Origin: a virus | Taxonomy: Duplodnaviria; Caudoviricetes | IMG/VR virus record: IMGVR_UViG_3300037010_001838 | Strand: one strand, 5' to 3' | DNA: 64,000 nt | In this document: piece after piece, positions 1 through 64,000 of the stretch | How the letters are laid out: the number at the start of each line of letters is the position of its first letter | How positions within the stretch are numbered: the first letter of the stretch is position 1 | Notes under the pieces: model-generated | Told to the model about the DNA's origin: nothing | The model's database searches: none | The model's input: the letters and a program-made list of their open reading frames with translations, nothing else | Translations under genes and position numbers: made by a program

Positions 1-379
1 ATGATGCTGGAAAATCATCTGGAGCATACATTAAGCCAAGTATAATAGGACTATCACACACAGCGTAGTCCACCTGTCCAACCAACCGACGAATTCGTGT
101 GTGTTGTTTTGCAAAAATGTAATCTTGTTCTGTTAACATATGATGTCTTCGTTCCCATGTCATGTCTTTTGCGACTTCAGGGACATAATCAACCAAATAA
201 CCTTCAATTTTCATCTTTGCTGAAAGAGACATTGCAGTTGCACTCTTCCCTGTACAAGGTCCCCCAAACAAATTTATAACAGTAAGTTTTTTATTCTCTT
301 TATACGATAACATATCATCTTCTTTAAATTAATCTTTAATATACAGTAAAAATTAGTTGACGTCAATAGTAAACTGTTG

Positions 380-387
380 TATAAATA
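380..387 (+). promoter_or_regulatory. TATAAATA (T4-late-promoter-like) upstream of nadM, followed by hairpin CATCTCTG-aaaga-CAGAGATG
   Basis: Exact octamer at 380-387; 8-bp stem at ~392-412; SD GAAAGGAG before ATG 438. Confidence 0.5.
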
Positions 388-437
388 TAAACATCTCTGA
401 AAGACAGAGATGCTCAACATATAGAAAGGAGTTTTCT

Positions 438-1460
438 ATGCAAAAACAGTACGATTATGCTGTGTTTATTGGACGGTTTCAACCATTCCACATTGGACAC
501 AAACAAGTATTTGAAACAGCTTTGTCAATTGCTACCAAACTAATTGTTATTATTGGTAGCGCAAATTCGTCTCGAACTCCAAAAAATCCTTGGACTGCTT
601 CAGAGCGTGCAGCAATGATTATAAGTCAGGATTTTGGTGGAAATTTAGACCGAATCAAAATTGCCAAAGTCAACGACCAATCAAGCGACCAAAAGTGGAC
701 TACTGCAGTACAAGAAGCTGTTAGTGAGGCTATGCTTGGAGAGTTTTGGTTGGACCGTCCAAAGATTGCAATCATCGGATATGATAAAGACGAAAGTTCG
801 TATTACCTTAAGATGTTCCCACAGTGGAGTCCAGTGGAACATGAATTAAACGAAGATGTTAATGCAACTGATCTTCGTGAACTTTACTTTGAGGGTAAAA
901 ATCTTAAATTCCTTCAAGCACTCGTTCCTGAGCCAGTTTATGCAAAACTTGAATTATTTAAGTCAACACCTGAATTTACTATACTTTCGGAAGACTACGA
1001 ATATATCAAAAAATATCACAAATCTTGGTTACCAGCTCCATATCCTCCGACGTTCGTTACCACAGATGCTGTCGTTGTTCAGTCAGGACACGTTTTATTG
1101 ATTAAACGTCGTTCATCTCCAGGAAAAGGTTTGTTGGCACTTCCGGGTGGGTTCATTAACCAAAACGAACGTTTAGAAGATGCAATGTTGAGAGAACTAC
1201 GTGAAGAAACAAAAATTAAAGTTCCAATACCTGTACTTCGGGGAAACATTAAAGGTATGAAAGTGTTTGATGACCCTAACCGAAGTTTGCGAGGTAGAAC
1301 TATTTCTCATGCTTTTTTCATAGAATTACCACCAGGCCCACTACCAAAGGTTAAGGGTGATGATGACGCTGAAAAAGCAATGTGGGTTCCCTTGGGATCA
1401 TTGCAGGGTGAAAACATGTTTGAAGACCATTGGTTTATCGTCGAACACTTTGTTGGATAA
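438..1460 (+). CDS. nadM: Bifunctional NMN adenylyltransferase / ADP-ribose pyrophosphatase (NadM-Nudix)
   Basis: GRFQPFHIGH (HxGH) N-domain; Nudix box GGFINQNERLEDAMLRELREET; GDDDAEKA and FEDH motifs; ATG 438 with SD preferred to track start 357. Confidence 0.92.
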   Translation: MQKQYDYAVFIGRFQPFHIGHKQVFETALSIATKLIVIIGSANSSRTPKNPWTASERAAMIISQDFGGNLDRIKIAKVNDQSSDQKWTTAVQEAVSEAMLGEFWLDRPKIAIIGYDKDESSYYLKMFPQWSPVEHELNEDVNATDLRELYFEGKNLKFLQALVPEPVYAKLELFKSTPEFTILSEDYEYIKKYHKSWLPAPYPPTFVTTDAVVVQSGHVLLIKRRSSPGKGLLALPGGFINQNERLEDAMLRELREETKIKVPIPVLRGNIKGMKVFDDPNRSLRGRTISHAFFIELPPGPLPKVKGDDDAEKAMWVPLGSLQGENMFEDHWFIVEHFVG

Positions 1461-1847
1461 ATCTCTGTACCATCACCTTCCTGAGGATACAAATACAATA
1501 CGGAAGTCATCAATTTTCGTTTCCCTTCTTCGTGAATAGTTCCATACCGGTATCCCGCTGGTGATACTACCAACTCACAATTAGAGTATTGAACTTGAGG
1601 GAGAACTTTCCCGCCGAAATTTAGTGTATCAAATAAGGTATCTCTAAGTTGATATACTTTCGGACACAGGATATTGCTAATTTCGGTATTACAACTGTCA
1701 TCTAAAAATTCTTTATATCCTTCAGTCACCGGCAAAAAAGCTAGCAGTGTTTTTACGTAATCCACAACAACATCATATTCACTATTGCTTAAAAAAGCTG
1801 TCTGTTAGTGCATACTTCCAAGTTATTTCGTGTATAACTGTTTCCAT
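1307..1847 (-). pseudogene. Disrupted 2OG-Fe(II) oxygenase-like gene
   Basis: ATG 1847 (METVIHEITWKYALTDSF) joins ORF 1307-1765 by a 1-nt shift in the A6 run at 1791-1796; HEE...TSVLYL...GTEIY motif, then runs antisense into nadM. Confidence 0.55.
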
Positions 1848-1849
1848 AA

Positions 1850-3367
1850 TTAAATCGTATGTGTTTCTGCAGTGTAGGTAGTAGTTGCATCCGTTAAGGT
1901 AGTAGTTGCAGCTGTTAAGGTAGTAGCTGCATCCGTTAAGGTAGTAGCTGCATCCGTTAAGGTAGTAGCTGCATCCGTTAAGGTAGTAGCTGCATATTGT
2001 AATACTGGTGTTGCATATACTTGTGAAAACGTAACACTAGATCCTGTTTTTGTTCCATCTATCGGTAGACTTGCACTGAATGAATTTGAACTAGCATGAG
2101 ACTGATTTGTAGAAACACTGTTATAGTAGCCGCACACACTAAATGTGGTTCCATTAACTACGATTGACGTACCGTACAAGACATGTGAACTACTATAGAC
2201 TCTTCTTTGCCACTGAATAACCCCACTTGTATTGTATTTAGCTATGATGATATCGTTAACACCTGCAGTCTGTGAAGTTTCACTACCAGTTATGTATACA
2301 TTTCCAGACCCATCAACGGCAATGCCCGAGCCACTATCATCACTCGTTCCACCTAATCTTCTTTGCCACTGAATAACCCCACTTGTATTGTATTTAGCTA
2401 TGATGATATCGTTACCACCTGCAGTCTGTGAAGTTCCATATCCAGTTATGTATACATTTCCAGACCCATCAACGGCAATGCCCGATCCTTGGTCATAGTT
2501 CGTTCCACCTAAACTTCTTTGCCACTGAATAACCCCACTTGTATTGTATTTAGCTATGAAGATACTGTTATTACCTGTAACCTGCGAAGAAGCTTCATAT
2601 CCAGTTATGTATACATTTCCAGACCCGTCAACGGCAATGCCCAGGCCATAATCAAAGTCCGTTCCACCTAATCTTCTTTGCCACTGAACAACCCCACTTG
2701 TATTGTATTTAGCTACGAACACATCGTAATTACCTGTAGTCTGTGTTGCTTCATATCCAGTTATGTATACATTTCCAGACCCATCAACGGCAATGCCCGA
2801 TCCTAGTTCATCACTCGTACCTAATCTTCTTTGCCACTGAATAACCCCACTTGTATTGTATTTAGCTATGAAGATATCGGTATTACCTGCAGTCTGTGAA
2901 GCTTCATATCCAGTTATGTATACATTTCCAGACCCATCAACGGCAATGCCCGATCCTCGGTCATCATTTGCTCCACCTAATCTTCTTTGCCACTGAATAA
3001 CCCCACTTGTATTGTATTTCACTATGAAGATATCGCTATAACCTGCAGTCTGTGTTGTTTCATATCCAGTTATGTATACATTTCCAGAACTATCAGCGGC
3101 AATAGCTTGTCCATAGTTGTCTTCCGTGTTAGCAGAGTTAATAGTTAGCATAGACATCCAATATGTGGCAGCAGCAGCTGCTGCCGTCCCATAGAAGTTC
3201 CAGAAGTTAATTTTTCCACTAGAAGGAACTGCACCATTAGTTCCAGTCGCACCCGATGGAACTAAGCCACCACCAGCGTAATACTCATTCAGTCCAATAG
3301 GATTAGCTCCCCCAAATTCTGTTTGAATATCACTAAGTGATATTGCACCTGATGTTTGTAGTGTCAT
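1850..3367 (-). CDS. Tail-fibre-associated adhesin-like protein with SBBP-type beta-propeller repeats
   Basis: N-term MTLQTSGAISLSDIQTEFGG typical of distal fibre adhesins; ~6 repeats IAVDGSGNVYITG...AKYNTSGVIQWQR; AATTLTD tail repeats. Confidence 0.75.
   Translation of the reverse strand: MTLQTSGAISLSDIQTEFGGANPIGLNEYYAGGGLVPSGATGTNGAVPSSGKINFWNFYGTAAAAAATYWMSMLTINSANTEDNYGQAIAADSSGNVYITGYETTQTAGYSDIFIVKYNTSGVIQWQRRLGGANDDRGSGIAVDGSGNVYITGYEASQTAGNTDIFIAKYNTSGVIQWQRRLGTSDELGSGIAVDGSGNVYITGYEATQTTGNYDVFVAKYNTSGVVQWQRRLGGTDFDYGLGIAVDGSGNVYITGYEASSQVTGNNSIFIAKYNTSGVIQWQRSLGGTNYDQGSGIAVDGSGNVYITGYGTSQTAGGNDIIIAKYNTSGVIQWQRRLGGTSDDSGSGIAVDGSGNVYITGSETSQTAGVNDIIIAKYNTSGVIQWQRRVYSSSHVLYGTSIVVNGTTFSVCGYYNSVSTNQSHASSNSFSASLPIDGTKTGSSVTFSQVYATPVLQYAATTLTDAATTLTDAATTLTDAATTLTAATTTLTDATTTYTAETHTI
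1877..1995. repeat. 21-bp tandem repeat x~5.7 (encodes AATTLTD)
   Basis: GGTAGTAGCTGCATCCGTTAA units at 1877, 1898, 1919, 1940, 1961, 1982. Confidence 0.95.
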
Positions 3368-3380
3368 AGCATCTCTCTTA

Positions 3381-3899
3381 TTAGAAGGAGTTGACCTGGA
3401 ATACCGAAGGTTCTATTGGCCATGTTACACTAATAGGGAAATCGGTTTGTGTTGGTATGTCACGTAAAGCTTGTCGGAATGTTGCCCACATTTGTTGGTC
3501 GGTAGATGACATAATAGCCCAACGGTCAGATGTAACATATACATCTGAAGCTGCTAATAATTTGTTACGCTTTGTACGAACCCGTAAAGCAATTCCTGTT
3601 TTGGCAGCAGTGATTTGGTCTGCTGTCATGGGAGTTGCAATCCAAGCCTCTTTCCATATTCCATCTACTGGATCAAGAGTAGGCAATCCCATCGTATAGA
3701 TCGTTGTCGGGTCTGGATTTACAACAGGATTTACCTGAACAACCACATAACCAGCAGGACATAATGTCCCATTGTTAATTGTTATGTTTTTTGGATCATC
3801 CAAAGGAAATTTTAAGTCCGTAAATAACGGTTCAAGTTGTCCTTCAAATATGGGATATTCAGTTGCTACACCATTTTCGACCTTTGCATAAATTGCCAT
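3381..3899 (-). CDS. Phage tail fibre assembly chaperone
   Basis: C-term RTKRNKLLAASD...WATFRQALRDIPTQTDFPISVTWP. Confidence 0.85.
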   Translation of the reverse strand: MAIYAKVENGVATEYPIFEGQLEPLFTDLKFPLDDPKNITINNGTLCPAGYVVVQVNPVVNPDPTTIYTMGLPTLDPVDGIWKEAWIATPMTADQITAAKTGIALRVRTKRNKLLAASDVYVTSDRWAIMSSTDQQMWATFRQALRDIPTQTDFPISVTWPIEPSVFQVNSF

Positions 3900-3911
3900 C
3901 GTTGTATCCTC

Positions 3912-6767
3912 CTAATTAACTTTTGCTTTTAACACTTCAATTTCAGCAGATAATTCTTTAACCGCTTCAATAAGAAGTGCAACCATACGCTCGTATTTAA
4001 CCGCTTTGTAACCATCATCCCGATCGACCACAATTTCTGGCATCACAGCCTCAACTTCCTGTGCGATTACGCCAACGTCGTGTTTACGAATAAAGTAACC
4101 GTCTTCACCTCCATGAGACTCGATGAAATCTTCTGTCCAATCATACGTAACACCGTTAATTAACTTGACCTTAGCAAGAGCATTTTCGATTGGTTTTATG
4201 TTTTCCTTTAAACGAGAATCCGAGGAATAATAAGCTGTCACATTATTAGTAGCACGAATCTCACCAGCCGTGCCTGAACCTGCTGTTCCAACACCCAAAC
4301 TATTCATTTGGTAGTTGTTGCCGGTGTTGAGCGCATTCGCTGTCGAGGCCGTTGTTGCAGTAGCAGCATTTCCAGTTGTGTTTTGGTTTAATATTGGGAA
4401 ATTTGTTAATGATGCAGCACTCCCCGTTGGTAACAAATAATCTGTTCCTGCTATGGCTATTGATGGTACGCCTGTGGTTGTTGTGTTTTTCAACAATCCG
4501 GTTGTTAACCCAGATAAAGCCGTCCCATTTATTTTTGTTACTGTTGCTGTTAAGACTCCAGTACTCCCAGAAGCTGTAACGTCACCTGAAATAGAAATTG
4601 TTTGGTCACCTGTATTAGTTCCACTTAAATTAGCGACTGCACTATTTGCTAACATTGTATTCGTAATTGCACCAGTACCGATAGACGTTGCATTTCCTAC
4701 TGATGTAACTACTCCTGTTAAATTGGCGTTAGTGGTGACAGTAGCTGCATTTCCTGTAATACTAATACCCCACGTCCCAGAAGCTCCAGTTCCTGTTAGT
4801 GTAGGTGCGTATGTTGAATTAATATCAGTAATTCCATAACCAGCAACCGTTGTTGGAATTGAAGTTAAAGAACTGAATGCAGGAGTGATTGTTACGTTGG
4901 CACCCGTTCCTGTAACAAGTCCTTTGGCGTTAACTGTTATTGGAGTAACTGCCGTTGCACTATTATTATACGTACCAGCTGTTACACCCGAACTAGTTAA
5001 TGTTAAAGCTGCTGTTACGTTTGTGCTTCCATCAAATGATACTGACCATGCTCCATCACCTGTTGCGGAAATTGTTCTTGCTGTTGCTAGTTTTGTTGCT
5101 GTTCCCGCATTTCCTGTTGTGTTTTGATTTAATGTTGGAATGTCTGCTGCAACTATTGCACGTAATGATGGAGTTCCCGTCGAACCGTTTGGTGTTGCAA
5201 GGAAATAATTAGCCGTTGTAGATCCCAGAGCAGATGTAACATCACCACTCGTTAATGTTACAGAACCAGTTCTCGTATTAAATGAATTAACAGTAGCTGG
5301 ATTACTTCCACTTGTAACACGACCGTATGAATCTGTCGAAACACTCGTGTATGTGCCAGAAGTTCCAACTTTAGTTAATGAAACTTGGGCTGCTGTTGAT
5401 GTAGAAGGTGTTGTTCCATCAACTGTTAGCATTAATCCGCCACCAGAATATACGTCAACACCAACCTCGTCTGTTGGGAGTTCAGCAATACCTGCACCCA
5501 ATTGAATATTAACTGTATTTCCTGTATTTGCTAAACCTACTCCCCAAGTATACAAAGCCCCACCAGTAAACTCTGAAAATGTAACTGTATCAGTTCCTAC
5601 AGTTACCACAGTTGCTGTTTCTGTCCAACCAGAACTTTGATATAATGTTCCTTCTTTTACAAAGACTGCAGAACCATCAAATTCACTGGCTAAATTCATA
5701 TCTAAAGCACGTGTCCATGCACCTGTTCCAGCGATATAAATTCCGTTTTCTTTTGGTAATGTTTGATCTTTAACGAGAACTCTGTCACCTGCAACGGTTG
5801 TAACACCATCTACCGCAATGAGTCCTCCTGTGGTAAGGTTTATATTTGTAGTCGATGCTACTCGAACAGCAGATTTCCACGTGAGACCGTTAGTTGCCGC
5901 ATCAACGTAATTTTTATTTGCAGCATCTGTTCCACCTGTAGGAGAAGGAAGTCCTGTTACCGTATGAACTCCATCAAAAACAAAATTACCTGTGATAGAA
6001 TCTCCAACTTTATTAGCAGGAGTATATCCAAGAGTTGTTGTTATATCAGAAGAAGTTACTGTTGTTGTTCCTGTTACTCGTCCAAACCCATCTGCGGTTA
6101 TCTTCTTGAAAGAACCAAGACCAGAATCTGTAATAGTTGCAAGGTTGAGTGTAACGGCTCCCGTAGATGCACTTGCTGTAATATTACCAGCCGTTCCTGT
6201 AACTGACGTTACACCTGTTGAGGAAGTTAAATATGTGTTTGTGTCAAGCACCCATGTATTTGCGGCAGTTTTCTTTAAAAGACCACTTGTTCCAGCAAGT
6301 CCAGCAATTGAAGTTAAGTCTCCGTCTAGTGGCTGTCCATCCGTTATTCCGTAACCCGATAATGTTGTGGGTTTGCTTGTTATTCCACTGAATGGAACAG
6401 CAGAAGCTGTGGTGGCGTTTCCTGTAATACTAATACCCCAAGTTCCTGAAGTCCCTGTTCCTGTCAATGGAGCATACGATGCAACAGAGTTATCAACATA
6501 TTGTTTAGTTGCTGCTTGGAGATTCGTTGTTGGGTCAGCATTCAACACAAGATAACCAGTCATTGTTCCGCCAGATTTCAATATGAATGATGTGGCGTCA
6601 GACGTGTTCAACAAATTCCACGTAGAACCATCATACACATGAAGTCCCACGCTAGTTTTGTAAAACAATTCTCCTACATTAGGAACAAGCGGAAAACTTG
6701 CTCCACTTTCAATCGATGCGTTTAGAATATGCGAACCTTCGTTGAGTGTAATACCATCAAATAACAT
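3912..6767 (-). CDS. Long tail fibre protein with C-terminal intramolecular chaperone (peptidase S74)
   Basis: Gly/Thr/Ala-rich fibre repeats, AATKQYVD motifs; SDSRLKENIKPIENAL...GVIAQEV...LIEAVKEL. Confidence 0.9.
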   Translation of the reverse strand: MLFDGITLNEGSHILNASIESGASFPLVPNVGELFYKTSVGLHVYDGSTWNLLNTSDATSFILKSGGTMTGYLVLNADPTTNLQAATKQYVDNSVASYAPLTGTGTSGTWGISITGNATTASAVPFSGITSKPTTLSGYGITDGQPLDGDLTSIAGLAGTSGLLKKTAANTWVLDTNTYLTSSTGVTSVTGTAGNITASASTGAVTLNLATITDSGLGSFKKITADGFGRVTGTTTVTSSDITTTLGYTPANKVGDSITGNFVFDGVHTVTGLPSPTGGTDAANKNYVDAATNGLTWKSAVRVASTTNINLTTGGLIAVDGVTTVAGDRVLVKDQTLPKENGIYIAGTGAWTRALDMNLASEFDGSAVFVKEGTLYQSSGWTETATVVTVGTDTVTFSEFTGGALYTWGVGLANTGNTVNIQLGAGIAELPTDEVGVDVYSGGGLMLTVDGTTPSTSTAAQVSLTKVGTSGTYTSVSTDSYGRVTSGSNPATVNSFNTRTGSVTLTSGDVTSALGSTTANYFLATPNGSTGTPSLRAIVAADIPTLNQNTTGNAGTATKLATARTISATGDGAWSVSFDGSTNVTAALTLTSSGVTAGTYNNSATAVTPITVNAKGLVTGTGANVTITPAFSSLTSIPTTVAGYGITDINSTYAPTLTGTGASGTWGISITGNAATVTTNANLTGVVTSVGNATSIGTGAITNTMLANSAVANLSGTNTGDQTISISGDVTASGSTGVLTATVTKINGTALSGLTTGLLKNTTTTGVPSIAIAGTDYLLPTGSAASLTNFPILNQNTTGNAATATTASTANALNTGNNYQMNSLGVGTAGSGTAGEIRATNNVTAYYSSDSRLKENIKPIENALAKVKLINGVTYDWTEDFIESHGGEDGYFIRKHDVGVIAQEVEAVMPEIVVDRDDGYKAVKYERMVALLIEAVKELSAEIEVLKAKVN

Positions 6768-6850
6768 TATATGCTCCCTAGTTACTATTATTTATATTTA
6801 TAACCAGAAGCATTTTTTCTGTTATACATAAATATTGAAAAGATGGAGAT

Positions 6851-7108
6851 ATGGTCTTGTTACTCAATAATGGAGCTACGATAAGAACTGGTGATATTAT
6901 TAAGGTTCAACCCCTTGATCCTTTCTTCGCGTTGTTGGAATCACCAATGTATATGGTAGGACAAATTATATCTGATAATACTATTGTTACTATCGACAAT
7001 AACGTAATTGATTTGACCACTTTTCGTGTAGTTTATGTAAATGGTCAAGAACTTGACAAATATACAATAGATGATATCCCTTCTGACGAAGAAGGTAATT
7101 GGTTATAA
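6851..7108 (+). CDS. Hypothetical protein
   Basis: 85-aa ORF with SD GGAG. Confidence 0.65.
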   Translation: MVLLLNNGATIRTGDIIKVQPLDPFFALLESPMYMVGQIISDNTIVTIDNNVIDLTTFRVVYVNGQELDKYTIDDIPSDEEGNWL

Positions 7109-7117
7109 GGTGACTAA

Positions 7118-7539
7118 ATAAAATTAAGAGAACTTTATGAAGGTGGAATGCCACCTAATGCAATCAAGCACAAACAAAGACTTTCATTGATGAATAAAGA
7201 AGAGTTCAATGATTATATCAAAAAAGCAGCGAAAGAGCGCAATAGAACACCTGTAGAACACCTGTAGAACACGCCAAACAACTTGAAAGGTTACATACTG
7301 TGTCTCCAGATAAGTATGTTAATAGACTAACAGAAGCAACATACGGAAAAGCAAAATACGAAAAAACAGATTCTGACTTTGATACTTTAATTGACTACAG
7401 GGGAGATGGAAAATTTGAAAGATTAGGTTCATTTTATTCCGAGAGTACCGCGGAACGAGAAGGAAGAGAAAATTGTCCCGATGGTAAAAAATATAAAGTT
7501 GTTAATACAAAAACGAAAGAAAGTAAGACATACACATGA
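7118..7539 (+). pseudogene. Disrupted hypothetical gene ([M]KLRELYE...)
   Basis: SD AAGGTG then ATA where ATG is expected (7118); 11-bp duplication CCTGTAGAACA (~7250-7271) shifts frame into ORF 7300-7539. Confidence 0.6.
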
Positions 7540-7541
7540 GG

Positions 7542-7566
7542 AAAAGGGGACTAAAGTCCCCTTTTT
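7542..7566. terminator. Bidirectional intrinsic terminator
   Basis: AAAAGGGGAC-TAAA-GTCCCCTTTTT between convergent genes. Confidence 0.8.
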
Positions 7567-8303
7567 TATATCACGTCTAATGAAGTTCCACAATTACTGC
7601 AGAATTTTGAACCGCTTTTATTAACTTTCCCACAAGTTTGACATTTTGGTTTCACCTTGACATTCACGGGAACAATAACAGGTTTGTTTTGTTCTGTTTC
7701 TCCCTTAATTTGGAGAACGATTACATGTTTTTCCGTTTCAAGGTTTAATGGGGCAACTGTTGTAAATTGTTGTGTTGACAACGACCCGGGAACAGTAATA
7801 CCAACATCATTTTGAGGAACATACGACATTGCGTCATTTACTGACTGTGCACTGTATGACTCTGAATCATGCACAGAACCAACGACAGTGCCACGGCAAA
7901 TTGCACTTTGTGCATACGCTGGTTGAGAATCGATACAACCATACCAATGTATTTGTGGTTTTTCAAACTGATACTCAATTCGAACTAACCCATCCTCTGT
8001 TCCAACACCACGATATTGTTCAATAGAAGAAGTTCGTTCAACAAACTTGAAACGATTACCTTTATCTAAATCTTTCAAATATCGTTCCAACTCAATATCT
8101 TTATTTGCATCAACGATAATTGAACTGCCATTCAATACGTCTTCGCCATCAATTGAAATTGAAACACTAGCACGAACTGTGTTCAAATTTTTAAGAAATA
8201 TTGAAAACTCTGAACCAAAAGGAACGTAAACTATATTTCCATGTTCACGAAGAACTTTACCACCAGCTTTAATTGTTGCTACGAATTTTTCTGAATACAT
8301 CAT
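7566..8303 (-). CDS. Conserved-type phage protein with C-terminal zinc ribbon
   Basis: CQTCG...FCSNCG; SD AAGGAG. Confidence 0.8.
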   Translation of the reverse strand: MMYSEKFVATIKAGGKVLREHGNIVYVPFGSEFSIFLKNLNTVRASVSISIDGEDVLNGSSIIVDANKDIELERYLKDLDKGNRFKFVERTSSIEQYRGVGTEDGLVRIEYQFEKPQIHWYGCIDSQPAYAQSAICRGTVVGSVHDSESYSAQSVNDAMSYVPQNDVGITVPGSLSTQQFTTVAPLNLETEKHVIVLQIKGETEQNKPVIVPVNVKVKPKCQTCGKVNKSGSKFCSNCGTSLDVI

Positions 8304-8321
8304 TCATTTCTCCTTTTATAC

Positions 8322-8392
8322 GGCATACAGACTAAATGCCTTTTGTTAAAGTCTGTTGGTTTGTCTTCATTGCAAAGACAACTTTATTTATA
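8322..8392 (-). promoter_or_regulatory. Structured 5' leader (hairpin plus pseudoknot-like pairing) after a TATAAATA motif
   Basis: TATAAATA on minus 8385-8392; stems 8361-67/8375-81, 8327-33/8350-56, 8322-26/8336-40. Confidence 0.5.
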
Positions 8393-8400
8393 TATTAAAT

Positions 8401-8694
8401 TTACTTCGTTGTCAACTTATTTTTAAGGTGAATGTTTTCAACGTTAAGATAAAAGTTTTCAAGAACCACTTGGGAAAGTGCTACGATATAAGACATCAAC
8501 TGTTCATTCTGGTTTAATACCTTACTATCAAAAATATCGACTATTAATGGAATTGTTTGTTCAATAACCAACCGTTTTGCTATTTCATAATCAACTGTTG
8601 GGTCTTCAAAATTTACTTCTGATGTTAATACTGCTGTGTCAATCAAATCATAAAGTGTTTCTAAAAAATCTTCACTTACCACATAATCTGTCAT
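8401..8694 (-). CDS. Hypothetical protein
   Basis: 97-aa ORF co-oriented with neighbours. Confidence 0.7.
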   Translation of the reverse strand: MTDYVVSEDFLETLYDLIDTAVLTSEVNFEDPTVDYEIAKRLVIEQTIPLIVDIFDSKVLNQNEQLMSYIVALSQVVLENFYLNVENIHLKNKLTTK

Positions 8695-8699
8695 TTGCT

Positions 8700-9171
8700 G
8701 TCTCGTATATTATTGTTTTAATATTTATTGTCCGAATCATAACGTTTTTTGAAAAATGGTTTAGTGTAATACCATCAACAACGTCATCAATCAAGATGTT
8801 AAGGGAACCACTGGGAGCAGTTGCAGTACACACACCGATAAATGATTTAGATTTTCCCTATATTTGAATAACTTCAAATGGTGACAAACCAAATTGTGTT
8901 TGCGTACAATCTGTCCAATTTCTTTTAATGTAAAAACTTTTGATGCAGTAATTTTCAATCCTCGTTCCAGGCGTTGCTTGATATCACTATCAAAGACTGA
9001 TTTGTCGTGTTCACCGTCAATCACAAAAGAAAAAATTTAAATATCTTTAATACCGTTTGGTTTTAGAAAAAATTTAACTGCCTGGATATTGATTAGACGA
9101 GGGTTATCCCAACTACCAATTACAGTTTCTTCTAAATCAAGAAAAACGGTTGGTGTTTGTGAGTTTATCAT
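8700..9171 (-). pseudogene. Disrupted HAD-like hydrolase
   Basis: VFLDLEETVI (motif I) and ILIDDVV (motif IV) recoverable across an internal TAA, a frameshift and an in-frame TAG (IQI*GK). Confidence 0.6.
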
Positions 9172-9207
9172 TTTCTTTCATAGTGGTTGAGATATAATTA
9201 CTATACC

Positions 9208-9393
9208 CTAATCAACAAAAGATTGACGTTTGTGTTCTAACAACAATCTAGTCCAAACGTCAATCTTTTGTTGTTCAGAAAAAGTTCTCCAATTTTTGAT
9301 TTCATCTATTGTACGAAAGCATCCAACACAAATACCTTTTTCATCTAGCTTACATACATTTGTGCAAGGAGAAGCAACTTCCATTATGTCCAC
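9208..9393 (-). CDS. DUF1289-like small Cys-rich protein
   Basis: SPCTNVCKLDEKGICVGCFRTIDEIKNW. Confidence 0.8.
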   Translation of the reverse strand: MDIMEVASPCTNVCKLDEKGICVGCFRTIDEIKNWRTFSEQQKIDVWTRLLLEHKRQSFVD

Positions 9394-10238
9394 ATGTCCG
9401 AACGAACTTTAATTAAACGAACCATCATATCTGTATCTTCTTCGTGTTGGGCAATTTCGATGCGACTAGAAACTTCATACATATCCTTTTCTTCTTTAGT
9501 TTGCACTCTATCCAAGATATCCCATAAATCTTCTGTGTTATCAAAACGATTTTTAAACGCTTCCGTTCTACCAGAAAGCTCATCTGGTGTCGGACGAACG
9601 GGACGAACATCTTTCCACCAAATATATAAATCCATAATTTCACATGCGGCTTTTGCATGATTCGTTGGCGTACCGAACCTTGAGTCTGTTTCTGGTAAGT
9701 AATCTCCATCACCATGTTTTAGAGTCATTGCCCATTCAAGTGATTTAATTCCTAATTCCCTGGAGCGCCATTGACCAAACCTATATGTTAAAGACCTATT
9801 CCACCAAGGAGTCTTGCTCTTGTATTCTTTTCGGTTTTCTTCATTCCATAAAGCCATGCTTGCTTGTTCAATTTCAACGAAATCAACAAGAAGTTCAAAC
9901 ATGCTGTGAAGTAACACCTCTTCGGTCTCGTGCCATTCACCTTTTTTAAGATGTGTTGAAACAAGGTGAGTTTTACTAATATAACGATTGCGAACGTAAA
10001 CACGAAAACCATCCCATACATCATACGGGAACATAAAAAAGTCTTGTGCTTTATTGAGGAATTCTTCCGTAAACCAATACACGAATTGGTTGTCGTCTTT
10101 AGCAGCTTTTTTCCATTCTTTCCATTGAGTAGAAGTTCCAGCACGTAATTTGGGAGTATTAGAAAAAGTTCTCCGGAACCAGTCAGCGAACTTTGAACAA
10201 GACCAATAGTAACGACGAGAACGATAAATTCGAAACAT
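9384..10238 (-). CDS. Hypothetical phage protein
   Basis: 284-aa ORF with SD AGGAG. Confidence 0.8.
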   Translation of the reverse strand: MFRIYRSRRYYWSCSKFADWFRRTFSNTPKLRAGTSTQWKEWKKAAKDDNQFVYWFTEEFLNKAQDFFMFPYDVWDGFRVYVRNRYISKTHLVSTHLKKGEWHETEEVLLHSMFELLVDFVEIEQASMALWNEENRKEYKSKTPWWNRSLTYRFGQWRSRELGIKSLEWAMTLKHGDGDYLPETDSRFGTPTNHAKAACEIMDLYIWWKDVRPVRPTPDELSGRTEAFKNRFDNTEDLWDILDRVQTKEEKDMYEVSSRIEIAQHEEDTDMMVRLIKVRSDMWT

Positions 10239-10294
10239 GTAAACTCCTTATAAGGTACAATCATATTACCATAAAGATATTAAACGTTCAACTG

Positions 10295-10615
10295 CTATCT
10301 CCGAATTTTATCTTTTTTCTTCTCACCAACGGAACCCTTTTCACCTCTCGTTGGTCCACCGAATTCAGGAACAACTTCTGCTTTGACACGATCCGCTACG
10401 TATTCTTTGAAAGATGTTTTTTTGGAAGCATGATACTTCGCCTCAATCTTTGCAGCAGCCTTTAATGCACGTCCTTTATCGTGGAATTTAGAACAATATT
10501 GATAACCACTTTGTGTTGGGGCTGTCCATGAATAAATGTTCCCCTTCTCTATCATACCAAGGCCAATTACGTCCCCATCTTTTACAAGTTCGATTATATA
10601 CATTTCTTTACCCAA
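10295..10615 (-). CDS. Hypothetical protein
   Basis: 106-aa ORF in minus-strand block. Confidence 0.65.
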   Translation of the reverse strand: MGKEMYIIELVKDGDVIGLGMIEKGNIYSWTAPTQSGYQYCSKFHDKGRALKAAAKIEAKYHASKKTSFKEYVADRVKAEVVPEFGGPTRGEKGSVGEKKKDKIRR

Positions 10616-10909
10616 TTAAACATAACTATTAATAATATTTATAATAACATGTTAAAAGGTTAAGATATGTTTATTGGTTTTACTATATGCCGGGGTGGCA
10701 TAAAGTTAGACTCTAAAAAATCAAGAAAGTTTCATTCCGATTTTTTATCATGTGATAAAATCTTTTTGTGTATTCCCAATAGAGATTATTAGTTTTGAAC
10801 CTGTTGTAGTCAAACCGGGCAATATAGAATTCAATAGTTCATCGTCGATTGGACGTTATTTAACGGACTTCCAACCACCAGTTCCAAAGTTGTTCAATTT
10901 GTTGATTGT

Positions 10910-11254
10910 TTACCAAGAAATTGCCCATATCCACGTTTGAAATTTTGGACCCTCTTCAAAATCATTCACAAGTCCACGAGGAACATAATCAGCATGAATA
11001 TTTCTCCACGATACTTCATACCCCAACTTTCTTAATCTATCCATCACCAATGCTGCGGTTGGATTAGGTTCGGGAACATAACGCACTGATTCGGATTCAA
11101 AAAATGGAATTCCAAAAATCGAAAAGTTACATTCCAAATTCACAAATCCCTTTTCAGCTCGTTCAACCATCTTCGCTTCAAGTTCATCAAGAATTTTTTT
11201 TATCATACGTTCACTATTATCGGCAATTTTTCTTAACTCTTTAGCTGTCTTCAT
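10910..11254 (-). CDS. Hypothetical protein (MKTAKELR...)
   Basis: ATG 11254 with SD AGGAG. Confidence 0.7.
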   Translation of the reverse strand: MKTAKELRKIADNSERMIKKILDELEAKMVERAEKGFVNLECNFSIFGIPFFESESVRYVPEPNPTAALVMDRLRKLGYEVSWRNIHADYVPRGLVNDFEEGPKFQTWIWAISW

Positions 11255-11848
11255 TCCACTTCTCCTATTCTTTGTATCTGTTATTAAAACGAAGGTATAC
11301 AATCAATGAACAAATCAAAAAGAATACACCTCCTGAAAAGTATCCAAATACATTTGGAGTAAACAATGTACAACAACATCCCAATATGAAATAAACCATT
11401 GGGAGTTTATTATAAAGCCAATTTGGTAGCCACATATTACTATCTCCTTATGTCCAAACCAATACACCATTTGCGATTAAATATACCAAGAGTGATACCG
11501 CTGTACCAATTCCCATCAAGTATAGAGTCCCCTTAAAGAAGTGTTGTTCGTTTCCACCAACAAACAGAACAAACAGAGATACTATACCTCCCCTAATCAT
11601 TCCCATCATGAGAGCAGAGCAGAAAAGGTGATACACGTATTGTGTACATTTACGTTTTCCTTATAATGCATAAGATGAAGCATATTGTATATCATAGAGG
11701 GGAATATGTCAACTGTTGATTATAAACAATTTTGGATTTTGGGAAAAAAATTTGCCAAAAAATTTTTGCGCATATGGGAAAAACAGTGCGGTGTTTATTT
11801 TAGGGTGACAAAAAAATCGTGACGCGGGTTGGAAAATAATTGTGGGGT

Positions 11849-11965
11849 GATAGTTAATGATAGATTGGAAGATAGTTAATGATAGATTGGAAGATAGTTA
11901 ATGATAGATTGGATTGGATTGGATTGGATTGGATTGGATTGGAAGATAGTTAATGATAGATTGGA
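11849..11965. repeat. 22-bp tandem repeat with embedded (GGATT)n microsatellite
   Basis: GATAGTTAATGATAGATTGGAA at 11849, 11871, 11893, 11945; GGATT run ~11911-11940. Confidence 0.9.
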
Positions 11966-12099
11966 CCAACTTAAATTGGAAAAAATCATCCTTCCCTCAA
12001 CACACATATATTATACATCATACGCATAGCAAAGTCAACTGTTTACTTTTATTTCAAAGGTGCCCTATCGCCATAGAGCACCTACAACATTATAACTAT

Positions 12100-12408
12100 C
12101 TACAAAGGAATCTTGATACAAAGTTTGTCGTAGGGTCCATGACCATAATACGAATGAGCCTCAAACCAATACACTTGACCAGTTACTCCATGATTGGACA
12201 ACAGTTGTTCAACTTCTTGTTTGATATGTGCCTTGATCTTTTCAGGAACCTTACAATTGAACTTCGAATACGGTACCTTTGAATATGGTACCCTCGAATA
12301 CGATACCCTTCGATGGGTCACACCCTTGTCGTTGTATGTACTGTAAACATCCCAACCATAGCTACTACAAATGGTACGAACTTCTTTATGAAAAGTTATA
12401 TTGGACAT
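12100..12408 (-). CDS. Hypothetical early protein
   Basis: ORF with own promoter and SD. Confidence 0.7.
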   Translation of the reverse strand: MSNITFHKEVRTICSSYGWDVYSTYNDKGVTHRRVSYSRVPYSKVPYSKFNCKVPEKIKAHIKQEVEQLLSNHGVTGQVYWFEAHSYYGHGPYDKLCIKIPL

Positions 12409-12468
12409 TGCTCATCTCATTCTCGTTACAGTGAAGACATCTTACCTTAATTTGGGTTTAAAGTCAAC

Positions 12469-12741
12469 CTAAATTTGTTCAGGAGTATCTGGTCTTGTTT
12501 TCACTTTTCCGTCTGTGACCGGTCGGATGATGTACAACGTGTTGTCATGTTCGATTTTCCAACCATACTTGACGGGCACAACAGAGTATGTGACAATGTA
12601 GGTTATTTGTTGGTCAGTCAAGTCCTTATCCAACCATTTGAAATAATTCGACACACATTCACGAAGAGTTTTTCCTGTGATCTCTTTCACGTTGAAAAAG
12701 CTACGTTCATGAAGAGGGACTTCAATGATTTCGAGTTTCAT
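12469..12741 (-). CDS. Hypothetical early protein
   Basis: ORF with own promoter. Confidence 0.65.
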   Translation of the reverse strand: MKLEIIEVPLHERSFFNVKEITGKTLRECVSNYFKWLDKDLTDQQITYIVTYSVVPVKYGWKIEHDNTLYIIRPVTDGKVKTRPDTPEQI

Positions 12742-12818
12742 CTATGTTTATGTTCTTCTTAATCAGTGAAGACATCTTACCCCATTATAGATAAGATGTC
12801 AACACTTATTTCAAAATT

Positions 12819-13256
12819 TCAGCCGATAAGGGCGGCAACTCGTTTAATTCCTTCAGCCTTGTTGCGGAACTTGACAATCTGTTGGGCATCGCTGACCTTA
12901 CTGTTGTACAAAGCAACCAGTTCGGAACCGGTCATCACCTCAAGGTTGATCTTTTCAGATTTTTGTGTGACACTTTGAACGGACTTGTTGGCCTGTTCTT
13001 TTGCACGATGTTTTGCAACATATTCACCAGTGACCAAAGCGATCATTTCAAGATACGATTCTTTTTGAACAGTTCCAGTTGACCACAGACCACTCTTGCA
13101 GTTGGCGTAATAAGTACTTGCACCTGCCATCGAAAGGCCACATTGTTCACTGAGAATTGCAAGAGCTTCTTTGCGCTTCATGTCAACGGGCAGTTGGTTG
13201 AAAGCGGAAACGAAAATCGATTTCTTGGAGGTCTTGGAGGTCTTGGTGTTGGTCAT
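12819..13256 (-). CDS. Putative DNA-binding protein (GASTYY-domain family)
   Basis: GLSMAGASTYYANCK; shares two domains with 33088-33477. Confidence 0.7.
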   Translation of the reverse strand: MTNTKTSKTSKKSIFVSAFNQLPVDMKRKEALAILSEQCGLSMAGASTYYANCKSGLWSTGTVQKESYLEMIALVTGEYVAKHRAKEQANKSVQSVTQKSEKINLEVMTGSELVALYNSKVSDAQQIVKFRNKAEGIKRVAALIG

Positions 13257-13630
13257 TTTGTTTCCTTTCGATTAACGTTTCAGTGAGACCATTGTCACAC
13301 AAACTGTGGTTGAGGACAACAATTAGTTACAAATTCTTTCAATGTATTCCAAAACTTCTTCTTCAGTGCCCTCAATTTCAGGGCAGCCACCAAAATCGGC
13401 ACAGATGAGACCATTTACTCCAAGTGAAACATAAATTTTGATTTCAATGAGGACATTGTATCTGAATTAGGGGATTTGGTCAACTGTTGACTTTAGGGTC
13501 AAAACATGAGATAATGTACTCGAAATCAGGAATTCAGGGGAGAGGTATGGAGTTTAGAGAACAGGTCAGTTTTAACGAAATGAATAAAAGTCAACGAATA
13601 TTTCATCGTTGACTTTTTCTTTAATTATAA

Positions 13631-13828
13631 TTACTCGAAACTTGTTTCTTCACCTTCGATGACAAAAACGTTATACGACTCACCATTTTCGTCTTCTCTG
13701 TATGTCTCTTGACCGAACACATCATCACTTGAAGATAAACAACTCAACCCCGACTCGATCGTAATAATTACATTAATGGATTTGTCTTCAACAGACATCA
13801 GAGACTTGATCAGTTGTTGTACAGTCAT
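13631..13828 (-). CDS. Hypothetical protein
   Basis: MTVQQLIKSL-type small ORF with SD. Confidence 0.65.
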   Translation of the reverse strand: MTVQQLIKSLMSVEDKSINVIITIESGLSCLSSSDDVFGQETYREDENGESYNVFVIEGEETSFE

Positions 13829-14099
13829 TTCTTTCTCTCTTTTTTATAACGTTTTAGAAAAGATATTGTATTACCCTTTTAAGAAAAAGTCCACGAATAT
13901 TTCATCGTTGACATTTGGGTCAAAACATGAGATAATGTACTCGAAATCAGGAATTCAGGGGAGAGGTATACGATTTCGAGTACAGGTCAGTTTTAACGAA
14001 AAATAAAAAGATCAACAGTTGACTTTCACAAAAGACCACTCTAATCTCACCTCACTTACTCACCCCAACCCACATTTTTTCAACCCCCCGTCGTGATAA

Positions 14100-14199
14100 G
14101 TAAACCTGATCGGGAGATACATAAATTTGATAAGAACCCATATTGATCAGTAAACCTGATCGGGAGATACATAAATTTGATAAGAACCCGTGTCGATCA
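14100..14199. repeat. 50-bp tandem duplication
   Basis: GTAAACCTGATCGGGAGATACATAAATTTGATAAGAACCC at 14100 and 14150. Confidence 0.9.
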
Positions 14200-14799
14200 G
14201 TAAAAGTTATAGGTATATAACTTAAAGTTATAACTGAAAAGGGTCCAAATTTTTGCTCTTTTTGTAGGTTGTTCACCACAGTGATTACATTCAGTATGTG
14301 AACACTGTCTTACCATACCGTCTCTTATTGTACCTAACAACCCAACCTTCCGTGTTTACCCATTGTGTGTCGGGTATCACGTTTCCCGTTGCCGAGTAGA
14401 CAGAATAAAGGTACACACTTCATAATTGTTGGTGTGGTTGAATAATCAGTTCAATACATTGAGTACACTTACCCCATTCAGTAATCATCAACCCAATACA
14501 ATACTGTTGTACGTTTCAGACATTGCTGTGTGTTGTATGAATGGCTATAATTGGTAGCATTCCTTGCTGCTGGGTAGTCAATTATCTTCCCATTTGTGTT
14601 ATGTGTACATCTTTGTGTCTTTGTGTTTGGAGTGAGTGCTACGCTCAAAAAAGAGGGGAAGCATGATACTTCCCCTTAAAGGGATATCTGAAGAGATAGA
14701 AGAGATAGAGGATTCATATATGTGAAAAATAAAATGAGATAGATTATGAAAGTGATTATTTTTGAATGTTGCTTACTAGTAAACAGTAGTGTCTGTCTA

Positions 14800-15051
14800 C
14801 TACACCACCTCAAACTGAAGTACAGTATCGATGTTGAAACTTCTCCACTCTACAAGGTCAGTATCGATACAACGAACCTGATTGTCAGGAACGATAGGAC
14901 CAGTTCCGTTAGGAGTCAACCCATTACTTTCAATGACGTTGTGTTGAAGAGTGCAGTTCATCACACGCTCGGAACTATCCTTCTTACGAAAGACAACACG
15001 ACACACATTGCTCTTGAGTACATCAGTGAAGTCTTGTTTGGTAGCGAACAT
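14800..15051 (-). CDS. DUF2693/WYL_2-like SH3-barrel protein
   Basis: VVFRKKDSSERVMNCTL...DTDLVEWRSF. Confidence 0.7.
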   Translation of the reverse strand: MFATKQDFTDVLKSNVCRVVFRKKDSSERVMNCTLQHNVIESNGLTPNGTGPIVPDNQVRCIDTDLVEWRSFNIDTVLQFEVV

Positions 15052-15265
15052 TTCTATCTCCAGTTGAATTATTCAATGAGGACATTGTCCAACATTTGAG
15101 GTAAAGAGTCAACTGTTGACTTTTGGGACAGTTTGAGGTATAATGTCTTTATGAAATCAAGATTCAGGGGAGAGGTATACAAGTCAAGTTTTAGAACACA
15201 AAATAAAAGTCAACAGTACTGATATACCATTGACTTTTTCTCGAGTCCTCTTCACACTTGTTACA

Positions 15266-15667
15266 TCAACGTTCATCCCAAAACGTAACACATCTTGATT
15301 CGATTAGTTTTGCTTTGGAACTATCGAATATGGCTTGGTGATAACTTTTGTGAAATGAATCTTTTGGAACTTCATAGCAGTTCAGTAAGTGCCCCTCTTT
15401 GTGAAGTAGCCTACGAATCTTTGCACTGTAAATCCAACGTTTCGCTTGTTCCAAAGAAGCAAAGCCAAACTTCCAATTAAGGACTTCTTTTGTTGAATGA
15501 ATATAGTCAAAAAAATAACTAATACCAAAATCAGTATTTTGACTTTCAGAAGATGGACCAGGATGTCGTTTTCCCACCCCCATGTACTTTAGGGCTGTGG
15601 TGCCCCAGTTGTACATTCCAACACCTCCGGAATTTTCAACACGCCAAACTTTTTTCATATCGGACAT
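15266..15667 (-). CDS. Hypothetical early protein
   Basis: 133-aa ORF with own promoter. Confidence 0.7.
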   Translation of the reverse strand: MSDMKKVWRVENSGGVGMYNWGTTALKYMGVGKRHPGPSSESQNTDFGISYFFDYIHSTKEVLNWKFGFASLEQAKRWIYSAKIRRLLHKEGHLLNCYEVPKDSFHKSYHQAIFDSSKAKLIESRCVTFWDER

Positions 15668-15945
15668 GATATTGATTTAGTTCGTTTCAACAAAGACATT
15701 GTCCTACATTAGGGTAACAATGTCAACTATTCTTCATCAAAATCTAGTGTGTCAAGAACTGTTTGGACTCTTGATGAGTTACCAGAAAAGACGACATATC
15801 GTCCTATCAACATCCGATCTTCACTGTCAACATATTCAAAACCCCAGTGCTCGTGATAGTCTCGGTTGATTAGCGAATCAAAATCATTTTCCAACAATTC
15901 GGGTCAAAAGTCAAGAGAGATCTTTCGATCTCTCTTGTTGACATT

Positions 15946-16446
15946 TCACAGAATGTAGTGTTGTTTGTTAATTGTTATTGACTTTATACTGTTGATGTTG
16001 TAGGTTCGAATGATCACTTTATTTTCAAGACCACCTTGTTGACCTTCACTTCGACTTTGAGGAAGTCCTTCGATGTGACCTTCGAACTTCTGACCGTCGA
16101 CCAAATACTCAACGTCACCTGATTTGAGGAAAATTACTTCAAGATAAACGTTGCCATCGTGGTCGATGAAAGGAGAGTCTTTACGACGAGTGCCCCAAGT
16201 ACGAGGTCCAACAGAGAACGAGTTCGGTTCGAAACCTTCTTGGATCAAACGTTTGTTGACCATATTTTCATAAGCATTGGTCGTCTTATTTTGGAACACC
16301 ATAACATTCGAACCGACCACTCGTTTCGTAACACGACCTTGAAGAGGATTCTTTTGACCACCAGTCAACTTAACAGGAGTTTCAGTGTTGATTGCGATGA
16401 AAGTAGAACCATTGACTTGGGTCATCAATTGTTCGATCTTTGTCAT
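15946..16446 (-). CDS. Hypothetical phage protein
   Basis: 166-aa ORF with promoter and SD. Confidence 0.75.
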   Translation of the reverse strand: MTKIEQLMTQVNGSTFIAINTETPVKLTGGQKNPLQGRVTKRVVGSNVMVFQNKTTNAYENMVNKRLIQEGFEPNSFSVGPRTWGTRRKDSPFIDHDGNVYLEVIFLKSGDVEYLVDGQKFEGHIEGLPQSRSEGQQGGLENKVIIRTYNINSIKSITINKQHYIL

Positions 16447-16514
16447 TTGTGTTCTTTCTGTGTTTGTTTCAATAAAGTCATTGTCTCACAATCAAGACCA
16501 AATGTCAACCAAAA

Positions 16515-16799
16515 TTACTCCACGCGACCCCAACCCATACTTTTGCTATTAACAGAAATTGAATATGTTGCTTCAGGAAATTCGTTGACTTTGAAATGAA
16601 AACCGAATGGACGTTTTGTCATCTTTTGAACTTTGAAGTTGACAGGGATGTTTTGTTGGATTACGGTTTGATAATCCTTGATGTCTTCATACTGTTTTTC
16701 ATCTTGCCAACGACAGTATAGTTGAACGAACAGGTTACTCCGTTTTTCATCAAACATCTTGTTGATTTGTTCGGTGACGTTTCGTGGAGAGGGAGTCAT
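16515..16799 (-). CDS. Hypothetical protein
   Basis: ORF with SD AAGGA. Confidence 0.7.
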   Translation of the reverse strand: MTPSPRNVTEQINKMFDEKRSNLFVQLYCRWQDEKQYEDIKDYQTVIQQNIPVNFKVQKMTKRPFGFHFKVNEFPEATYSISVNSKSMGWGRVE

Positions 16800-16849
16800 A
16801 AGTTAATTCCTTATATTAAGTTAGAAAAGTCATAATACTATGAATAAGA

Positions 16850-17158
16850 CTACGATACAACTAACCTTTTGATTACTTCTTCAAAATTTTTCGCTTGACC
16901 CAAACTATGAAATCGTGTAAATTTCTTTCCATCGTGAAGAATTTGATCCCATACACCTTGACTATCGCGATAAATTATGGGATAGTTTCCGTTGAACAAC
17001 CACAGCACATAAGGGACGACATTCTCGGCATCGTTCGTAACACTGCGAAATCCAACCTGTCCAAGATCCTTGATCCAAATGTACTTACCTACGAGGTTTA
17101 TTCCACAGTCAAATAAACTTGTTACTTTGTATTGTTCTTGGATTTCGACTGGTGTCAT
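16850..17158 (-). CDS. Hypothetical protein
   Basis: ORF with SD GAGGAG. Confidence 0.7.
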   Translation of the reverse strand: MTPVEIQEQYKVTSLFDCGINLVGKYIWIKDLGQVGFRSVTNDAENVVPYVLWLFNGNYPIIYRDSQGVWDQILHDGKKFTRFHSLGQAKNFEEVIKRLVVS

Positions 17159-17819
17159 GCTACTATCTCCTCATTGTTTTTGATAAAAAAGCATGAATTC
17201 ATTCACAGATCAACAGTTAGTCGATTACGTTGTCCATACCTGCTTGGTATCCATCTTCGAAACCTTCGAGGAACTCGAGTTTACATTTTGCCTTCACCCA
17301 CGCTATGAAATCTGCTTTGCTTACTTGACCGTCCTTAATAGATTGAAACATTTCTTCTTCAGTAATGCGGTCATGCATGGTAGTTCTCTTGTTTGTTACG
17401 GTAAAAACATTATCCCATATAATCAGTTAAGGGTCAAGCATTTTATTGATATCCCAACACCACCACTTGTTAACCATCTCATCGTGGGGTATCATTTTCC
17501 ACCTCTTATCAGGTTCTTTCATCCAAAATTGGATTCGTTTATTCAACACCCATTGGTTCCTAGTATACATGTATAAATGAATAAGAAGGGCCGTCAACGT
17601 AATTGTTAAAACAAACAACAAAAGGTGTATTACTATGGAGGGTATCAATGTAGTTCCTTTGGAAGAAATACTACAAACTTATTGTCTTCTATTTTAAGAG
17701 TAGAAGGCCACCCCATTAACTTTGCTTTGGGATTCTTGAGAAGTTCTGTTACTTCTCGGTAGTCTGTTGTGATTGTGTACATGTTACCTCGTTACTGAAT
17801 CGTTGCATTACTTATTTGT

Positions 17820-18074
17820 TTAAGGTATTTTACTGTGGATTTCTTGAATGTTCAACTGCTTTTTGAAAGCTTGTTCATTCACAATACGAAGAACAACCAT
17901 TGATTGATACACTTCGCGTTCATCACCTTTCATTCCAAGATAGGCAAGATGTAGACGTTCGAGTTCATCATTGATTTGGTTGTTTTCAAGAGTAGGAATG
18001 GCATCAAGTAAATCTTTTGCCATCTTTCTGAATTCAGTCCAATTACATTGAGTTGGTTCAAACACTACTGACAA
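17820..18074 (-). CDS. Hypothetical protein
   Basis: ORF overlapping stop of upstream gene. Confidence 0.55.
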   Translation of the reverse strand: MSVVFEPTQCNWTEFRKMAKDLLDAIPTLENNQINDELERLHLAYLGMKGDEREVYQSMVVLRIVNEQAFKKQLNIQEIHSKIP

Positions 18075-18433
18075 GCTTTTTTTGTGTTATAGTAGTACGT
18101 TGTTGCACCTTGTTTGGTCATGTTCAACTGCTCGATGAACGAAGAAATGACCAGTTGTTTGTCAGGGTTGACACCAAGTGACTTGTAGATGTCAATAGCG
18201 CGTTCAGCCTTTGTACCAGATTTACTGGTGACGATAGGACGTTCTTTGGTGGGAAACGTTTCAGGAGTGTTAACAAGTTTAAATATACCATGTTGACCTG
18301 CAAGGATTCTGTTGTACTCATCACGAAGGATTGTGAAATGTCCACCTTCCTTCACATCACGAAGAGTAACAATGACGGAATCACGACCGTCTTCGACTTC
18401 GAACAAACTATCAAAACAGGAGATATATTTCAT
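18065..18433 (-). CDS. Protein with C-terminal GATTYY-family domain
   Basis: LNMTKQGATTYYYNTKK. Confidence 0.7.
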   Translation of the reverse strand: MKYISCFDSLFEVEDGRDSVIVTLRDVKEGGHFTILRDEYNRILAGQHGIFKLVNTPETFPTKERPIVTSKSGTKAERAIDIYKSLGVNPDKQLVISSFIEQLNMTKQGATTYYYNTKKACQ

Positions 18434-18599
18434 TTTGTTCTTTCTTCAGTTGATGAAGACATTATCCCCTAATGTTGGTTGGAAGTCAACCGATCGTGTA
18501 TTGTTTTGTTTTGATGATATCAACTATATGTTCTTTGGACATTGAAGCTACCCCCAACCACAGAGACATGAGATAATGTCTCTGTGGTAATGTCAACGA

Positions 18600-18947
18600 T
18601 TACTTGAACACCCAAGTACTACGACGAGCGTCGTTACTATTGAGTCCAATATCGTTTTGTTTAAGACAAACAATACCTTTTTTGATGTAGATTACGTTTT
18701 CGACGACAAAACGTTTTCCATTGTGCTTGTAACCCACTCCAGTGTCTTGAGTGTATTTGGTGTCACCCAACTTCATACCCGATTCATTACCTGCACCGAT
18801 TACGTAACAAGGAGTATATGAGTCGTATCCAACTTCACGACGACCGACAACGATGGAGTATTCATCCCGCTCACCCTCCTCCTTCATGATTTCGGCAACA
18901 GTATTCCGCTTCGCGTTGTAATGATGAGCCACCATTATGTAGAGCAT
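18600..18947 (-). CDS. Hypothetical protein
   Basis: ORF with SD AAGGA. Confidence 0.65.
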   Translation of the reverse strand: MLYIMVAHHYNAKRNTVAEIMKEEGERDEYSIVVGRREVGYDSYTPCYVIGAGNESGMKLGDTKYTQDTGVGYKHNGKRFVVENVIYIKKGIVCLKQNDIGLNSNDARRSTWVFK

Positions 18948-19135
18948 ATTAGTTCCTTAATTAGCAAACAGATGGTAAACGATTTCGATACCCTTGAACG
19001 ACAGTGCAGCCTACATCAGGATGATCGTTAGGATTGTTGCAGTTTCACGCAAAGAGCAGGTTGTGTTCATTTCTTTTCACTGTTATTGTTTCAACAAAGT
19101 CATTATCACACAATAGGGGAACAATGTCAACCTTT

Positions 19136-19864
19136 TTAAAACTTCTTCTTACAATTTGCGTAGTAAGTGGACGCACCTGCTTTGGTCATACCCAACTCAC
19201 TCATGAATAATGTAATGATGAATTCACGGCTTTTGGTTGAAAAATCAGCGTATAATCGTTCTGCCCGATCCTTTTTGGATCCTTCACGTGAAGTGGTGAC
19301 AGTAGTAGTTTCCACTTTCTTTTTGGCAGTAGGCGCTTGGACACCTACCATACTATTTGGTGATATACGACCTTTGCATTTACAGACGTAAACTTTACCA
19401 CTCTGAATATTGTTGTGAATCTTTCCACCAACTTTGTAGCTGCGACCACACGATGGACACACATATTCGTATTTGGTTCGTTGTTGTTTGAACTCACTGA
19501 CGTCCATTTTATGACAACGATCAGGTGACAAGCCAAATGTAACCATAACATGACGCCATTCATGTCCATGAGCTTTTATTTTGTTGAATCGTGTGGTACC
19601 TTTGCTGTACTTTTCATGTGTAACGAGGTGGGCAACCTCATGTGGAACCACTTGGTTGATAAACTCATCGAAGTTTTTAGCACACATATCAGCATTGAAA
19701 TTGACTGTGTGTGCACGATAAGAGGCTTCACCAGCAGCAGTTCCTCTCTTATTAAAAAGAGTTGTAGGAACAGCCATGTTAATACCGAATTTCTTGTTGC
19801 CCATTTCTGTGAAATGGGCAACGGTTCGAATCACCAATTGTTTTTGTTCCGCAGAGAGGCTCAT
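19136..19864 (-). CDS. SprT-like zinc metalloprotease with C-terminal GASTYY-family domain
   Basis: VVPHEVAH, HGHEW, YVCPSC...C motifs; LGMTKAGASTYYANCKK. Confidence 0.85.
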   Translation of the reverse strand: MSLSAEQKQLVIRTVAHFTEMGNKKFGINMAVPTTLFNKRGTAAGEASYRAHTVNFNADMCAKNFDEFINQVVPHEVAHLVTHEKYSKGTTRFNKIKAHGHEWRHVMVTFGLSPDRCHKMDVSEFKQQRTKYEYVCPSCGRSYKVGGKIHNNIQSGKVYVCKCKGRISPNSMVGVQAPTAKKKVETTTVTTSREGSKKDRAERLYADFSTKSREFIITLFMSELGMTKAGASTYYANCKKKF

Positions 19865-19945
19865 TTCTGTGTCCGTTTAGTTATTCAATAGAGACATTAT
19901 CTCTCAATGAAGGTAAAATGGCAACTGTTGACTTTTTGTGAGAAA

Positions 19946-20512
19946 TCAGTAACCTTCGTGTTCTGAATTGTCTTTATCACCACCTTCGAACTCAATTGGA
20001 ACACATATTTTGTTCTTCCAACTGTCCCACATTAATGACACAATTCCTGGTTCAGAATATTTTTTTCGATATGGTTCTTCTTTCTTTGACTTCATGTGCT
20101 TACGAATCTCTTCGAATGGAAAAATGTTCCAAAGGTATAATATCAGTAACCCAGCATCAACTGTTGCCACAGCTTGATACAACGGCGTAAGAGGAATATG
20201 TTGAGTGAAATAACCAAAACTGTAAGGTGATAACACAACAACCATAAACCAACCGATGAGATTTCCTGTCCCCACTAACATGAACCATGCTAGAATAAGA
20301 GCGATCACCGCGATCACCAACGTGAGACCTAATACAAGAAATGTTACAAGAAATGCTATTACACACAACCTCGTGTAGTCACACAAAGATTCAGCATATT
20401 CAACAGAGTTTGCTCCGTGAAATTCTTCCAATAGTTTATAGTGCCATGAATTACGGTTAATCTTAGTCGGGTTCATCTTTTTACTTATGCTAATGGGTAA
20501 TAACCAAACCAA
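19946..20512 (-). CDS. Hypothetical membrane protein
   Basis: Long hydrophobic segments. Confidence 0.7.
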   Translation of the reverse strand: MVWLLPISISKKMNPTKINRNSWHYKLLEEFHGANSVEYAESLCDYTRLCVIAFLVTFLVLGLTLVIAVIALILAWFMLVGTGNLIGWFMVVVLSPYSFGYFTQHIPLTPLYQAVATVDAGLLILYLWNIFPFEEIRKHMKSKKEEPYRKKYSEPGIVSLMWDSWKNKICVPIEFEGGDKDNSEHEGY

Positions 20513-20679
20513 TCATGGAAGTATTGTCTTATACTGCTAATCTCATGTTGGATTTTTTCATTACGTTGCTTTACTAATAAAGTATCTCTCTTAACCTGAA
20601 GATTGATAACAACACCATGTGTATGATTCGTAACAACAGGGGTTGATTTGGGGATGAATTCGATGATAGTAGCAGTCAT

Positions 20680-21033
20680 TTAACTGTTCCTCTTACTTTG
20701 TTTCTCAACAGCGATTTGATTAAGTTGAGCATGATACTTGGTTAAACGAGATGTTCCCTTACTACCAATTTTGGTCCAATTTTGAACCATCCAGTCTTCT
20801 AACTTGCCATGTTTCATAAAATATTTTGCAGTTAAACAACCACTATGACCATCGGCGCCAGTAAAACCAATAGAGTTGTGAACTTTTGTCATATTATTAG
20901 CACATTCTTCTTCAGTTTGCCGTTGAAGCAGAGCAACTAATGCACGACCGATAACTTTCTGAACATACACCGGATTGGTGTTGTTTAACATCGCTTGAAG
21001 GCTTTCACGACTGACAAGAGGAGAAGTTTTCAT
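20680..21033 (-). CDS. Hypothetical phage protein
   Basis: 117-aa ORF with promoter. Confidence 0.75.
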   Translation of the reverse strand: MKTSPLVSRESLQAMLNNTNPVYVQKVIGRALVALLQRQTEEECANNMTKVHNSIGFTGADGHSGCLTAKYFMKHGKLEDWMVQNWTKIGSKGTSRLTKYHAQLNQIAVEKQSKRNS

Positions 21034-21084
21034 TTGTGTGCTCGTGTTTAGTTATCCAATGAAGACATTATATCTTCTTTTGGG

Positions 21085-21432
21085 TTAAATGTCAACCGTT
21101 TGTTCCCAGTTGTTGACTCTTTCTGCTTCAACAAGATATGGTTCAAACCGTTCGTAGTTATCTCTTACCCAATCACCAACATCAACCCAACCGTTTTCTG
21201 TTTCACGAGATTCTGTATTGAAAGGTGAACAATATGACAAAAGGTAGATGGCGACACCACGTTCGAAGGGGATTTCTGCTTGATTCCAATCATATTTGAA
21301 ACCATATGCTTTGTCACCGTGAGCAACTATCATTCCATTATTGTGTGGAGATGTATCTATTCCAACCAACTTAAAGAAACTCATCAAGTTGGCTTCAAGA
21401 TAATCATAGTGACCAGGTCCAAACAATCCCAC
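21085..21432 (-). CDS. Hypothetical protein
   Basis: ORF with promoter and SD. Confidence 0.7.
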   Translation of the reverse strand: MGLFGPGHYDYLEANLMSFFKLVGIDTSPHNNGMIVAHGDKAYGFKYDWNQAEIPFERGVAIYLLSYCSPFNTESRETENGWVDVGDWVRDNYERFEPYLVEAERVNNWEQTVDI

Positions 21433-21496
21433 TTTAATTCCTTTTGTTTAAGGCAATAACAACATCTTACCTTGTTGTTGCTTTGGGGTCAACGAA

Positions 21497-22075
21497 TCAC
21501 CAAGCGAACATTACCCAGATAGATACAACGAAGATCACAAAGTAAGAAATCCACAACCCCACAGCATACTCAACATTAAGTTGATCCCTGTTCTTTTCAA
21601 GAACATTATATCCACCCCACCAAGTTTTAGATGTGTTATCATACTTGATAACCAATTTTGTTGCTGTGGATTGAAAGTACAAAGTGATTGCTAATCCGAT
21701 GAATAATATCAACAATCCAAGGACCACGTGAATAATTGGACTACCAACATAGTTGAAGATGATCACACCAGCAGTCATCATACCAACAGGAGTCTTGAGG
21801 AAATCGTTCGTTGCCATCCCAATCTCTTTGGCTGCTCCACCGAACATCTTTCCGAATCGTTCACCGATGTTAACCCACTTGTCAGCAACATCAGCAACTT
21901 TCCCAGCACCAGGAACAATTTGATAGGGATCTTGTTGTTTCATCTGTTCGACTTGTTGAACCAACGTGGCTTTCTGACTATCAGACAAACCACGAGTGTC
22001 CACTTCAACAGAAGCGAAAACAGGGAAAGTGGCGATTTGAATCATTACAGCACACACCGAAATCAATTTCTTCAT
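21497..22075 (-). CDS. Exported membrane protein
   Basis: Signal peptide MKKLISVCAV...VFA; C-terminal TM helices. Confidence 0.75.
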   Translation of the reverse strand: MKKLISVCAVMIQIATFPVFASVEVDTRGLSDSQKATLVQQVEQMKQQDPYQIVPGAGKVADVADKWVNIGERFGKMFGGAAKEIGMATNDFLKTPVGMMTAGVIIFNYVGSPIIHVVLGLLILFIGLAITLYFQSTATKLVIKYDNTSKTWWGGYNVLEKNRDQLNVEYAVGLWISYFVIFVVSIWVMFAW

Positions 22076-22101
22076 TCCGATTTCTCCAAAGGTTAACAAC
22101 G

Positions 22102-22365
22102 TTATAAACCTGCAATTTCATCAGAAATTGCACCTTTCTTAAGTTTGCGGTCCCAATAAGCCACAACATGACCGTCTTCTTCGAAATGATATTCATTGAC
22201 GTCGGTGTGGAGGTTAACTGGTTTGAGTCCTAGATCGGAACAAGCATCAAACCAATCTTGAAAATCATCAAACTTTATCGTGGAGAACATTTGTTTACTC
22301 TTATTAGTTAATGAAAGTATGATACCCCAAAAATCAGAAAAGATCAACCATCGGTTCCTGGACAT
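22102..22365 (-). CDS. Hypothetical protein
   Basis: Small ORF in operon; start uncertain. Confidence 0.55.
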   Translation of the reverse strand: MSRNRWLIFSDFWGIILSLTNKSKQMFSTIKFDDFQDWFDACSDLGLKPVNLHTDVNEYHFEEDGHVVAYWDRKLKKGAISDEIAGL

Positions 22366-22637
22366 TTACCATTAACTTTTTCACCGATTGGATTAAAGAT
22401 GGACCAACCGATGAAATACACCGGGAGGATGACTGTTTCAATGGTGAGAACAGACCAGACAATATTACCAAAAGAAGCTTCATAACACATCTTTTCACTC
22501 TTCTGGGAGTTCTGGTTTATGAATCCGTATGTTGGATACGTTTTTGTGGAACCATCAGGTTGAGTCACGTCCAATGGGTGTCCACAACCTGCAAGCATGA
22601 GTGCAGCAATTACAACAGAAGCAATAGTTTTCTTCAT
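22344..22637 (-). CDS. Predicted lipoprotein
   Basis: MKKTI...LMLAGC lipobox. Confidence 0.75.
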   Translation of the reverse strand: MKKTIASVVIAALMLAGCGHPLDVTQPDGSTKTYPTYGFINQNSQKSEKMCYEASFGNIVWSVLTIETVILPVYFIGWSIFNPIGEKVNGKCPGTDG

Positions 22638-23264
22638 TTTCGTGTTTCCTTTGTTTGTGGCGAACAAGGGAAATTAAGAAATCTTGTTCACCGTTATTTT
22701 TGACATCATGTGTTTGTGCATGATAGAGAGGTGTTTGGAACAAAGTTCCTTGATAGCGGCACGTTCTATATCAGCGTGAATTCAATAATACCCAGAACTC
22801 CAACGAAATTCAACAACAATTTCAAATTCATTCATTTTAATTCTCCATGTTCCTGCGATTCTTCATTTCTTTGCGAAACAGTTCTGCTTGGATAGAACGT
22901 TTCGCTCTGTGTCCTTGCTTCAGTTCGTGTGAACCATTCTTACAACGCTTCAGGGTCTCGTTCAGATGACGTGAGGTGAAGGTCTTGCTCATTTCTAACT
23001 CCTTATTTACAGTAAAGACATTGTCACATATTTGTGGGTAAAAGTCAACAATCCAATTAAGCTAACAACAAGACTGATGATACCAGATTTATTCCTTTAG
23101 AATTGTTGGACCATTTGGATACACATTTGACCGCTTTGTGGCTAATCTTCCGCCCCCTTGCGAATAATCTTGATATTTGGTCCACTTCAGTGTGATGTTT
23201 ATGAAATCGGAAACCTTTCATATAACTTTCAATATGAAGAATCGTTACACGACAGTCGATGAGT

Positions 23265-23468
23265 TTATAACCCCAACAAGTGAGTGATATAACTAAAACC
23301 TGGAACCTTTTCCCACAAAAAATGCTCAAACGGGAAGGAAATTGTGATTCCTACCCAGAAAGATAATGATTTCAGTTGACTTTTGGTCTCATGATAACAC
23401 TTTACAAGAAACCCATTCTCATCGGCATGAAAATGCATCTTGTTTTCTTTAATCGTAGAACCAACCAC
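23265..23468 (-). CDS. Hypothetical protein
   Basis: Small ORF in operon. Confidence 0.55.
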   Translation of the reverse strand: MVGSTIKENKMHFHADENGFLVKCYHETKSQLKSLSFWVGITISFPFEHFLWEKVPGFSYITHLLGL

Positions 23469-23685
23469 AACCTGCTTTTACAGTAGGGTTAGTCAGAGGT
23501 TTCGTGAAATATGCTCCAATGAAGATTGAGTGACCTTCAAATTTTGGATTGTTGATAGATACGTTAGCACGGACTACCCCATCCCCTGATACATCAGAAA
23601 ATCGAACAGTCTCACCAGGAAGAACCTGGGAACTCGTTTTAACAAGATCTTTCCATTGCTCGATGGGCATTTCAGTCATATTCAT
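23449..23685 (-). CDS. Hypothetical protein
   Basis: Small ORF in operon. Confidence 0.6.
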   Translation of the reverse strand: MNMTEMPIEQWKDLVKTSSQVLPGETVRFSDVSGDGVVRANVSINNPKFEGHSIFIGAYFTKPLTNPTVKAGCGWFYD

Positions 23686-23694
23686 AACAGTTCT

Positions 23695-24075
23695 CTATTT
23701 CTCAATACGGAAGATTAAAGAACGAACATCACCCAAAGATGTTCGTTCACGAATCGCTATATTCGTCAATTCACAAAAGTTTTTCAACTCTTCATACCTA
23801 TCCGACTTCAAATCTTTTGTTCGAAGATTGTCCACCTTGATTTTAATATAAGTCTTGTGATAATCAAGATATATTTTACATCTACCGAATACACGCTTCA
23901 CTTTAGCGCGAACGACATCTCCAAACGCAATCTCTTGTTTGGAGAACAGAGTTTTAAAGGTTAAACTTTGGTTCTGATCTTGGATTGCCTTGACTTGTTT
24001 GTTACCCTTCTCGTATGCCATTGTTGAGTCTTCAATGTCACGAAGTTTTACCATGTTAGATTTCGTCCAACTCAC
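23695..24075 (-). CDS. Hypothetical protein
   Basis: ORF in operon. Confidence 0.65.
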   Translation of the reverse strand: MSWTKSNMVKLRDIEDSTMAYEKGNKQVKAIQDQNQSLTFKTLFSKQEIAFGDVVRAKVKRVFGRCKIYLDYHKTYIKIKVDNLRTKDLKSDRYEELKNFCELTNIAIRERTSLGDVRSLIFRIEK

Positions 24076-24418
24076 GCTGAAGTTGTTCTATTTGAACTTG
24101 GATCGCTCGACGTTTCATTTGGTTAATTGCGATCACTTGTTTAAGTTCCGAGACTGGAATAAACTTGTCTATTTTATATTCAACTTCTGCAATTCCAATT
24201 CCAATTCCAGAAACTTCTTCGTACATGTAGTCACAACCCTGAAACATCTCTTCTATGTTTGGACATGTACTGTGAATTCCGGTGGTGTTCATTTGCGGCG
24301 ACCAATAAGGGCGTCCACCTGTACCATGATCAACCAACGCAAATATATCATTTCCGTAGTTTTTGTCAATTCCAACAATTACATATCCGATAAACATTTC
24401 ATTCTCCAGTCTCTTCAA
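24056..24418 (-). CDS. Hypothetical protein
   Basis: ORF coupled to the RNA ligase stop. Confidence 0.65.
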   Translation of the reverse strand: MKRLENEMFIGYVIVGIDKNYGNDIFALVDHGTGGRPYWSPQMNTTGIHSTCPNIEEMFQGCDYMYEEVSGIGIGIAEVEYKIDKFIPVSELKQVIAINQMKRRAIQVQIEQLQRELDEI

Positions 24419-25526
24419 TTTTCATATCTTTAAATCCCAATTCTTTCCACTTACTCTTCATGAACTGTTTGTAGTCAGGACTCTTCCCAAGATACAAATT
24501 CATTACACGAGAGAAATACATCGGTGAAACTTCAGCCTGACCTTTAACAGCATAGTCTTTTCGGTCAAGGTGTTTGTTCATTTCATAGAACGTCTCAACT
24601 TCATTTACCATGCTGTTAAACATATGATCAACCTTCACCTGCATTTGATCAATCATCATCATTGCAACAGCATCAGTATAGAACATTCCACGAAGATCAT
24701 CAACACCTTCATCAAGAATACACTCAAACAATCGACGAGGATTGTTGACAGAATCTTTCGCGTGGTGCAAGGAAATGTATTCATCACACTTCACTTTGAC
24801 GAATTTGCCCTGTTGATACTCAATCACAAATCCTTCAACACCATGCATTAAGGCGACTGATTCAACGAATGATGTCGTAGATTCTACGTCAATAACGTCA
24901 ACCCAGTGATTCAACACATTGGGGTAATCCACCAGTTCGTCTTTATTAACAAAACGACCGGTTTTGTTGTAGCGAATGTTTAGTACAGTGAGGTGAGTTT
25001 CAGGATAGCCAATAACGATTCTATTTTCGGGACCACATAGTTCCATGTTGACTGTTAGATCAGCATGAGCCAGGTCCAATAGTTCATCACTGAACGATTT
25101 GTTTTTTGACAATAAAGCATATGCTTGTGCCACTTGATTAGAGAACAAAGAAGTTTTTGATTTAATACCCAACCTGTTGTTGTGAAGGAACGTTGAGATT
25201 AAACTACCATCCTTTTTCACCATGATCTGTTTTGTGTTAGAAAAGTCAATATCCATGGTGAATGGATTCTCACGCCAGTTGAAGAATTTGGGTAATACCC
25301 AAGAAGCCAATCTGACCGGCTGAGCATTCTCCCCTTGATTGGTGACTTCAAACAAATGACCACGACATTCCAGTGCATCAGGAAGAAGAAAATCAGAATA
25401 AGAAGCAAGGCGATACGTAAAACACCGATACCAGTTGTTGTCCAGTTGTTGGTCGACAAAGTAGAAGGCTTCGTTATTCACAAGAGCCATCAAGTTGTTA
25501 TACAATTCAGTCTGACGTTCATTCAT
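24399..25526 (-). CDS. rnlA: T4 Rnl1-like RNA ligase
   Basis: FTYRLASY, ECRG, PKFFN, motif I KKDGSLIS, EGFVI, VKVKCDEY, LH; ATG 25526 with SD GGAG. Confidence 0.88.
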   Translation of the reverse strand: MNERQTELYNNLMALVNNEAFYFVDQQLDNNWYRCFTYRLASYSDFLLPDALECRGHLFEVTNQGENAQPVRLASWVLPKFFNWRENPFTMDIDFSNTKQIMVKKDGSLISTFLHNNRLGIKSKTSLFSNQVAQAYALLSKNKSFSDELLDLAHADLTVNMELCGPENRIVIGYPETHLTVLNIRYNKTGRFVNKDELVDYPNVLNHWVDVIDVESTTSFVESVALMHGVEGFVIEYQQGKFVKVKCDEYISLHHAKDSVNNPRRLFECILDEGVDDLRGMFYTDAVAMMMIDQMQVKVDHMFNSMVNEVETFYEMNKHLDRKDYAVKGQAEVSPMYFSRVMNLYLGKSPDYKQFMKSKWKELGFKDMKIEETGE

Positions 25527-25929
25527 GTAAGATTCTCCAAGAGTTGTCGTAATATACGCTAAAAAGTTGTTGGGGTCAACGTGTGGTATCATACACACCA
25601 TCAAGCGGAGGAAACCATAATGTCCAAAAAAGATCCAACGACCACGTACACTCCCAAAACGCTTATTGGAGGAGATAATGAATGCTTCCAGTTGAACGAA
25701 ACAGATGTGGCTTTATTGGTTGAGCACGTTAATGGTTGTAGTGAAAAATCTTCGCATCATTCCTTGGGAGGATAATGCGAAGAAGGGGAACAAGTTTGAG
25801 TGTTAAGATTTTCTGGCGGTGCTCTTAATTTGATCTTTCAAATACATCAAGTCGGTAAAGTTTTTCACCAACGCAGTACTTGTTCCACAGTGCAGGAACA
25901 TTATCTACCAATTAGGAGAATGAGTCAAC

Positions 25930-26295
25930 CTATTTCAACCAAGCTCGTTCTTCGATATCACGAAGTGCTTTACGAAGAGCAGATATATCTTTCTTTTTTG
26001 CCGCCAATTCAGCATTCTCCCATGCTTGTCGTTCTTCACTACGTGCAAGAACTGCCGCTTCACGATTTTCCTTGTCCTGAATAGACTCAATGTATGCTGA
26101 ACGATAACGGTCAGAACCTATCTCAGTGCCAGTCTTCACACTAAATTCACGCTCATGACCATCACCTTCACGCTGAAGAGTGATTCGAACTTTGTTGATC
26201 TTTGTAACGATATAAATCCCCTGAGACCGAGTTGACCAACTGCTGCTGTATGCAACAGAGACACGATCACCAACTTTAAGAGTAGAGAGGTTCAT
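25930..26295 (-). CDS. Hypothetical protein
   Basis: ORF with promoter and SD. Confidence 0.7.
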   Translation of the reverse strand: MNLSTLKVGDRVSVAYSSSWSTRSQGIYIVTKINKVRITLQREGDGHEREFSVKTGTEIGSDRYRSAYIESIQDKENREAAVLARSEERQAWENAELAAKKKDISALRKALRDIEERAWLK

Positions 26296-26455
26296 TTTGT
26301 TTGCTCCGTTTGTTTAGTCAGTAAGAACATTATCTACCAATTTGTGAAATGAGTCAACTCAAACAAATGTTAAAATCCGTCGGACTTTTAATTATTCTTG
26401 ACTTTTTTTGTTTCAATATAGTAATTATACTACGTTTAACCCAAAAGTCAACCAA

Positions 26456-26695
26456 CTATTCTTCGAAGGTAGTCAGATTCGTTATATTGTTTTGCCATTC
26501 GTCGTTCCGAGGAATCCATTCATCAATGAACTCAACCAAACTATTAATAGCTCCTGGATTGTCAGCAAGAAATTCTTCCAAAGAACCATAACCACACACT
26601 TCTTGAATCAACTTTTTGAATCGCCGAACACCCGAATCCGATTCAAATGAATACATGCTATTGAGTTCAAGATAATCGTTGAGTTGTTTGGGCAT
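26456..26695 (-). CDS. Hypothetical protein
   Basis: Last gene of the leftward block. Confidence 0.7.
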   Translation of the reverse strand: MPKQLNDYLELNSMYSFESDSGVRRFKKLIQEVCGYGSLEEFLADNPGAINSLVEFIDEWIPRNDEWQNNITNLTTFEE

Positions 26696-26847
26696 CTTTT
26701 TTTCCGTTGTTCATTCAATGTAACAATTGTCTCTCATCTTGTGTAACAAATCAACTGTTGTTCTTTTACCCTATTTGTGAGATAATAGCCTTACCGGTGG
26801 GGACAGGAGTAGAAGGGTATGGAATTCTTATTACCCTAATTGATTCG

Positions 26848-26876
26848 TTGACTTTTACCCCACAATACTATATAAT
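26848..26876 (+). promoter_or_regulatory. sigma70-like promoter at the divergence point of the early blocks
   Basis: TTGACT-17-TATAAT. Confidence 0.85.
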
Positions 26877-26906
26877 GTTGTTGTTGACTTAAGAAAGGAA
26901 CACAAA

Positions 26907-27104
26907 ATGGAACACGAAGAATATCTCATCGACGATGAATATGGTGTACTGATGAACGATTGGTATGACCATCCTGAAGAGGGCTGTGATGAGCAGTATG
27001 AACCTGAATTTAATGACGACCTTGATGGCGACTTTGATTCAGGGATGGCATCAGCAGGCTTTGGTACGGACGAAGACTATGGTTGTTTCGGTGACGATTT
27101 TTAA
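26907..27104 (+). CDS. Small acidic hypothetical protein
   Basis: SD AAAGGA; Asp/Glu-rich. Confidence 0.65.
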   Translation: MEHEEYLIDDEYGVLMNDWYDHPEEGCDEQYEPEFNDDLDGDFDSGMASAGFGTDEDYGCFGDDF

Positions 27105-27113
27105 GGATAGTGT

Positions 27114-27341
27114 ATGATTCAAAAGACGAACGTACTCCATGTATCAGATTCCAAAAACACTTCCAATGTAGTGAGAGTGGTTGTGGGTTGTCAGTCGTTT
27201 ACAGACCAGTTGGAAGATACGTTTTGTCGCTTGGGGTTTCGGGTACACCGAACTCATGAATCTCTTCCAAAACGAAGTGAAAGTGAAATGCGTCGCGCTA
27301 AAGAATTGTTGGAGATTGCAGTTAAGTCTGTTGACGTCTAA
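27114..27341 (+). CDS. Hypothetical protein
   Basis: ORF in operon. Confidence 0.6.
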   Translation: MIQKTNVLHVSDSKNTSNVVRVVVGCQSFTDQLEDTFCRLGFRVHRTHESLPKRSESEMRRAKELLEIAVKSVDV

Positions 27342-27386
27342 TTTAGGATAGGGTATTGTTTACTGAAATTCAAACAAGGAATCAAT

Positions 27387-28016
27387 ATGTCAACCGTGAT
27401 ACAGAATCTAATTGATGCTGGTTATGATGTCCACTCGTACTTCAAGTGTGCTCGTGAAGTGAATGACAAGTACACAGAGCGTCACATAACTCCAAAAATC
27501 GCTGAAAAAGAGATTCATAAGTTGTTTGGAGTCACATTTCCAACGGAAAACAACGAAGAAGCCAATGTTGCTCTTCGATATATGATCACGGAAGCTGTTA
27601 AACTTCATGCTGATGGATTTGTCGTTGACCCTGAAGAATTGACGAAAGAGGTCAAACGAAAGGTTGCTGAATTCTTTATCAATTTTCCTTGGTATGACCC
27701 GAATGTTGAGAGCACGATCAAAGACATTCCAACTGCTGATGAGATCTTGAACGTTCCTACTGAAGAGATTTTGCTTACTCGTAAACAGGTAAATGGCCAA
27801 ACGGTTAAGCCAAAGAAAGGTTTGAAACAAGAAGCGGCCAAACTGATTTACGAAGCGAATCGCGGTAAGTCCAATCAAGAAATCATTGCTTTGTTCATTG
27901 GTCAACTTGATATGTCCAAAGCAGGTGCGACCACATATCTGTATAACATGAAAAAGGCTGCTGGTGATATCACTGAAGGTACCAAGAAAGGTCGGAAACC
28001 TAAAGTTGTAAGTTAA
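27387..28016 (+). CDS. Protein with C-terminal GATTY-family domain
   Basis: LDMSKAGATTYLYNMKK; own promoter. Confidence 0.75.
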   Translation: MSTVIQNLIDAGYDVHSYFKCAREVNDKYTERHITPKIAEKEIHKLFGVTFPTENNEEANVALRYMITEAVKLHADGFVVDPEELTKEVKRKVAEFFINFPWYDPNVESTIKDIPTADEILNVPTEEILLTRKQVNGQTVKPKKGLKQEAAKLIYEANRGKSNQEIIALFIGQLDMSKAGATTYLYNMKKAAGDITEGTKKGRKPKVVS

Positions 28017-28262
28017 CTACTAGGAAACACTATGACACATTCAACGATTGAAGTAGAGTTCGTACGAACACGGGCGAATAGTTGCCTTGAAGGGATTGGA
28101 ATGGCACAAAAGACGTTCGCCTTGGGATATCACTTGATCTTGAGGAGGGCTTAATCTAAACAGGAAACTATAAAGGGTTTAAGTATTTGAATACACGAGA
28201 TACCTCTCATTCCGAGTTTGATAGAACTCGTCGTTATTACTTTTGATTACTAGGAGATACAT

Positions 28263-28469
28263 ATGGCATACACAACTATTAACTTCAAAACGAAGAAAGC
28301 ATTGAAAGAAGCACTGGCTGCAGGTAAGCAGATTGGTGTATTCAGTCCTGGTCCTTTTCCAGTTAAACAAAATGGGACTGTTTCTTTGGAAGGTCCTCAT
28401 TACCCTGAACCCCACAAGTGGTATGCGTCAGCTACCGTTAAAGACGGCTACATCGTTTCAGTGAAATGA
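28263..28469 (+). CDS. Small phage protein
   Basis: SD AGGAG; NFKTKKALKEA...GPHYPEPHKWYA. Confidence 0.75.
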   Translation: MAYTTINFKTKKALKEALAAGKQIGVFSPGPFPVKQNGTVSLEGPHYPEPHKWYASATVKDGYIVSVK

Positions 28470-28582
28470 TTATGTCATATCACCCGGACGAAGACTGGTT
28501 ACCTGAAGACGACAGTGAAGACGAGGGTTGACTTTTATCTACTGTTGAGAGATGCTCATTAAATCAACTGGAGAGATTTTTA

Positions 28583-29590
28583 ATGCGACATCTTGCTACT
28601 ATTCGAAAAATCGATGACATTCAACCTATCCCTGATGCTGACGCTATTGAAGTTGCGTTGATTGGAGGATGGAAAGTTGTCGTCAAAAAAGGTGAATTTG
28701 AACCTGGTAACCTTGTGATATATTGTGAAGTTGATAGCTTCATCCCACACGACATTGCCCCTTTCCTGACTAAAGGTGATAATGCTCCTTTTGTATACGA
28801 AGGTATCTCTGGGGGACGTCTGCGCACTGTTCGATTGAGGGGGCAAGTGAGTCAGGGCCTTGTTCTCCCCATCCCCACATCCATGTTGGTGTTTAATGAG
28901 GGTGAAGATGTCACCGACCTCCTTGGCATCGTCAAGTACGAACCTCCAATCCCAGCTCAACTGGCTGGTGTAGTTAAGGGAGCTTTTCCATCTGTATTTC
29001 CCAAGACAGATGAAGAACGAATTCAGAATCTCACTAGTAACTGGGAAGAATTGAAGCAACTAACTTATGAGGTTACTGAGAAGCTTGAGGGTAGCTCGAT
29101 GTCTGTCGGTCGAATTGATGGTGAGTTCATCGTATGTTCTCGGAACTTGAACTTGAGAGAAACTGAAGGTAATTCTTTGTGGGCTCAAGCTCGTAAGTAT
29201 AACATCGAACAGCAGTTGATTGAAACGGGCTTGGATGATATCATTATTCAGGGTGAAATTATCGGAGAAGGTATACAGGGTAACCATTATGGGTTGAAGG
29301 GTCAAGACTTCTACGTGTTCGCGATATATGACATTAAGTTAGGATGTTTTCTTTCCCCTAACCAGCGGCGTCAATTGTGTGAAGAACTTGGACTTAAGCA
29401 CGTCCCCGTAATTCACGAAGAGTATGTGTTTCCACCTGAAACTTCTGTTCAGGATGTGTTGTCGATGGCAGATGGAACGAGTAAACTTACTGGTAAACTC
29501 CGAGAAGGAGAAGTATACAAGCGAGTTGATGGACGAGAACATTGGAAGGCTGTCAGCAATGAATATCTTTTTAAATACGGAAGAGGTTAA
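28583..29590 (+). CDS. RNA ligase, Rnl2/DRB0094-like
   Basis: N-terminal OB-type MRHLATIRKI...GWKVVVKKGEF; PKTDEERIQN; TEKLEGSS; QGEIIG; REGEV; KAVSN. Confidence 0.88.
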   Translation: MRHLATIRKIDDIQPIPDADAIEVALIGGWKVVVKKGEFEPGNLVIYCEVDSFIPHDIAPFLTKGDNAPFVYEGISGGRLRTVRLRGQVSQGLVLPIPTSMLVFNEGEDVTDLLGIVKYEPPIPAQLAGVVKGAFPSVFPKTDEERIQNLTSNWEELKQLTYEVTEKLEGSSMSVGRIDGEFIVCSRNLNLRETEGNSLWAQARKYNIEQQLIETGLDDIIIQGEIIGEGIQGNHYGLKGQDFYVFAIYDIKLGCFLSPNQRRQLCEELGLKHVPVIHEEYVFPPETSVQDVLSMADGTSKLTGKLREGEVYKRVDGREHWKAVSNEYLFKYGRG

Positions 29591-29591
29591 A

Positions 29592-29972
29592 ATGAAAGTG
29601 TTTATGTTGAACAAGAAGACTTACAAAGCACTCGAAAAATCTATCAAGAAATGGAAAAAGATTAAGAACGGCAATCAAGATTTAGACCGAGGAATTTCTA
29701 GCTGTCCTTTGTGTGCAGAATTTAATACATATTCTAACTCTCCACAGACAACAGGCCAGGATCGCTCTGATGATTGCACACGCTGTCCTATCTGTATCGA
29801 TACAGGGAAACAGTATTGTGAAGGAACTCCTTACACTTTAGCTGTAATGAACGCGGACGAAGGTGATGATCCGGGGTACTTTAAGGCTGCTAAAAAAGAG
29901 TATAAGTATTTGAAGGGATTGTTGGAACACAGTGTCGTTAAAACGAACATCAAAAATTTCAAAACCAAGTAG
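29592..29972 (+). CDS. Hypothetical Cys-rich protein
   Basis: SD GAGG; CPLC...CTRCPI...C. Confidence 0.7.
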   Translation: MKVFMLNKKTYKALEKSIKKWKKIKNGNQDLDRGISSCPLCAEFNTYSNSPQTTGQDRSDDCTRCPICIDTGKQYCEGTPYTLAVMNADEGDDPGYFKAAKKEYKYLKGLLEHSVVKTNIKNFKTK

Positions 29973-29980
29973 ATCATCGG

Positions 29981-30163
29981 ATGTAACAACAATTAGTTGA
30001 CTTTTTACAAAAAATTATCGATGATGGATGCTAGGATACAGATGAAGAAGACTTCATTGTTGATGATTATGCTGGTGGTAACGTCGATGATACCTTCTAT
30101 GGTGGCGTTGATGTCGGTCGAGTTGAATTGACACAAAACTTACTTGAAAGGTTTAACACATGA
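29981..30163 (+). pseudogene. Disrupted small gene (...GC*DTDEEDFIVDDYAGGNVDD...)
   Basis: In-frame TAA at codon 2 and TAG at 30032. Confidence 0.55.
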
Positions 30164-30390
30164 ACGTTTTGAAACTTCATCAAGAAACTGTAGAAGCTGT
30201 GTATGCATATGATTACTATGTGTCTTTGTTCAATGTATGTAAAAAAGGTAAACCTGAACCCACAACTCCGGAAGAAGTTTGTAAGTTCTGGAACAACTTT
30301 TAGTGTGCGTTATCTGACACTAAAGCTATTCACAGGGAACCGTTCAATCAGATATGTACTCTAGCTGAAGGTTCTTATTTGGAACACTAA
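30160..30390 (+). pseudogene. Small gene with a single in-frame TAG (FWNNF*CAL)
   Basis: TAG 30301-30303; frame stays open to TAA 30388-30390. Confidence 0.55.
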
Positions 30391-30398
30391 ACAAGTTT

Positions 30399-30474
30399 GG
30401 GCCTGTAGCTCAGAGGAAGTAGCAGGGTGCTCATAACGCCAAGGTCGAGGTATCGTAATCCTCCAGGCCCACCA
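30399..30474 (+). tRNA. tRNA-CAU, probably Ile2 (or Met), atypical T-loop
   Basis: Acceptor GGGCCTG/CAGGCCC-ACCA; loop CTCATAA. Confidence 0.75.
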
Positions 30475-30590
30475 AATTTTTGTTGACTTTATGGGATACT
30501 TAATATATAATAGTCTCATAGTAAAGAAGGAGTTAGAAGAATGACTCAGAAGTAAATGTTTTTGGTGTGACTGTTCTTTTATAATTTAAT

Positions 30591-30910
30591 GCCCCGATGG
30601 TGAAATAGGTAGACACAAGGGATCGCATGACGCTAGTCCCCCTCAATTGGAAACTTTGAGTAAACTATGGGTTAATTCGGGAGAGCCTTTAAAATGGCAA
30701 TCGCGAGCCAAGCAAGTGATACATCACTTGAAGGTGTAGAGACTACTGGAGAGGTTTAGTCCTCTTAATAACCAGCTTTGAACGCCCATTACCTGACCAA
30801 ATGATGTTGAAGGTAAAGAGATAGTCCGGGCTTGAAGGAAACTTCGAGACACAACCGCTTAAAATCCCTCGCTTTCGAGCGTGCCAGTTCAAATCTGGCT
30901 CGGGGCACCA
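30591..30910 (+). tRNA. tRNA-Leu(UAA) interrupted by a group I intron
   Basis: Exon 1 GCCCCGATGGTGAAATAGGTAGACACAAGGGA; exon 2 CTTAAAATCCCT...TCGGGGCACCA. Confidence 0.85.
30623..30857 (+). mobile_element. Group I self-splicing intron, ~235 nt, no ORF
   Basis: Core elements GGCAATCGCGAGCCAAGC, GAAGGTGTAGAGACTA, GGTAAAGAGATAGTCC; IGS AGTCCC; GAAA-capped P9; terminal G 30857. Confidence 0.85.
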
Positions 30911-31027
30911 TTTTTTAACTTTTTGTTTTTACAACAAAAAGTTGGTAATAATGAATCACAGTTAGGACAAACTGTTCTCAAGTTCTCTAATCTATGATCA
31001 TCATTTATTCCATTAATATGACCTAAG

Positions 31028-31065
31028 GTGAACTACCCAATTACTTTAGCAATTGGGTAGTTCAC
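31028..31065. repeat. IS200/IS605-like palindromic end remnant
   Basis: GTGAACTACCCAATT-ACTTTAGC-AATTGGGTAGTTCAC; related inverted copy at 59168. Confidence 0.6.
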
Positions 31066-31143
31066 AAGATTGCCGGATATAGTGACCAAAACTTTTTGTT
31101 GACTTTATAAATAGATTGCTATAAAATGTATATATAGTGTGTG

Positions 31144-31279
31144 TAGTAAAGAATGTTAGGTTTTGGGCTGCAATCCAAAACTAATGTGAGGTAATAAGAT
31201 TGGCCAGTCGAATTACCCAAGGCTACAGGCAGCGCACCGTCGCTGTCGGAGGTTTCGATTCCTCTTACATTCTTTACTA
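31144..31279 (+). ncRNA. tRNA-like multibranched RNA of unknown function
   Basis: Perfect 13-bp closing stem 31144-56/31267-79; T-arm-like GAGG-TTTCGATT-CCTC; three internal hairpins; directly after a promoter. Confidence 0.5.
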
Positions 31280-31356
31280 AATACATTTTTGTGTATTTCA
31301 GAAACTCAGTTGAGACGTTTATCGGGAACATCACCCCGAATCTGAAATACCTTTTT

Positions 31357-31429
31357 GCAGGAATAGCATATTGAATGCGTTAGGGGTCCACCTTAAAGAA
31401 GTTGGTTCAATCCCAACTTTCCTGCTCCA
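31357..31429 (+). tRNA. Atypical tRNA-Gly(UCC)-like (G at position 33)
   Basis: GCAGGAA/TTCCTGC-T-CCA; loop GGTCCAC. Confidence 0.55.
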
Positions 31430-31443
31430 TACATAGTATTATT

Positions 31444-31519
31444 GCGGTGTTAGCTCAGTAGGTAGAGCGCGATCCTTCCAAGTTCGAGGCCGTCGGTTCG
31501 AGACCGACACACCGCTCCA
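31444..31519 (+). tRNA. tRNA-Gly(UCC)
   Basis: Canonical cloverleaf, CTTCCAA loop, TCCA end. Confidence 0.92.
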
Positions 31520-31534
31520 AAATAAAATAAAATT

Positions 31535-31790
31535 AAAGTGCCTTCATAGCGAAGGTCTGATATAAAGGAACGATAAACGATATAGCCACTGCCATGGACT
31601 GTCAATAATCGTTCGCTCTGGCAGGAGAAAGAGGCTAACCTTTTCGTTGAGGTGAACCCTCCAGACTGGTCGCTATGAAGGTGCTTTAATAACTCAGCAC
31701 GACGTGCGCTGGCAGACATGGAAACCAACTCGAAAGAGCGCTGGTAAACCCATAGTGGATTGGAAACACAGGCCAATCATTTCTGAGTTA
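31535..31790 (+). ncRNA. Candidate large structured ncRNA
   Basis: 18-bp stem 31535-52/31670-87 plus 31554-59/31662-67; several GAAA-capped hairpins; no sense ORF. Confidence 0.5.
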
Positions 31791-31810
31791 TATTTTATTA
31801 GTTAGATATT

Positions 31811-31887
31811 CGGATATTAGCGCAGCCTGGTAGCGCATTTGCTTTGGGAGCAAAGGGTCGTAGGTTCGAATCCTACATGTCCGACCA
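31811..31887 (+). tRNA. tRNA-Pro(UGG)
   Basis: CGGATAT/ATGTCCG-ACCA; TTTGGGA loop. Confidence 0.92.
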
Positions 31888-31894
31888 AATTTAT

Positions 31895-31970
31895 GCTGTG
31901 TTAGCTCAGTTGGTAGAGCACTTGCCTTGTAAGCATGAGGTCGTCAGTTCAAATCCGACACACAGCACCA
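31895..31970 (+). tRNA. tRNA-Thr(UGU)
   Basis: GCTGTGT/ACACAGC-ACCA; CTTGTAA loop. Confidence 0.92.
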
Positions 31971-32038
31971 TTTTATTCTGTTGTATTCCTTTACCTTTTG
32001 TGGTATAGTGTTCTCACTAAATCAACAAAGGTATCAAA

Positions 32039-32329
32039 ATGTTAGTTAACTCAAGTTGTTTCACCTACGACAAATATGGTAAACAGTTTAGCTCTGAAAT
32101 CTCTAGTTTGGGTAAAGGTTTCCGGATGGAACGCGTTTACCCTGACGCTTGTGATGTTGGGTTCACGATGGTAAGTGATAAGACTGGCAAACAAGTTGTC
32201 TTTGTCGAAGAAGATGAAGTTCGAGATGTTGATAACGATATACTGTACTGGTTATTCGTTCCAACCAAAAACTCAATTCGACAAAATCCAGAACTGATGG
32301 GCGTTACTGTTCTCCTCTTTAATGATTAA
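32039..32329 (+). CDS. Hypothetical early protein
   Basis: Promoter and SD. Confidence 0.7.
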   Translation: MLVNSSCFTYDKYGKQFSSEISSLGKGFRMERVYPDACDVGFTMVSDKTGKQVVFVEEDEVRDVDNDILYWLFVPTKNSIRQNPELMGVTVLLFND

Positions 32330-32339
32330 GGAACCCAAA

Positions 32340-32570
32340 ATGAAACATTTCCCCCAATCTGTTTCACTAGAAACTGCGATTCAAACTCGTATCGCTGAAT
32401 CTCGGGCAGCTATGAAGTTAATCGAGATTGAATTGGAACAAGTTGAAGCTACTCTTGAAGAAGAACCGAATAAGTTGAACTGGGCAGATGCCGGTTCCGT
32501 GTTCCATGTAACTGAAATTTTGGAAGCTCTTGTTTCTTTTCTCAATTGTAGTATAGAAGTTGACAAATGA
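32340..32570 (+). CDS. Hypothetical protein
   Basis: SD AAGGA, ATG 32340. Confidence 0.65.
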   Translation: MKHFPQSVSLETAIQTRIAESRAAMKLIEIELEQVEATLEEEPNKLNWADAGSVFHVTEILEALVSFLNCSIEVDK

Positions 32571-32618
32571 CCCTAATTGTGAGACAATAGTCTTACTGAC
32601 TAAACAAACGGAACAAAA

Positions 32619-33023
32619 ATGACTGCAACACTTGCAAAATATTTGGAAGATCCTTCTTCGAGTATTTTCGCTCGCTGCAACAATTTTTACGATTGGTTCT
32701 GTAGTGACAAGGCCCTTGTCGCAAAACAGAAGTCTCTTGATGCGAAGGTTCGCAAGATTGCGAAGTCACCCAAAATTGATGTTGATACAATGTATGTGTG
32801 GTACAAGAATAACTGTCCCGTAATGGGTAAGTTATATGACGATATTCGAATCAGTGACGTGATTACTGGTGATGTGATCTACAACATCTGTCCCAAGAAT
32901 GGTCACAATTCGAAGATTGGTCTGTCCGAAGTGTATTGTCGGGACAACGGTTTTGAGGCCCCTGTTGTGTCGGGCACCTGGAAAGATGTTCTGAATTATT
33001 TTGAAGTAGGTAGTAAAAAGTAG
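32619..33023 (+). CDS. Hypothetical phage protein
   Basis: FYDWFC...WYKNNCP...LYDDIRI; own promoter. Confidence 0.75.
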   Translation: MTATLAKYLEDPSSSIFARCNNFYDWFCSDKALVAKQKSLDAKVRKIAKSPKIDVDTMYVWYKNNCPVMGKLYDDIRISDVITGDVIYNICPKNGHNSKIGLSEVYCRDNGFEAPVVSGTWKDVLNYFEVGSKK

Positions 33024-33087
33024 TTGACGTTGTTTGTGATATAGGGTAAGATGTTCTTGTTGTTAACCAAACCGTAAGGAGAATCAA

Positions 33088-33477
33088 ATGTCTAAGAAGA
33101 ATGATTTCGTTGTAAAGTATGTGGCCCTGAAGAGCAATTCGGCTTTCAAGGATGCCAAGCGTGGTCAAGTGGTTGCTGAATTGGCCAAGGAAGTGGGTAT
33201 TTCGGTCGCTTGTGCATCCACCTACCTGTCCAACGTGGCAAGTGGTAAGTGGAAGCTGGACGGTTCCGATGTCAAGGAAAAGGCTGTAAAGGCTCCCAAG
33301 ACGCCCAAGGCCCCTCGTGCCAAGAAGAACGCAATGACTGCTGAAGCTATCGCCGCCATGGACACCAAGACTCTGGTCGCGACCTACAACGGCAAAGCTG
33401 AAAAGCCTGTCAAGAAGTTTACCAACCGTGAAGCTGGTATCAAGCGTGTAATGGGCCTGTTCGGTCTGACTGCCTAA
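33088..33477 (+). CDS. Basic putative DNA-binding protein (GASTY family)
   Basis: VGISVACASTYLSN; KAPK repeats; paralogue of 12819-13256; SD AAGGAG. Confidence 0.75.
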   Translation: MSKKNDFVVKYVALKSNSAFKDAKRGQVVAELAKEVGISVACASTYLSNVASGKWKLDGSDVKEKAVKAPKTPKAPRAKKNAMTAEAIAAMDTKTLVATYNGKAEKPVKKFTNREAGIKRVMGLFGLTA

Positions 33478-33531
33478 CCGGTCATCAAGAGGGTGATCAT
33501 TCGGTCACCCTCAACTTACCAAAGGATACAG

Positions 33532-33745
33532 ATGAAACAACCTCGCTAAATTACAATCGTATCAACTGTTGTAACCACATTCACATATGATCGATATGAT
33601 AACGATCTTAGTGACGATGCTGTGTGTACATGAACACATACCTATCACAGCGTCGCAATTTACAGATGGAAGTTACTGTGAAGCTCGAAAACTTGAAGTG
33701 GTTGATGGACAATCGGGATTGGTACCAGGAGTTGATTACTAATTG
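33532..33745 (+). pseudogene. Degenerate small gene
   Basis: SD AAGGA, ATG, then in-frame TAA and TGA. Confidence 0.4.
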
Positions 33746-34407
33746 ATAAACTGGTTACCTTTGTGTTGGTTCTCCTTTTTGGAGAGAATTTGAAGATTAC
33801 CTTCCCAGTGTAAACCACACACGAGTTTGTGTTGAAGTGGTACGATGTGGTCTACTTGATACATTATTCCAGTTTCTCTTGACATAGAAACAGACTGTTC
33901 ATAAATCACAATCATCTTTCCGATATCCGCCCAATCAACGGAAGCACGTTTTATCTGTGCTCTTCGTTTAGAATTATAGTATTGAAGGAGTGGTTTGTTT
34001 CGCTCTCGCCACAGTTTGTTGAATTGAAGTTTGGTTTCTTTGTGAGTGGTGTAATACCGTTTGTGTGTTTCTTTGGCTGACTGTGGATTATTCTTTCTCC
34101 AATCACGAGTTCCAGTATTCACAACATCTTTATTTTTCTGTTGCCATTTGCCTATAATAGAAAGAGCCTGTTCTTTATTCTTCTCATACCAACTATAATG
34201 TCGAAGCCGAGTACATTCTCCGCAATGCCCAGTTGATGTCAATCGTTGTGAAATGTGACCATATTTGCAAGGTTGACCAGTATAATAATGTTTATGACCC
34301 TGTTCTTTTGCATGTTTACGTGATATTAGTTCCAATATAATCCCCTGTTGTCTTTTGGGTAAATCTATGTATAATGTATTTATGACATCACGAAGCAACG
34401 ACCACAT
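33739..34407 (-). CDS. Free-standing HNH homing endonuclease (start uncertain)
   Basis: YQVDHIVPLQ...CGLHWEGNLQIL...N; N-terminal PCKYGH...HCGEC. Confidence 0.85.
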   Translation of the reverse strand: MWSLLRDVINTLYIDLPKRQQGIILELISRKHAKEQGHKHYYTGQPCKYGHISQRLTSTGHCGECTRLRHYSWYEKNKEQALSIIGKWQQKNKDVVNTGTRDWRKNNPQSAKETHKRYYTTHKETKLQFNKLWRERNKPLLQYYNSKRRAQIKRASVDWADIGKMIVIYEQSVSMSRETGIMYQVDHIVPLQHKLVCGLHWEGNLQILSKKENQHKGNQFIN

Positions 34408-35515
34408 TCCTCATGGAGAGATCATGATTGACGAAGCCCCCGTTGAAAATTCGAATGAATTTAACATTGATGAATTTTATGGTGAAAAACAAATTCGCTG
34501 GTATCAAGTTGCTGCTCGCAATGCAGTGGCAGATGCGGTTGAACGTGGCGTTCAACGTATTCTTGTAGTTCTTCCTACTGGTGCTGGTAAAACAATTACT
34601 ATCGCTGCATCTTTGTCTTTCCCTCGCATACGAAAAGCGTTGGGAGTAGAAGGTGATCGTCCTCTTCGTGTGTTATTCGTCGCCCACAAACATCGCCTGC
34701 TTACTCAAGCAGAACAAACTTTCACGAAAGAAAGTAACGTAGAATTGATCCTTCAATCTATGTTTACGGATATTCCGGAAGATGTTCTAAAAAACGGTTG
34801 GGACGTCGCAGTTCTTGACGAAAGCCATCACGAATCTTGCATGTCTATGCAGTACCAACTTGAAAAGGTTGGTGATAAAGTGATTATTGGTTTGACGGCT
34901 ACACCTGACCGAGCTGATGGTTGTTTGATCAAATTTGAAGAGATCATTGAACCAATCTCTCGTCAACAGGCAGTTGAAGAAGGTTTTCTTGCTCCAACCA
35001 AAATCTATTCATTTGTTGACGCTCCTGAAAAGAATAAAACTCGTGTGGTCAAAGACATTCTCGATGGCTACATCCATCTGATGGGTCAGACAATGGTTTT
35101 CATGAGAACGAAGAAAGAAGCCAGTGAGATTCATCATTATATCCAATCTCTCGGTTACAAGTCTGTTTTCGTTGACAGCCAACCCAGTCATGAGCTTGAC
35201 CAGATCCTCGACGACTTTAGTGCAGGTCAATACAACTTCGTGGTCAACTGTTCACGTATAAGTGAGGGGGTTGATGTTAAAAAATGTGAGAGTGTCCTAC
35301 TAGGACGAACGTTTGCAAGTTACCCCCTTCTAAATCAGGTCATTGGAAGAGCAGCAAGACCTGACAGTGATTGCAGGGTATGGGAAATTATCAATCCGCT
35401 ATCGGGTTATAACTTGGAAACAACAGCGATTGTTGGAGAACCTGAAATCCATGTTCTGTCTTACCGCAAAAACGGCAAGTGGTTTGAAGAGCAGTTCGAT
35501 TACACTACTGTGTAA
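34382..35515 (+). CDS. Superfamily 2 DExH helicase
   Basis: PTGAGKT, LDESHH, GLTATP, SEGVD, QVIGRAAR. Confidence 0.88.
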   Translation: MTSRSNDHIPHGEIMIDEAPVENSNEFNIDEFYGEKQIRWYQVAARNAVADAVERGVQRILVVLPTGAGKTITIAASLSFPRIRKALGVEGDRPLRVLFVAHKHRLLTQAEQTFTKESNVELILQSMFTDIPEDVLKNGWDVAVLDESHHESCMSMQYQLEKVGDKVIIGLTATPDRADGCLIKFEEIIEPISRQQAVEEGFLAPTKIYSFVDAPEKNKTRVVKDILDGYIHLMGQTMVFMRTKKEASEIHHYIQSLGYKSVFVDSQPSHELDQILDDFSAGQYNFVVNCSRISEGVDVKKCESVLLGRTFASYPLLNQVIGRAARPDSDCRVWEIINPLSGYNLETTAIVGEPEIHVLSYRKNGKWFEEQFDYTTV

Positions 35516-35830
35516 AAGTAAACCTGGATTAAACACTCCTGTAGGTATAATGCTTATGGAGCGAAACGAAGAGCAACACTGAAGGTTGGGTTGAAATAAA
35601 CGAAATTCAATCATTATGTGAACTATGCACTCAACTTTCAGTTCAAACAAATACACCATATGGAGTTGACCACATCGAACCACTAAACAGTAATGAAGTG
35701 TGCGGCTTACATTGTATGTCCAATTTACGGATAATACCTCGAACGGAAAACCGCTAAAAAGGTAACAGTCGTGTTGACATTCAGGGTAAAATATGAGACA
35801 ATGTCTCTGTTAAAACGTAAGGAGTAATAA

Positions 35831-36499
35831 ATGTCTCGAATTGGTGATATCCGTGCAGTAATCGTTGCTCATGGTGGTAACCCCAACTTCACGTATTATG
35901 CAGATGGTCCATCTTCCAACATGCGTGGACATAAAGGTACCCGCCCACGAACCAAGAATGTTGTATACAAAATTGAACGATATTCCGATGGACTGACTCA
36001 CAAAAAACGGGAAAAATGTATTCCTGATTTGATGAAAATTCCTGGTGTTGAAAAGGTCTACATTTCCAAACAACTCAAGCCAGCATATACCGACTATATG
36101 GTTGGTGGACACTTGAAAATTGTATTCAGTAGTGTTGCATCAGTAATTCCAAAAAGTGCTCCAAATATTCCAGTGGTCACTCCTACTGTCATGCCAACGC
36201 AAACAACTAGTGACCTCTCGAACTTTGTAAAAGTGTTTGGAACATTCAAAGCTGAATCTGCTTTTGCAAAATTCGCGATTGAAATGATGGCAGAATCTGT
36301 TGTTTTGATGTGCGAAGATGACCCAACTCAACCAATCCCTAACTCACAAGATGTGGCAAATATGGCAAAGGACTACGCAAACGATATAATAGAAGATTTT
36401 CGTGTTGGTGTTCTTGAACAGATTGATGAACTAATTCTCGAAAATCCAGTGAAATTCGAAGCAAAACGAACAATCAAGATGCACATTAATTTCGACTAA
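35831..36499 (+). CDS. Hypothetical protein
   Basis: Promoter, SD AAGGAG. Confidence 0.7.
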   Translation: MSRIGDIRAVIVAHGGNPNFTYYADGPSSNMRGHKGTRPRTKNVVYKIERYSDGLTHKKREKCIPDLMKIPGVEKVYISKQLKPAYTDYMVGGHLKIVFSSVASVIPKSAPNIPVVTPTVMPTQTTSDLSNFVKVFGTFKAESAFAKFAIEMMAESVVLMCEDDPTQPIPNSQDVANMAKDYANDIIEDFRVGVLEQIDELILENPVKFEAKRTIKMHINFD

Positions 36500-36600
36500 A
36501 GGTCCACGAAAGACCATGTTTTGAGGGGAAAAGTAGTTGACTTTCCCCTCATTTTCATTTATAATGGTTGTGTTCTGTCAATCAGCACATGGAGAAGTAA

Positions 36601-37752
36601 ATGATTCTACCTTTTGATCATTCAAAAGTTCGGTTCCAAAATGTAAAAATCAAACGTGTGTCCACAGCTCTTGGTGGTTCAATGTCCATCCTCGATGAGA
36701 AGGTGTTTGCTGATACTGGCAAAGAGAAATTCATCAAAATTGATATTCCTTTATCTCTTGCTCGTATGTTCAAAGTGAAATATGGAATGTCCCAGTTCTT
36801 CATCCCACATGAAGGTCTAATCATGTGGTACGGTGACAAAGTTATAACGATCGAAAAAGCCAACGAAAACAGTCGGGTAATTGAATCTATTGATGGAACT
36901 GAACGTGTTTGGACTTCAAACACGGAAATTCATTTTCGTAATGCAGTCAGTACTTTCTTTGATAATTCCAATGTTGATTGGCTCTTTGATGGACTATACG
37001 TCTATAACTTTGGAGTACATTGGGACAACCAAACAATGCTTGATTTGGTAAAGTCAAGTAAACAGATTGATGAACATGGACTATTTCGTTCAGTTCCTTG
37101 TGAAGCGATTCATTTCACTTATCTGAATTTCAAACCTGCAGAACAAGAAAGTCGTGCGTGTGTTGCAATTCTTCCGAATTTGGACACATTCAGTATCTCT
37201 GCTCCAATATGGAAGACGCTTGGAACTGAAAATGCACGAATCTTGCATTCATCAGACGTGGAGTCAGATAGTGGAAAACCAGCATCTTTGGTTTCATCTC
37301 TGAAAGGTGTTGACAAACAAATTGCTGTTAATTTGAACTTTGCTCTTCGGTCAGCAAAAGAACTCACTGATCAATTTGGTTACGAGAGTATTCAACCACT
37401 CCAACTTCCAAAAATGATGATTCAACTGAAGACAGTGAACATTCCAAGACTTCCGAAAGAGGTCAAGGCAACAACTGATATTGGTTTGAAATTCACACAT
37501 GCACTGTCGTGGTTATTGGGAATGCAGTACAATGCTACCACTCCTAATCAAATCTTTGCTCTTCGTCAGATTATCAAGTACTTGATGTCGAAAGGTCATT
37601 TTTGGAAAGACAAAACAAAACGGAAATCGATTATCCGTGATACATCCAAAATTGCAATTCCCCTACTGTCAGTTCAAGAATTGGAGACGAGATATAATGA
37701 AAGTTTCGTTGTGAGTTCCCCAAAGATAGTAGATAATGTCTCTGTTGTGTAG
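36601..37752 (+). CDS. Hypothetical phage protein
   Basis: 383-aa ORF, promoter, SD GGAG. Confidence 0.8.
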   Translation: MILPFDHSKVRFQNVKIKRVSTALGGSMSILDEKVFADTGKEKFIKIDIPLSLARMFKVKYGMSQFFIPHEGLIMWYGDKVITIEKANENSRVIESIDGTERVWTSNTEIHFRNAVSTFFDNSNVDWLFDGLYVYNFGVHWDNQTMLDLVKSSKQIDEHGLFRSVPCEAIHFTYLNFKPAEQESRACVAILPNLDTFSISAPIWKTLGTENARILHSSDVESDSGKPASLVSSLKGVDKQIAVNLNFALRSAKELTDQFGYESIQPLQLPKMMIQLKTVNIPRLPKEVKATTDIGLKFTHALSWLLGMQYNATTPNQIFALRQIIKYLMSKGHFWKDKTKRKSIIRDTSKIAIPLLSVQELETRYNESFVVSSPKIVDNVSVV

Positions 37753-37806
37753 ATCACAACAAACGCATCAAAACTTTACTAATCCTTTGAAACGAAAGGT
37801 CACAAA

Positions 37807-38919
37807 ATGCAACTCGAACAACGTGTTCTTACCCCCAAACAACATCAACCTCTCGAGGTGAATGATTGGGCAGTAGTTCAAGCCCAAAAAGTTGAAATCT
37901 CTGAACTGAAGTCCGAAAAAAAGACTTCTGCAATAATCTCCATCAATGACGGTGAAATCATTCATCAATTCAAACCAACGTCACGTGTATCTCAATCACT
38001 CTCTTTTACTCCTCCAGAAGCTTTGGCTAAACGAATGGTCGGTGGAAAATTCTTCACCATCAACAACACACTCGTTGATTTCCGTGATGGATCGTACAAC
38101 GGTTTTATTCAAGATAACACTGCGATCCAACAACTGATTGATACAATCGGTGTTGCTAAAGTCAATCCTTTGGCTCGGGCAATCAAAGTTGATACCACTC
38201 AAAGTGATATTTTGTTGTCCAATCCATGGGGTGAACAAACTCTCGACATCACCGAGTATCAACAAGGTGGATTATTCACGTCACAGTTGAGTTACAGCTG
38301 GTCTCCGTTCAGTCAACATATTCGTGGTGTATTTGAACTGATTCGCCAGATCTGCACGAACGGTATGGTTGGTCTTACTGAATTCTTTAACGCAAAAATT
38401 CCTATGATCAATCGATGGGAAGAACATATGGACATCTCGTACACCCAGATCCAAAACAAAGTCCAGAGTCGTGTCAAAGCTCGGATTCTTGAAATGGGTC
38501 GAGAACGTGCAACAGTTGGTGAGTTACTTGCTATCACCGACCACGCCAATCTTCGGATTAAACAGATGCACGACATACATCCAGATGAACTTCATCGTCT
38601 TCGTACAATCAGTAACATCGCTAATCCACAGATCCATTTGGCTGATATCTATCTTCCAAACGTGTTTGATGATCGTTCAGTTGCACAACGAGTTGTCGGT
38701 CACTTGTCATCTTTTGATGCTTGGAATTTGGTGACTGAAATGTATTCACACACGACCGCATCGACCAACTCTTCCGACATTGGTCTTCAACGGATGGCAA
38801 ATGCATTTTTGCTTGAAGGTGAACAACGTAATAAGAGGCTGTTACATGTTGAACGTGATACTCGTGTTCCAAATGCATTTCTGGACCCAACTCAAGCGTT
38901 TTATGGTGTAATGCAGTAA
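37807..38919 (+). CDS. DUF932-like protein
   Basis: RGVFELIRQICTNGMVG motif. Confidence 0.6.
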   Translation: MQLEQRVLTPKQHQPLEVNDWAVVQAQKVEISELKSEKKTSAIISINDGEIIHQFKPTSRVSQSLSFTPPEALAKRMVGGKFFTINNTLVDFRDGSYNGFIQDNTAIQQLIDTIGVAKVNPLARAIKVDTTQSDILLSNPWGEQTLDITEYQQGGLFTSQLSYSWSPFSQHIRGVFELIRQICTNGMVGLTEFFNAKIPMINRWEEHMDISYTQIQNKVQSRVKARILEMGRERATVGELLAITDHANLRIKQMHDIHPDELHRLRTISNIANPQIHLADIYLPNVFDDRSVAQRVVGHLSSFDAWNLVTEMYSHTTASTNSSDIGLQRMANAFLLEGEQRNKRLLHVERDTRVPNAFLDPTQAFYGVMQ

Positions 38920-38992
38920 ACAACAAGGGTGAAGAGGGTTGACTTCTTCACCCTTTTGGTATACAATACATTATACCGTTGAAGGAGTTGAA

Positions 38993-39298
38993 ATGACACA
39001 GTTTGCTGTTAGTGATTCGATTATTCGGTTATTATCGAATCTACATTTCGTAAGCGCGTACGCGAATTCTGATGAAACATTGGAACATTACAAACCCAAC
39101 CAGAATACAGTGATCATGTTTGGGACAGAATATGTTGATGCAGTCAGCCTAGCTGACATCATTGATCCAAGATGTGACCCTGAAGATCGTGGTTTGTATT
39201 TAATATTCAAACTTCGTGGATTGGAAGATGCTGATTGGATTTCATTCAACAATTTCAACTCCAAAATGTTTAGTGTTTATAAAAAGGATCTATCATGA
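38993..39298 (+). CDS. Hypothetical protein
   Basis: SD AAGGAG. Confidence 0.65.
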   Translation: MTQFAVSDSIIRLLSNLHFVSAYANSDETLEHYKPNQNTVIMFGTEYVDAVSLADIIDPRCDPEDRGLYLIFKLRGLEDADWISFNNFNSKMFSVYKKDLS

Positions 39299-39491
39299 AA
39301 GACCAACAAATGACTCAACAGATTTTTGACAATGGTGATTCAACACCTGAATTCACCAATAATGAAATTCAACAACTGATGTTTACAGCAGAAGCTTTGA
39401 CAACTTTCTATGATGATCTCATCGTAAGGTCCACCAAAGATTTCAACTTCTTTATTGCACCTCCGACAAACTTCTCATATGGGGTCAACTG

Positions 39492-39746
39492 ATGTACAAA
39501 GTAAGCATCGTCGATAAGAAGACCAAATTAATATACGAAGGGTCAGAGAAGACCTTTGATTCCTTCGATGACGCATCAACTGATGCTTTGACAAGATTTG
39601 CACTAAATTTCGGATACGATGTTAATGCGACGTTTGAGTTCATAGACTCTTATACTTCCCCACTCGAAATCTCCAGCGTTGAACTTTTCCCCAAATTCGG
39701 GGATGATGGGGTATTCCTTTTTAAAGATACAGAAGTGATACACTAA
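39492..39746 (+). CDS. Hypothetical protein
   Basis: Coupled small-ORF operon (with 39295-39492, 39748-39957, 39972-40178). Confidence 0.6.
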   Translation: MYKVSIVDKKTKLIYEGSEKTFDSFDDASTDALTRFALNFGYDVNATFEFIDSYTSPLEISSVELFPKFGDDGVFLFKDTEVIH

Positions 39747-40197
39747 AATGCGAATGACCAATTACGCTCATATGGAAAAACCGAATCCATACAACGTTCG
39801 GATGTATATTCCATCAATGAACGCCGAACTCAATTACACCCAATACTGCAAACTTGTTAGAACAATGGGTCTCATTAAAGATCCAGCGAATCTATTCTTC
39901 ATCGGGGGATGGCCTGTTTATAATCTTCCTGATGGTACTATTTTTCAATGTGAATAAGGAAAGGAAGTAAAATGAACAATTCTTTTGTAAATCTCAATAT
40001 GTATCCCCTTTACAAGGTAACGATGATTAAGATGGGGGCATGCACAGAAGGACCAACTCAAATTACTGAATACATTCGAGCTTCAGGTATCGGTAACGTA
40101 GCTGAAGAAGCTAAACGCCGCCACCCCGGATATTTACCTTCAGGTCGATACGACAAGATTGACGACGGTATTCGTTAACAATCCAAACATTCAACAC

Positions 40198-40235
40198 ACA
40201 AAGCCTGGAACTCCCAGGCTTTTTCTTTTTCTTTT
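40198..40235 (+). terminator. Intrinsic terminator
   Basis: AAAGCCTGG-aactc-CCAGGCTTTTT. Confidence 0.8.
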
Positions 40236-40301
40236 TCTGTCGTATGTTAGGGTCAAATGTGGTATAGTGTTCACACTTACTGCTCAAACGGATAAAATCA
40301 A

Positions 40302-40586
40302 ATGAATTCAATTAACCTTATCGAGATTGCTGAAGAGATATCATATGATGAAATGGCAGAATTACTTGCGCGGTTTATCCTGAATGAAGAGCAGTCCTTT
40401 GCGAAGCAGATGATCGGTTCTTCAGACGATACTACAAAAATGATATATCGGAAGGTGTTATCAAATTCAAGCCAATTGGGTCTCGAAGCAGAGGATTTAC
40501 TGCGTGATGTATATTCAAAGAATTTTCTTGAAACTGTAAAAATAACGATTGGATCTGTTGCCGAAGAATACGTAAGGGATGTATAG
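40302..40586 (+). CDS. Hypothetical protein
   Basis: Own promoter. Confidence 0.65.
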   Translation: MNSINLIEIAEEISYDEMAELLARFILNEEQSFAKQMIGSSDDTTKMIYRKVLSNSSQLGLEAEDLLRDVYSKNFLETVKITIGSVAEEYVRDV

Positions 40587-40910
40587 TCTCTTTAGCGTTT
40601 GTGTTCAGACGACATAACAGGTCAGGACTACTATAAACATCACAGTAGAAGCGATTGGGTTGCTCGTACCGCAGCACAAACCTTTATAGGGTCCTGCAAT
40701 GGGGCCCTCTTTTTTATCTGTTGTCTTTAGGGTAACAAAAAGGTATAATACTTACATGACATCAGGGGTCAGTGGGGAGGTATAGAACAAACGTTTTAGG
40801 CCAACCTACCAGGTCAACAGTTGATCTTATTAGGCCAACCTACCAAGTCAACGGTTGATCTCATGTCACATTTGTGAGATAATGTTCACATCAAGTTAAG
40901 GAGAACGTAG

Positions 40911-41249
40911 ATGTCATTTCATATTATGAATTCAGATTTATTTGAATTTGGTTGTTCACCAAGAGCACTGAATATGTATGGTTTCAATATTTCCTCAACG
41001 CTTCTCTCATCAGAAGCCAGTGACAATATATTCTTCAGTAAGACCAAATGTTTGAACTTTATGATTCGTACGATGGAAATTCTCCAACAGGAAATTCTCC
41101 AACAATCGAGTGAAGAATCAACTATCATCTACCAACGTCCTGTTAATAGACTCCCTGTTGTTACATGTATGAACAACGAGAACGTTCCGCTATACACATT
41201 CAGTATGATCAAATTCACAACCCAAGATAGCCCATCGGAGGAACTCTAA
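40911..41249 (+). CDS. Hypothetical protein
   Basis: SD AAGGAG, promoter. Confidence 0.6.
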   Translation: MSFHIMNSDLFEFGCSPRALNMYGFNISSTLLSSEASDNIFFSKTKCLNFMIRTMEILQQEILQQSSEESTIIYQRPVNRLPVVTCMNNENVPLYTFSMIKFTTQDSPSEEL

Positions 41250-41545
41250 TGTCTTTTATAATCTACAACACAACAAATTTTTCTCTTTATCGGCCCAATT
41301 ATTCTGCAAAGACGTATTCAACAGAACGTAGCGCAAAGGGGGCTCTAACGAAGCTCATCAAACAACAAGAAGAGAATCAATGGTTCATTCCAGAACATTG
41401 GGCCGTAACCACATATGACCACTTCCGATCTATTGAACCAATGGTCGAAGTTAAAAGTTTAATGACCGGGGCACCTGTTCAAATTAGAGCATCAGATGTT
41501 GATTCATGTGTTGACCCATCCACGGAACGATTTTGGAGTATGTAA
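41249..41545 (+). CDS. Hypothetical phage protein
   Basis: Coupled ORF; C-term CVDPSTERFWSM. Confidence 0.7.
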   Translation: MSFIIYNTTNFSLYRPNYSAKTYSTERSAKGALTKLIKQQEENQWFIPEHWAVTTYDHFRSIEPMVEVKSLMTGAPVQIRASDVDSCVDPSTERFWSM

Positions 41546-41549
41546 TTTT

Positions 41550-41963
41550 ACTCTACACCGGTCTCAAACTAAACAAACTCCACTATTCATGCGGATCATT
41601 AAAAACGAAAATCGGTCGACTTTCTTCAGTAATTGGGTATAATAGTCTTTAGTGAGTTGAGTGGTGGGTATTCACTGATAGGTAAAGGGTTCGAGTACTC
41701 GCTTCGTTAATATGCCAAGTGGTGTAATAGTAAGCACACCTTTCGGCCGCGTTGCTCGTGGTGTTGAGAGGCCGGGAGACGGTTCCAGAATTTCGGACGG
41801 CGCTATGAAAATAGAGGTGTAAGTGGGCGGACGTCCATGAGAGAGAAGCCGTATGACAGAGAATAGAGCTTGGGGCAGGTGTCCACCTTCCCAGGCTCTT
41901 TCTTTTTGTAAAAATCGACTCTACACCGGTCTCAAACTAAACAAACTCCACTATTCATGCGGA
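41550..41963. repeat. 46-bp perfect direct repeats (41550-41595, 41918-41963)
   Basis: ACTCTACACCGGTCTCAAACTAAACAAACTCCACTATTCATGCGGA twice. Confidence 0.95.
41714..41907 (+). ncRNA. Candidate GC-rich structured RNA ending in a terminator
   Basis: tRNA-like 5' end GCCAAGTGGTGTAATAGTAAGCAC; CGGCC/GGCCG and CTAT-GAAA-ATAG hairpins; GAGCTTGGG/CCCAGGCTC plus T-tract. Confidence 0.45.
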
Positions 41964-42442
41964 ATTGAAAAATTCAAAGTCCTAATAGGGTCACAACTTT
42001 ACAACACATCTTTTACCCTATTACAAAAAGTTCGTAAAAAAATCTCCTGTATAATCAACTAACTACGTTCCAATTTTTTCAACAATCTCTTTATAATCAA
42101 AGAGTTATGATTTCATTTTTTCATGGAAAAACACCAAATTATTTTTCCTTCAATTCTTACTAAAAATAAATATTGTTTATAATCAAAGAGTTACAACGGG
42201 AATCCAAATGTATACCTTTGGTGAACTTTTTGTTGACTTTAGGGTAATGATATGAGATAATACTTACATGACATCAGGGGTCAGTAGGGAGGTATACAAC
42301 TCTTATTTTAGAGCAATTCAGCAGTCAACAAAATTCTTTCTATCAGCACATCAAAACATTCAATGCTCACAACAAGGTGTTCCACAGTATAATGGGCACT
42401 CGTCAACCCACTATTGACGGGGTGGTTCTTTGTGTCAACCTT

Positions 42443-42706
42443 CGCATGGATAGTGGGGTCTGACGCGCTTCAAATCGCGCATCAATAGTGGGTTCAGGCA
42501 CACCCAACCTTCGCATGAATAGTGGGGTTTGATGCGCTTCAAATCCCGGATCAATAGTGGGGTTTGATGCGCTTCAAATCCCGGATCAATAGTGGGGTTT
42601 GATGCGCTTCAAACACCGCATGAACAGTGGGGTTTGATGCGCTTCAAATCCCGCATGAATCGTGGGTTCAGACACACTCAAACCCCGCATGAACAGTGGG
42701 GTTTGA
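42443..42706. repeat. Array of eight 34-35-bp degenerate tandem repeats
   Basis: Core (A)TAGTGGGG at 42450, 42485, 42519, 42554, 42589, 42624, 42659, 42693. Confidence 0.92.
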
Positions 42707-42894
42707 CGATCGTCCAAAACCGTTTTGGAACGACATTGATCCGAATTTAACGTTGATTTCCTTGGAAAAATGCGAGATAATGATAGGTTATAGTTTGGAA
42801 CTGGACGACCCTATTACAAACTATAAAAAGGGTAACCGAATCGTTTGTTGACTTTACCCTAATACCCCTCCCCTTTTCAAACCAAAACCAAATA

Positions 42895-43269
42895 CTATTT
42901 AACAGGATGATTATTAGTATGAGATGTACTATAGCCATAAACATCAGTAAGAATAACCGTTTCACCAGGGTTAACAAGATAATCATGTGTAACTTTATGT
43001 ATAGAGATGATACGATATACACTATAAGCAGATACTGTTGAATATGAATCACATACAGTAACAACAGAAGTGTGAGGATCATTGGATATTACAACATTAA
43101 CAACTTCAATAGGTTGGAACACTATCAAACCATCTGTAATATCGTGGATAATACCAACACATTGAATACTATTATCGTTGTTTGTATCATAGTTCATCGT
43201 TATTGGTATACCAATCAAACTTTTCAAAGAATAATCCATTTTGTTCTCTTTTTGTTTACTAGTAAACAA
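42895..43269 (-). CDS. Hypothetical protein
   Basis: SD AAAGAGA before MDYSLK; isolated in a non-coding zone. Confidence 0.45.
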   Translation of the reverse strand: MFTSKQKENKMDYSLKSLIGIPITMNYDTNNDNSIQCVGIIHDITDGLIVFQPIEVVNVVISNDPHTSVVTVCDSYSTVSAYSVYRIISIHKVTHDYLVNPGETVILTDVYGYSTSHTNNHPVK

Positions 43270-44028
43270 TAAATCATTTCAAAAAATATGTCAAATTATT
43301 GTTTTCTTCTTTGTTAAGATAAGTTTACTAGTAAACAAATAAGTATTTTCTCCAATTTCCTTTTAACTCTTTGTTTATTCGAGGATATAAAATTGTCCCA
43401 ACTACCATTAAAGTCACAAAAACCTAGTTACATTGTACCAACCGTGTATTCATGCGGGTTTTCAATCCATCAAACCCCTGTATTGACGCGGGTTATTTCT
43501 TCTGTTAAAACAACAGATTATCTGTGTGTTGACATATTCCTCACACTAATATACAATGACGTTAATAATATATTGATATCATAACAAAGAGGTATAAAAC
43601 AAATACTTCATTCACTTGTGACATCATGAACTTTTGTAAAAAGTAGATAACCCTTTAAGTAATTTTTAATTGGTGAACTGCTTGAAAAAATTTTAACTTA
43701 TATCACATTAGAGTATTCATCTAAAGAACAACAAGTCTACAATGAATGGCATGAGCGTGATGTAATAGATGGATATCAACAAAGAAGCAATTAAGCCTAA
43801 TTCGTATTTTAATCAGGCAACAATAGCGAATGGACTTGATTCGAAAGTGGGATAAGATTTGGGATACTAGTAGTGGCCCGTGTTAGTTCCTGTATCACCA
43901 CCAACAAGGTATTTTTGTAACAGCACACAGGGAAGCAGAGATATAATACATTGATTAACCTTCTTTATTTAATAACAGGAGAAAATGTGAAATGAATATT
44001 AATTTAAACAAAGAATTGGGTTCACGAA

Positions 44029-44310
44029 ATGACTGAAACTGGTTATCGATATCTTGGGTATTACGTTCCCCAAAACACAATTGATGAACTACGTCGATAT
44101 GCGTTTAATGGAGTCCCGTTGGGAGGCTTTTTAGAAGCAGTCGTGTCTAATGATTTAGTTAGTGCAGTCAGTAGAGCCGACTCCTATAATCAAAATAATC
44201 TTCCAGCTCTTGTTGTGTATGTATACAATGAACTTCCTGCCGAATGTTGGGGTTCTAGAGAAACGTATGAACATTGGCTTGATAAATTTAGAGAAAATAC
44301 AAATGAATGA
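44029..44310 (+). CDS. Hypothetical phage protein
   Basis: GVPLGGFLEAVVSNDL...AD..N...P.ECWGS. Confidence 0.75.
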   Translation: MTETGYRYLGYYVPQNTIDELRRYAFNGVPLGGFLEAVVSNDLVSAVSRADSYNQNNLPALVVYVYNELPAECWGSRETYEHWLDKFRENTNE

Positions 44311-44464
44311 TCAACAAAGACAAATCACTACTCTTATTGTGATAGATTTGGTGTTTATAGAATTTGCAGCAGTTGAGTTAGAACAAGAATAGCAACCGAT
44401 TAGTACAGATCCTCTGAACGGTACAAACATTTTACTTTCGGGTGAAATGTATTTGTCCAGGTGA
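44303..44464 (+). pseudogene. DUF551-like fragment with in-frame TAG
   Basis: EQE*QPISTDPLNGTNILL resembles the WQPIETAPKDGT..ILL motif with TAG (44390) at the Trp. Confidence 0.5.
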
Positions 44465-44696
44465 TTGGTGAATTAAGACAGGTTACTGGTCTTACATAGA
44501 TAAACAATTTATTTTATATGGAGGGTTGTGGACACCAAGATGCTCAGGCTTATTGGGGTAAAGTTGTTCTCGTATCAGGAGAGTGGTGGGATATTAAAAG
44601 ATGGACAGGATGTTCGGAAACGATTGGTGATAACAACATTGCATCTACCAGATGAGCAATTGTTAGAGCTGCGGCAGAAATTGGAAAGGAAGTTAA

Positions 44697-45164
44697 ATGA
44701 GTGGAAGCATTCGACCCCCAGATGGATATGTTGGAGAATCAATGTTCTTCAACCCACGGAAAGAAACTGCAACATATCTTGTAACTAAAGATGATTTGCT
44801 CCTTGTGGAAAATCAACTTATACACGAATGTGAGTGGACGTCAGCTGATTGTACAGTTAGTGGAATGGAATTTAAGGATGTCCTTAAACTGTATCCTAAC
44901 GTTAAGGGTATAGCAATTCCTATGAAATTTAAATTTGATACACAAGACATCCACTATTTAACAGCGCATTTTGGTTGGAGTTGTTTAGGAATAGGGTTCG
45001 GTCAAATGTTTTTTGAAAAAATTGGGGTCAACGAACCACCAACGTTTGACACGGAATGTATGGGTCGTGAAACTACAAGAAAGATGTTGCATGATTTTGT
45101 TGACTTTATTGTTGACAATGGAATCAGTGATGATTGGAAATCAAAGGAGAACAAAGATGACTAA
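44697..45164 (+). CDS. Hypothetical protein
   Basis: 155-aa ORF. Confidence 0.6.
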   Translation: MSGSIRPPDGYVGESMFFNPRKETATYLVTKDDLLLVENQLIHECEWTSADCTVSGMEFKDVLKLYPNVKGIAIPMKFKFDTQDIHYLTAHFGWSCLGIGFGQMFFEKIGVNEPPTFDTECMGRETTRKMLHDFVDFIVDNGISDDWKSKENKDD

Positions 45165-45412
45165 AGAAGTTTATACAAACAATGGAGATGGTTCTAGTTC
45201 GTTACATTGATTTAAAGACACTCCAATTGAAAAGTTAAAAAACTTGGATGAGGTGTCTGGTGACTACGAATAAATATTGGGGTTCGGGTGATGGGGTTCA
45301 GATTACAACACTAACGTTCCCAGATGATTTTGATTTGAGTATTTTGGGTCTTTCGGAGTATGATTGGGACGATGCTTCAGTTGAAGACATATATGCAGGT
45401 TTAGATGTGTAA
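45157..45412 (+). pseudogene. Disrupted small gene (NGDGSSSLH*F...YWGSGDG)
   Basis: SD AAGGAG; TGA at 45208 and +1 frameshift near 45271. Confidence 0.55.
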
Positions 45413-45466
45413 ACATGTTGTAATTACCTCATTAATAAATACAATATATTAATGGAGTAACTACTA

Positions 45467-45694
45467 ATGATTCCAGGTGGATATGTTTCTTTTTTTAAAG
45501 GTGTTCCAATTCATTCTATTGTAACAAACTCTGTTAATTTAATATGGGATGTTTCAGCAACTCAACAAAAGAACACTGTTAATTTAAGCTGGGATGTTTC
45601 AGCAACTCAACAAAAGAACACTGTTAATTTAAGCTGGGATGTTTCAGCAACTCAACAAACGAACTCTGTTAATTTAATATGGAACGTAGATTAA
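45467..45694 (+). CDS. Small protein with 15-aa repeats
   Basis: VNLSWDVSATQQKNT; 45-bp DNA period at 45531, 45576, 45621, 45666. Confidence 0.65.
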   Translation: MIPGGYVSFFKGVPIHSIVTNSVNLIWDVSATQQKNTVNLSWDVSATQQKNTVNLSWDVSATQQTNSVNLIWNVD

Positions 45695-45711
45695 TATAAA
45701 GGAAAACACTT

Positions 45712-46266
45712 ATGGCATTAATTGGAACCGATTTAAAATTTGTAACGGCTGGAAATACTAGTTCGACTCTTGGTGATATGTTAGGTGGGAATTGTTTCTA
45801 TGGAGCGTCTTCAGGAACTTATAGAGCTCTGTTAAGCTCTTCTCTTAACGCTGTGTTCCCAGAAATTACACTTGCTCAAGCTTCTACTGGACAAATAGAC
45901 TATTTTTGCGTAGGGGTGGTAAACACCAACGCAGCGTCAGTTTCCGATAATACAAGAGTATGGTTATCTGCTGATTCGACATCACCCGACACATCTATTC
46001 AAATAGGACTTGGAACCAGTGGAATAGTTACGTGGTCTTCTGGATACAATACTACTATTATAGAACCGAGAACTGCAAATCATTTCGTTGTACCATCTGG
46101 TGTAACATTTGCAAATTATACCGGAACCATAGCAAATTCACTGTTGCTTGGAACACTCCAACCTGGGTATAGTAGAATGTTTTGGATTAAACGAACAGTT
46201 AATCCAGGGGCAGCAACATATTCAGGTGATAATTTTACATTGAACGTCGCAAATGCAACATCATGA
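45712..46266 (+). CDS. Putative virion structural protein
   Basis: Beta-rich; ATAAATA motif upstream at ~45435. Confidence 0.6.
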   Translation: MALIGTDLKFVTAGNTSSTLGDMLGGNCFYGASSGTYRALLSSSLNAVFPEITLAQASTGQIDYFCVGVVNTNAASVSDNTRVWLSADSTSPDTSIQIGLGTSGIVTWSSGYNTTIIEPRTANHFVVPSGVTFANYTGTIANSLLLGTLQPGYSRMFWIKRTVNPGAATYSGDNFTLNVANATS

Positions 46267-46575
46267 TAAAATAATATTGATGGTTTCGTATTAAACGGTC
46301 AGTTTCTCGTGTCGTTTGATGTTGGGTATGGGATATTCTCCACAAAACTCAATTTTTGGTTTTGTTTATATTGTTTAGAACTTTAACGTGAAGAGTGTAA
46401 CTCATTATGATGTTTACTTATTGTGTAATATATAGGTAATTATATACAAAAGACGATAAAGTATTAACAGAAATTTAACTGGGAACGTTTTGTGTAGATT
46501 ATCGTATATACAGAACAATCACCTCTTTTTATTTTGAGGTGTGTGTTCCAATAAATGGTCTGAAACGAAGAATAA

Positions 46576-46908
46576 CTATCTCCTCATTTTTGCAATGTCT
46601 TCTGCTTCTTCTTGAGAGAAAACTGGAATAGCGTTACTTTTGTGCATTGTACTAATCCCTACAATCTTATCACCTGTATAAACGGGTGATGGAATTTTTG
46701 CTGTATCTCCAATCGTTGGTTTGTGACTATTAATTGGAGGTGGTAGTCTGTCTTCAGGGATTCCTAATTTATATGTTGATTTTGGAGGAGGAGAATCTGG
46801 ATTACATTTCCATTTCTGGTTAATGTAATCCGTCATCGCCTTATCGGCCTTTTGTTTCGCTGATGATTTCTTTTTCCGTTTAGATGAAGACTTCATGTAC
46901 ACAATCAT
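46576..46908 (-). CDS. Basic phage protein
   Basis: YTGDKIVGISTMHKSNAIPVFSQEEAEDIAKMRR. Confidence 0.75.
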   Translation of the reverse strand: MIVYMKSSSKRKKKSSAKQKADKAMTDYINQKWKCNPDSPPPKSTYKLGIPEDRLPPPINSHKPTIGDTAKIPSPVYTGDKIVGISTMHKSNAIPVFSQEEAEDIAKMRR

Positions 46909-46909
46909 A

Positions 46910-47656
46910 TCAAACCTCCACTATGAAGTTTGGATTAAACAATACACTTTCATTTCCATATCCCCTTTGGTTTGAAATAATTCGCGTTTTCCCAATCATT
47001 CCATCAAAATTGCTGTGAGTGTGTCCATAGAACCATATACCTTCCCAACCCATAAACTCCTCCATGTTTTCAGTGAAATATGAATTTAAAACATTCGAGC
47101 CATATTTCGGGTCCACGGTTATGGGGTGAGGAGCAAAATGAGAAATTACAACTCGTTTCTGCCCTTCAGTTTCTTTAATCCAATGAGCCAATTCCCGACG
47201 AAAGATTTCATGTTGTTCGATATGGTTTTGTGTTTTCCAAAGAATACGAGGGTCATCCGATACCCGAATTAAAATAAAATCATTGATTCCCCGTTCCACC
47301 TGAAGTCGGGCCAATGCGTCTGTGGTTCCATTCAATGTGAATTGAGTAAACATTGTTCCGCCAAAGAAGTTAATATCATCAATCTTCGTTGAAGAGTTAT
47401 TGAGAAAATGAAAGTTCGGAAACTTGGTTTCTAATTCTGTGTGATAAGAAATAACATCATCCACCAAAGAATGGTAAAATTCATGGTTCCCTATTACACA
47501 CAAAATTTTAACACTAGAAGGAATTTGAATTAAAAACTTATCAAGTCGATTCCTAGTATGTATATCACCAGACAGAATGAGTACATCTTCTCCGTCGTAA
47601 GAATACTTCATATCATATCCTTCAAGGTGGAGGTCTGACAATTGTTTAATTTTCAT
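46910..47656 (-). CDS. Calcineurin-like metallophosphoesterase
   Basis: SDLHLE, GDI, GNHEFY, HFAP, GHTH. Confidence 0.9.
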   Translation of the reverse strand: MKIKQLSDLHLEGYDMKYSYDGEDVLILSGDIHTRNRLDKFLIQIPSSVKILCVIGNHEFYHSLVDDVISYHTELETKFPNFHFLNNSSTKIDDINFFGGTMFTQFTLNGTTDALARLQVERGINDFILIRVSDDPRILWKTQNHIEQHEIFRRELAHWIKETEGQKRVVISHFAPHPITVDPKYGSNVLNSYFTENMEEFMGWEGIWFYGHTHSNFDGMIGKTRIISNQRGYGNESVLFNPNFIVEV

Positions 47657-47782
47657 ATATAATTCCCTTTAATAAATTTAAACTAAAAGATTATTACACA
47701 TGCTTCACCAAAATTTATCAACAGGCAATGTTGTATTTTTATTAAAACAGTATAAAATGTGTTTTTTGAGGGGCGATATATT

Positions 47783-48127
47783 ATGAAACGATGGGTAGTA
47801 AAATACACTAATGCTAACACACAGACAACTAAATGGGTTACTCTCAATGGTGGAACGTCTGAAAAGGAAGATTCAGCGTTTATGTATACAAAAAAAGGTG
47901 TAGCAGAGAACAGAGTAAAAGATATAAAAAAGTACCATTATGGATGTATAGACGTTGAAATGGTTGAATACGAATTCTATCCAGTAGATGGTAAAACTTC
48001 AAGAGTTTCAAGACAGATGACACCAAAGATGAGAGAGATAATGTTGAGGTGTGAAGAATTTACTGTTGATGAAATGTGGACTATGTTGTTGGCGCTTGCT
48101 GAATCAAATGTAAATGAAAATGAATGA
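47783..48127 (+). CDS. Hypothetical protein
   Basis: SD GAGG; followed by small ORFs 48114-48389 and 48380-48604. Confidence 0.65.
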   Translation: MKRWVVKYTNANTQTTKWVTLNGGTSEKEDSAFMYTKKGVAENRVKDIKKYHYGCIDVEMVEYEFYPVDGKTSRVSRQMTPKMREIMLRCEEFTVDEMWTMLLALAESNVNENE

Positions 48128-48600
48128 TGCTCCATTGTGTATTAATTGTAAACATGAATTTAAAATTTGGGTTATATCATATTGTGACCTACGTCTGTCG
48201 TTGGTTAATGGTAAGCCTGATACGTCATGTTCAGTAATGCGGTTGAGTTTTGGAGAATGTGGACTGAAGGGGCAGTTATTCGAACCAAAAACACCAACAC
48301 CTGACACCAAAGTTGAATCCACTTTAACACAGAAACTAACTTCATGGTGGAAATCATTTTTCATAAATATTAAATCCAAATGGAAATGATAATGAAATTA
48401 GCAGACTTGTTTGAAAAAGATAACGATTTTGATGCTCAAAATTCAATTGACCACAAAGCTAAAGAGATGACATTCCCTTCTGTTTACGATAAACATGACT
48501 ATGGGAAAGATACTAAACCCAAAAGAGAAAAACTACTTGTCAAAAATACGAAAACAGGTAAAGTGTATGGGGCAAGAATGATTTGGCAACGCGATATAGA

Positions 48601-48822
48601 TTAAACTAACTTAATCTTCACGATAGAATTAATAGGAACGATAATCGTTTGTTCTATTGGGTTTGTCGTAAACCTTTGACGTTCCTCTGTTTTAATAGCC
48701 ACAAAAACTTCATCATATAATTCAATTGTTCCCACCAGTGATGTCCCATCTATTAATGAAAGAGACAATGTTTTATCAATCAAAAGATTTAGTACATCTT
48801 TTACCTGACCTGTTATATTCAT
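48601..48822 (-). CDS. Small Sm/Hfq-like-fold hypothetical protein
   Basis: LSLSLIDGTSLVGTIELYDEVFVAI...IIVPINSIVKI pattern. Confidence 0.45.
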   Translation of the reverse strand: MNITGQVKDVLNLLIDKTLSLSLIDGTSLVGTIELYDEVFVAIKTEERQRFTTNPIEQTIIVPINSIVKIKLV

Positions 48823-48984
48823 AATTAATACTCCATCGTTTAACTTATTTAGATATTTGCTGAAAAGCCATACTTTGAAAAATAATTTAAATAACCCTGT
48901 TGTGTTTCGTTGCTAAATAGTGTTCTTCTATAGTAATATAGAATGGTGATAAAGAAATCACATAACCTAAGGAGATTTAAAAAT

Positions 48985-49644
48985 ATGAAAAATTCAATGC
49001 TTATTGCTTTACTTTTGGGTTCTGTTGTTGCGTCGTCCGCTTTTGCAGGTGGTTTATCAGGTAGTGTTGGTGTTGCATCTGACTACGTTTTCCGTGGTGC
49101 TTCACTTTCAAACAACGACCCGAGTATTCAGGGTAACGTTAAATACACTCTTAATAATTTGACAGTTGGCGCAACCGCAACTTCTGTAAAGAATTCAGGT
49201 GACGACGTTGAACTGGACGCCATGATTAACTATAACATTCCTGTAACCAATGATGTTTCAGTTGATGTGGGTGCTATTAGTTACAACTTTCCTGGTGTTT
49301 CATCTCTCCAAACCACAGAGTATAGTGTTGCTGGAAATTTGAAGTTTGATAATGTCACAACACAGTTGAAAACGTCTTATTCTTCTGACTATTTTGGTTC
49401 TGGAAAACATTCTTTTTATACAGAAGTTAATGGAACATATCAACTTCCTTATGGGTTGATTGGTGTTGGTCACATTGGACATCTTGACCTTGATGGTGCT
49501 TCCAACAAAGCAAATGACTACAAACTTGGACTTAATAAGCAGTTCACCAAGAATATCGTTGGAGAGCTTGCTTGGGTTGACAGTAACAACCTAACTCTTA
49601 CGTCTGGTAAGAGGTGGACAGTTAGTGCCAAGTACAACTTCTAA
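48985..49644 (+). CDS. TorF/TIGR02001-family outer-membrane protein
   Basis: Signal peptide; ASDYVFRGASLS..DPSIQG; terminal AKYNF. Confidence 0.8.
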   Translation: MKNSMLIALLLGSVVASSAFAGGLSGSVGVASDYVFRGASLSNNDPSIQGNVKYTLNNLTVGATATSVKNSGDDVELDAMINYNIPVTNDVSVDVGAISYNFPGVSSLQTTEYSVAGNLKFDNVTTQLKTSYSSDYFGSGKHSFYTEVNGTYQLPYGLIGVGHIGHLDLDGASNKANDYKLGLNKQFTKNIVGELAWVDSNNLTLTSGKRWTVSAKYNF

Positions 49645-49661
49645 CTCTTTGTTTTAACACG

Positions 49662-49692
49662 AAAAAGGGGGAAGATTATCTTCCCCCTTTTC
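49662..49692. terminator. Intrinsic terminator
   Basis: AAAAAGGGGGAAG-attat-CTTCCCCCTTTT. Confidence 0.8.
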
Positions 49693-49731
49693 TATGTTTG
49701 ATAAATATAGTAACTTTAAAGGGGTTCTATT

Positions 49732-50550
49732 GTGAATAAGGCAAACATCTTAATGTGTGAACCAACTCACTATTCAGTTGATTATGAGATTAATTGTTGG
49801 ATGAATGGGAATGTTGATTGCGTAGATACTGATTTAGCACACAAACAATGGACAGACTTTAAACGAATACTTGAACAACATGCGACAGTTCAAGTTATAT
49901 CTGGTCAACAAGGATTACCAGATATGGTGTTTACTGCTAATGCTGGTTTGGTTGTAGGAAACAGTGTAGTTGTGTCTCAATTTAAAAATAAAGAACGAAA
50001 AGGGGAAACACCTCATTTCCGTAAGTGGTTTAAATGTAACAACTTTGAAGTTGTTCCAATTAATAATCAAATTGTGTTCGAGGGTGCTGGGGATTGTCTG
50101 TTAGGGAACAAAATATATTGGTGTGGGTATGGGTTTAGAACATCAAGAGGTGCTGCCGTCCACCTTCAAAATGTTTTAACGTGGTGGTATAATAAACAAG
50201 TCGTGCCCATTGAGTTGGTAGACGACAGATTTTACCATCTTGATACGTGTTTCTGTCCTTTGAATGATGGAAGTGTTATGTTATATCGTCCTGCGTTGGG
50301 AGATAACAGTTTCAAACACATAGAAACAATATTCGGTAAAGACAATATCATTGAAGTTAGTGAAGAAGATGCTTTAAACTTCGCTTGTAATGCAGTTAAC
50401 GTTGACAAACAAGTAATTACTAATTATGTAAGTGATGAGTTAAGGATGAAGTTAATCACACGAGGTTTTGAAGTCATCACAACACCAATGAGTGAGTTCA
50501 TTAAAAGTGGTGGTGGGTGTAAATGTTTAACTCTACAATTAAGCAATTAA
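49732..50550 (+). CDS. Amidinotransferase / DDAH-family protein
   Basis: PDMVFTANAG, FEGAGD, FYHLDTCF, KSGGGCKCLT. Confidence 0.88.
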   Translation: MNKANILMCEPTHYSVDYEINCWMNGNVDCVDTDLAHKQWTDFKRILEQHATVQVISGQQGLPDMVFTANAGLVVGNSVVVSQFKNKERKGETPHFRKWFKCNNFEVVPINNQIVFEGAGDCLLGNKIYWCGYGFRTSRGAAVHLQNVLTWWYNKQVVPIELVDDRFYHLDTCFCPLNDGSVMLYRPALGDNSFKHIETIFGKDNIIEVSEEDALNFACNAVNVDKQVITNYVSDELRMKLITRGFEVITTPMSEFIKSGGGCKCLTLQLSN

Positions 50551-51495
50551 TAGTAACACGCTTAATTGAAACGTCAGTTCGTGAATATTAGACACAAGTT
50601 GTTTGCTTGAATCTTCCCACCACGGTGAACAATTCGATGTAACTATTTGATTCGCTGCGGATATTTCCGATGAATTAACAAAAAACATTTTAACAATTTT
50701 AAAGTTGGTTCGTTGACGTTTTTCGTTTACAGCTAACTTTCCTCCTTGTTCTAGTCTAATTTCAAAAACATTAGATGGGTCGTGATTATAGTGAGCAATA
50801 TACAAAACAGACACGTCTATATTCTGAACCACTTCTATTTTATCGGAGATAGATTTTCCAAGGAACATTCTCCACCCCGGCCAATTCTCAAACACACCTT
50901 CTGGAGAAAGAGGAATATTCAACTGTGGATGTTCTCGGACCCACAACTTATATTCCTCTGGTGAAGACAAGTTTAAAGAATGAACAAACTTCATTGTTTC
51001 TTCTAATGAAAGTCTTGGTTCCGTTTGTTTAGAATAGTGGATATACTTTGAACCTAAAAAATCTTTCCATATCGTCCATTCTGGATAAACGAATTCTGGA
51101 TATCGTGGAATAAAACAGGTATTTGTCTCTTTGTGCCAAGCCCTCCATTGATGACTAGAACCAAGTTCTAATTTCAAAGCAAACTGTTTCGCGTCTTCAT
51201 AAGATAGGTATGGAATGGGTCTTGTTCCCAAAAAGTCAGTATCAGATTTCCACTCTCCGCGTATTGCATATGAACACTGGGGATTAGCTGGAATAAACTT
51301 TGGACGAATCAAACGTCCTTTAAGTGGACCCTTCTTATATCGTAGTTTTGCAAATTTTAACCACTGACGATAGTTCTCAAATCCCAAACGATTTACCCAC
51401 ACTTTTGCGTCTTGATATGGTATAAAATCTTTTTTGGGTTGTCCATTATTGTTTCTTACTTTCATAAAATCAAATGGTTCTTTGTTTTCTGACAT
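50539..51495 (-). CDS. Protein with phage integrase-repeat-like units
   Basis: Three repeats SYEDAK...L.L.S..QW...IP..PE.VY.EW..W.DFLG. Confidence 0.65.
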   Translation of the reverse strand: MSENKEPFDFMKVRNNNGQPKKDFIPYQDAKVWVNRLGFENYRQWLKFAKLRYKKGPLKGRLIRPKFIPANPQCSYAIRGEWKSDTDFLGTRPIPYLSYEDAKQFALKLELGSSHQWRAWHKETNTCFIPRYPEFVYPEWTIWKDFLGSKYIHYSKQTEPRLSLEETMKFVHSLNLSSPEEYKLWVREHPQLNIPLSPEGVFENWPGWRMFLGKSISDKIEVVQNIDVSVLYIAHYNHDPSNVFEIRLEQGGKLAVNEKRQRTNFKIVKMFFVNSSEISAANQIVTSNCSPWWEDSSKQLVSNIHELTFQLSVLLLIA

Positions 51496-51594
51496 AATTA
51501 AAATGTGAAAGTTGATAATATTTATCCTGGAAAACCAACGTTTGTCTTATTTTACATAAATAGATTCATAATATACATTTTATAGGAGTTTATT

Positions 51595-52236
51595 ATGGAC
51601 ATCGGACGTTTAAAAAATCTTGCAGGTATAATGGAATCAGCACCTTCTTCTGGTATGTCTAAGGGAGAAAAGTCAGAAGTTGTAAGCAAAGCAAAGAAAG
51701 GTGAAGACCTTGGTTCTAAAGGAAAAAACTTTAAGAAAATCGAAAAGAAAGCTGCTGCTCGTTATGGCTCTGAAGAAGCGGGTAAGAAAGTTGCTGCAGC
51801 CGTTATGTGGAAGAAAATGGCTAAAGAGGGTATTGATTACTCCGATGAAGACATTGTTCGAATTTTAGAAGCCGCTGAAGAAGCAGATGCTGAAGATACA
51901 GACAAGGATGATAAAAAAGACAAAAAAGAAGAAAATAAGGACGAAGAAAAGAAAGACAAAAAAGAAGATAAAGATAAAGATGAAGATGAAGATGAAGATA
52001 AAGATGAAGAAGATAAAGATGACGTAGAAGAAAGTTTTATGTCTGACATTCGTCGAACTGCTGGAATTGAAACCGACCCAAGCATTGAATCTATGGAAGA
52101 AGAGTCTGATACTTTCATCGTTTTTGAATCCAAAAAGTCTCCAACTGTCATTGGTGTTTTTCATAAAGCAGAAGACGCAAAACAGATTATGAAAAAATAC
52201 AAAAAAGCAGTTTCACGTGGATACAAATCAAAATAA
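51595..52236 (+). CDS. Acidic/Lys-rich putative capsid-internal protein
   Basis: MDIGRLKNLAGIMES; low-complexity D/E/K tract. Confidence 0.7.
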   Translation: MDIGRLKNLAGIMESAPSSGMSKGEKSEVVSKAKKGEDLGSKGKNFKKIEKKAAARYGSEEAGKKVAAAVMWKKMAKEGIDYSDEDIVRILEAAEEADAEDTDKDDKKDKKEENKDEEKKDKKEDKDKDEDEDEDKDEEDKDDVEESFMSDIRRTAGIETDPSIESMEEESDTFIVFESKKSPTVIGVFHKAEDAKQIMKKYKKAVSRGYKSK

Positions 52237-52610
52237 TGTCAAAATTTAGTTTGCTCTCTCAAATTACGGAGTCATTGAACGATTCTTTTGACTCCGTAAG
52301 ATATAAATTAAAAAGCAAATATCAGGATAAAGAAGTCGGACCAGTTGTTTGGCAAGTGTTTGGAACTAATGATTTTATTGGTGTGGGGTTCGATTTAACA
52401 TATCGTAGAATGACACCATCTCAAGCGTGGACTCATTTTGCATCCAGGATTACACAAGCCAACGATGTATTAAATTCTATTAACACAGAATTTAAAAACA
52501 AATTTCGTACCGAAATTCATTTAGCGAAGAAACCTTCAGGTGGAAAATATTCCGAATATGAACAAGAATTTGGTGGCGAAATTAAATTATATAAAAAGGA
52601 TTCCAAGTGA
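52236..52610 (+). CDS. Hypothetical protein
   Basis: Coupled ORF. Confidence 0.7.
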   Translation: MSKFSLLSQITESLNDSFDSVRYKLKSKYQDKEVGPVVWQVFGTNDFIGVGFDLTYRRMTPSQAWTHFASRITQANDVLNSINTEFKNKFRTEIHLAKKPSGGKYSEYEQEFGGEIKLYKKDSK

Positions 52611-53101
52611 TTGATATAGGACAACTTCGTGTTTATGTAGTCCGTCCAGTCCTTACATATCTTAATATGTGGAGTGATGTGGCTGAAAATTTGGTGATTG
52701 GGACAGCCATTCAGGAATCCCATGCCACATACTTAAAACAAGTTGGTGGTGGTCCAGCAGTTGGAATCTTTCAAATGGAACCATTTACACACGACGATAC
52801 ATGGTCCAATTATATCAATTACCACCCTGATTTAGCTCGACTTCTTCATGGGTTAACAATGTCTATTAGTTCTATTCATCCAAACACAATCAACTCTATT
52901 TCAGCAAATGAAATGATTGGAAACTTATACTATGCCACAGCAATGTGTAGAGTACGATATATGCGTGTTCCAGCAGCATTACCGAACAACGATGTTAATG
53001 GTTTGGCGGCATATTGGAAACAATGGTATAACACACCAAACGGTGCTGGAACAATTCAAGAGTTTGTTAATAATTACAACACATATAATAAAACCGCTTG
53101 A
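52607..53101 (+). CDS. Lysozyme-like (putative peptidoglycan hydrolase)
   Basis: GTAIQES...GIFQMEP...YWKQWYNT. Confidence 0.6.
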   Translation: MIDIGQLRVYVVRPVLTYLNMWSDVAENLVIGTAIQESHATYLKQVGGGPAVGIFQMEPFTHDDTWSNYINYHPDLARLLHGLTMSISSIHPNTINSISANEMIGNLYYATAMCRVRYMRVPAALPNNDVNGLAAYWKQWYNTPNGAGTIQEFVNNYNTYNKTA

Positions 53102-53147
53102 GTTGACATAACCTTTAGAATGTAGGATAATTCTCCGCAAAGGTTAA

Positions 53148-53618
53148 ATGCCTATAATATTTCTAAGGAACACAATAATGCAACGCACAGACAACCCAAG
53201 TATTCTTAATAGAGCGGGTCTCATTCCGTTTTATGTGGATGATAAAAACAATATACAAATGATGTTCATGATTCCAACCGAAAATGAGTGGGTAGAAAGT
53301 ATCCCTCAAATTAGTAAGGGTCGGATTGAGCCAGGTGAAATGGTCTTACTTTCGGCAATTCGTGAAGCATCTGAAGAATTAGGACTTAAACGTTCTAATT
53401 TATCACGCATTGAACCGATTGGTCAGTATTCTACAATTATGTTTTATATTGGGCAAATTAAAGATCCAACTGACTTTGATGATTTTGATTCAACAGAAAC
53501 AAAAGCAACTGTTTGGATGACACTGGAACAATATTTAAGTGACGGTAGACAATTACACTCTGTCGTAGTTCGGGATGCTGTTGAAAAGATTGAGGAATTA
53601 GTAAATGTAGCCGAATGA
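53148..53618 (+). CDS. Nudix hydrolase
   Basis: KGRIEPGEMVLLSAIREASEELG. Confidence 0.85.
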   Translation: MPIIFLRNTIMQRTDNPSILNRAGLIPFYVDDKNNIQMMFMIPTENEWVESIPQISKGRIEPGEMVLLSAIREASEELGLKRSNLSRIEPIGQYSTIMFYIGQIKDPTDFDDFDSTETKATVWMTLEQYLSDGRQLHSVVVRDAVEKIEELVNVAE

Positions 53619-53824
53619 ATATCCAAACGACTATCACAAATGAACAACCGTTATAGTTCGTCCTACGTTCTAGTGGAGGTTAAAATTGTTGTTTAACCCT
53701 CGCGAGTTAATCTTTTGCTGGAGTGATGAAGCGTGGATATTGGATGGATTCACAAGGGAAGATTATTTTTCATATGATGGATTGCCAGATAAAATAAGAC
53801 ACCGTTTAAAACAAGGAAAATAAA

Positions 53825-54322
53825 ATGAAATTGAATGAAATCACAGAAACTCAACCTGAGATGGTTATGTTGGTAGGACTTCCTGGTTCAGGCAAATCCA
53901 CATATATCGCTCAGTTAAAAAAACATAAGAATTATGTTGTTATCTCAACAGATGATATTTTGGAACAAATTGCGAAAGACTCTGGTATTAGTTATTCGGA
54001 TGCTTTCAACAGTTATTACAAAGAATCAGAAAAGAAAATGTTTATACAGTTGAAACAAGCTATCAACAAAAAACAGAATATTATTATTGACCAAACGAAC
54101 ATGACAGTTGGGTCTCGTAGTCGGAAGTTGGGACTTGTTCCAAACAGTTATACGAAGATTGCTGTGGTGTTTAGTGTGGATTCAGCAGAACTTCAGCGTC
54201 GATTGGATAATAGAGAAAAAGAAACTGGAAAACGTATTCCTTCTTCCGTAATCAAGAGTATGAGAGAAGCATACCAAGAGCCAACAAAAAGCGAAGGTTT
54301 TGCGGAAATTATTAAAGTTTAA
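53825..54322 (+). CDS. P-loop kinase, polynucleotide-kinase-like (AAA_33)
   Basis: MLVGLPGSGKST, STDD, IIIDQTN, R...R lid. Confidence 0.8.
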   Translation: MKLNEITETQPEMVMLVGLPGSGKSTYIAQLKKHKNYVVISTDDILEQIAKDSGISYSDAFNSYYKESEKKMFIQLKQAINKKQNIIIDQTNMTVGSRSRKLGLVPNSYTKIAVVFSVDSAELQRRLDNREKETGKRIPSSVIKSMREAYQEPTKSEGFAEIIKV

Positions 54323-54327
54323 AATAT

Positions 54328-54540
54328 TTAATTTGAAACTGTTAGAAGAGCGGGGCACCACTCAGGTGCTCTATCTCTTTCATACCAACAATTTGAAATT
54401 ATTTTATTGTTAACTCCACAGACTACTTGTATTCCTCGGTCATATTCTTCTGGCGTATTACAGTAGTAATCAGTTATTAATTGAGTACATCCTTTACAGT
54501 GATATGTAATTGTCATTGATGGTCCAAAATTGTTTTCCAT
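54328..54540 (-). CDS. Small Cys-rich protein
   Basis: CKGC...C...PEWCP. Confidence 0.55.
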   Translation of the reverse strand: MENNFGPSMTITYHCKGCTQLITDYYCNTPEEYDRGIQVVCGVNNKIISNCWYERDRAPEWCPALLTVSN

Positions 54541-56798
54541 TATCTCACCTTTGTTGTTATGTCTTCATACACCCGATTGTGAGTGTTATTCACTCTAATA
54601 AACGTTGCACGTTTTGAAAGTTCCTTTAGTGTTTTACTTCCTGTATATGTACACGTACTCCGAACCCCACCTAGAATATGGTTAATTGTATCTTTAACTG
54701 GTCCTCGATATGGAAGTTCGATTGTTCGTCCTTCACTCGAGCGATATTCAGCCAAACCCCCACTGTGAGCTTCCATTGCTGTAGATGAACTCATCCCGTA
54801 GAATTGGACAAACTTACGCTCTACTTCCAAACACTCAAGAGAAGAACCATCAATATCTTTTATAACTTCGTTAGTTTTATACCACTTCGAACTTACTTCA
54901 CCTCCACCTTCGTCGTGTCCAGCGAACATTCCACCACTCATTACAAAATCAGCGCCACCTGCAAATGCTTTTGCAAAGTCTCCAGGAGTATTACATCCCC
55001 CATCGGAACACAACCTTCCGCCTAATCCATGAACAGCATCAGCACATTCTATAATTGCACTCAATTGGGGAAAACCAATTCCAGACACTAACCTTGTGGT
55101 ACAAACTGAATTGTGAACAATCATGTTGTTTGCAATGAAACTGTGGGTTGGGTGATCAATTTCCAAATCGTAGACGGGAACCTCACACTCTGTTGGGTTT
55201 TCAATTTCAAGTATTTTTATAACCTGATAATGTGAAAGATGTCTTTTTTTGTGAGAGGTCGCCAGAAAACTTCGATATCCATCTTTTCGGGGGTGTTGCA
55301 TAGGATATGAAGACCGTTTCCCGTTGTTTGACATATTTGGGAAACTCCCAAATATATTAAACGTAATCCAGCTGAATAGTTCCATGAGTTGTTGTGACGT
55401 GTTGTTAAAATTAACCTGGCCTTCTTTTGTAATGTGGCCGTCACTATCAACTAATCCATCATACAATCCCCGCAAATATTCTGTGTTGGTGCACATGAAT
55501 TGGTCTGGAAGATGTTTTTCATGGAACTTTCCAAACTGTTGGAAAAATTCTTCCCACTGTTTACTATACAAGGTGATCGTGGTCAACGTTTTCCGTTTAT
55601 TAGAACATACTGGGATTTTACCCGTAACCATCTCAACAGCAGACATTAATTTAACTACATGATGTTGATCTCTTGAGTTTATATACCACTCAACACCTTC
55701 AGAAAAACTTGAAAATCCCCTGCTGTTGGTTCCTTTTGTTTTTCTTGAAGTACCATCTCCAAGAAAAAAACCAAACACATAACCAGTGTTGTAATCAGAT
55801 TTAACAATAGTGTTATAATTATCCAAATGCTCTTCTCGTATAAAATAACTTGAAATATCGATATGAAAACTATCTGGTGTTTCCCAATTAATATTGATGG
55901 GAAGTAAAGCTACATCTTGTCGTATTTCACTCACCGGTTTCCATTTTATTTTTTCCTCTCCCAAACGAGTAGGAACCTCCAGCGCCTTTTTATACCCTTT
56001 GCTTTGTAGTGTTGTAATACTAATAGAATTTAGATCACCTACGTAACAATGATGGTCAGGAGTTAGTCTCAACGGAATGTTGAAGTGATCATGTTTTATC
56101 TGTGTTGTTTTCTTATATCCTGTGGTATAAGCGGATAACACAGTTGCTGGTTCTCCAGTACTCGTAATTATACGATCCCCAGGTTGAACATCTTTGATAT
56201 TTTTATAAACACCACTGGACATTAAAATTCGAGCATCACCCGTTAAACACCCACTGCCTACTCCAACCTTGATGATATCTGCACCAGATAATACTAATTG
56301 TTCTGCCATTTCAGGTGTAACAACGTTACCAACAAGAAGAGTTGTGTTTGGATATTTGTCTCGTAATTTAGTTACAGTAGATACAAAAGTTTCTGTATAC
56401 CCATTAGCAACGTCAACACACACATTTAAAGGAGGTCTGCCAAACATTTCGATGAAGTGTTCAAGCTTATCGAGGTCACTTTGAGACGTTCCAACTGAAT
56501 AAAAAATATATTGTTCAAATGAGGGATTGTTTTTATAAAAATCTACAAGTTGAACTACTGGATAATGTTTATGTAATGCTACCATCATTTTAAATTCAGC
56601 AAATCGTTCCGCCATTTCAAAAGTTCCAACTCCATCCATATTTGACGCTATAATTGGAATACCAGTCCATTGTTGGTGAGAGTATTTGAATGTGAACGAC
56701 CTTTCAAGAGACACGTCTTTGCGTGAAGTTAGTGATGACCTTTTTGGAATAAGTAGCACATCACCAAAATCCAATTTAACATCCTCTACTATTCTCAT
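54540..56798 (-). CDS. guaC: GMP reductase with intein
   Basis: KLDFGDVLLIPKRS, ASNMDGVGTF, DVANGY, KVGVGSG|SVCTTR, FYGMSS, YRSSEG. Confidence 0.92.
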   Translation of the reverse strand: MRIVEDVKLDFGDVLLIPKRSSLTSRKDVSLERSFTFKYSHQQWTGIPIIASNMDGVGTFEMAERFAEFKMMVALHKHYPVVQLVDFYKNNPSFEQYIFYSVGTSQSDLDKLEHFIEMFGRPPLNVCVDVANGYTETFVSTVTKLRDKYPNTTLLVGNVVTPEMAEQLVLSGADIIKVGVGSGCLTGDARILMSSGVYKNIKDVQPGDRIITSTGEPATVLSAYTTGYKKTTQIKHDHFNIPLRLTPDHHCYVGDLNSISITTLQSKGYKKALEVPTRLGEEKIKWKPVSEIRQDVALLPININWETPDSFHIDISSYFIREEHLDNYNTIVKSDYNTGYVFGFFLGDGTSRKTKGTNSRGFSSFSEGVEWYINSRDQHHVVKLMSAVEMVTGKIPVCSNKRKTLTTITLYSKQWEEFFQQFGKFHEKHLPDQFMCTNTEYLRGLYDGLVDSDGHITKEGQVNFNNTSQQLMELFSWITFNIFGSFPNMSNNGKRSSYPMQHPRKDGYRSFLATSHKKRHLSHYQVIKILEIENPTECEVPVYDLEIDHPTHSFIANNMIVHNSVCTTRLVSGIGFPQLSAIIECADAVHGLGGRLCSDGGCNTPGDFAKAFAGGADFVMSGGMFAGHDEGGGEVSSKWYKTNEVIKDIDGSSLECLEVERKFVQFYGMSSSTAMEAHSGGLAEYRSSEGRTIELPYRGPVKDTINHILGGVRSTCTYTGSKTLKELSKRATFIRVNNTHNRVYEDITTKVR
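55110..56249 (-). mobile_element. 380-aa intein with LAGLIDADG-type endonuclease domain
   Basis: Starts CLTGDARI, ends IANNMIVHN, +1 Ser; blocks GFFLGDG and GLVDSDG. Confidence 0.92.
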
Positions 56799-56885
56799 TT
56801 TATCCCCTTTTGTGTTGTCTTTTATGTAATTATTAATTATACTATACGTAACTTAAATTATCTTTACAACATACTGGAGAAACAA

Positions 56886-57194
56886 ATGTGTTATATTATT
56901 CTCATTGTTATTTTAATTAATGGGTTCTTTTTCTTTAATAATTATCGGTTGAATGTTGCTTATCGTTATCGAGATCAAGCGATAGATAAAGTCAGTGAGA
57001 TGAACCACGAAGACGTTGACAATACTTACGCTAATGTTGGTTATACACAAAGAGACATTTGGGAGTTGGAACTCCGTATGAATAAAAGGTGGGATAAGTT
57101 TCATAGTTATTCGGCTGATAAAATGATATGGGAACTTACAAAGTGGAAGTATGATGATTTTTACCCCAAAGGCTTTTTTGAATTAGAGGAATAA
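56886..57194 (+). CDS. Hypothetical membrane-anchored protein
   Basis: SD GGAG; N-terminal TM. Confidence 0.65.
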   Translation: MCYIILIVILINGFFFFNNYRLNVAYRYRDQAIDKVSEMNHEDVDNTYANVGYTQRDIWELELRMNKRWDKFHSYSADKMIWELTKWKYDDFYPKGFFELEE

Positions 57195-57198
57195 CACA

Positions 57199-57624
57199 AT
57201 GACATTACCAGCAAATAATATTAGTTACACACATCGTTTTAGAAATGGACGGATGCACAACTGGGTAGCACTGAATGCACAGTGTCAATGTCATAGCGAT
57301 GAACACCAACACAAATTGATTATCGAGTATGATAACGAGTTTGATTTGTTGTCTTTGACGTTGTATTTTAAAACATGGACTCCAAATTATTGGAACCACC
57401 AAACAGGATTTTTTGGTTGGTTTAAGGACGTTTGGGCAAGTGTTAAATTCCGATTGGAGTGTGTATTCAAGGGATATAATACATTGTCTTATGATTTTAT
57501 TTTTAATGGTGAAGAAGCTATCCAAGATTACATTGATGCTCTTCAAGCGTCTCTAAATCAAATCAAACAGGTAAAAATGGAAGCACAACAAAAAAGGAGC
57601 AACAGAAGTGATAAGCAGCAATGA
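57199..57624 (+). CDS. Hypothetical protein
   Basis: SD GAGG. Confidence 0.65.
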   Translation: MTLPANNISYTHRFRNGRMHNWVALNAQCQCHSDEHQHKLIIEYDNEFDLLSLTLYFKTWTPNYWNHQTGFFGWFKDVWASVKFRLECVFKGYNTLSYDFIFNGEEAIQDYIDALQASLNQIKQVKMEAQQKRSNRSDKQQ

Positions 57625-57834
57625 TGTTTTAGTTGGAACAGTGATTTTGATTTTTTGTTTGTCTGCTATATTCCCATTGATCATATGGGTAGAGTCAACA
57701 GACACATGTGGTTTCAACTTGAAGAATACGAAATAGTAGAGGATCACAGTGGTATTATAATCAAAAAGTAGTTGTTAAAAGCATTGAATACTTTTATAAT
57801 AATTTCACTCTGAATATTTTAAAGGAAACACACA

Positions 57835-58335
57835 ATGAAAATACATTCTGTTGTGATAGGTTTAACCGTTGGTGTTATGTTGTCTGGTTGTGTCGATAGT
57901 GGTAATGGCAATAAGGTTGGTTCAGTCACAAAGTTAGCCCAGGAAGGAGTTTTCTGTAAAACATGGGAAGGTCAACTCATTCGTGGTGGATTTAGTAATG
58001 GTTCTGGTGTAATGGGAGCTCCATTCGAATTTACTATCGAAAACAATCCTGAACTGGTTAAAAAAGTTGCTGAACTTATGGATTCTCAACAAGAAGTCAA
58101 AATCACATACCGAACTGAAGCTATGACTTGGTGTCGTTCAGATTCCAACAATCACTTTTTGACAGATATTGAAGTTCTCGGAAAACAAGCTGAACACCCC
58201 GTGAAGATAGATTCCACTGAACCTATTAAAGTGGAGCCTGTTAAGTCTGACCCAGTGTCTTCGCACGATAAAGTACTCAAATTACTTCAGACGCAACAAC
58301 AAATAATTACTGAACTTGTTAATGAAAAAAACTGA
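57835..58335 (+). CDS. Predicted lipoprotein
   Basis: MLSGC lipobox; KLAQEGVFCKTWEG. Confidence 0.75.
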   Translation: MKIHSVVIGLTVGVMLSGCVDSGNGNKVGSVTKLAQEGVFCKTWEGQLIRGGFSNGSGVMGAPFEFTIENNPELVKKVAELMDSQQEVKITYRTEAMTWCRSDSNNHFLTDIEVLGKQAEHPVKIDSTEPIKVEPVKSDPVSSHDKVLKLLQTQQQIITELVNEKN

Positions 58336-58497
58336 TAAAAAAGATACAAATGACCCCATTTGATGAAGATATGAAAATATTGTCTGACCTTAGTTTCAAA
58401 CTTTATAATTTAACCAAAGACCCACAACCAGGTTTGTTTATGTGGAAACATGTGTTGGGTACAGTAATGACAGACATGAAAAACACGTTGGAACGAA

Positions 58498-58839
58498 TTG
58501 GTGTTGGTGAGAATGTTTGATTTTAATCTGAATCCACAATCATCTGAACCAACGTCTAAGTGTGTTGTGCGTTTAAAGACATCTGTATGGAACGATAGTC
58601 GTGGTATTCATATTAAAAAAGATATCACATATCTCCGAAGAAAAAGTTTTGGTTTTAATATTTTAGAAGAAGATGTTAGTAATATTGGACCTGAGTTCGT
58701 TGTTTCTGATATCATAAACCTTAACAGTTGTTCTGATGGAATTTACGAAGTAGTTATTTGTAACGAAAGTCATGACTGGGAAACTGGATATGTTGATGCG
58801 TACAACTATAAATTAATAAAGGTGGTAAATGATGAGTGA
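58498..58839 (+). CDS. Hypothetical protein
   Basis: ORF in operon; start uncertain. Confidence 0.6.
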   Translation: MVLVRMFDFNLNPQSSEPTSKCVVRLKTSVWNDSRGIHIKKDITYLRRKSFGFNILEEDVSNIGPEFVVSDIINLNSCSDGIYEVVICNESHDWETGYVDAYNYKLIKVVNDE

Positions 58840-59116
58840 AGAAAACACAATTTGGAAACGTCGTACGAACCTTGATACACATGAAAGAGAATTACGAAAA
58901 GGGTGGATGTACCAATATCACAATACACCTGAATATAAACAATATCAACAGGATATGAAATCTCTCCAAGAAGAATGTGGAAAACTTGGACATGTTCGTG
59001 GGAAGTTTTGGGATAATGGGTTGGGAACAACTTGGTATTATTGTGCCCACTGTGGAGCAACTTTTGATATCGAAAAGTATGATTTGGGTTTATCAGACGC
59101 GGAGGAAGATGAATGA
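58829..59116 (+). CDS. Hypothetical Zn-finger protein
   Basis: CGKLGH...CAHCG. Confidence 0.65.
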   Translation: MMSEENTIWKRRTNLDTHERELRKGWMYQYHNTPEYKQYQQDMKSLQEECGKLGHVRGKFWDNGLGTTWYYCAHCGATFDIEKYDLGLSDAEEDE

Positions 59117-59130
59117 CATTTATCAATCTC

Positions 59131-59205
59131 TCGACTAAGAAAACCCCCAGATGCTTCAGCACCGGGGGTGAACTACCCGATTGCTAAAACAATTGGGTAG
59201 TTCAC
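59131..59205. mobile_element. IS200/IS605-like double-palindrome remnant
   Basis: ACCCCC-AGATGCTTCAGCACC-GGGGGT then GTGAACTACCCGATTG-CTAAAA-CAATTGGGTAGTTCAC. Confidence 0.55.
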
Positions 59206-59289
59206 ATGATATCATTGAACAATTAATCGATAATAACACGGAATGTCAGAAATTTGTTGGTGGTATTTCTGATGGAATAGAATGATTCG

Positions 59290-59318
59290 TTGACTTTTAT
59301 AAATAAGTCATATATACT
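59290..59318 (+). promoter_or_regulatory. Promoter of tRNA cluster 2
   Basis: TTGACT-17-TATACT with TATAAATA inside the spacer. Confidence 0.85.
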
Positions 59319-59354
59319 TATAACACTGAATTAATTACTTAAAGGATTTACAAA

Positions 59355-59450
59355 ATGAACACAAACGGATTAGGTTATTGTCTATCACTCGGGTCTTTAT
59401 CCATATTGGATAAGAGCCAGGTCGCCGTTTGGGGAATTACCAAGATGTAA
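59355..59450 (+). CDS. 31-aa attenuator leader peptide MNTNGLGYCLSLGSLSILDKSQVAVWGITKM
   Basis: SD AAAGGA at 59341, ATG 59355, TAA 59448; overlaps attenuator segments. Confidence 0.8.
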   Translation: MNTNGLGYCLSLGSLSILDKSQVAVWGITKM

Positions 59451-59503
59451 AGAGAAAAAATCCCAAAAGAAAGCCTGGCTCGAAAGACCCAGGCTTTTTT
59501 GTT
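59392..59503 (+). promoter_or_regulatory. Transcription attenuator (1:2 protector, 2:3 antiterminator, 3:4 terminator)
   Basis: 1:2 = 59392-402/59408-18; 2:3 = GAGCCAGG 59414-21/CCTGGCTC 59474-81 plus TTTGGGG/TCCCAAA; 3:4 = AAAGCCTGG 59470-78/CCAGGCTTT 59489-97 plus T-tract. Confidence 0.8.
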
Positions 59504-59536
59504 GTAAACTGTTATTTAAAAATTTGAAATATTTTG

Positions 59537-59655
59537 GGGCATGCGGCGAAGTTGGAGAGTCGCGGCGGACTGACTAGAGAGCATTGGTTTTCCAGTGTTC
59601 TCGACTAAATCCGTTCCCTCGTGGTGAGTAGGTTCGATTCCTACCATGCCCACCA
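59537..59655 (+). tRNA. tRNA-Tyr body with a 33-nt hairpin insert in the anticodon loop
   Basis: GGGCATG/CATGCCC-ACCA; GCGGA-CTG[...]TAAA-TCCGT; insert hairpin GAGAGCATTGG/CCAGTGTTCTC. Confidence 0.75.
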
Positions 59656-59661
59656 ATTTAT

Positions 59662-59747
59662 GCGCTAGTGCCGGAGTAGACGAACGGAACTGCCTGCAAA
59701 GCAGATGGTGAAAGCCCACGTGGGTGCAAATCCTACCTAGCGTTCCA
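59662..59747 (+). tRNA. tRNA-Cys(GCA) with long variable arm
   Basis: CTGCAAA loop; U73; V-arm GGT-GAAA-GCC; T-loop TGCAAAT. Confidence 0.8.
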
Positions 59748-59754
59748 AAATAAA

Positions 59755-59844
59755 GGGGAGTGAAATAAGGCTAGGTGGTCCTGGCGCAGGGTTGTAGCTC
59801 CTGTCCCTCGTGGCAAGAAGTTCGATTCTGTCCTCTCCCCACCA
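59755..59844 (+). tRNA. Atypical tRNA-Tyr(GUA)
   Basis: TTGTAGC loop; 6-bp/4-nt D-arm GCTAGG-TGGT-CCTGGC; ACCA end. Confidence 0.6.
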
Positions 59845-59853
59845 AAATTTAAT

Positions 59854-59930
59854 ACCCTTCTACGCTAATTGGTAACGCGGCAACGCTTAGAACGTTGTGG
59901 TTCTCAGTTCGAATCTGAGGTTGGGTACCA
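59854..59930 (+). tRNA. tRNA-Leu(UAG), short variable loop
   Basis: CAACG-CTTAGAA-CGTTG; ACCA end. Confidence 0.8.
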
Positions 59931-60061
59931 AGTTTGTCCTGTTGTGTGTTGTTTGGAACAATCGCTTTGTTGGTGGTATCTGGCTATTCAAACGAACCAT
60001 AATTCGATACACAAGAAAACAGTTAGAACGTACATTTATAAAGATTAAAACATGATAAATT

Positions 60062-60144
60062 GCCCTGGTGACAAATGCAAATTGGTACAGCTACTGCGCT
60101 AAGAACGCAGGTTTTTACGGGTTCGACTCCCGTCTGGGGCACCA
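60062..60144 (+). tRNA. tRNA-Leu(AAG), expanded D-loop, short variable loop
   Basis: CTGCG-CTAAGAA-CGCAG; ACCA end. Confidence 0.75.
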
Positions 60145-60152
60145 AAAATATT

Positions 60153-60248
60153 ACCGTATCATTCCAGTAGGTGCTGGTAAGAATCCATAAGAGTTGTACT
60201 TGGAGTCCAGGTGCAACACAGGCAGAGCGTGACTGCAATACGGTTCCA
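60153..60248 (+). ncRNA. tRNA-like RNA, anticodon not assignable
   Basis: ACCGTAT/ATACGGT-T-CCA; T-like arm GCAG-AGCGTGA-CTGC. Confidence 0.55.
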
Positions 60249-60257
60249 AAATTTAAT

Positions 60258-60330
60258 GCGGGTTGTCAAGTGGTGTACGTTTGGCCTTCCAAGCCGAAAG
60301 AGGTGAGTTCGAATCTCATAGCCCGCTCCA
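60258..60330 (+). tRNA. tRNA-Gly(UCC), reduced D-arm
   Basis: CTTCCAA loop; GCGGGTT/AGCCCGC-TCCA. Confidence 0.8.
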
Positions 60331-60339
60331 AAATATTAT

Positions 60340-60441
60340 GGCGCAGATAGGTGTAGTTGAAACAGCACTGTGGGAGATTCCTCGAGGCGTAGCTCCCATT
60401 CCTCTGGATAAGTGGGTTAAATTCCCATCCTGTGGCCACCA
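60340..60441 (+). tRNA. Tyr-like tRNA with enlarged (18-nt) anticodon loop
   Basis: TGGGA-[GATTCCTCGAGGC GTA GC]-TCCCA; ACCA end. Confidence 0.5.
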
Positions 60442-60509
60442 AACACGTTTGTCTCATTAATCTATATGACAAGGTGAGCGAGGGTTTGAATCCCTCTTTG
60501 GATACTAGT

Positions 60510-60594
60510 CGGCAAGTGGCTTAGGTAAATTGGTACAGCCCCTGGATTTAAGTTCCAGTGCTCTTGGTTGGGTTCGAATCCCCCTTGCCGACCA
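60510..60594 (+). tRNA. tRNA-Leu(UAA), expanded D-loop
   Basis: CTGGA-TTTAAGT-TCCAG; CGGCAAG/CTTGCCG-ACCA. Confidence 0.75.
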
Positions 60595-60600
60595 AATATT

Positions 60601-60691
60601 GGAGAGTAGCGTCCATGGTGGACAAACTGCCTAGAAAGCAGTCGCCGGCATCTAAGTAGAGCCGCTGGTTCGATTCCTGTACTCTCCGCCA
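60601..60691 (+). tRNA. tRNA-Ser(AGA), 8/4 fold
   Basis: 8-bp acceptor GGAGAGTA/TACTCTCC; CTAGAAA loop; long V-arm; G73. Confidence 0.8.
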
Positions 60692-60696
60692 CATTT

Positions 60697-60780
60697 CCGC
60701 AGGTGGCTTAGGTAAATTGGTACAGCCCCTATCTTCAAACGGTAGTGCTTTTGTGGGTTCGAATCCCTCCCTGCGGACCA
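60697..60780 (+). tRNA. tRNA-Leu(CAA), expanded D-loop
   Basis: CTATC-TTCAAAC-GGTAG; paralogue of 60510. Confidence 0.75.
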
Positions 60781-60792
60781 GACAGTTAAATT

Positions 60793-60876
60793 GCCCCCGG
60801 TGACAAATGCAAATTGGTACAGCTACTGCGCTAAGAACACAGGTTTTTACGGGTTTGACTCCCGTCTGGGGCACCA
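60793..60876 (+). tRNA. Second, slightly degenerate tRNA-Leu(AAG)
   Basis: Near copy of 60062 with TTTGA T-loop and a stem mismatch. Confidence 0.6.
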
Positions 60877-60882
60877 AAATTA

Positions 60883-60969
60883 CGAGTGTGGTGTAATTAG
60901 GTAGATGTAACAGGCTTAAACCCTGCCTGCCTGCCGAAAGGTCGTACCGGTTCGAATCCGGTCACTCGG
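60883..60969 (+). tRNA. tRNA-Leu(UAA), long variable arm, no encoded CCA
   Basis: CAGG-CTTAAAC-CCTG; GGTTCGAATCC. Confidence 0.7.
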
Positions 60970-61029
60970 ACTTTTGTTGATATTTTCGTCATTTTAATAT
61001 ATCATTTAATATATGATGAGAGACTAAAA

Positions 61030-61533
61030 ATGAACAGACATTATCAGAATTATCTTTTTAAGAAGTATCCTGCTCTATATAAAGAACACACTCTTCCGAT
61101 GAGTGAAACTTGTATGTGTTGGGGGGTTACTTGTGGAGATGGTTGGTTTAATCTTATTAATCAATTGTCTGAATTTTTGTGCAGCGATTGGATCTATGAG
61201 AAATACACATACGATCGTATGGTGACTAACCTTGGTCAACTTTTGTATCCAGGTAGTCCTGAAAGTGATTTTAACCCTATTATCACAACTGAGTTGATTG
61301 CCGCAGTCAAAGTAAGGATGGATGATGCAGAACTTTCGATTCCTGTTGCTCGGCAAGTGAAAGAAAAATTTGGAACTCTTCGGTTTTATGTTTCTAACGC
61401 AACTGAAGAACAATATTCAGCAATTCAGTTTGCTGAATATCAAAGTAAAATGATTTGTGAAGTGTGTGGTGCACGAGGAACTGTGGGTGGCCGGGGTTGG
61501 ATTTCAACTCGGTGTATTAAACACAGAAAGTGA
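61030..61533 (+). CDS. Phage protein inside the tRNA cluster
   Basis: CGDGWFNLI...QVKEKFGTLRFY...ICEVCG...RC. Confidence 0.8.
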   Translation: MNRHYQNYLFKKYPALYKEHTLPMSETCMCWGVTCGDGWFNLINQLSEFLCSDWIYEKYTYDRMVTNLGQLLYPGSPESDFNPIITTELIAAVKVRMDDAELSIPVARQVKEKFGTLRFYVSNATEEQYSAIQFAEYQSKMICEVCGARGTVGGRGWISTRCIKHRK

Positions 61534-61538
61534 TATAT

Positions 61539-61629
61539 GGAAGGTAGTGTCTATGGCAGACAAACTGTTTTGAAAGCAGTCGCCGGCATCTAAGTAGAGC
61601 CGCTGGTTCGATTCCTGTACCTTCCGCCA
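61539..61629 (+). tRNA. tRNA-Ser(UGA), 8/4 fold
   Basis: GGAAGGTA/TACCTTCC; TTTGAAA loop; V- and T-arms identical to 60601. Confidence 0.8.
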
Positions 61630-61648
61630 GTTTTAAAGTTTTAAATTT

Positions 61649-61733
61649 GTCTCGGTGCAGGGAATTGGTAGACTGAATTGTTTCAAAAACAATTGACCGA
61701 AAGGTGGGAGTTCGAGTCTCCCTCGAGACACCA
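61649..61733 (+). tRNA. tRNA-Leu(CAA)
   Basis: ATTGT-TTCAAAA-ACAAT; V-arm ACC-GAAA-GGT; ACCA. Confidence 0.8.
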
Positions 61734-61741
61734 AACAAATT

Positions 61742-61834
61742 GGTCCTGTAGTTTAAAGAAAACAAGATGATTTATAAACATCCAAGGTCCTAGATGAGGG
61801 CAAGTAGTGGGAGCGTTACCCACCAGGACTACCA
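61742..61834 (+). tRNA. Atypical tRNA-Ile(UAU)
   Basis: GATGA-TTTATAA-ACATC; GGTCCTG/CAGGACT-ACCA; T-loop AGCGTTA; long extra arm. Confidence 0.6.
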
Positions 61835-61837
61835 AAT

Positions 61838-61960
61838 TGTTGTGTGAGGGGGATTGGTATACCCCGGCGGTGGAATCATAGTGGGGAGCTCTGTGAAAAC
61901 AGACTAAAATAGTAACCCTTCCAGTAGCTTGTGTAGGTTCGAGTCCTACCACAACAACCA
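61838..61960 (+). ncRNA. 123-nt tRNA-like RNA with expanded central region
   Basis: TGTTGTG/CACAACA-ACCA; D-arm GGGG-ATTGGTATA-CCCC; canonical T-arm; no clear anticodon loop. Confidence 0.55.
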
Positions 61961-62176
61961 ATTGTTGACTTTTACTCTCCATTAGTGTAAAGTATCTTTA
62001 CTTTAAATGTTTGTTGATAAGGTGAACTGTGTCGGAACGTGATTATAAAGAACTTCGAAAAATCGCAAACCAGTTTGTTGATTACAACCTAATACAGTGT
62101 TGCGCAGAACTTGCAGCTATAAGTAACAGGACAGGGGGGAAAACCCCGTTCTTTTGGACTTAAATTAAAAACAGGA

Positions 62177-62452
62177 TTGAATATGACTCATACTGATTTA
62201 TTATATGCTCCACCAGGAACGAAAGTAAGGTTTCTTGATGAACACGGTCTTGATTATAATCGCATTCAAGCTAGAAAACTTGGATTGGTTGAAGGTGGAG
62301 AGTATACACTATCATATATGATTATAAGTGATTATCATACAAATATCTTTCTTGAAGAGTTCCCCGGAAAATCCTTTAATTCTGTAATGTTTAGTTGTAA
62401 ATATGAACATCCGAACAGTCTTTGGATAAATACTACAACAATTAAAGGATAA
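62177..62452 (+). CDS. Hypothetical protein
   Basis: SD AGGA. Confidence 0.65.
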   Translation: MNMTHTDLLYAPPGTKVRFLDEHGLDYNRIQARKLGLVEGGEYTLSYMIISDYHTNIFLEEFPGKSFNSVMFSCKYEHPNSLWINTTTIKG

Positions 62453-62456
62453 TATT

Positions 62457-62708
62457 ATGACAACAACATCAAGACTCATGGAACTCGCTGGAATTGGTCA
62501 ATCGGAAATGCTTATTGAAGCAGTCGAGATTCCTGATAACGTTTCTTTGGACCAAATTGCATCAATGATGGATGCTGCAAAACGTGGTTTGGGAATTGTT
62601 AACAAGATGAAAAACCCCGTAGATAAGAAGAAACACGCCTCTGCTGTTCTATCTAATATGAATAAAATCCGTTCTGCACTTCAACGTGTAATAAGTTCGA
62701 TGGAGTAA
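62457..62708 (+). CDS. Hypothetical, possibly capsid-internal protein
   Basis: SRLMELAGI...LIE N-terminus. Confidence 0.7.
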   Translation: MTTTSRLMELAGIGQSEMLIEAVEIPDNVSLDQIASMMDAAKRGLGIVNKMKNPVDKKKHASAVLSNMNKIRSALQRVISSME

Positions 62709-62709
62709 T

Positions 62710-63068
62710 ATGTTGTTATAGGAACTATATCAAGAAGATTCGAGCATTATTCGCTCTGAAGGAAATGATTATAGTGTTAATAAATTATTATGAATAATTA
62801 AAAACGTCAAGCCCCAAGAGTTTGAAGTATCTGATTTAATTTGGATTCCCCATACACTAAAACAGAAAAACAGCGAACAATCAAGGCAGATACTTCACAT
62901 CCTATAATTGTTATCAAATCGAGAGGTAAATTGGTAGTATTAGATGGGGTTCATAGACTAGTTAAATCAGTTCAACAACACAAAAAACAAATATTGGGCA
63001 AATTAATTACACAGGACCAACTCAATAAAGCCAAAAATATAAATACCCTTTTTGGAGTTATTGTATGA
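62710..63068 (+). pseudogene. Disrupted ParB-like (DGxHR) gene
   Basis: ATG 62710, TAG 62719, TGA 62791, frameshift into VVLDGVHRL frame 62841-63068. Confidence 0.55.
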
Positions 63069-63694
63069 AATTTCTATTTGGGCTTCTTTTAGTTTCTTCT
63101 TTCGCGTTTGCAGACTGTCCTCAACTATACCCAGATCATAAACCTTTTAACATTCCTAATACTACTGAACTTTGTAATAGTTTTTACGTATCGGATTATG
63201 ACACTATCAACCACAAGGTAATTGCTGTATCAGAATTATTGAAACACAATTTCCCAGTAGGGTCAGTAAAACGAACAAACAATTTTCATTCTGATGATAG
63301 GGTTGGTTCTGTTCCTAACAACCGCCAATATTTAAAAACACATTATGACAAAGGTCATATGGCACCTGCTGATGATGCATCTTCTTTAGAAGAAATGAAA
63401 GAAACTTTTTTGTTGACAAATATGACTCCACAATCTCCAACTTTAAATAGAGTTGAGTGGAAGTTACTAGAAGAAAAAGTAAGAGGTATTTTTGATTCTT
63501 CAAAAACAGATGTTTATGTTGTAACGATAGCAGTATACGAAAACAAACAAACAATTAATGGTCTTCCAATTCCGTCTGGATATTGGAAAATTGTGTATGC
63601 TGATAACTCTCAATACTTTTTTTATGCTGATAATAATGATGACGCAGTTGTTGTTCAACGTGGTTCAGTTGCATTACCCTCTTTATTTAAATAG
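63065..63694 (+). CDS. DNA/RNA non-specific endonuclease (NucA/EndA-like) with signal peptide
   Basis: YDKGHMAP, TNMTPQ..LNR..WKLLE, P.GYWK; MKFLFGLLLVSSFAFA. Confidence 0.88.
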   Translation: MKFLFGLLLVSSFAFADCPQLYPDHKPFNIPNTTELCNSFYVSDYDTINHKVIAVSELLKHNFPVGSVKRTNNFHSDDRVGSVPNNRQYLKTHYDKGHMAPADDASSLEEMKETFLLTNMTPQSPTLNRVEWKLLEEKVRGIFDSSKTDVYVVTIAVYENKQTINGLPIPSGYWKIVYADNSQYFFYADNNDDAVVVQRGSVALPSLFK

Positions 63695-64000
63695 TTATTG
63701 ACGTTTATTCACTTTTAAGTTAATCTGACCACACAGTGTTCAGGCAGGTGTATGAACGTATATCGGTCTGCTGTGGACAATTTGAAGACTCCAACTAATG
63801 GGGAATAATCATGAAATTTAATTTAACATTTAAAGACCCCCGATGGTGTATCTGAAAGTATTGCTAACGCCGTTAAACAGAGTATGGTAGACGTAACAGG
63901 TCTTTCATCACAAGAAATTGAATCAATACGTGATGACCGAAGTGAAGAACTTTATGATATCATATCACCGTGGGTTAGATATGGAGAATATTTAATTATT

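What the first reader, a model, noticed from the sequence alone, without database searches (positions are those of the whole stretch)
30591..30910. Group I intron in a phage tRNA-Leu(UAA) at an unusual site, with a one-nucleotide splice-site paradox
SEEN: an ORF-less ~235-nt intron with group I core elements sits 5' of the anticodon loop (position 31/32 or 32/33). KNOWN: the cyanobacterial/plastid tRNA-Leu(UAA) intron lies inside the anticodon, after U34. SEEN: canonical rules put the 5' site after U30623 (U.G pair with IGS GUCCC 30636-40) and the 3' site after G30857. Joining those gives an 8-nt loop (UCUUAAAA). A normal 7-nt loop needs cleavage after A30622 (the product GGGACU then pairs perfectly with IGS AGUCCC) or a terminal C. 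INFERENCE: non-canonical splice-site choice, an expanded-loop tRNA, or a 1-nt sequence error. Splicing could also gate tRNA maturation or shield the precursor loop from nucleases.
Basis: partly seen in the sequence, partly recalled or inferred. Interest (0 to 1): 0.8.

Follow-up and report, generated by a model that had tools for sequence, protein, structure and literature searches.

The report
tRNA-Leu intron lacking U-G splice pair
A large phage's leucine-tRNA gene is split by a real self-splicing-type (group I) intron, and comparison with 21 relatives suggests it is cut one base earlier than the textbook rule predicts, giving a normal tRNA without the almost universal U-G pair at the cut site.

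Summary
Rfam finds a group I intron at 30619-30848 (61.1 bits), inside a tRNA-Leu(UAA) gene (30591-30910) that ARAGORN misses. The one-base problem is real on this sequence. It is not a sequencing error: a 98%-identical independent record and 20 diverged homologues keep the same junctions.

Comparison resolves it. All 22 genes keep ...GGA on the 5' side and G|CUUAAAA on the 3' side. A covarying P9.0 helix runs up to that G, which marks G30857 as the terminal G. The base after A30622 varies (U 12, G 6, A 4), so U30623 looks intronic and the U-G pair with G30636 incidental.

Joining A30622 to C30858 gives a normal tRNA-Leu(UAA) in 22 of 22 genes. This product matches intron-less phage genes and bacterial orthologues that carry the classical intron.

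The same intron type interrupts the only tRNA-Leu(UAA) gene of cultured Curvibacter, so it must splice correctly.

Most likely reading (0.75): the 5' splice site follows an A-U pair next to an unpaired guide G. A family-specific G-G mismatch lies beside the region that normally reads the U-G pair. Splicing itself was not shown.

Two earlier reports of this scan reached the same reading on other DNA.

The parts
30483..30511 (+). sigma-70-like promoter TTGACT-17-TATAAT, about 80 nt upstream of the tRNA gene
   Evidence: Consensus scan, 11 of 12 matches. The number of sites in the region is not above the shuffle expectation, so this is only a candidate.
30591..30622 (+). 5' exon of tRNA-Leu(UAA): acceptor strand, D arm and the 5' strand of the anticodon stem, ending at A31 (A30622)
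   Evidence: After the A30622|C30858 join, ARAGORN calls an 85-nt tRNA-Leu(taa). Acceptor, D and anticodon stems covary in 20 homologues.
30623..30857 (+). ORF-less group I intron, 235 nt, with boundaries inferred from comparison
   Evidence: Rfam RF00028, 61.1 bits. 53 of 75 consensus pairs in the whole aligned gene (intron helices and tRNA stems together) show compensatory changes. Boundaries rest.
30619..30640 (+). P1 hairpin. Exon GGGA (30619-30622) pairs with guide UCCC (30637-30640). U30623 faces A30635. G30636 is left unpaired opposite the inferred splice site.
   Evidence: The exon/guide register is fixed by covariation of G-C (18 genes) with C-G (4 genes). The first intron base and the base 5' of the guide G are U-A in 12 genes, G-C in 3, A.A in 4 and G.A in 3. 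The guide G is invariant.
30642..30660 (+). P2 hairpin
   Evidence: Eight pairs, all with compensatory changes (columns 62-82).
30667..30672 (+). P3, 5' strand (pairs with 30784-30789)
   Evidence: columns 89-94 with 263-268; three of the six pairs covary.
30676..30707 (+). P4-J4/5-P5-J5/4-P4'. P4 carries a G30680.G30703 mismatch at its fifth pair, and J4/5 is AGA (30682-30684).
   Evidence: All 22 family members have this mismatch. 12 of the 16 distinct P4 contexts of related introns at other sites have six regular pairs followed by GAA or AAA; the other four are three parsing errors and one A.C mismatch.
30713..30730 (+). P6 hairpin
   Evidence: Seven pairs, six with compensatory changes (columns 154-171).
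30741..30746 (+). P7, 5' strand (GACUA(C)). It pairs with 30820-30826 around a bulged A30821; this is the guanosine-binding helix.
   Evidence: Complementarity read. Invariant in all 20 aligned genes, so there is no covariation test. It forms a pseudoknot with P3 and is therefore not predicted.
30746..30775 (+). extra hairpin between P7 and P3', at the place of P7.1/P7.2 in subgroup IA introns
   Evidence: Appears as an insertion relative to the Rfam model. Nine pairs, five of them covarying (columns 187-238).
30784..30789 (+). P3, 3' strand
30790..30815 (+). P8 hairpin
   Evidence: columns 272-298.
30820..30826 (+). P7, 3' strand (GAUAGUC)
   Evidence: invariant in the family.
30827..30830 (+). 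J7/9 strand of P9.0. It pairs with 30854-30857.
   Evidence: columns 310-313 with 342-345. The three pairs just before the terminal G show compensatory changes in 5, 7 and 4 sequences.
30831..30848 (+). P9 hairpin with a GAAA loop
30857..30857 (+). terminal (omega) G of the intron
   Evidence: Invariant G followed by an invariant C in 22 of 22 genes. P9.0 ends at this base.
30858..30910 (+). 3' exon: whole anticodon loop CUUAAAA, 3' stem strand, variable arm, T arm, acceptor strand and encoded CCA

Best explanation
This is a working tRNA-Leu(UAA) gene of a large phage from microbial-mat and sediment samples. It is interrupted between tRNA positions 31 and 32 by a 235-nt ORF-less group I intron (30623-30857). 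The guide sequence UCCC (30637-30640) pairs with the last four exon bases GGGA, which unfolds the anticodon stem to form P1. Inferred step 1: guanosine attacks after A30622, which sits in an A-U pair, and not after U30623. U30623 belongs to the intron and faces A30635. The guide G30636 is unpaired opposite the cut. Inferred step 2: G30857, held by P9.0, enters the guanosine site, while C30858 and U30859 pair with G30636 and A30635 (P10). The two exons then lie on AGUCCC as one continuous helix and are joined. The product is a normal 85-nt tRNA with the 7-base loop CUUAAAA. It reads UUA and UUG, which make up 51% of leucine codons in the window's large ORFs. The fold, the conserved layout and the need for a correct product are shown here. 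The position of the first cut and the chemistry are inferred.
For: The intron is real: RF00028 at 61.1 bits, and 53 of 75 consensus pairs of the aligned gene (intron helices plus tRNA stems) show compensatory changes in 20 homologues.

The 3' end is fixed. G|CU is invariant in 22 of 22 genes. P9.0 covaries right up to the G. This matches the two pairs that stack on the guanosine site in the Tetrahymena cryo-EM structures (PMC10020454).

The 5' end is inferred from several results.
- The base after A31 is U in 12 genes, G in 6 and A in 4. Three genes have no U anywhere near the site.
- That base changes along with the intron's P1 loop even where the exons are 31/32 identical (window against L124).
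- It covaries with the base 5' of the guide G (U-A in 12 genes, G-C in 3), which leaves the invariant G unpaired.
- Covariation of G-C (18) with C-G (4) fixes the register that puts A31 opposite the guide U.

The product is supported independently.
- The A31|C32 join is called tRNA-Leu(taa) in 22 of 22 genes. The join one base later is called an anomalous tRNA in 15 of 22.
- All 118 intron-less phage genes found with the same stem have the 7-base loop.
- Aeromonas phage AerS_266 has exactly AGGGA-CUUAAAA-UCCCU.
- Bacterial relatives with the classical intron after U34 have the exons AAGGGACUU|AAAAUCCCU.

The intron must work. The same type interrupts the tRNA-Leu(UAA) gene of Curvibacter microcysteis RS43, where the other type II tRNAs are Leu CAG x2, CAA, UAG and GAG, four Ser and one Tyr.

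The ribozyme has changed too. All 22 genes carry a G.G mismatch at P4 pair 5 next to J4/5. 12 of the 16 distinct P4 contexts of related introns at other sites have a regular P4, and none of the other four has a G.G mismatch. J4/5 is the element that reads the U-G pair in Tetrahymena (PMC10020454).
Against: No RNA evidence shows the junction. There is no RNA run for the phage, and the metatranscriptome contigs laid on the Curvibacter gene were uninformative.

A Watson-Crick pair at the cleavage site impairs the Tetrahymena and Anabaena introns in experiments (Williams 2020; PMC12355055).

In this window and 11 other genes a U-G pair can be drawn at the textbook place.

The spacing from the guide G to P2 equals the spacing from the wobble G to P2 in related T-loop introns. 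That would put the cut after U30623.

A31 and its partner U never vary, so their pairing follows from the register only.

The phage has a second, low-scoring tRNA-Leu(UAA) candidate at 60882-60970 (35.4 bits). This copy is therefore not provably essential to the phage.
Confidence: 0.75

Rival explanations
1. Textbook splicing. The cut follows U30623 in a U-G pair with G30636 and ligation is to C30858. The tRNA then has an 8-base loop UCUUAAAA, or a 6-pair stem with a 6-base loop. It could be the main product or a minor frameshift-prone by-product.
For: The U-G pair can be drawn in this window and in 11 other genes. The distance from the guide G to P2 matches that of related T-loop introns with a true U-G pair. 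U-G is the established determinant of the 5' splice site (PMC10020454).
Against: Ten of 22 genes have G or A at this place, and three have no U nearby. A loop base would not vary like this. ARAGORN rejects 15 of 22 such products. No 8-base-loop gene was found among 118 intron-less phage relatives. Curvibacter would have no normal reader of UUA.
Confidence: 0.08
2. The cut follows U30623 and ligation is to U30859, so the intron ends in C30858. The loop is then UUUAAAA with U32, as in some bacterial tRNA-Leu(UAA).
For: It keeps the U-G pair and gives a regular 7-base loop in the 12 genes with U. Intron-less tRNAs with the loop UUUAAAA exist in the metatranscriptomes that were laid (tables 5c and 7).
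Against: It needs a terminal C in place of the G that must bind the guanosine site. P9.0 ends at the G, not at the C. It would put G or A at position 32 in 10 genes. Orthologues and phage relatives have C32.
Confidence: 0.04
3. The intron no longer splices on its own in the phage. It would be either a decaying gene or dependent on a protein helper, with the phage relying on its other tRNA-Leu(UAA) candidate or on the host.
For: There is no U-G pair at the inferred site. A second tRNA-Leu(taa) call lies at 60882-60971. There is no RNA evidence.
Against: Exons and intron helices keep their pairing through many compensatory changes in 20 sequences. This copy is 98% identical to an independent record, with the three differences in the aligned stretch lying in the D loop, the P8 region and just past the 3' end, outside the predicted pairs. 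The type is the only tRNA-Leu(UAA) gene in a cultured bacterium.
Confidence: 0.1
4. A one-base sequencing or assembly error creates the problem.
For: None was found.
Against: The junctions are identical in record G001, in 20 further phage, metagenome and bacterial sequences, and in DNA runs of four studies that hold most of the stretch.
Confidence: 0.01

Closest known systems
[quoted passage not shown]
   Same: The host gene and isoacceptor are the same. It is also an ORF-less group I intron. It occurs in relatives of the Curvibacter carriers as well.
   Different: The classical intron lies after U34 with a U-G pair. This one lies between positions 31 and 32, after an A. It has an extra hairpin between P7 and P3', which IC3 introns lack (my own knowledge). 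Its P1 uses the anticodon-stem strand.
'Leu.3Cg' tRNA-Leu introns of Proteobacteria (Williams 2020)
   Same: They are a natural tRNA intron class without the U-G pair, with a Watson-Crick pair at the 5' splice site. Their splicing is also untested.
   Different: That class has C-G at loop position 3. This family has A-U at position 0 plus an unpaired guide G. The preprint's text names no class at position 0; its table is an image and could not be read.
Group I introns in the T-loop of tmRNA genes, and tRNA-Met/Ile(CAU) introns at 36/37 (Azoarcus type)
   Same: They share the core sequence GAAGGUGYAGAGACUAC and the P2, P6 and P7.1-like hairpins. They were found with the same pattern in phage contigs.
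   Different: They have a regular U-G pair in a continuous P1 and a fully paired P4.
Intron-less phage tRNA-Leu(UAA), for example in Aeromonas phage AerS_266
   Same: The exons match. The 3' exon is 81% identical, and the anticodon arm AGGGA-CUUAAAA-UCCCU is identical.
   Different: It has no intron.

Membership tests
Group I catalytic intron (Rfam RF00028) | Covariance-model score above the curated gathering score | tested here: met
   61.1 bits against a gathering score of 50, full-length match to model positions 1-253.
Group I catalytic intron (Rfam RF00028) | Core helices P3-P9 maintained by compensatory changes | tested here: met
   P2, P3, P4, P5, P6, P8 and P9.0 all covary in 20 homologues. 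P7 is invariant, so it gives no test.
Group I catalytic intron (Rfam RF00028) | Terminal G preceded by P9.0 | tested here: met
   G30857 is invariant in 22 of 22 genes, and the pairs just before it covary.
Group I catalytic intron (Rfam RF00028) | U-G wobble pair at the 5' splice site (near-universal, not part of the catalytic core) | tested here: not met
   The base opposite the guide G is U in 12 genes, G in 6 and A in 4. The junction that gives a working tRNA follows an A paired with U. It is therefore filed as a variant of the kind.
Group I catalytic intron (Rfam RF00028) | Guanosine-dependent self-splicing | not testable with these tools
   There is no RNA run for the phage. Contigs laid on the bacterial copy were uninformative.
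Classical tRNA-Leu(UAA) intron (Leu.3Ug, IC3) | Insertion between U34 and A35 with U at -1 | tested here: not met
   The whole loop CUUAAAA lies in the 3' exon. The classical arrangement was seen for comparison in L403 and L416.
Classical tRNA-Leu(UAA) intron (Leu.3Ug, IC3) | IC3 architecture without P7.1/P7.2 | tested here: not met
   A covarying 30-nt hairpin lies between P7 and P3'. The subgroup rule itself comes from my own knowledge.
Bacterial-type tRNA-Leu (type II tRNA) | Cloverleaf with a long variable arm, a 7-base loop and the anticodon UAA after exon joining | tested here: met
   ARAGORN calls tRNA-Leu(taa) for the A31|C32 join in 22 of 22 genes. All stems covary.

The most novel reading that the evidence does not exclude
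This family marks its 5' splice site in a new way. An unpaired guide G beside an A-U pair is read by a remodelled P4/J4/5 region carrying a conserved G-G mismatch. This would replace the U-G wobble pair and its receptor, and the same G then pairs with the first base of the 3' exon for ligation. In the lineages with U after A31, such as this window, a second register with a U-G pair might also give a minor tRNA with an 8-base loop.
Probability: 0.35. Interest if true: 0.85.

Novelty: new variant of a known kind. Interest (0 to 1): 0.68.

Why it matters
The U-G pair is the textbook mark of the 5' splice site of group I introns, and replacing it cripples the model ribozymes.

Here a conserved natural family in phages and in cultured Betaproteobacteria lacks it. 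In Curvibacter it sits in the only gene able to read UUA. This offers a simple system for asking how else the ribozyme can find its cut site. Splicing assays or tRNA sequencing in Curvibacter would answer it.

It also matters for annotation. ARAGORN misses the gene, so genomes appear to lack tRNA-Leu(UAA).

It adds to evidence that phage tRNA genes do carry group I introns. A 2014 review (PMC3984707) stated that all phage introns then known lay in protein-coding genes.

Tried and rejected
RNA evidence:
- No RNA holder is listed for the window stretch.
- I laid metatranscriptome contigs of four freshwater runs on the Curvibacter copy. Contigs joining A31 to C32 exist in two runs. However, they carry 5 differences in 42 bases and long flanks, so they come from intron-less genes of other organisms. 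The most abundant joined contigs are tRNA-Leu(CAA). Unspliced exact-match contigs are present at low depth. None of this bears on the junction.

Searches that led nowhere:
- The first viral scan used too loose a pattern and returned mostly chance matches.
- The metagenome scan added only four sequences, one without a 5' exon.
- Most BLAST matches in relatives of Curvibacter were tRNA-Leu(CAA), not UAA.
- Literature searches found no description of a 31/32 intron. The table of Williams 2020 is an image and could not be read.

Tests that did not discriminate or were negative:
- I used the spacing from the guide to P2 as a ruler against related introns. It was ambiguous: 4 nt in a tRNA-Met(CAU) intron and 5 nt in T-loop introns.
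- Stop-codon recoding was checked and not supported.
- I did not run the count of structure pairs on the 410-column alignment, to avoid typing a very long structure string. The P1 and P10 counts were made by script instead.

Full report
**What is there.** The stretch 30591-30910 reads as a type II tRNA with an encoded CCA, interrupted after the 5' strand of its anticodon stem. ARAGORN does not call it. Rfam's group I model matches 30619-30848 on the + strand over its full length, at 61.1 bits against a gathering score of 50. No ORF of 50 aa or more lies inside. Under the textbook rules (cut after the U of a U-G pair, end at a G), the joined loop would have eight bases.

**It is not an error.** The window's own assembly is not held. 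A virus record sharing 42% of its sampled words (G001, 178.8 kb, judged half complete) is 98% identical across the gene, with both junctions unchanged. DNA runs from microbial-mat and sediment studies hold the stretch. The window is phage DNA with a standard genetic code. It carries baseplate or tail-fibre proteins, virion proteins and two RNA ligases.

**Relatives.** Pattern scans of viral, metagenome and genome collections gave 21 further tRNA-Leu(UAA) genes with the same intron. nhmmer and hand extraction completed the set. Carriers include phage contigs up to 239 kb and chromosomes of Betaproteobacteria, among them the cultured Curvibacter microcysteis RS43 and C. cyanobacteriorum HBC61. 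In an RNAalifold analysis of 20 of these sequences, 53 of 75 consensus pairs show compensatory changes. These cover all the tRNA stems and P2, P3, P4, P5, P6, P8, P9.0, plus an extra hairpin between P7 and P3'. Both the tRNA and the ribozyme are therefore under selection.

**The 3' end.** All 22 genes read G|CUUAAAA. The three pairs just before that G, formed with the bases that follow the 3' strand of P7, change in a compensatory way in 5, 7 and 4 sequences. This is the P9.0 (P7 extension) geometry that positions the terminal G in the Tetrahymena structures (PMC10020454). G30857 is therefore the terminal G and C30858 is exonic.

**The 5' end.** The exon always ends ...GGA and the guide always reads G-UCC-N.
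- Covariation of the fourth pair (G-C in 18 genes, C-G in 4) fixes the register, so A31 lies opposite the guide U.
- The next base, U30623 here, is U in 12 genes, G in 6 and A in 4. Three genes have no U anywhere near.
- That base changes together with the intron's P1 loop even where the exons are nearly identical (window against L124).
- It covaries with the base 5' of the guide G: U-A in 12 genes, G-C in 3, and purine-A mismatches in 7.
- The invariant guide G is thus left without a constant partner in P1. It does have a constant partner in the 3' exon, C32. The base before it, A in 19 of 22 genes, can pair with U33.

The simplest reading is that U30623 is intronic, the cut follows A30622, and the exons are then aligned on AGUCCC as one helix.

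**The product.**
- Joining A31 to C32 gives a tRNA-Leu(taa) call in 22 of 22 genes. Joining one base later gives an anomalous call in 15 of 22.
- A scan allowing 7 or 8 loop bases found 118 intron-less phage genes with this stem. All have the loop CUUAAAA.
- Aeromonas phage AerS_266 has the same anticodon arm without an intron.
- In relatives of Curvibacter, intron-less tRNA-Leu(UAA) genes start their loop with C-U.
- Two relatives carry the classical intron after U34, with exons AAGGGACUU|AAAAUCCCU. Their mature sequence is unambiguous and equals the product proposed here.

**It has to work.** In C. microcysteis RS43 the Rfam tRNA model finds 47 genes. The ten uninterrupted long-arm tRNA genes are four Ser, one Tyr and Leu CAG (two genes), CAA, UAG and GAG. 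The split gene is the only source of a UAA anticodon. The sister species lists long-arm matches of the same ten lengths. A product with a deformed loop would leave UUA unread. In the phage, UUA and UUG make up 51% of leucine codons in the large ORFs.

**A change on the ribozyme side.** All 22 genes have a G-G mismatch at the fifth pair of P4, next to J4/5 (G30680.G30703; J4/5 is AGA here). Related introns from the same scans sit in tRNA-Met(CAU), in tmRNA T-loops and in protein genes. They have six regular P4 pairs and GAA or AAA in J4/5. The apparent exceptions were three parsing errors and one A.C mismatch. J4/5 is the element that reads the U-G pair in Tetrahymena. The changed cut site and this change may therefore belong together. 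That link is an inference.

**What speaks against this reading.**
- No RNA evidence shows the junction.
- Watson-Crick pairs at the cut site impair the model introns.
- A U-G pair can be drawn in this lineage.
- The spacing from the guide G to P2 equals that of related T-loop introns with a true U-G pair.

I put the main reading at 0.75, textbook splicing to an 8-base loop at 0.08, an intron ending in C at 0.04, a non-splicing or helper-dependent copy at 0.10, and a sequencing error at 0.01.

**Comparison with what is known.** The classical tRNA-Leu(UAA) intron lies after U34 and has a U-G pair. Williams (2020) lists 21 tRNA intron settings and only one class without U at -1, Leu.3Cg. The text names no class at position 0. 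Hausner et al. (2014, PMC3984707) wrote that all phage introns then known lay in protein-coding genes. Devoto et al. reported unclassified introns in phage tRNAs. Two earlier reports of this scan (e1-5318995, e1-5337176) describe the same family on other DNA with the same reading. My analysis was made before I read them and agrees. This report adds four things: the U-A/G-C covariation that frees the guide G, the sole-gene argument in Curvibacter, the orthologues with the classical intron, and the P4 mismatch.

**Verdict.** The intron is real. It is a new variant of a known kind and a member of a conserved family.

Noticed in passing
window 59600-61850: A second tRNA cluster holds many low-scoring or oversized tRNA-like genes. 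They include a second tRNA-Leu(taa) call (60882-60971, 35.4 bits) and several units that end in CCA but are not called. Two near-identical copies (about 60061-60144 and 60791-60874) have the anticodon loop CUAAGAA. That reads as anticodon AAG, which is unusual for bacteria.
   Followed up: partly
window 24399-25604 (-) and 28583-29590 (+): Two RNA ligase genes (PHROG 562, 'RNA ligase and tail fiber attachment catalyst', E 8.6e-97; PHROG 968, 'RNA ligase', E 1.9e-85) lie just upstream of the tRNA cluster. This suggests a tRNA-repair capacity against host anticodon nucleases.
   Followed up: no
window 33739-34407 (-): A free-standing endonuclease VII / HNH-like gene (222 aa) lies about 2.9 kb downstream of the ORF-less intron. 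It is a possible homing endonuclease, but no link to the intron was shown.
   Followed up: no
L220, L166, L195, L236 (viral contigs): Introns of the same sequence lineage sit in the T-loop of what appear to be tmRNA genes (L220, L166; 3' end ...UCCACCA) or other T-loop-bearing genes (L195, L236, host gene not identified), with a regular U-G pair. L256 has one after the CAU anticodon of a tRNA-Met/Ile gene.
   Followed up: partly
L264 (Ga0154020_10344520, 1298 nt): Two intron-bearing tRNA genes lie in tandem. The tRNA-Leu(UAA) copy has the guide AGUCCGCC and a 3' exon, but no 5' exon is visible upstream. It may be a split, rearranged or chimeric gene.
   Followed up: no
L403 (G035) and L416 (G042), relatives of Curvibacter: In the same bacterial family the tRNA-Leu(UAA) gene carries the classical intron after U34 in some genomes and the 31/32 intron in others. 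Two different group I introns have therefore invaded the same gene.
   Followed up: partly
window 30483-30536: A near-consensus promoter (TTGACT-17-TATAAT) is followed by a Shine-Dalgarno-like AAGGAG and a four-codon mini-ORF (ATG ACT CAG AAG TAA), between tRNA-Met and the split tRNA-Leu.
   Followed up: no

Follow-up and report, generated by a model that had tools for sequence, protein, structure and literature searches.

The window analysed here is a stretch of 64,000 nucleotides of DNA from a large, AT-rich phage (38% GC overall). The closest record is 179 kb long, 52% complete and 96% identical across the tRNA cluster, and the metagenomes carrying this phage's stretch come from microbial mat and sediment. 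Within the cluster, an initial annotation had described positions 31535-31790 as a single structured RNA of ~250 nt, which is not borne out. Because its two halves, D1 and D2, occur separately in other genomes, the stretch is two separate structured RNA genes on the + strand, arranged end to end. The main features of the locus are the following.

31099-31127, + strand: sigma70-like promoter (10/12 consensus match), the likely, inferred start of the tRNA/ncRNA transcript with D1 and D2.
31444-31519, + strand: tRNA-Gly(TCC), upstream neighbour of D1; D1 also lies 3' of tRNA-Gly(TCC) in the relative L108.
31532-31690, + strand: RNA D1, 159 nt, with a long closing stem, a multiway junction and two complementary loops (folding z -5.8).
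31690-31790, + strand: RNA D2, 101 nt, a three-way junction here and a widespread phage, prophage and plasmid motif (alignment A1; model R1, 109 bits).
31811-31887, + strand: tRNA-Pro(TGG), downstream neighbour of D2.

Several properties first attributed to the whole stretch are upheld. It is richer in GC than its flanks (41-47% versus 29-33% in AT-rich spacer bins) and contains no sense ORF of 40 aa or more. Folding of the whole stretch gives a z of -4.4, with none of 200 shuffles as stable, and only one of ~250 tiles in the window is more stable than a 256-nt tile over it; by half, D1 alone reaches -5.8 and D2 alone only -1.6. G-U-preserving changes favour the + strand. Variation among strains mostly leaves the structural frame intact: the long stem has one mismatch and one C-G pair turned into U-G, some loops are altered, and the inner stem of the P2 arm differs at two places. 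The proposal of a new structured RNA is sustained insofar as a scan of the window against Rfam 15 places no family over D1 or D2, even at E≤10, and covariation is strong; it applies to two genes instead of one. BLAST of the element and of the D1 and D2 homologues against cultured phage records returned only short matches, at E 0.5 or worse. A homology of D1 to D2 through a common 7-mer was considered and rejected as not significant (43/500 and 327/500 shuffles).

The sigma70-like site lies ~400 nt 5' of the flagged stretch, and a similar site precedes the same array in L108; a tally of such sites shows no excess over shuffles. The upstream part of the cluster contains further elements. The tRNA-Leu gene at 30591-30910 contains a group I intron (Rfam 61 bits); the counterpart tRNA genes of L108 (2176-2278, 2319-2433) carry short hairpin inserts in their anticodon arms, with no group I intron there. 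Between the tRNA-Leu gene and the second promoter lies an 18-bp near-perfect hairpin (31028-31065). A third structured RNA occupies 31138-31285 on the + strand (z -4.5), with a 22-bp closing stem, three hairpins and a tRNA-type T arm. It has no match in Rfam or phage BLAST, and its layout is nearer to T4 rnaC than those of D1 and D2, with no sequence likeness to rnaC. It is followed by a 55-nt two-hairpin element with a closing stem (31296-31349, + strand), found at the same place in L108 (~2676-2730), whose stems have changed yet still pair between the two phages. An odd tRNA with a short D loop then lies at 31358-31428 on the + strand (L108 ~2733-2806; 27.4 bits, below the cut-off). Its anticodon loop differs between the window phage and L108 while the remainder is kept, and it is possibly a non-decoding tRNA look-alike.

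D1 is defined by two lineages only, the window phage and L108, a syntenic phage reached by following a neighbouring protein to its relatives. In L108, D1 lies directly 3' of tRNA-Gly(TCC) and is followed by a T run, with no D2. The homologue (L108:2888-3049) has the same stem frame, a z of -8.4 and no Rfam match at E≤10. The parts of D1 are listed below.

31532-31552, + strand: 5' strand of D1 P1, 21 bp with 31670-31690; 19/19 paired in the window and L108, 11 pairs changed on both sides.
31554-31559, + strand: 5' strand of D1 P1b, pairing with 31662-31667; 6/6 paired in both lineages, 5 changed on both sides.
31566-31576, + strand: invariant 5' core of 11 nt, comprising the junction, the P2 5' strand and the start of an A-rich internal loop; identical in L108.
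31589-31594, + strand: loop L2 (CUGCCA), putative kissing partner of L3; identical in L108, with both closing pairs changed.
31610-31627, + strand: invariant 3' core, comprising the P2 3' strand and the P3 hairpin with loop L3 (UGGCAG, 31619-31624); 18/18 identical in L108.
31631-31661, + strand: P4, a variable arm; two hairpins in L108.

The helices named in the initial annotation are present in this fold. The 18-bp closing stem (31535-31552/31670-31687) lengthens to 21 bp (31532-31552/31670-31690), and is joined by the 6-bp continuation (31554-31559/31662-31667) and the 7-bp helix GAACGAT/ATCGTTC (31568-31574/31608-31614). The linker ahead of the 5' core is unpaired and carries 9-12-nt insertions after 31564 in strains. 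The possible pseudoknot between CTGCCA and TGGCAG (31589-31594, 31619-31624) fares less simply: each hexamer does lie in a hairpin loop, and both loops are identical in the two lineages while their closing pairs change, but the kissing pairs themselves show no compensatory change. L2 and L3 can kiss by 6 bp, and the loop identity in two lineages, without covariation of the kissing pairs, suggests that this kiss is conserved. Pairing of a D1 loop with a UGGCAG copy in D2 was also tried and is not conserved, since L108 has no D2 and a partner hexamer is missing from the vicinity of D2 in most loci. D1 patterns in IMG/VR matched only the near-identical phage and, by chance, coding sequence. D1 model R2, run across 28 loci and five records (L104, L106 and L108 not covered as whole records), found nothing past the two lineages.

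Two alternatives bear directly on the architecture of D1. One is that the complementary loops pair between molecules, so that D1 is an RNA-only building block of dimers or rings and D2 a similar module. The two 6-nt loops are invariant while the surrounding stems are rewritten, ROOL and GOLLD near phage tRNA islands assemble through kissing loops (PMC12286853), and GOLLD neighbours D2 in two loci. An intramolecular kiss would be equally plausible, however, since the P2 arm contains an A-rich internal loop; complementary loop pairs in D2 never exceed 3 bp, and both RNAs are far smaller than the cage formers. We assign this alternative little probability. The other, put forward in the initial annotation, is that one 250-nt RNA acts as a 6S-like RNA-polymerase decoy, to which the long closing stem of D1 lends some resemblance. 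This is extremely improbable: D1 and D2 occur separately, there is no 6S match at E≤10, and both D1 lineages form a branched junction with predicted kissing loops and no central bubble, the conserved letters lying in loops and junctions instead of a promoter-like duplex.

D2, by contrast with the two lineages of D1, is represented by many copies. In the window it is composed of the following parts.

31690-31697, + strand: 5' strand of D2 P1, 8 bp with 31783-31790; 8/8 pairs changed on both sides, 73% of cells paired (unrefined alignment).
31698-31700, + strand: 5' strand of D2 P2, 3 bp with 31755-31757; 100% of cells paired, 3/3 changed on both sides.
31701-31725, + strand: near-invariant 25-nt core; 22 invariant columns in A1.
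31729-31738, + strand: variable, dispensable hairpin with a GAAA loop here; other loops in most homologues, or absent.
31758-31778, + strand: D2 P3 hairpin with a variable 6-bp stem and a conserved 9-nt loop (31764-31772); 96% of cells paired, 4/6 changed on both sides.

The search patterns for D2 were built from a contig of run X3, which aligns only to 31698-31774 and is missing ~11 nt around the GAAA hairpin. The hairpin is also absent in L074. Where several GAAA tetraloop hairpins had been described in this half, there is just one true example (31729-31738), and it is the least conserved piece. The IMG/VR pattern search yielded 17 true copies among 28 matches; the 9-nt loop is present in 17/17 of the true matches and 0/11 of the chance matches. 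The invariance of the core is partly by construction, since the core was the search word, but the distant 9-nt loop and an independent 3'-side pattern (13 true copies, 13/13 with the 5' core) limit this bias. Among bacterial genomes, copies are found in Paraburkholderia dilworthii WSM3556 and Achromobacter anxifer LMG 26857, and BLAST places D2 on three Variovorax megaplasmids, including that of Variovorax sp. PBL-H6. A one-mismatch core pattern run over 401 genomes of the Paraburkholderia host family returned the known copy and five imperfect matches, those examined being without the conserved letters, which indicates that D2 is rare in bacterial chromosomes. All the other loci searched carry D2 without D1, and no Rfam family matches the D2 homologues at E≤0.5 or, in other loci, E≤2.

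Alignment A1 comprises 17 rows, 16 of them distinct, from phages and Burkholderiales prophages, and all three helices (P1, P2 and P3) covary in it. Overall, 87.7% of cells are paired and 15 pairs have changed on both sides, with a covariation score of 0.63 against 0.18 for shuffled and at most 0.18 for slid alignments. RNAalifold recovers P2 and P3 unaided, and a held-out Variovorax copy (L087) scores 90.9 bits and adds a further compensatory P2 triplet. The frame is otherwise flexible: an extra hairpin produces a four-way junction in four Burkholderiales-type copies, and the closing stem reaches ~15-25 bp in many homologues. Every copy found has one permutation and is closed by a terminal stem. 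The loops and core are unchanged across genomes of 38-59% GC. Two alternative short helices can form within the core, as can two 3-bp pseudoknots with the P3 loop, and the barely varying letters favour none of these. A coding role, through a 108-aa antisense ORF or a mini-ORF starting at A/G/U-UG in the core, was considered and rejected: the variable insert has lengths of 14, 24, 25, 26, 29 and 31, and since these fall in all three length classes, and hence all three frames, a coded peptide is excluded.

The genomic company of D2 consists of tRNAs, other RNAs and unrelated ORFs. tRNA clusters surround it in the window and in L058, L066, L074 and L078, GOLLD lies within 1-3 kb in L058 and L078, and tmRNA is part of the D2 arrays of L046 and L078. 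The distance from a tRNA end to D2 is not fixed. In L063, ~2 nt separate the start of the D2 closing stem from the CCA of a preceding tRNA-Gly(TCC)-like gene overlooked by ARAGORN. At least two more recurring RNA-like cassettes shuffle place within 350 nt of D2 in Burkholderiales-type phages, one in L061, L070 and L074 and the other in L051, L055 and L071, and they have no Rfam match. The neighbours contain no constant gene class downstream of D2, which argues against D2 being a riboswitch. In small phages and prophages, D2 occupies ORF-poor stretches of the early region or lies ahead of terminase-like genes; in lambdoid prophages it follows a repressor-like gene in the early region, and in L087 it is just 3' of a promoter-like site. 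Such positions raise the idea of a cis-acting role for D2, in which it would signal to RNA polymerase on long phage transcripts as a put-like element for antitermination or processing. We regard this as very improbable, because the window copy lies ~570 nt past the promoter and just two more tRNAs of the cluster follow it, neither long closing stems nor positions in tRNA arrays agree with such a role, and Rfam gives no match.

Some D2 arrays also contain ribozymes or sequences resembling them. A strict hammerhead lies 270-310 nt upstream of D2 in L071, the only one of 16 D2 neighbourhoods to pass the strict descriptor. Looser hammerhead-like cores adjoin D2 in L087 (~6135-6235; Variovorax sp. 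PBL-H6 plasmid 2) and L058 (~1790-1910) and fail that descriptor; in one of them, core position 4 is C and 50 nt are inserted ahead of GAAA. The array of L087 belongs to a plasmid island, ~1 kb upstream of a Wadjet operon. In L046, an HDV-like sequence (12034-12103; 34.3 bits, E 0.0013, below the family cut-off) begins at the first base after the phage tmRNA and closes a 3-kb array of unannotated structured RNAs; it is a possible theta-type ribozyme on tmRNA.

This company, and the anatomy of D2 itself, gives some weight to another explanation, in which D2, and possibly D1, belongs to a new class of self-cleaving ribozymes and cuts the long tRNA/ncRNA precursor, the active site arising when the 9-nt loop docks into the core. 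In twister-sister, the distal loop docks into the core. The size of D2, its multistem junction, invariant core and removable hairpin, and the existence of three-way and four-way variants agree with this explanation, as do the ribozymes of the same arrays (the strict hammerhead of L071, the looser cores of L058 and L087, the HDV-like sequence of L046), and the anatomy fits the criteria of Weinberg and colleagues. On the other hand, only 1/16 neighbourhoods has a strict hammerhead, D2 has only one permutation and a closing stem that would keep the cut halves together, and its distance to the tRNA end is not fixed as it is for theta ribozymes. Candidates of this kind also often fail: in the latest test by that group, 10/10 non-hammerhead motifs were without cleavage (PMC10085705). 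On balance, a ribozyme is unlikely, though it is the strongest of the alternatives.

The reading we favour, tentatively and somewhat short of an even chance, is that D1 and D2 act in trans as stable RNAs, excised from the tRNA transcript, and bind a partner conserved in their hosts. The fixed loops on free stems indicate a binding or catalytic tertiary surface instead of an antisense RNA. Trans binding is favoured because all copies are end-closed by a stem, have a single permutation and stand at no fixed distance from a tRNA end. The other stand-alone RNAs beside D2 (GOLLD, tmRNA and tRNAs) count in the same direction. Under this trans-acting reading, D1 and D2 would be transcribed with the tRNAs from the upstream sigma70-type promoter and released by processing of the flanking tRNAs. 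By analogy with T4 species 1 and 2, they may then persist as stable RNAs because the closing stem locks their ends. In D2, the stems free in sequence would form a scaffold holding the invariant 25-nt core against the conserved 9-nt loop, possibly with a 3-bp core-loop pseudoknot, and in D1 the L2-L3 kiss would fold the P2 arm back. The resulting compact surfaces may bind in trans a partner conserved across hosts, either a host protein or a small nucleotide-type ligand, so that in infected cells D1 and D2 would work as sponges or decoys, with no cis-regulatory role.

Two specific partners were looked for. A TROVE/Ro60 gene is present in 0/5 D2-carrying records, three of them complete, although a Ro60 may be encoded by the host; and in comparisons with E. 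coli rRNA for complementarity or mimicry, the longest matches are no better than those of shuffles. Against the binding reading, a length of ~100 nt, a multistem junction, an invariant core and a removable hairpin also describe self-cleaving ribozymes. What the near-unchanged core in many unrelated phages, prophages and a megaplasmid points to is an undescribed binding or catalytic job. A bolder and rather doubtful version would make D2 either the first member of a new class of small catalytic RNA (self-cleaving or RNA-processing) or a phage RNA that soaks up a nucleotide signal of the host. D2 would then move as a mobile cassette within arrays of phage RNA genes, its carriers ranging from giant lytic phages through lambdoid prophages to a megaplasmid, and D1 would be a second, unrelated class of kissing-loop RNA. 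That very different phages conserve D2 at the level of letters implies that its partner or chemistry is important and fixed. D2 is unusually tractable, at ~100 nt with a covariation-defined scaffold, a near-invariant core and copies in named bacterial strains.

The motifs of D1 and D2 are absent from Rfam 15 and from the literature searched, and their sequence strings are also absent from the HRIMA supplement; D2 could be among the 8,495 unannotated IMG/VR candidate RNAs of PMC10690425. The D1 architecture resembles that of the lysine riboswitch aptamer, which has a four- or five-way junction and a long P2 arm whose loop kisses the P3 loop by 6 bp. It differs in having no Rfam match at E≤10 in either lineage, a P3 of just 3-4 bp, a P1 of ~20 bp that cannot switch, and no downstream gene to control. 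A likeness to c-di-GMP-I, ZTP and lysine riboswitches was rejected, none of these having an Rfam match. D2 resembles twister-sister and other small self-cleaving ribozymes in plan, with a three- or four-way junction, a conserved distal loop and a conserved core. Unlike the small self-cleaving ribozymes, it has no Rfam match, and none of the known core sequences is recognised in it. The hammerhead descriptor finds nothing in a span of the window that covers both RNAs and runs from 600 nt ahead of the D2 core to 700 nt past it.

Theta (minimal HDV-like) ribozymes are similarly small structured RNAs directly after phage tRNAs, defined by cleavage no more than 5 nt from the tRNA 3' end (PMC10879173). 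In contrast, D1 starts 12 nt after its tRNA, the distance for D2 is not fixed, and both are closed by a terminal stem. Neither has an HDV-family match, though the same type of scan detects one elsewhere, in L046. GOLLD (RF02032) and ROOL, likewise structured and of unknown function, occur close to tRNA islands of phages and prophages and have kissing loops (PMC12286853). Their length is several times greater, at 659 nt for ROOL env-120 and >800 nt for many GOLLD RNAs, and D1 and D2 have no Rfam match. T4 species 1 and 2 (rnaC and rnaD) differ in sequence, their local alignment scores with D1 and D2 being reached by 26-172 of 200 shuffles, and rnaC ends in a tRNA-type T arm that D1 and D2 lack. 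They are likewise two small non-tRNA RNAs, of 139 and 119 nt, set end to end in a phage tRNA cluster, as D1 and D2 are co-oriented non-tRNA genes inside one. T4 species 1 and 2, GOLLD and ROOL are examples of RNAs with no known job in phage tRNA islands, and D1 and D2 are new families within these tRNA-island RNAs of unknown function.

Follow-up and report, generated by a model that had tools for sequence, protein, structure and literature searches.

Leader-peptide attenuation of amino-acid operons has been textbook knowledge for decades, whereas the prevailing view of tRNA genes places their control chiefly at the promoter, through stringent and growth-rate control. In the enterobacterial attenuators (ilvGMEDA for Leu, Val and Ile; thr for Thr and Ile; trpL, hisL, leuL and pheL), regulatory codons are clustered in a promoter-proximal ORF of about 30 codons, and an antiterminator overlaps the 5' arm of the intrinsic terminator that follows. 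The position of the ribosome sets the outcome, and several amino acids can be sensed together. A component of the translation apparatus comes under the same kind of control in pheST, where the leader peptide of the phenylalanyl-tRNA synthetase operon contains the same amino acid. T-box riboswitches also report the status of a tRNA through the choice between terminator and antiterminator, and the genes they regulate serve that same tRNA; the uncharged tRNA is bound directly via the specifier loop and no translation is needed.

The DNA analysed here is a window of 64,000 nucleotides from a viral genome, and the carrier of the locus is a large uncultured T4-like phage. The window contains a unit (unit A) which is likely to be a multivalent leader-peptide (ribosome-mediated) transcription attenuator gating a phage tRNA operon, one of four such units in this phage. 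Its leader is spelled in codons read by its own tRNAs, so that each tRNA group is probably made only when decoding is slow. The phage units would share the properties listed above with the enterobacterial attenuators, without sequence homology. By contrast, they would regulate tRNAs rather than biosynthetic enzymes, each leader would sense five to eight amino acids, codon choice tracks the anticodons of isoacceptors, and four parallel, phage-borne copies partition all 20 amino acids; furthermore, a 1:2 anti-antiterminator can be discerned in only some of the phage units. The pheST attenuator differs in being cellular, in controlling a synthetase and in responding to a single amino acid, and T-boxes differ from the phage units in that here the codons would be carried by a translated ORF. 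A T-box was rejected as an identity for this locus, there being no Rfam T-box match at an E-value of 1 or below in 58500-62500. The Rfam Thr_leader model (RF00506) scores 25.6 bits at 59394-59503, below its gathering threshold of 55, and the resemblance is that of a generic terminator. Like the boxA sites of rrn and lambda Nus-dependent antitermination, a boxA-like site (10-11 of 13 matches) lies 5' of a long untranslated operon of structured RNA, the likeness in the phage units being one of consensus resemblance only. A search of the literature found no published description of leader-peptide attenuation controlling tRNA genes. Phage-encoded tRNAs can replace depleted host tRNAs, as T5 tRNA-Lys does against PARIS; the report concerns the tRNAs themselves and describes no demand-sensing control of their transcription (PMC11464382).

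Unit A and its tRNA array

The features noticed in a preliminary description of 59290-59500 are real (Table 1). The promoter proposed there is near consensus (10 of 12 matches), the leader ORF is present and has a Shine-Dalgarno sequence, and codons 5-18 agree exactly with those quoted. The run reads Gly, Leu, Gly, Tyr, Cys, Leu, Ser, Leu, Gly, Ser, Leu, Ser, Ile, Leu, and a cognate tRNA is present in the downstream cluster for 13 of the 14 codons, GGT being the one exception, as first stated. The leader is 100% identical in L001 and G002, the latter a viral contig 98% identical to the window; its peptide includes a hydrophobic stretch. The terminator hairpin (about -16 kcal/mol) had been missed by a simple terminator scan because its stem is bulged.

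Table 1. Positions of the elements of unit A and of the tRNA genes that follow it in the window
Feature	Position	Strand	Remarks
Sigma-70-type promoter	59290-59318	+	-35 TTGACT, 17-nt spacer, -10 TATACT
Shine-Dalgarno AAGGA	59342-59346	+	8 nt 5' of ATG
Leader ORF	59355-59450	+	31 codons; encodes MNTNGLGYCLSLGSLSILDKSQVAVWGITKM
Regulatory run	59367-59408	+	leader codons 5-18; all specify amino acids of the downstream tRNA set
Segment 1	59387-59403	+	5' half of 1:2 anti-antiterminator, paired with 59407-59422; minimum-free-energy folds
Segment 2	59407-59422	+	59414-59422 (GAGCCAGGU) forms the antiterminator (2:3, 9 bp) with terminator 5' arm 59473-59481
Intrinsic terminator (segments 3 and 4)	59467-59500	+	stem 59467-59481 with 59486-59500, GAAA loop, U-tract
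boxA-like TGTTATTTAAAAA	59510-59522	+	10/13 matches to the E. coli rrn boxA consensus TGCTCTTTAACAA
tRNA-Tyr(GUA)	59537-59655	+	33-nt hairpin insert in anticodon loop; ARAGORN, only with introns allowed
tRNA-Cys(GCA)	59662-59747	+	86 nt, long variable arm; ARAGORN or Infernal, 43.6 bits
tRNA, anticodon UAG (Leu CUA/CUG)	59854-59930	+	ARAGORN or Infernal, 48.1 bits
Weak tRNA-like gene, anticodon AAG	60062-60147	+	20.9 bits, under cut-off
tRNA-Gly(UCC)	60258-60330	+	ARAGORN or Infernal, 29.9 bits
tRNA-Leu(UAA)-like gene	60510-60597	+	manual reading and fold; uncalled by standard tools
tRNA-Ser(AGA)	60601-60691	+	ARAGORN or Infernal
tRNA labelled Lys(ctt) by ARAGORN	60697-60780	+	cloverleaf fold gives anticodon CAA (Leu)
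Second AAG tRNA-like copy	60792-60877		95% identical to 60062-60147 copy; weak, 20.9 bits
tRNA-Leu(UAA)	60882-60971	+	ARAGORN or Infernal
tRNA-Ser(UGA)	61539-61629	+	ARAGORN or Infernal
tRNA-Leu(CAA)	61649-61733	+	ARAGORN or Infernal
tRNA, anticodon UAU (Ile AUA)	61742-61834	+	long variable arm; borderline 29.3 bits, relaxed ARAGORN, fold

Ten anticodons had been read in the downstream cluster. ARAGORN or Infernal gives good support to seven of them (Cys GCA, Leu UAG, Gly UCC, Ser AGA, Leu UAA, Ser UGA and Leu CAA), while two or three rest on weak tRNA calls. Several tRNAs of the cluster are aberrant or weakly called, and several have unusual anticodon arms. A promoter scan found no promoter-like site between the unit A terminator and the first tRNA. 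The same interval holds a boxA-like element in seven of the eight units compared below, those of B, D, B' and C' matching the E. coli consensus at 10-11 of 13 positions by manual count. Four of the nine hits to this motif in G002 lie at attenuators, and the element may serve antitermination in the tRNA operons.

Four parallel units and their relatives

Four units, A to D, are found in G002. The 30-nt block containing the unit promoter occurs there in exact copies at 37148, 60898 and 74195, and with one mismatch at 80155. Cluster A carries Tyr, Cys, Leu, Gly, Ser and Ile(UAU) tRNAs, cluster B Pro, Ala, Glu, Phe, Thr, His, Trp and Met, cluster C Gln, Asp, Arg, Val, Ile and Ser(GCU), and cluster D Val, Asn and Lys; the leaders A-D together cover all 20 amino acids. 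Of the roughly 50 tRNA genes in this T4-like phage, about 40 would come under the four units. Each leader matches its own cluster over a long run (A 14, B 20, C 10, or 21 counting Ser-GCU, and D 8 codons), whilst runs against any other unit's cluster reach at most 6 codons. The chance level of such matches was taken from an empirical null of 605 short ORFs in G002, among which leaders A, B and C are each the sole ORF reaching its run length and leader D is one of two. The frequency of the set raised to the power of the run ranges from 2e-10 to 3e-6 across the four leaders, and is 3e-7 for leader A. Some run codons have no cognate tRNA in their cluster, namely GGT (unit A) and GTA (unit D) and, when wobble is applied strictly, CCT, GCC and GCT (unit B); each tRNA species is sampled by just 1-6 leader codons. 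An (A)GGA(G)-type Shine-Dalgarno sequence lies about 8 nt 5' of the ATG in seven of the eight units, unit D having a weak AAAGAA.

The codons chosen within an amino acid bear on what is being sensed. Leader A contains three Ser UCN codons and Ile ATA, leader C three Ser AGT and six Ile ATY codons, and in each leader these choices fit the Ser and Ile isoacceptors of its cluster (joint p = 3.5e-4). Attenuators sense charged tRNA, so that amino-acid starvation would open these units too, and they could be classical starvation sensors whose tRNA transcription is a by-product or an infection timer. However, amino-acid starvation is not relieved by extra tRNA, and a separation of Ser UCN from AGY and of Ile AUA from AUY according to the tRNA genes that follow would be pointless unless what is regulated is the tRNA species. 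A starvation sensor thus appears quite improbable.

Further support for an attenuator with codons matched to the tRNAs it controls, as had been proposed for unit A alone, comes from the paralogous units, their orthologues and an unrelated contig; the comparisons across eight units comprise A-D of G002, A'-C' of G003 and the single unit of L110. In G003, a relative with about 70% identity, leaders A', B' and C' are retained, and the promoter copies have 0-2 mismatches. Its orthologue of leader A begins MNTNGLCYYLSLGSLSISAMNQ, and substitutions in its leaders stay inside the tRNA set, save for a single exception in B' and another in C'. Its terminator and antiterminator have both changed in a compensatory manner, AACCAGGC pairing with GCCTGGTT. 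In a co-occurring strain, which is without the tRNA-Tyr(GUA) gene, leader A carries G7S and L18S, both within the tRNA set; the antiterminator change 59414 G>A is accompanied by insertion of a T behind 59479 in the terminator arm, and paired T/A insertions keep the terminator stem intact. Beyond the run the peptides of these relatives diverge freely, whilst membership of the set is preserved. L110, an unrelated metagenome contig, represents a fifth type of leader and cluster, with a leader containing RPYPYPYYPA and a separate terminator ahead of Pro, Tyr, Pro and Tyr tRNAs. A blind detector ranks the G002 and G003 leaders first; among 79 other phage loci it returned nothing below 7e-3 (98 ORF tests in those with tRNA clusters), and nothing convincing in three cultured jumbo relatives. 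The window sequence was absent from all runs on record as RNA in a search of those runs.

These comparisons also bear on whether the small ORF and its terminator stand on their own as a micro-gene or short RNA. In that case other promoters or constitutive read-through would supply the tRNAs, and the agreement of codons with tRNAs would be incidental. Promoter, ORF and terminator do add up to a complete transcription unit some 175 nt long, and the peptide has a hydrophobic stretch. Nevertheless, the match between codons and tRNAs recurs in 4 + 3 + 1 units with unrelated peptides, the peptides diverge where the run does not constrain them, the antiterminator covaries, and no promoter-like site separates the unit A terminator from the first tRNA; this reading is very unlikely.

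Geometry of the predicted switch

The terminator predicted before the tRNA cluster and the three mutually exclusive pairings (1:2, 2:3 and 3:4) were all recovered by folding in unit A. The antiterminator duplex of unit A has an energy of -17.5 kcal/mol (codon-shuffle p = 0.004). In all eight units the terminator hairpins (-15 to -18 kcal/mol) are followed by U-tracts, and the best duplex between ORF and terminator arm lies just 3' of the run (p = 0 to 0.05 each). One element of the first account has to be revised: a ribosome at the leader stop codon (59448) would cover about 59433-59463 rather than segment 2, which would instead be covered while a ribosome moves across codons about 16-28.

Folding with a ribosome mask was applied to partial transcripts. 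In those ending before the terminator 3' arm, the antiterminator forms while the ribosome is still upstream and disappears once segment 2 is masked. Units A, C and D form it without any ribosome as well, so that an untranslated leader would read through, unlike trp superattenuation. The full-length leader at equilibrium adopts the terminator fold for almost any ribosome position; hence the switch has to be kinetic, as in trp. The 1:2 anti-antiterminator is evident in units A and B, and not in the partial-transcript folds of C and D.

On the attenuator reading, host RNA polymerase would initiate at the conserved promoter and a ribosome would load on the 31-codon leader. When charged tRNAs for the run codons (Gly, Leu, Tyr, Cys, Ser and Ile-AUA) are abundant, the ribosome would track the polymerase and cover segment 2 as segments 3 and 4 leave the polymerase; the terminator would form and transcription would end at about 59500. 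Scarcity of any run tRNA would stall the ribosome in codons 5-15, leaving segment 2 free to pair with the terminator 5' arm, and the polymerase would read through, pass the boxA-like site and transcribe the tRNA array. As the tRNA product relieves the stall, the result would be negative feedback matching tRNA supply to decoding demand.

The opposite polarity can also be envisaged, in which a closely following ribosome melts the hairpin, as in pyrBI, and fast decoding raises tRNA synthesis. Coupling of transcription and translation can suppress terminators, and at pyrBI this is established. In all eight units, however, the stop codon lies at least 16 nt 5' of the terminator stem (16 nt in unit A, from 59450 to 59467), so that a terminating ribosome does not reach the stem. 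Moreover, the stretch that can pair with the terminator arm is part of the ORF, and a translating ribosome therefore removes the antiterminator. We regard this polarity as very unlikely.

Stimulus and significance

The same parts could serve a narrower purpose, as inducible counter-defence sensors opened by anticodon nucleases or other tRNA-targeting immunity rather than as general homeostats of supply and demand. T4 RNA ligases RnlA and Rnl2 repair cleaved tRNA, and RnlA and Rnl2 are both encoded in the window. The unusual anticodon arms of several cluster A tRNAs point the same way, as does the rescue of infection from a tRNA-cleaving defence by phage tRNAs (T5 tRNA-Lys against PARIS, PMC11464382). 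Against this, the four leaders sample all 20 amino acids, which fits a sensing of global decoding capacity better than of the few tRNAs hit by known nucleases, and no link was found here between the units and any defence system. A purely counter-defensive purpose is thus possible but doubtful; depletion by host defence may plausibly be one of several possible stimuli for the attenuator.

A combined reading may be offered tentatively. The four attenuators might act as a genome-wide sensor of decoding capacity that doubles as an inducible counter-defence, only the operon holding the replacement for a removed tRNA being opened, whether the trigger is a host anticodon nuclease or host shut-off. 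BoxA would make the read-through complexes resistant to termination, and the aberrant cluster A tRNAs (the Tyr loop insert, the class-II Cys and Ile bodies) would be nuclease-resistant variants.

If attenuation of the tRNA operons is correct, decoding speed can feed back directly on tRNA supply, expression of phage tRNA arrays is conditional rather than constitutive, and the units provide a compact, portable sensor for the availability of individual tRNA species. The design suggests an explanation, open to testing, for the near-complete tRNA sets of large phages and for how these phages escape the cost of their expression, and it bears on the arms race over tRNA-cleaving defence systems. In the cultured phage phiCbK the same leader/tRNA design was partly confirmed, and this partial check suggests that the design may be widespread and extend to a tractable phage.

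Recurrence of the leader, terminator and tRNA array

The preliminary description had placed a promoter, a 31-residue leader ORF and an intrinsic terminator before the tRNA cluster of unit A, the segment at 59290-61960, and had drawn three mutually exclusive pairings through this region. Each of the elements was found (see the table), and RNA folds bore out the exclusion among helices 1:2, 2:3 and 3:4. The terminator had been passed over by a simple terminator scan because its stem is bulged. A promoter scan found no promoter-like site from the terminator up to the first tRNA (59537). Two neighbouring hairpins, CCCCC..GGGGG and GAACTACCC..GGGTAGTTC, lie at 59137-59209, 3' of an ORF at 58829-59116, and an IMPDH/GMP-reductase-like gene split by a LAGLIDADG-containing intein occupies 54540-56798 (-).

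The viral contig G002 (IMGVR_UViG_3300035181_001013; 178.8 kb, estimated to be ~52% complete) is ~98% identical to the window over 23265-64000, carries leader A with 100% identity and reaches past the window. A 30-nt promoter block occurs in it four times, at 37148 (unit A), 60898 (B), 74195 (C) and 80155 (D), and every copy is followed by a Shine-Dalgarno-like motif (weak in D), an ORF of 31-33 codons, an intrinsic terminator and an array of tRNAs. The amino acids of the four tRNA sets jointly cover all 20, with Val, Ile and Ser the only overlaps; Ser(GCU) of unit C was detected with relaxed ARAGORN. Leader C ends in TAG, and an amber-suppressor tRNA (anticodon CUA), labelled 'Pyl' by ARAGORN, lies at G002 46568-46641, beyond the window end; were this stop codon suppressed, the ribosome would run through the unit C terminator. 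The first tRNA cluster of the window (30399-31970) lies behind protein genes without a leader or attenuator, and its tRNA-Leu(UAA) contains a group I intron (30619-30848; Rfam, 61.1 bits).

Features of unit A in the window, and leaders, tRNAs and boxA-like elements of the related units
Feature	Window coordinates	Details
Promoter, A	59290-59318	TTGACT-17-TATACT; 10/12 consensus matches
Shine-Dalgarno, A		AAGGA, 8 nt 5' of leader ATG
Leader ORF, A	59355-59450	31 codons; product MNTNGLGYCLSLGSLSILDKSQVAVWGITKM
Helix 1:2, anti-antiterminator	59387-59403 with 59407-59422	RNA folds
Helix 2:3, antiterminator	59414-59422 with 59473-59481	GAGCCAGGU with GCCUGGCUC; RNA folds
Helix 3:4, intrinsic terminator	59467-59481 with 59486-59500	hairpin and U-tract, about -16 kcal/mol; RNA folds
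boxA-like element, A	59510-59522	TGTTATTTAAAAA
boxA-like elements, B' and C'		AGTTCTTTAACAA and CGCTCTTTAAAAA; rrn consensus TGCTCTTTAACAA
tRNA-Tyr(GUA)	59537-59655	33-nt hairpin insert in anticodon loop; ARAGORN, introns allowed
Weak tRNA-like copies	60062-60147 and 60792-60877	anticodon AAG
Leu(UAA)-like gene	60510-60597	uncalled
'Lys(ctt)' of ARAGORN	60697-60780	cloverleaf fold gives anticodon CAA
tRNA with UAU anticodon	61742-61834	long variable arm; 29.3 bits
Unit B		leader MIFTTFFTAFTTPEAWHAPEMAVCALEEGWKN; Pro, Pro, Ala, Glu, Phe, Thr, His, Thr, Trp, Met, Thr, Ala
Unit C		leader MFVTRQQQSISIIRRRQVRRDSDIIMSGGWV; Gln, Gln, Asp, Arg, Val, Ile, Asp, Arg, Ser(GCU), Arg
Unit D		leader MFDSTKPIFINNVNVNNKRSHAEALTVEIKLII; Val, Asn, Lys, Lys, Lys
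Leaders A', B', C'		MNTNGLCYYLSLGSLSIS...; MTFTTVFTFEHTPAEAWHAPAMP...; MFAVSRTQQIIIDRQRQVRRDSDSISS...

Agreement between leader codons and tRNA sets

The runs of leader codons for amino acids of the leader's own downstream tRNAs are 14, 20, 10 and 8 codons long in units A to D (21 in C with Ser-GCU counted), against at most six codons for any leader tried on a cluster other than its own. Among 605 ATG-started ORFs of 25-45 codons, taken from all six frames of G002, the run of each leader for its set is reached by that leader alone (one of two in the case of D), whilst one of 188 long G002 ORFs reaches any leader run, for set A only. With the run length as exponent, the set frequency comes to 3e-7 for A, 2e-10 for B, 2e-6 for C and 2e-6 for D. 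The match reaches beyond the amino acid to the codon. Leader A uses UCN three times for Ser and ATA for Ile, and its cluster holds Ser(UGA, AGA) and Ile(UAU); leader C uses AGT three times and ATY six times, and its cluster holds Ser(GCU) and Ile(GAU). The joint probability of this Ser/Ile codon choice is 3.5e-4 given phage codon usage. In unit A the cluster supplies a cognate tRNA for 13 of the 14 run codons (59367-59408), leaving GGT as the one exception that had been singled out beforehand; the accompanying list of ten anticodons is essentially right, albeit with two or three members that rest on weak tRNA calls.

Co-variation of leader codons with the cluster had been put forward as a check in relatives, and run substitutions do stay within the tRNA sets. 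In G003 (IMGVR_UViG_3300020048_000168), a relative of ~70% nucleotide identity which retains the promoter with 0-2 mismatches, the exceptions are one substitution in unit B' and one in C'; the peptide tails outside the runs have diverged freely. Leader C' draws on AGT as well as UCN codons, in a unit whose cluster holds Ser(GCU) and Ser(UGA). The terminator changes together with the antiterminator in this relative, with paired differences between A (GAGCCAGG with CCTGGCTC) and A' (AACCAGGC with GCCTGGTT) and between C (GGCTGGGT with ACCCAG..) and C' (AACCGGG with CCCGGTT). At the expected tRNA site 3' of the A' terminator, G003 carries a protein-coding ORF starting MIELKKEERDTLICVDCKEE... (55440-56271, reverse complement), and the contig ends ~800 nt further on. 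A co-occurring strain of ~90% identity, drawn from contigs of three mat and sediment metagenomes, shows the run changes G7S, L18S and two synonymous Leu changes, all within the set. Its G>A change at 59414, within segment 2, has a counterpart in the terminator arm, a T inserted after 59479, and its terminator stem is lengthened by paired T and A insertions.

In an unrelated metagenome contig, L110 (Ga0157365_10001206), a leader with RPYPYPYYPA stands directly 5' of Pro, Tyr, (Tyr), Pro, (Pro) and Tyr tRNAs, behind a different promoter and with a terminator of its own. The first half of this leader has many Asn, Val, Ala, Lys and Arg residues, for which no matching tRNAs occur before the contig end, and an IS605-type TnpB ORF (9300-10643) is inserted immediately 3' of the array; this insertion may therefore have split the array.

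Controls were run with a blind detector, which scores short ORFs lying up to 400 nt upstream of a tRNA cluster by their run of cluster amino acids. It ranked the G002 and G003 leaders first (1e-8 to 2e-3), found nothing better than 7e-3 at 79 other phage loci (98 ORF tests, from those with tRNA clusters) and gave nothing convincing in three cultured jumbo phages, the nearest ones judged by RnlA (Vibrio 2.275.O, Xoo-sp13 and XaC1). A K/Y-rich mini-ORF of Xoo-sp13 lies within a promoter without Shine-Dalgarno or terminator and was set aside as chance, as was a promoter-pattern match in the viral contig L106, which precedes a protein gene and has no tRNAs. The promoter pattern had no match in metagenome contigs; megablast and blastn of the unit A region against 50,697 phage records returned tRNA-level matches only, with no cultured close relative. 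A search of runs recorded as RNA-seq turned up none containing the sequence. Searches through the flanking 95-residue protein and the L110 neighbour protein found no further relatives, and six other metagenome contigs sharing the tRNA-Pro sequence have tRNA arrays and no leader. In phage phiCbK (NC_019405) a 45-codon ORF and terminator stand upstream of Pro, Pro, Lys, Lys, Leu x3, Ala, Ser and Ser tRNAs, with 31 of 44 residues in the set (binomial p = 1.8e-6) and a run of 14; unit 4 of this phage matches marginally and unit 2 (Glu/Asp) not at all. In the genome paper of phiCbK, a term search turned up neither leaders nor attenuation.

The proposed RNA switch and its operation

In all eight units (A-D, A'-C' and L110) the ORF pairs most strongly with the terminator 5' arm directly 3' of the run (codons 20-23 in A, 24-27 in B, 28-31 in C, 21-24 in D and 35-37 in L110), with codon-shuffle p values of 0 to 0.05. 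Equilibrium folds of the full leader under ribosome masks revealed no switch; because the full-length terminator always wins at equilibrium, partial transcripts ending 5' of its 3' arm were folded instead. With a masked ribosome upstream, the terminator arm pairs with segment 2 (probability ~0.9 in unit A for codons 1-15), and this pairing is abolished when the unit A ribosome sits on segment 2 (codons ~16-28). Given the full-length folds, the decision must be kinetic, as it is in the trp attenuator. A clear anti-antiterminator was seen in unit B only and in part in unit A, and in a simple model an untranslated leader would give read-through in A, C and D.

The simplest mechanism suggested by these sequences is multivalent ribosome-mediated attenuation of the usual polarity. 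Should any run codon be decoded slowly, the antiterminator would be left free and the operon for the matching tRNAs would open, so that the attenuated operon would exert negative feedback on tRNA supply. A boxA-like element between terminator and first tRNA in seven of the eight units may render read-through complexes resistant to termination across the long untranslated array. Three candidate triggers would fit these data alike: host tRNAs decaying after shut-off, a phage codon usage out of step with the host pool, and the cleaving of tRNAs by a defence system that targets them. A counter-defence role of phage tRNAs is documented (PMC11464382). RnlA, a T4-type RNA ligase 1 (24399-25604, -), and an Rnl2-type RNA ligase (28583-29590, +) are also encoded in the window, which together with the tRNA sets suggests heavy investment in tRNA maintenance. 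A full-text literature search, mostly outside subscription journals, turned up no account of tRNA genes under leader-peptide attenuation. The class of mechanism is already known; as far as we can tell, its target, the codon-to-anticodon matching and the phage context are new.

Composition of the unit A array

Default ARAGORN calls eight tRNA genes in 59662-61733, most of them backed by Infernal. The insert in tRNA-Tyr, which is no group I intron, is a perfect 11-bp hairpin with a UUUU loop. ARAGORN assigns it to the junction of tRNA positions 36 and 37 (gactg-insert-taaat); in our own reading of the loop it splits the GUA anticodon between G34 and U35. The whole gene is missing from the co-occurring strain (joint 59528>59655), and intron-less homologues of its 5' half are present in the same metagenomes. 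Several tRNAs of the cluster (59662-59747, 61742-61834 and 60697-60780) have oversized D-loops and combine class-II bodies, which have long variable arms, with an anticodon for Cys (GCA) or Ile (UAU); these could be nuclease-evading variants or decaying duplicates. Three pairs of tRNA or tRNA-like paralogues are 80-95% identical (60062-60147/60792-60877, 60510-60597/60697-60780 and 60601-60691/61539-61629), and the array has therefore grown by local duplication. Within it lies a 167-residue ORF (61030-61533) with its own promoter-like site (60977-61005); it belongs to no Pfam or PHROG family, and viral contigs contain 582 relatives, of which several adjoin tRNA clusters.

Follow-up and report, generated by a model that had tools for sequence, protein, structure and literature searches.

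Results

A tRNA-Tyr gene interrupted in its anticodon loop

Can a phage tRNA-Tyr gene whose anticodon loop is interrupted by a hairpin still provide a decoding tRNA, and if so, by which route would the hairpin be removed and which anticodon would be left behind? To our knowledge, bacteria and the viruses that infect them are thought to remove tRNA introns by self-splicing only. The gene lies in a 64,000-nt stretch of DNA (hereafter, the window) from an uncultured, T4-like jumbo phage encoding baseplate proteins, tail-fibre proteins and an RNA ligase 1 (Rnl1), the last with at most 43% identity to that of any cultured phage. A near-identical relative was also available (G002; IMGVR_UViG_3300035181_001013; 178.8 kb, about 52% complete, 97-98% identical to the window), which overlaps window positions 23265-64000 and then extends downstream.

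The gene occupies positions 59537-59655 of the plus strand and adopts the bacterial class II tRNA fold that is usual for tRNA-Tyr, with acceptor, D and anticodon stems of 7, 4 and 5 bp, respectively, a long variable arm, a canonical T arm (GTTCGATTC), and a 3' end where A73 is followed by a CCA encoded in the gene (Table 1). Its minimum-energy structure is a cloverleaf (-48.8 kcal/mol; z = -3.41 against shuffled sequences). The first-pass annotation of this DNA had described a 40-nt anticodon loop carrying a 33-nt hairpin insert with GACUA on both sides, and both the sequence and the predicted fold agree with it: the loop reads CUGACUA, then an 11-bp stem closed by a UUUU loop, then GACUAAA. 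The gene holds no continuous 7-nt loop CUGUAAA, which arises only once positions 59573-59605 are taken out. When introns were allowed, ARAGORN reported a tRNA-Tyr(GTA) of 86 nt with a 33-nt intron after G34, and the gene was reported neither by ARAGORN at default settings nor by Rfam. Since standard tRNA finders miss genes of this kind, phage tRNA repertoires are under-counted.

Table 1. Window coordinates of the interrupted tRNA-Tyr gene, the elements preceding it and the candidate RNA-processing genes
Feature	Position	Strand	Description
Sigma-70-like promoter of the tRNA array	59290..59318	+	TTGACT, 17 nt, TATACT; consensus match only
Leader ORF	59355..59450	+	31 codons; from translation
Intrinsic-terminator-like hairpin	59472..59500	+	7-bp GC-rich stem, 10-nt loop, then U run; read directly from the sequence
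tRNA-Tyr 5' exon	59537..59572	+	Acceptor 5' strand, D arm, anticodon stem 5' strand, C32 U33 G34
Insert, candidate mini-intron	59573..59605	+	33 nt: ACUA, hairpin, GAC; between G34 and U35
Insert hairpin with UUUU loop	59577..59602	+	11 bp, two G-U pairs
tRNA-Tyr 3' exon	59606..59655	+	U35 A36 A37 A38, anticodon stem 3' strand, variable arm, T arm, acceptor 3' strand, A73, CCA
T4-type RNA ligase 1 with T4_Rnl1_C domain	24399..25604	-	Candidate sealing enzyme
Rnl2-family RNA ligase, N-terminal OB domain	28583..29590	+	
P-loop kinase (AAA_33), polynucleotide-kinase-like family	53825..54322	+	Candidate 5'-end healing enzyme
Calcineurin-like metallophosphoesterase	46910..47656	-	Possible 3'-end healing enzyme

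In the predicted fold of the precursor, the anticodon stem and the insert hairpin are separated by a symmetric 7 x 7 internal loop, both 7-nt strands of which are unpaired. Two bonds have to be broken in order to obtain CUGUAAA, and each of them has one helix ending 3 nt upstream and the other beginning 4 nt downstream; because this spacing holds at both, the two candidate cut bonds are related by a two-fold axis. As the two G-U pairs of the insert hairpin are both present on the sense strand, the hairpin pairs fully only as the RNA strand of tRNA sense.

The interrupted gene is identical in the near-identical relative. Given that an independent assembly carries the same insert and a third sample carries a diverged form of it, the insert is not an assembly artefact. 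The lack of differences within the gene is otherwise uninformative, since a single base differs between the two phages over positions 59290-59930 (about 640 nt, from the promoter through the Leu(UAG) gene). ARAGORN finds 44 tRNAs covering all 20 amino acids in this relative, and the interrupted gene is its only well-formed tRNA-Tyr. The hairpin occurs once in the window (zero occurrences expected by chance); the insert is likewise present in one copy in the window and one in the relative, and is absent across 1.1 Mb of other phage loci. Being single copy, it is not a dispersed repeat.

In agreement with the proposal that the interrupted tRNA-Tyr is the first gene of the array after an attenuator, it is preceded by a leader ORF and a terminator-like hairpin, the latter passed over by a terminator scan that allowed loops of 8 nt or less. 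Leader codons 5-18 (GLGYCLSLGSLSIL) specify only Gly, Leu, Tyr, Cys, Ser and Ile, six amino acids that are also the isotypes of downstream tRNAs. The leader contains one Tyr codon (UAU), directly followed by one Cys codon (UGU), which is the order of the first two tRNA genes of the array.

Conservation of the insert in a diverged phage

A second carrier was found by pattern scans of IMG/VR at positions 11004-11120 of a 35-kb fragment of another jumbo phage (L096; IMGVR_UViG_3300048831_000083). The sole protein clearly common to this fragment and the window is a NadR-like adenylyltransferase-Nudix protein with 59% identity, which indicates that the two phages are well diverged. The insert of the second carrier is 31 nt long and interrupts the same G34-U35 bond (CUG, ACAC, a 7-bp stem with a 10-nt loop, CAC, UAAA). 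Both inserts begin and end with AC, have four unpaired nucleotides before the stem and three after it, and share the stem core AGCAU/GUGYU with a U-G pair; they otherwise differ in stem and loop (11 bp and UUUU in the window, 7 bp and 10 nt in the second carrier). From these shared features, we read the two inserts as homologous. The GACUA direct repeat is not kept in the second carrier, where only AC remains at each end of the intron.

Nine differences separate the exons of the two genes. Six of them make up three compensatory pairs (acceptor pair 5 and two D-stem pairs), and the other three fall in the variable arm. In both genes, all four main stems remain intact. The loop CUGUAAA is present in 9/9 insert-free relatives, one of which belongs to the cultured Alishewanella phage Slicko01 and the other eight to contigs of jumbo phages. 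In an 11-sequence alignment, 93.9% of cells pair and 13 pairs change on both sides, a result equalled by none of 500 shuffles. The first-pass annotation had named a recent, non-conserved lesion as the outcome that would speak against an intron; a homologous hairpin at the same bond in a diverged phage, together with intact exons that carry compensatory changes, points the other way. Sequence comparison thus supports an insert that behaves as a maintained mini-intron and not as a recent lesion. If the hairpin had entered both genes independently and recently, the intact exons would be uninformative on selection after insertion.

Exact and degenerate pattern scans of viral contigs in IMG/VR returned as carriers only the near-identical relative and the diverged fragment; matches in L103-L105 were due to chance and protein-coding, and the single match of one metagenome scan was also due to chance. 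A scan of genome contigs returned only ordinary Gracilibacillus tRNA-Tyr genes, and the interrupted tRNA-Tyr was absent from 80 loci surrounding homologues of a 167-aa protein encoded in the array. In all collections scanned, the insert is therefore carried by only two lineages, which weighs against the splicing reading given below.

The surroundings of the gene in the second carrier include several endonuclease-type genes. An HNH endonuclease ORF (L096 10483-11040) extends into the interrupted tRNA-Tyr on its 5' side, overlapping the first half of the gene, a Seg-like GIY-YIG gene (11182-11811) comes after an apparent truncated 5' part of a tRNA, and a further Seg-like gene lies at 12103-12726. 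The same fragment (13139-13262) and locus L098 (8903-9032) hold homologous class II tRNA-like genes with two-hairpin inserts of 34-41 nt, in which the loop of the first hairpin contains CUUAAA.

Known intron types, mobile elements and host nucleases

Several familiar explanations were considered for the insert and rejected. A group I intron does not fit a lone 33-nt hairpin that has no P3-P9 core and no match to RF00028 even at E<=10, while the genuine group I intron of the tRNA-Leu of the window (30619-30848) scores 61 bits with Rfam. The insert itself has no Rfam match, consistent with the earlier judgement that it is too small for self-splicing. The same annotation could not draw a bulge-helix-bulge (BHB) motif, and we reached the same result: the canonical orientation (CUGA against GACU) forms 0/4 pairs, and the mirror orientation (ACUA against UAAA) forms 2/4 pairs in the window and 0/4 in the second carrier, so that a 4-bp helix is obtained in neither.

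A dispersed palindromic or MITE-like repeat was ruled out by the absence of multiple copies, and an IS200/IS605-type mini-element by the presence of one hairpin in one copy. Excision by RNase P and RNase Z was rejected because the hairpin is not tRNA-shaped, its stem is only 7 bp in the second carrier, and cleavage would miss the required junctions by 4 and 2 nt; for RNase III, the stem is too short. Finally, a deletion between the GACUA repeats was dismissed, as the loop left behind would have 9 nt and the second carrier does not keep the repeat.

A possible protein-dependent splicing route

The first-pass annotation had suggested that RNA ligases and a kinase of the phage might process the insert, and such enzymes are indeed encoded: an Rnl1, a second ligase and a P-loop kinase, together with a metallophosphoesterase that may act on 3' ends (Table 1). 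In T4, the T4_Rnl1_C domain directs the ligase to broken anticodon loops. The near-identical relative also encodes a HAD_SAK_2 phosphatase and an HD protein. Neither tRNA_int_endo (PF01974) nor RtcB had a match in this relative, which covers about 52% of the genome; an absence from half a genome is weak evidence. We know of no case of non-ribozyme tRNA intron splicing in bacteria or phages.

The arrangement of the gene suggests how such a route might operate. The precursor would fold into a normal cloverleaf whose anticodon stem leads into the 7 x 7-nt internal loop, with the intron hairpin at the far end of this loop. A protein endonuclease, encoded by either the phage or the host, would then cut each strand 3 nt downstream of the end of a helix (CUG|AC and AC|UAAA). 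Healing of the resulting ends would fall to the kinase and phosphoesterase of the phage, and sealing of the exons to its tRNA-specific Rnl1, yielding the canonical bacterial tRNA-Tyr loop CUGUAAA. The two-fold geometry of the cut sites would be what a dimeric, structure-reading endonuclease requires. This geometry is kept in the second carrier despite the reduction of the stem from 11 to 7 bp. It speaks against this route that the two proposed cut sites have no sequence context in common beyond AC.

We therefore give about even chances to the reading of this locus as a working tRNA-Tyr(GUA) gene in which a conserved hairpin mini-intron separates G34 from U35 and would be cut out by a protein, with Rnl1 sealing the exons. 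The sequence data show the structure, the site and conservation of the insert, selection on the exons, which product is to be expected, and that the ligases and kinase are encoded, and from these we infer the splicing, the cut positions and the enzymes. The broader proposal is more tentative, with chances somewhat short of even: phages of this kind may possess a protein-only form of tRNA splicing, neither ribozyme nor BHB/EndA, in which a hairpin set on a 7 x 7 loop would be cut 3 nt after each helix and kinase/phosphatase and Rnl1 would together act as the splicing ligase system. If this were true, the known RNA repair kit of phages would have a second, constitutive job in tRNA maturation.

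Another interrupted tRNA occurs in the near-identical relative at 66175-66290 (L090 6175-6290). Here, positions 37 and 38 are separated by a closed hairpin of 31 nt (loop CUCGAG|G, flanks of 6 and 1 nt), the anticodon is probably CGA, and no CCA is encoded. Because of this 37/38 site and these 6/1-nt flanks, a single simple geometric rule fails to cover all inserts. Asn and Lys tRNA genes compared in this relative and in a Logan contig are uninterrupted, and a pattern scan for hairpin-interrupted Asn and Lys genes gave no match.

Anticodon of the product and alternative readings

The first-pass annotation had also held that the register of excision would set the anticodon, with tyrosine (GUA) and amber-suppressor (CUA) outcomes one base apart. 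Its arithmetic is correct: with 2, 3, 4 or 5 nt retained from the 5' side, the anticodon becomes CUA, GUA, GAA or GAC, respectively. This is not evidence in itself, since any intron yields another anticodon once its register is shifted. The claim that the register decides the anticodon found no support, as the loop CUGUAAA of all nine insert-free homologues is restored only by the GUA register; the expected product is consequently Tyr(GUA) and not an amber suppressor. A variable or regulated register, by which one gene would give rise to either tRNA, appears highly improbable. It would profit from the last base of the intron being C in both carriers, such that a pair of cuts placed one base upstream gives CUCUAAA in both. 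Against it stand the GUA anticodon of all homologues, the Tyr codon of the leader, which is UAU, and the presence in the near-identical relative of a dedicated, well-formed 74-nt class I tRNA with the amber anticodon CUA (46568-46641; L089 6568-6641; 64 bits). There is also no sign of TAG recoding, given that treating TAG as a sense codon lengthens ORFs less than treating TGA or TAA as sense, and on this comparison a role of the insert in a TAG recoding system was rejected.

The remaining alternatives dispense with splicing. T4-like phage tRNA arrays are hot spots of homing endonucleases, T4 segB being an example, and the gene may simply be unspliced and either dead or dispensable, with a small hairpin lodged in the DNA of its anticodon loop that would be neutral (the host tRNA-Tyr being sufficient) or would shield the site against homing endonucleases of tRNA genes and travel with them. 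In the second carrier, the HNH ORF that abuts and enters the interrupted gene and the Seg-like GIY-YIG gene next to it fit this scenario, since with such neighbours the insert could spread or persist by protecting the endonuclease target. Several degenerate tRNA-like genes in the array (59755-59844 and the duplicates at 60061 and 60793 among them) and the lack of a detected splicing enzyme in the near-identical relative point in the same direction. We nevertheless regard this reading as unlikely, because three compensatory and zero disruptive changes in the main stems separate the two carriers, both of which keep exactly CUG...UAAA; the insert occurs in a single copy, a constraint acting on the RNA is suggested by its G-U pairs, the leader contains a Tyr codon, and the gene is the only clean Tyr in the otherwise complete 20-amino-acid set of the relative.

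Alternatively, the 119-nt RNA might itself be functional as a tRNA look-alike that does not decode, retaining acceptor, T and D domains and identity elements; it could then serve as a regulator, or it could occupy an anticodon nuclease of the host or a tRNA-binding defence protein in the manner of a decoy or sponge. The insert sits exactly on the G34-U35 bond that some anticodon nucleases cut, such as colicin E5, which cleaves it in QUN tRNAs. The cloverleaf is under selection according to the 11-sequence alignment, another long tRNA-like RNA is present in the array (61838-61961), and phage tRNAs are known to counter tRNA-targeting defences (PMC10264068). However, a decoy would not require both halves of a perfect CUGUAAA loop to be kept, the very loop geometry that a nuclease would recognise is abolished by the hairpin, and the phage would be left without a Tyr decoder even though the set of its relative has decoders for all other amino acids. 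Such a role thus seems improbable, and a spliced tRNA-Tyr(GUA) is the reading that we prefer.

Relation to known systems

Group I introns, such as that of the tRNA-Leu of the window (30619-30848), likewise split the anticodon loop of phage tRNAs, and the classic group I intron of tRNA-Leu(UAA) also inserts at 34|35. With the short introns that EndA/Sen enzymes remove in archaea and eukaryotes, the insert shares its small size, its place in the anticodon loop, two-fold related cut sites and, as proposed here, a dependence on protein for its excision. It differs from the BHB substrates of these enzymes by the absence of a 4-bp central helix, by a mirror-image loop polarity and by a tRNA body of bacterial class II. 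A functional parallel would be the tRNA repair of T4, in which PrrC cuts, Pnkp heals and Rnl1 seals: the window phage likewise encodes Rnl1 with its C-domain as well as kinase and phosphoesterase functions, and the proposed junction, also in the anticodon loop, is only one bond away from where PrrC cuts in the T4 system. The T4 pathway, however, mends one nick inflicted by the host on a host tRNA, whereas here two exons would be joined after the removal of 33 nt.

Introns termed "enigmatic" were previously described in the tRNAs of Lak megaphages, Tyr(GTA) included, and were guessed to be common in large phages (Devoto et al. 2019, PMC6784885, Table S6). They are the nearest published case: these are non-group-I inserts in the anticodon loop of jumbo-phage tRNAs, tRNA-Tyr(GTA) among them, which are kept between genomes, were detected only with a eukaryote-style intron search and whose splicing route has no explanation (PMC6784885). 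Similarly, the insert studied here is a non-ribozyme insert in an anticodon loop, is conserved between related phages and is bordered by sequences that together restore a normal tRNA. At 93 nt, the Lak Tyr intron is longer; it is predicted to follow position 36/37 and contains a T-arm-like element, GGTTCGAATCC (PMC6784885), whereas that of the window and of its diverged relative is a plain hairpin of 31-33 nt at 34|35, in the window in a T4-like phage that uses the standard code. No similarity to the Lak introns was seen in sequence, and the insert has no tRNA-like element. In the literature searched, neither short introns made of a plain hairpin nor a route by which phage tRNAs might be spliced were described. 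Judged by its sequence, the insert is a previously undescribed form of these known, unexplained phage tRNA introns, both real and conserved.

A conserved hairpin in the only good tRNA-Tyr of a full set would imply either a protein-dependent splicing route or tRNA look-alikes that are deliberately non-decoding. If protein splicing is real, Rnl1 and the kinase would represent its ligation half. Either answer bears on why T4-like phages carry RNA ligases, as well as on the nature of the "enigmatic" introns of huge phages.

Other features of the tRNA array and its surroundings

The array contains a number of unusual tRNA genes besides the interrupted one. The second gene (59662-59747, plus strand) is a tRNA-Cys(GCA) of 86 nt with a long variable arm and a class II-like body, which is unusual for Cys; a tRNA-Cys with a long variable arm is found again in another jumbo phage (L100 3559-3650, minus strand; 92 nt), where it adjoins the tRNA-Tyr. 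It is followed in the window by a second Tyr-like gene (59755-59844, plus strand) with the loop UUGUAGC (anticodon GUA) and a variable arm that resembles that of the true tRNA-Tyr. This gene has a 6-bp D stem and a 4-nt D loop, as in tRNA-Sec (21 bits to RF01852), and only 3/5 of its T-stem pairs; it is probably a decaying tRNA-Tyr paralogue. One base differs in it between the near-identical relative and the window, so that an anticodon-stem G-U pair of the window is G-C in the relative.

Further downstream on the plus strand, the gene at 59854-59930 combines a class I body of 77 nt with the anticodon UAG, for the Leu codon CUA, and may not receive Leu, since the long variable arm is absent. 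A Ser tRNA with A34 (AGA) lies at 60601-60691 of the same array. Two duplicate tRNA-like genes (60061-60145 and 60793-60877, plus strand) read CUAAGAA in the loop (anticodon AAG) and are odd in the D region; the anticodon stem of the second one contains a mismatch. The tRNA-like RNA at 61838-61961 (plus strand) is about 120 nt long and has a good acceptor stem, D arm, T arm and CCA; in place of the anticodon and variable arms it has about 66 nt of extra-structured sequence, to which no anticodon is assignable. Homologues occur in other phages (L055 1703-1813; L073 2164-2274).

The 167-aa protein encoded within the array is a Zn-ribbon protein. A tRNA was found within 5 kb at 21/80 of the loci of its homologues, and a general linkage of this protein to tRNAs was accordingly discarded.

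An IMPDH/GMP-reductase gene of the window (54540-56798, minus strand) is split by an intein with a LAGLIDADG domain, and a TnpB/IS605 OrfB-type gene (Cas12f-like) is located a few kb downstream of the tRNA array in the near-identical relative (43521-44648; L111 14634-15761, minus strand).
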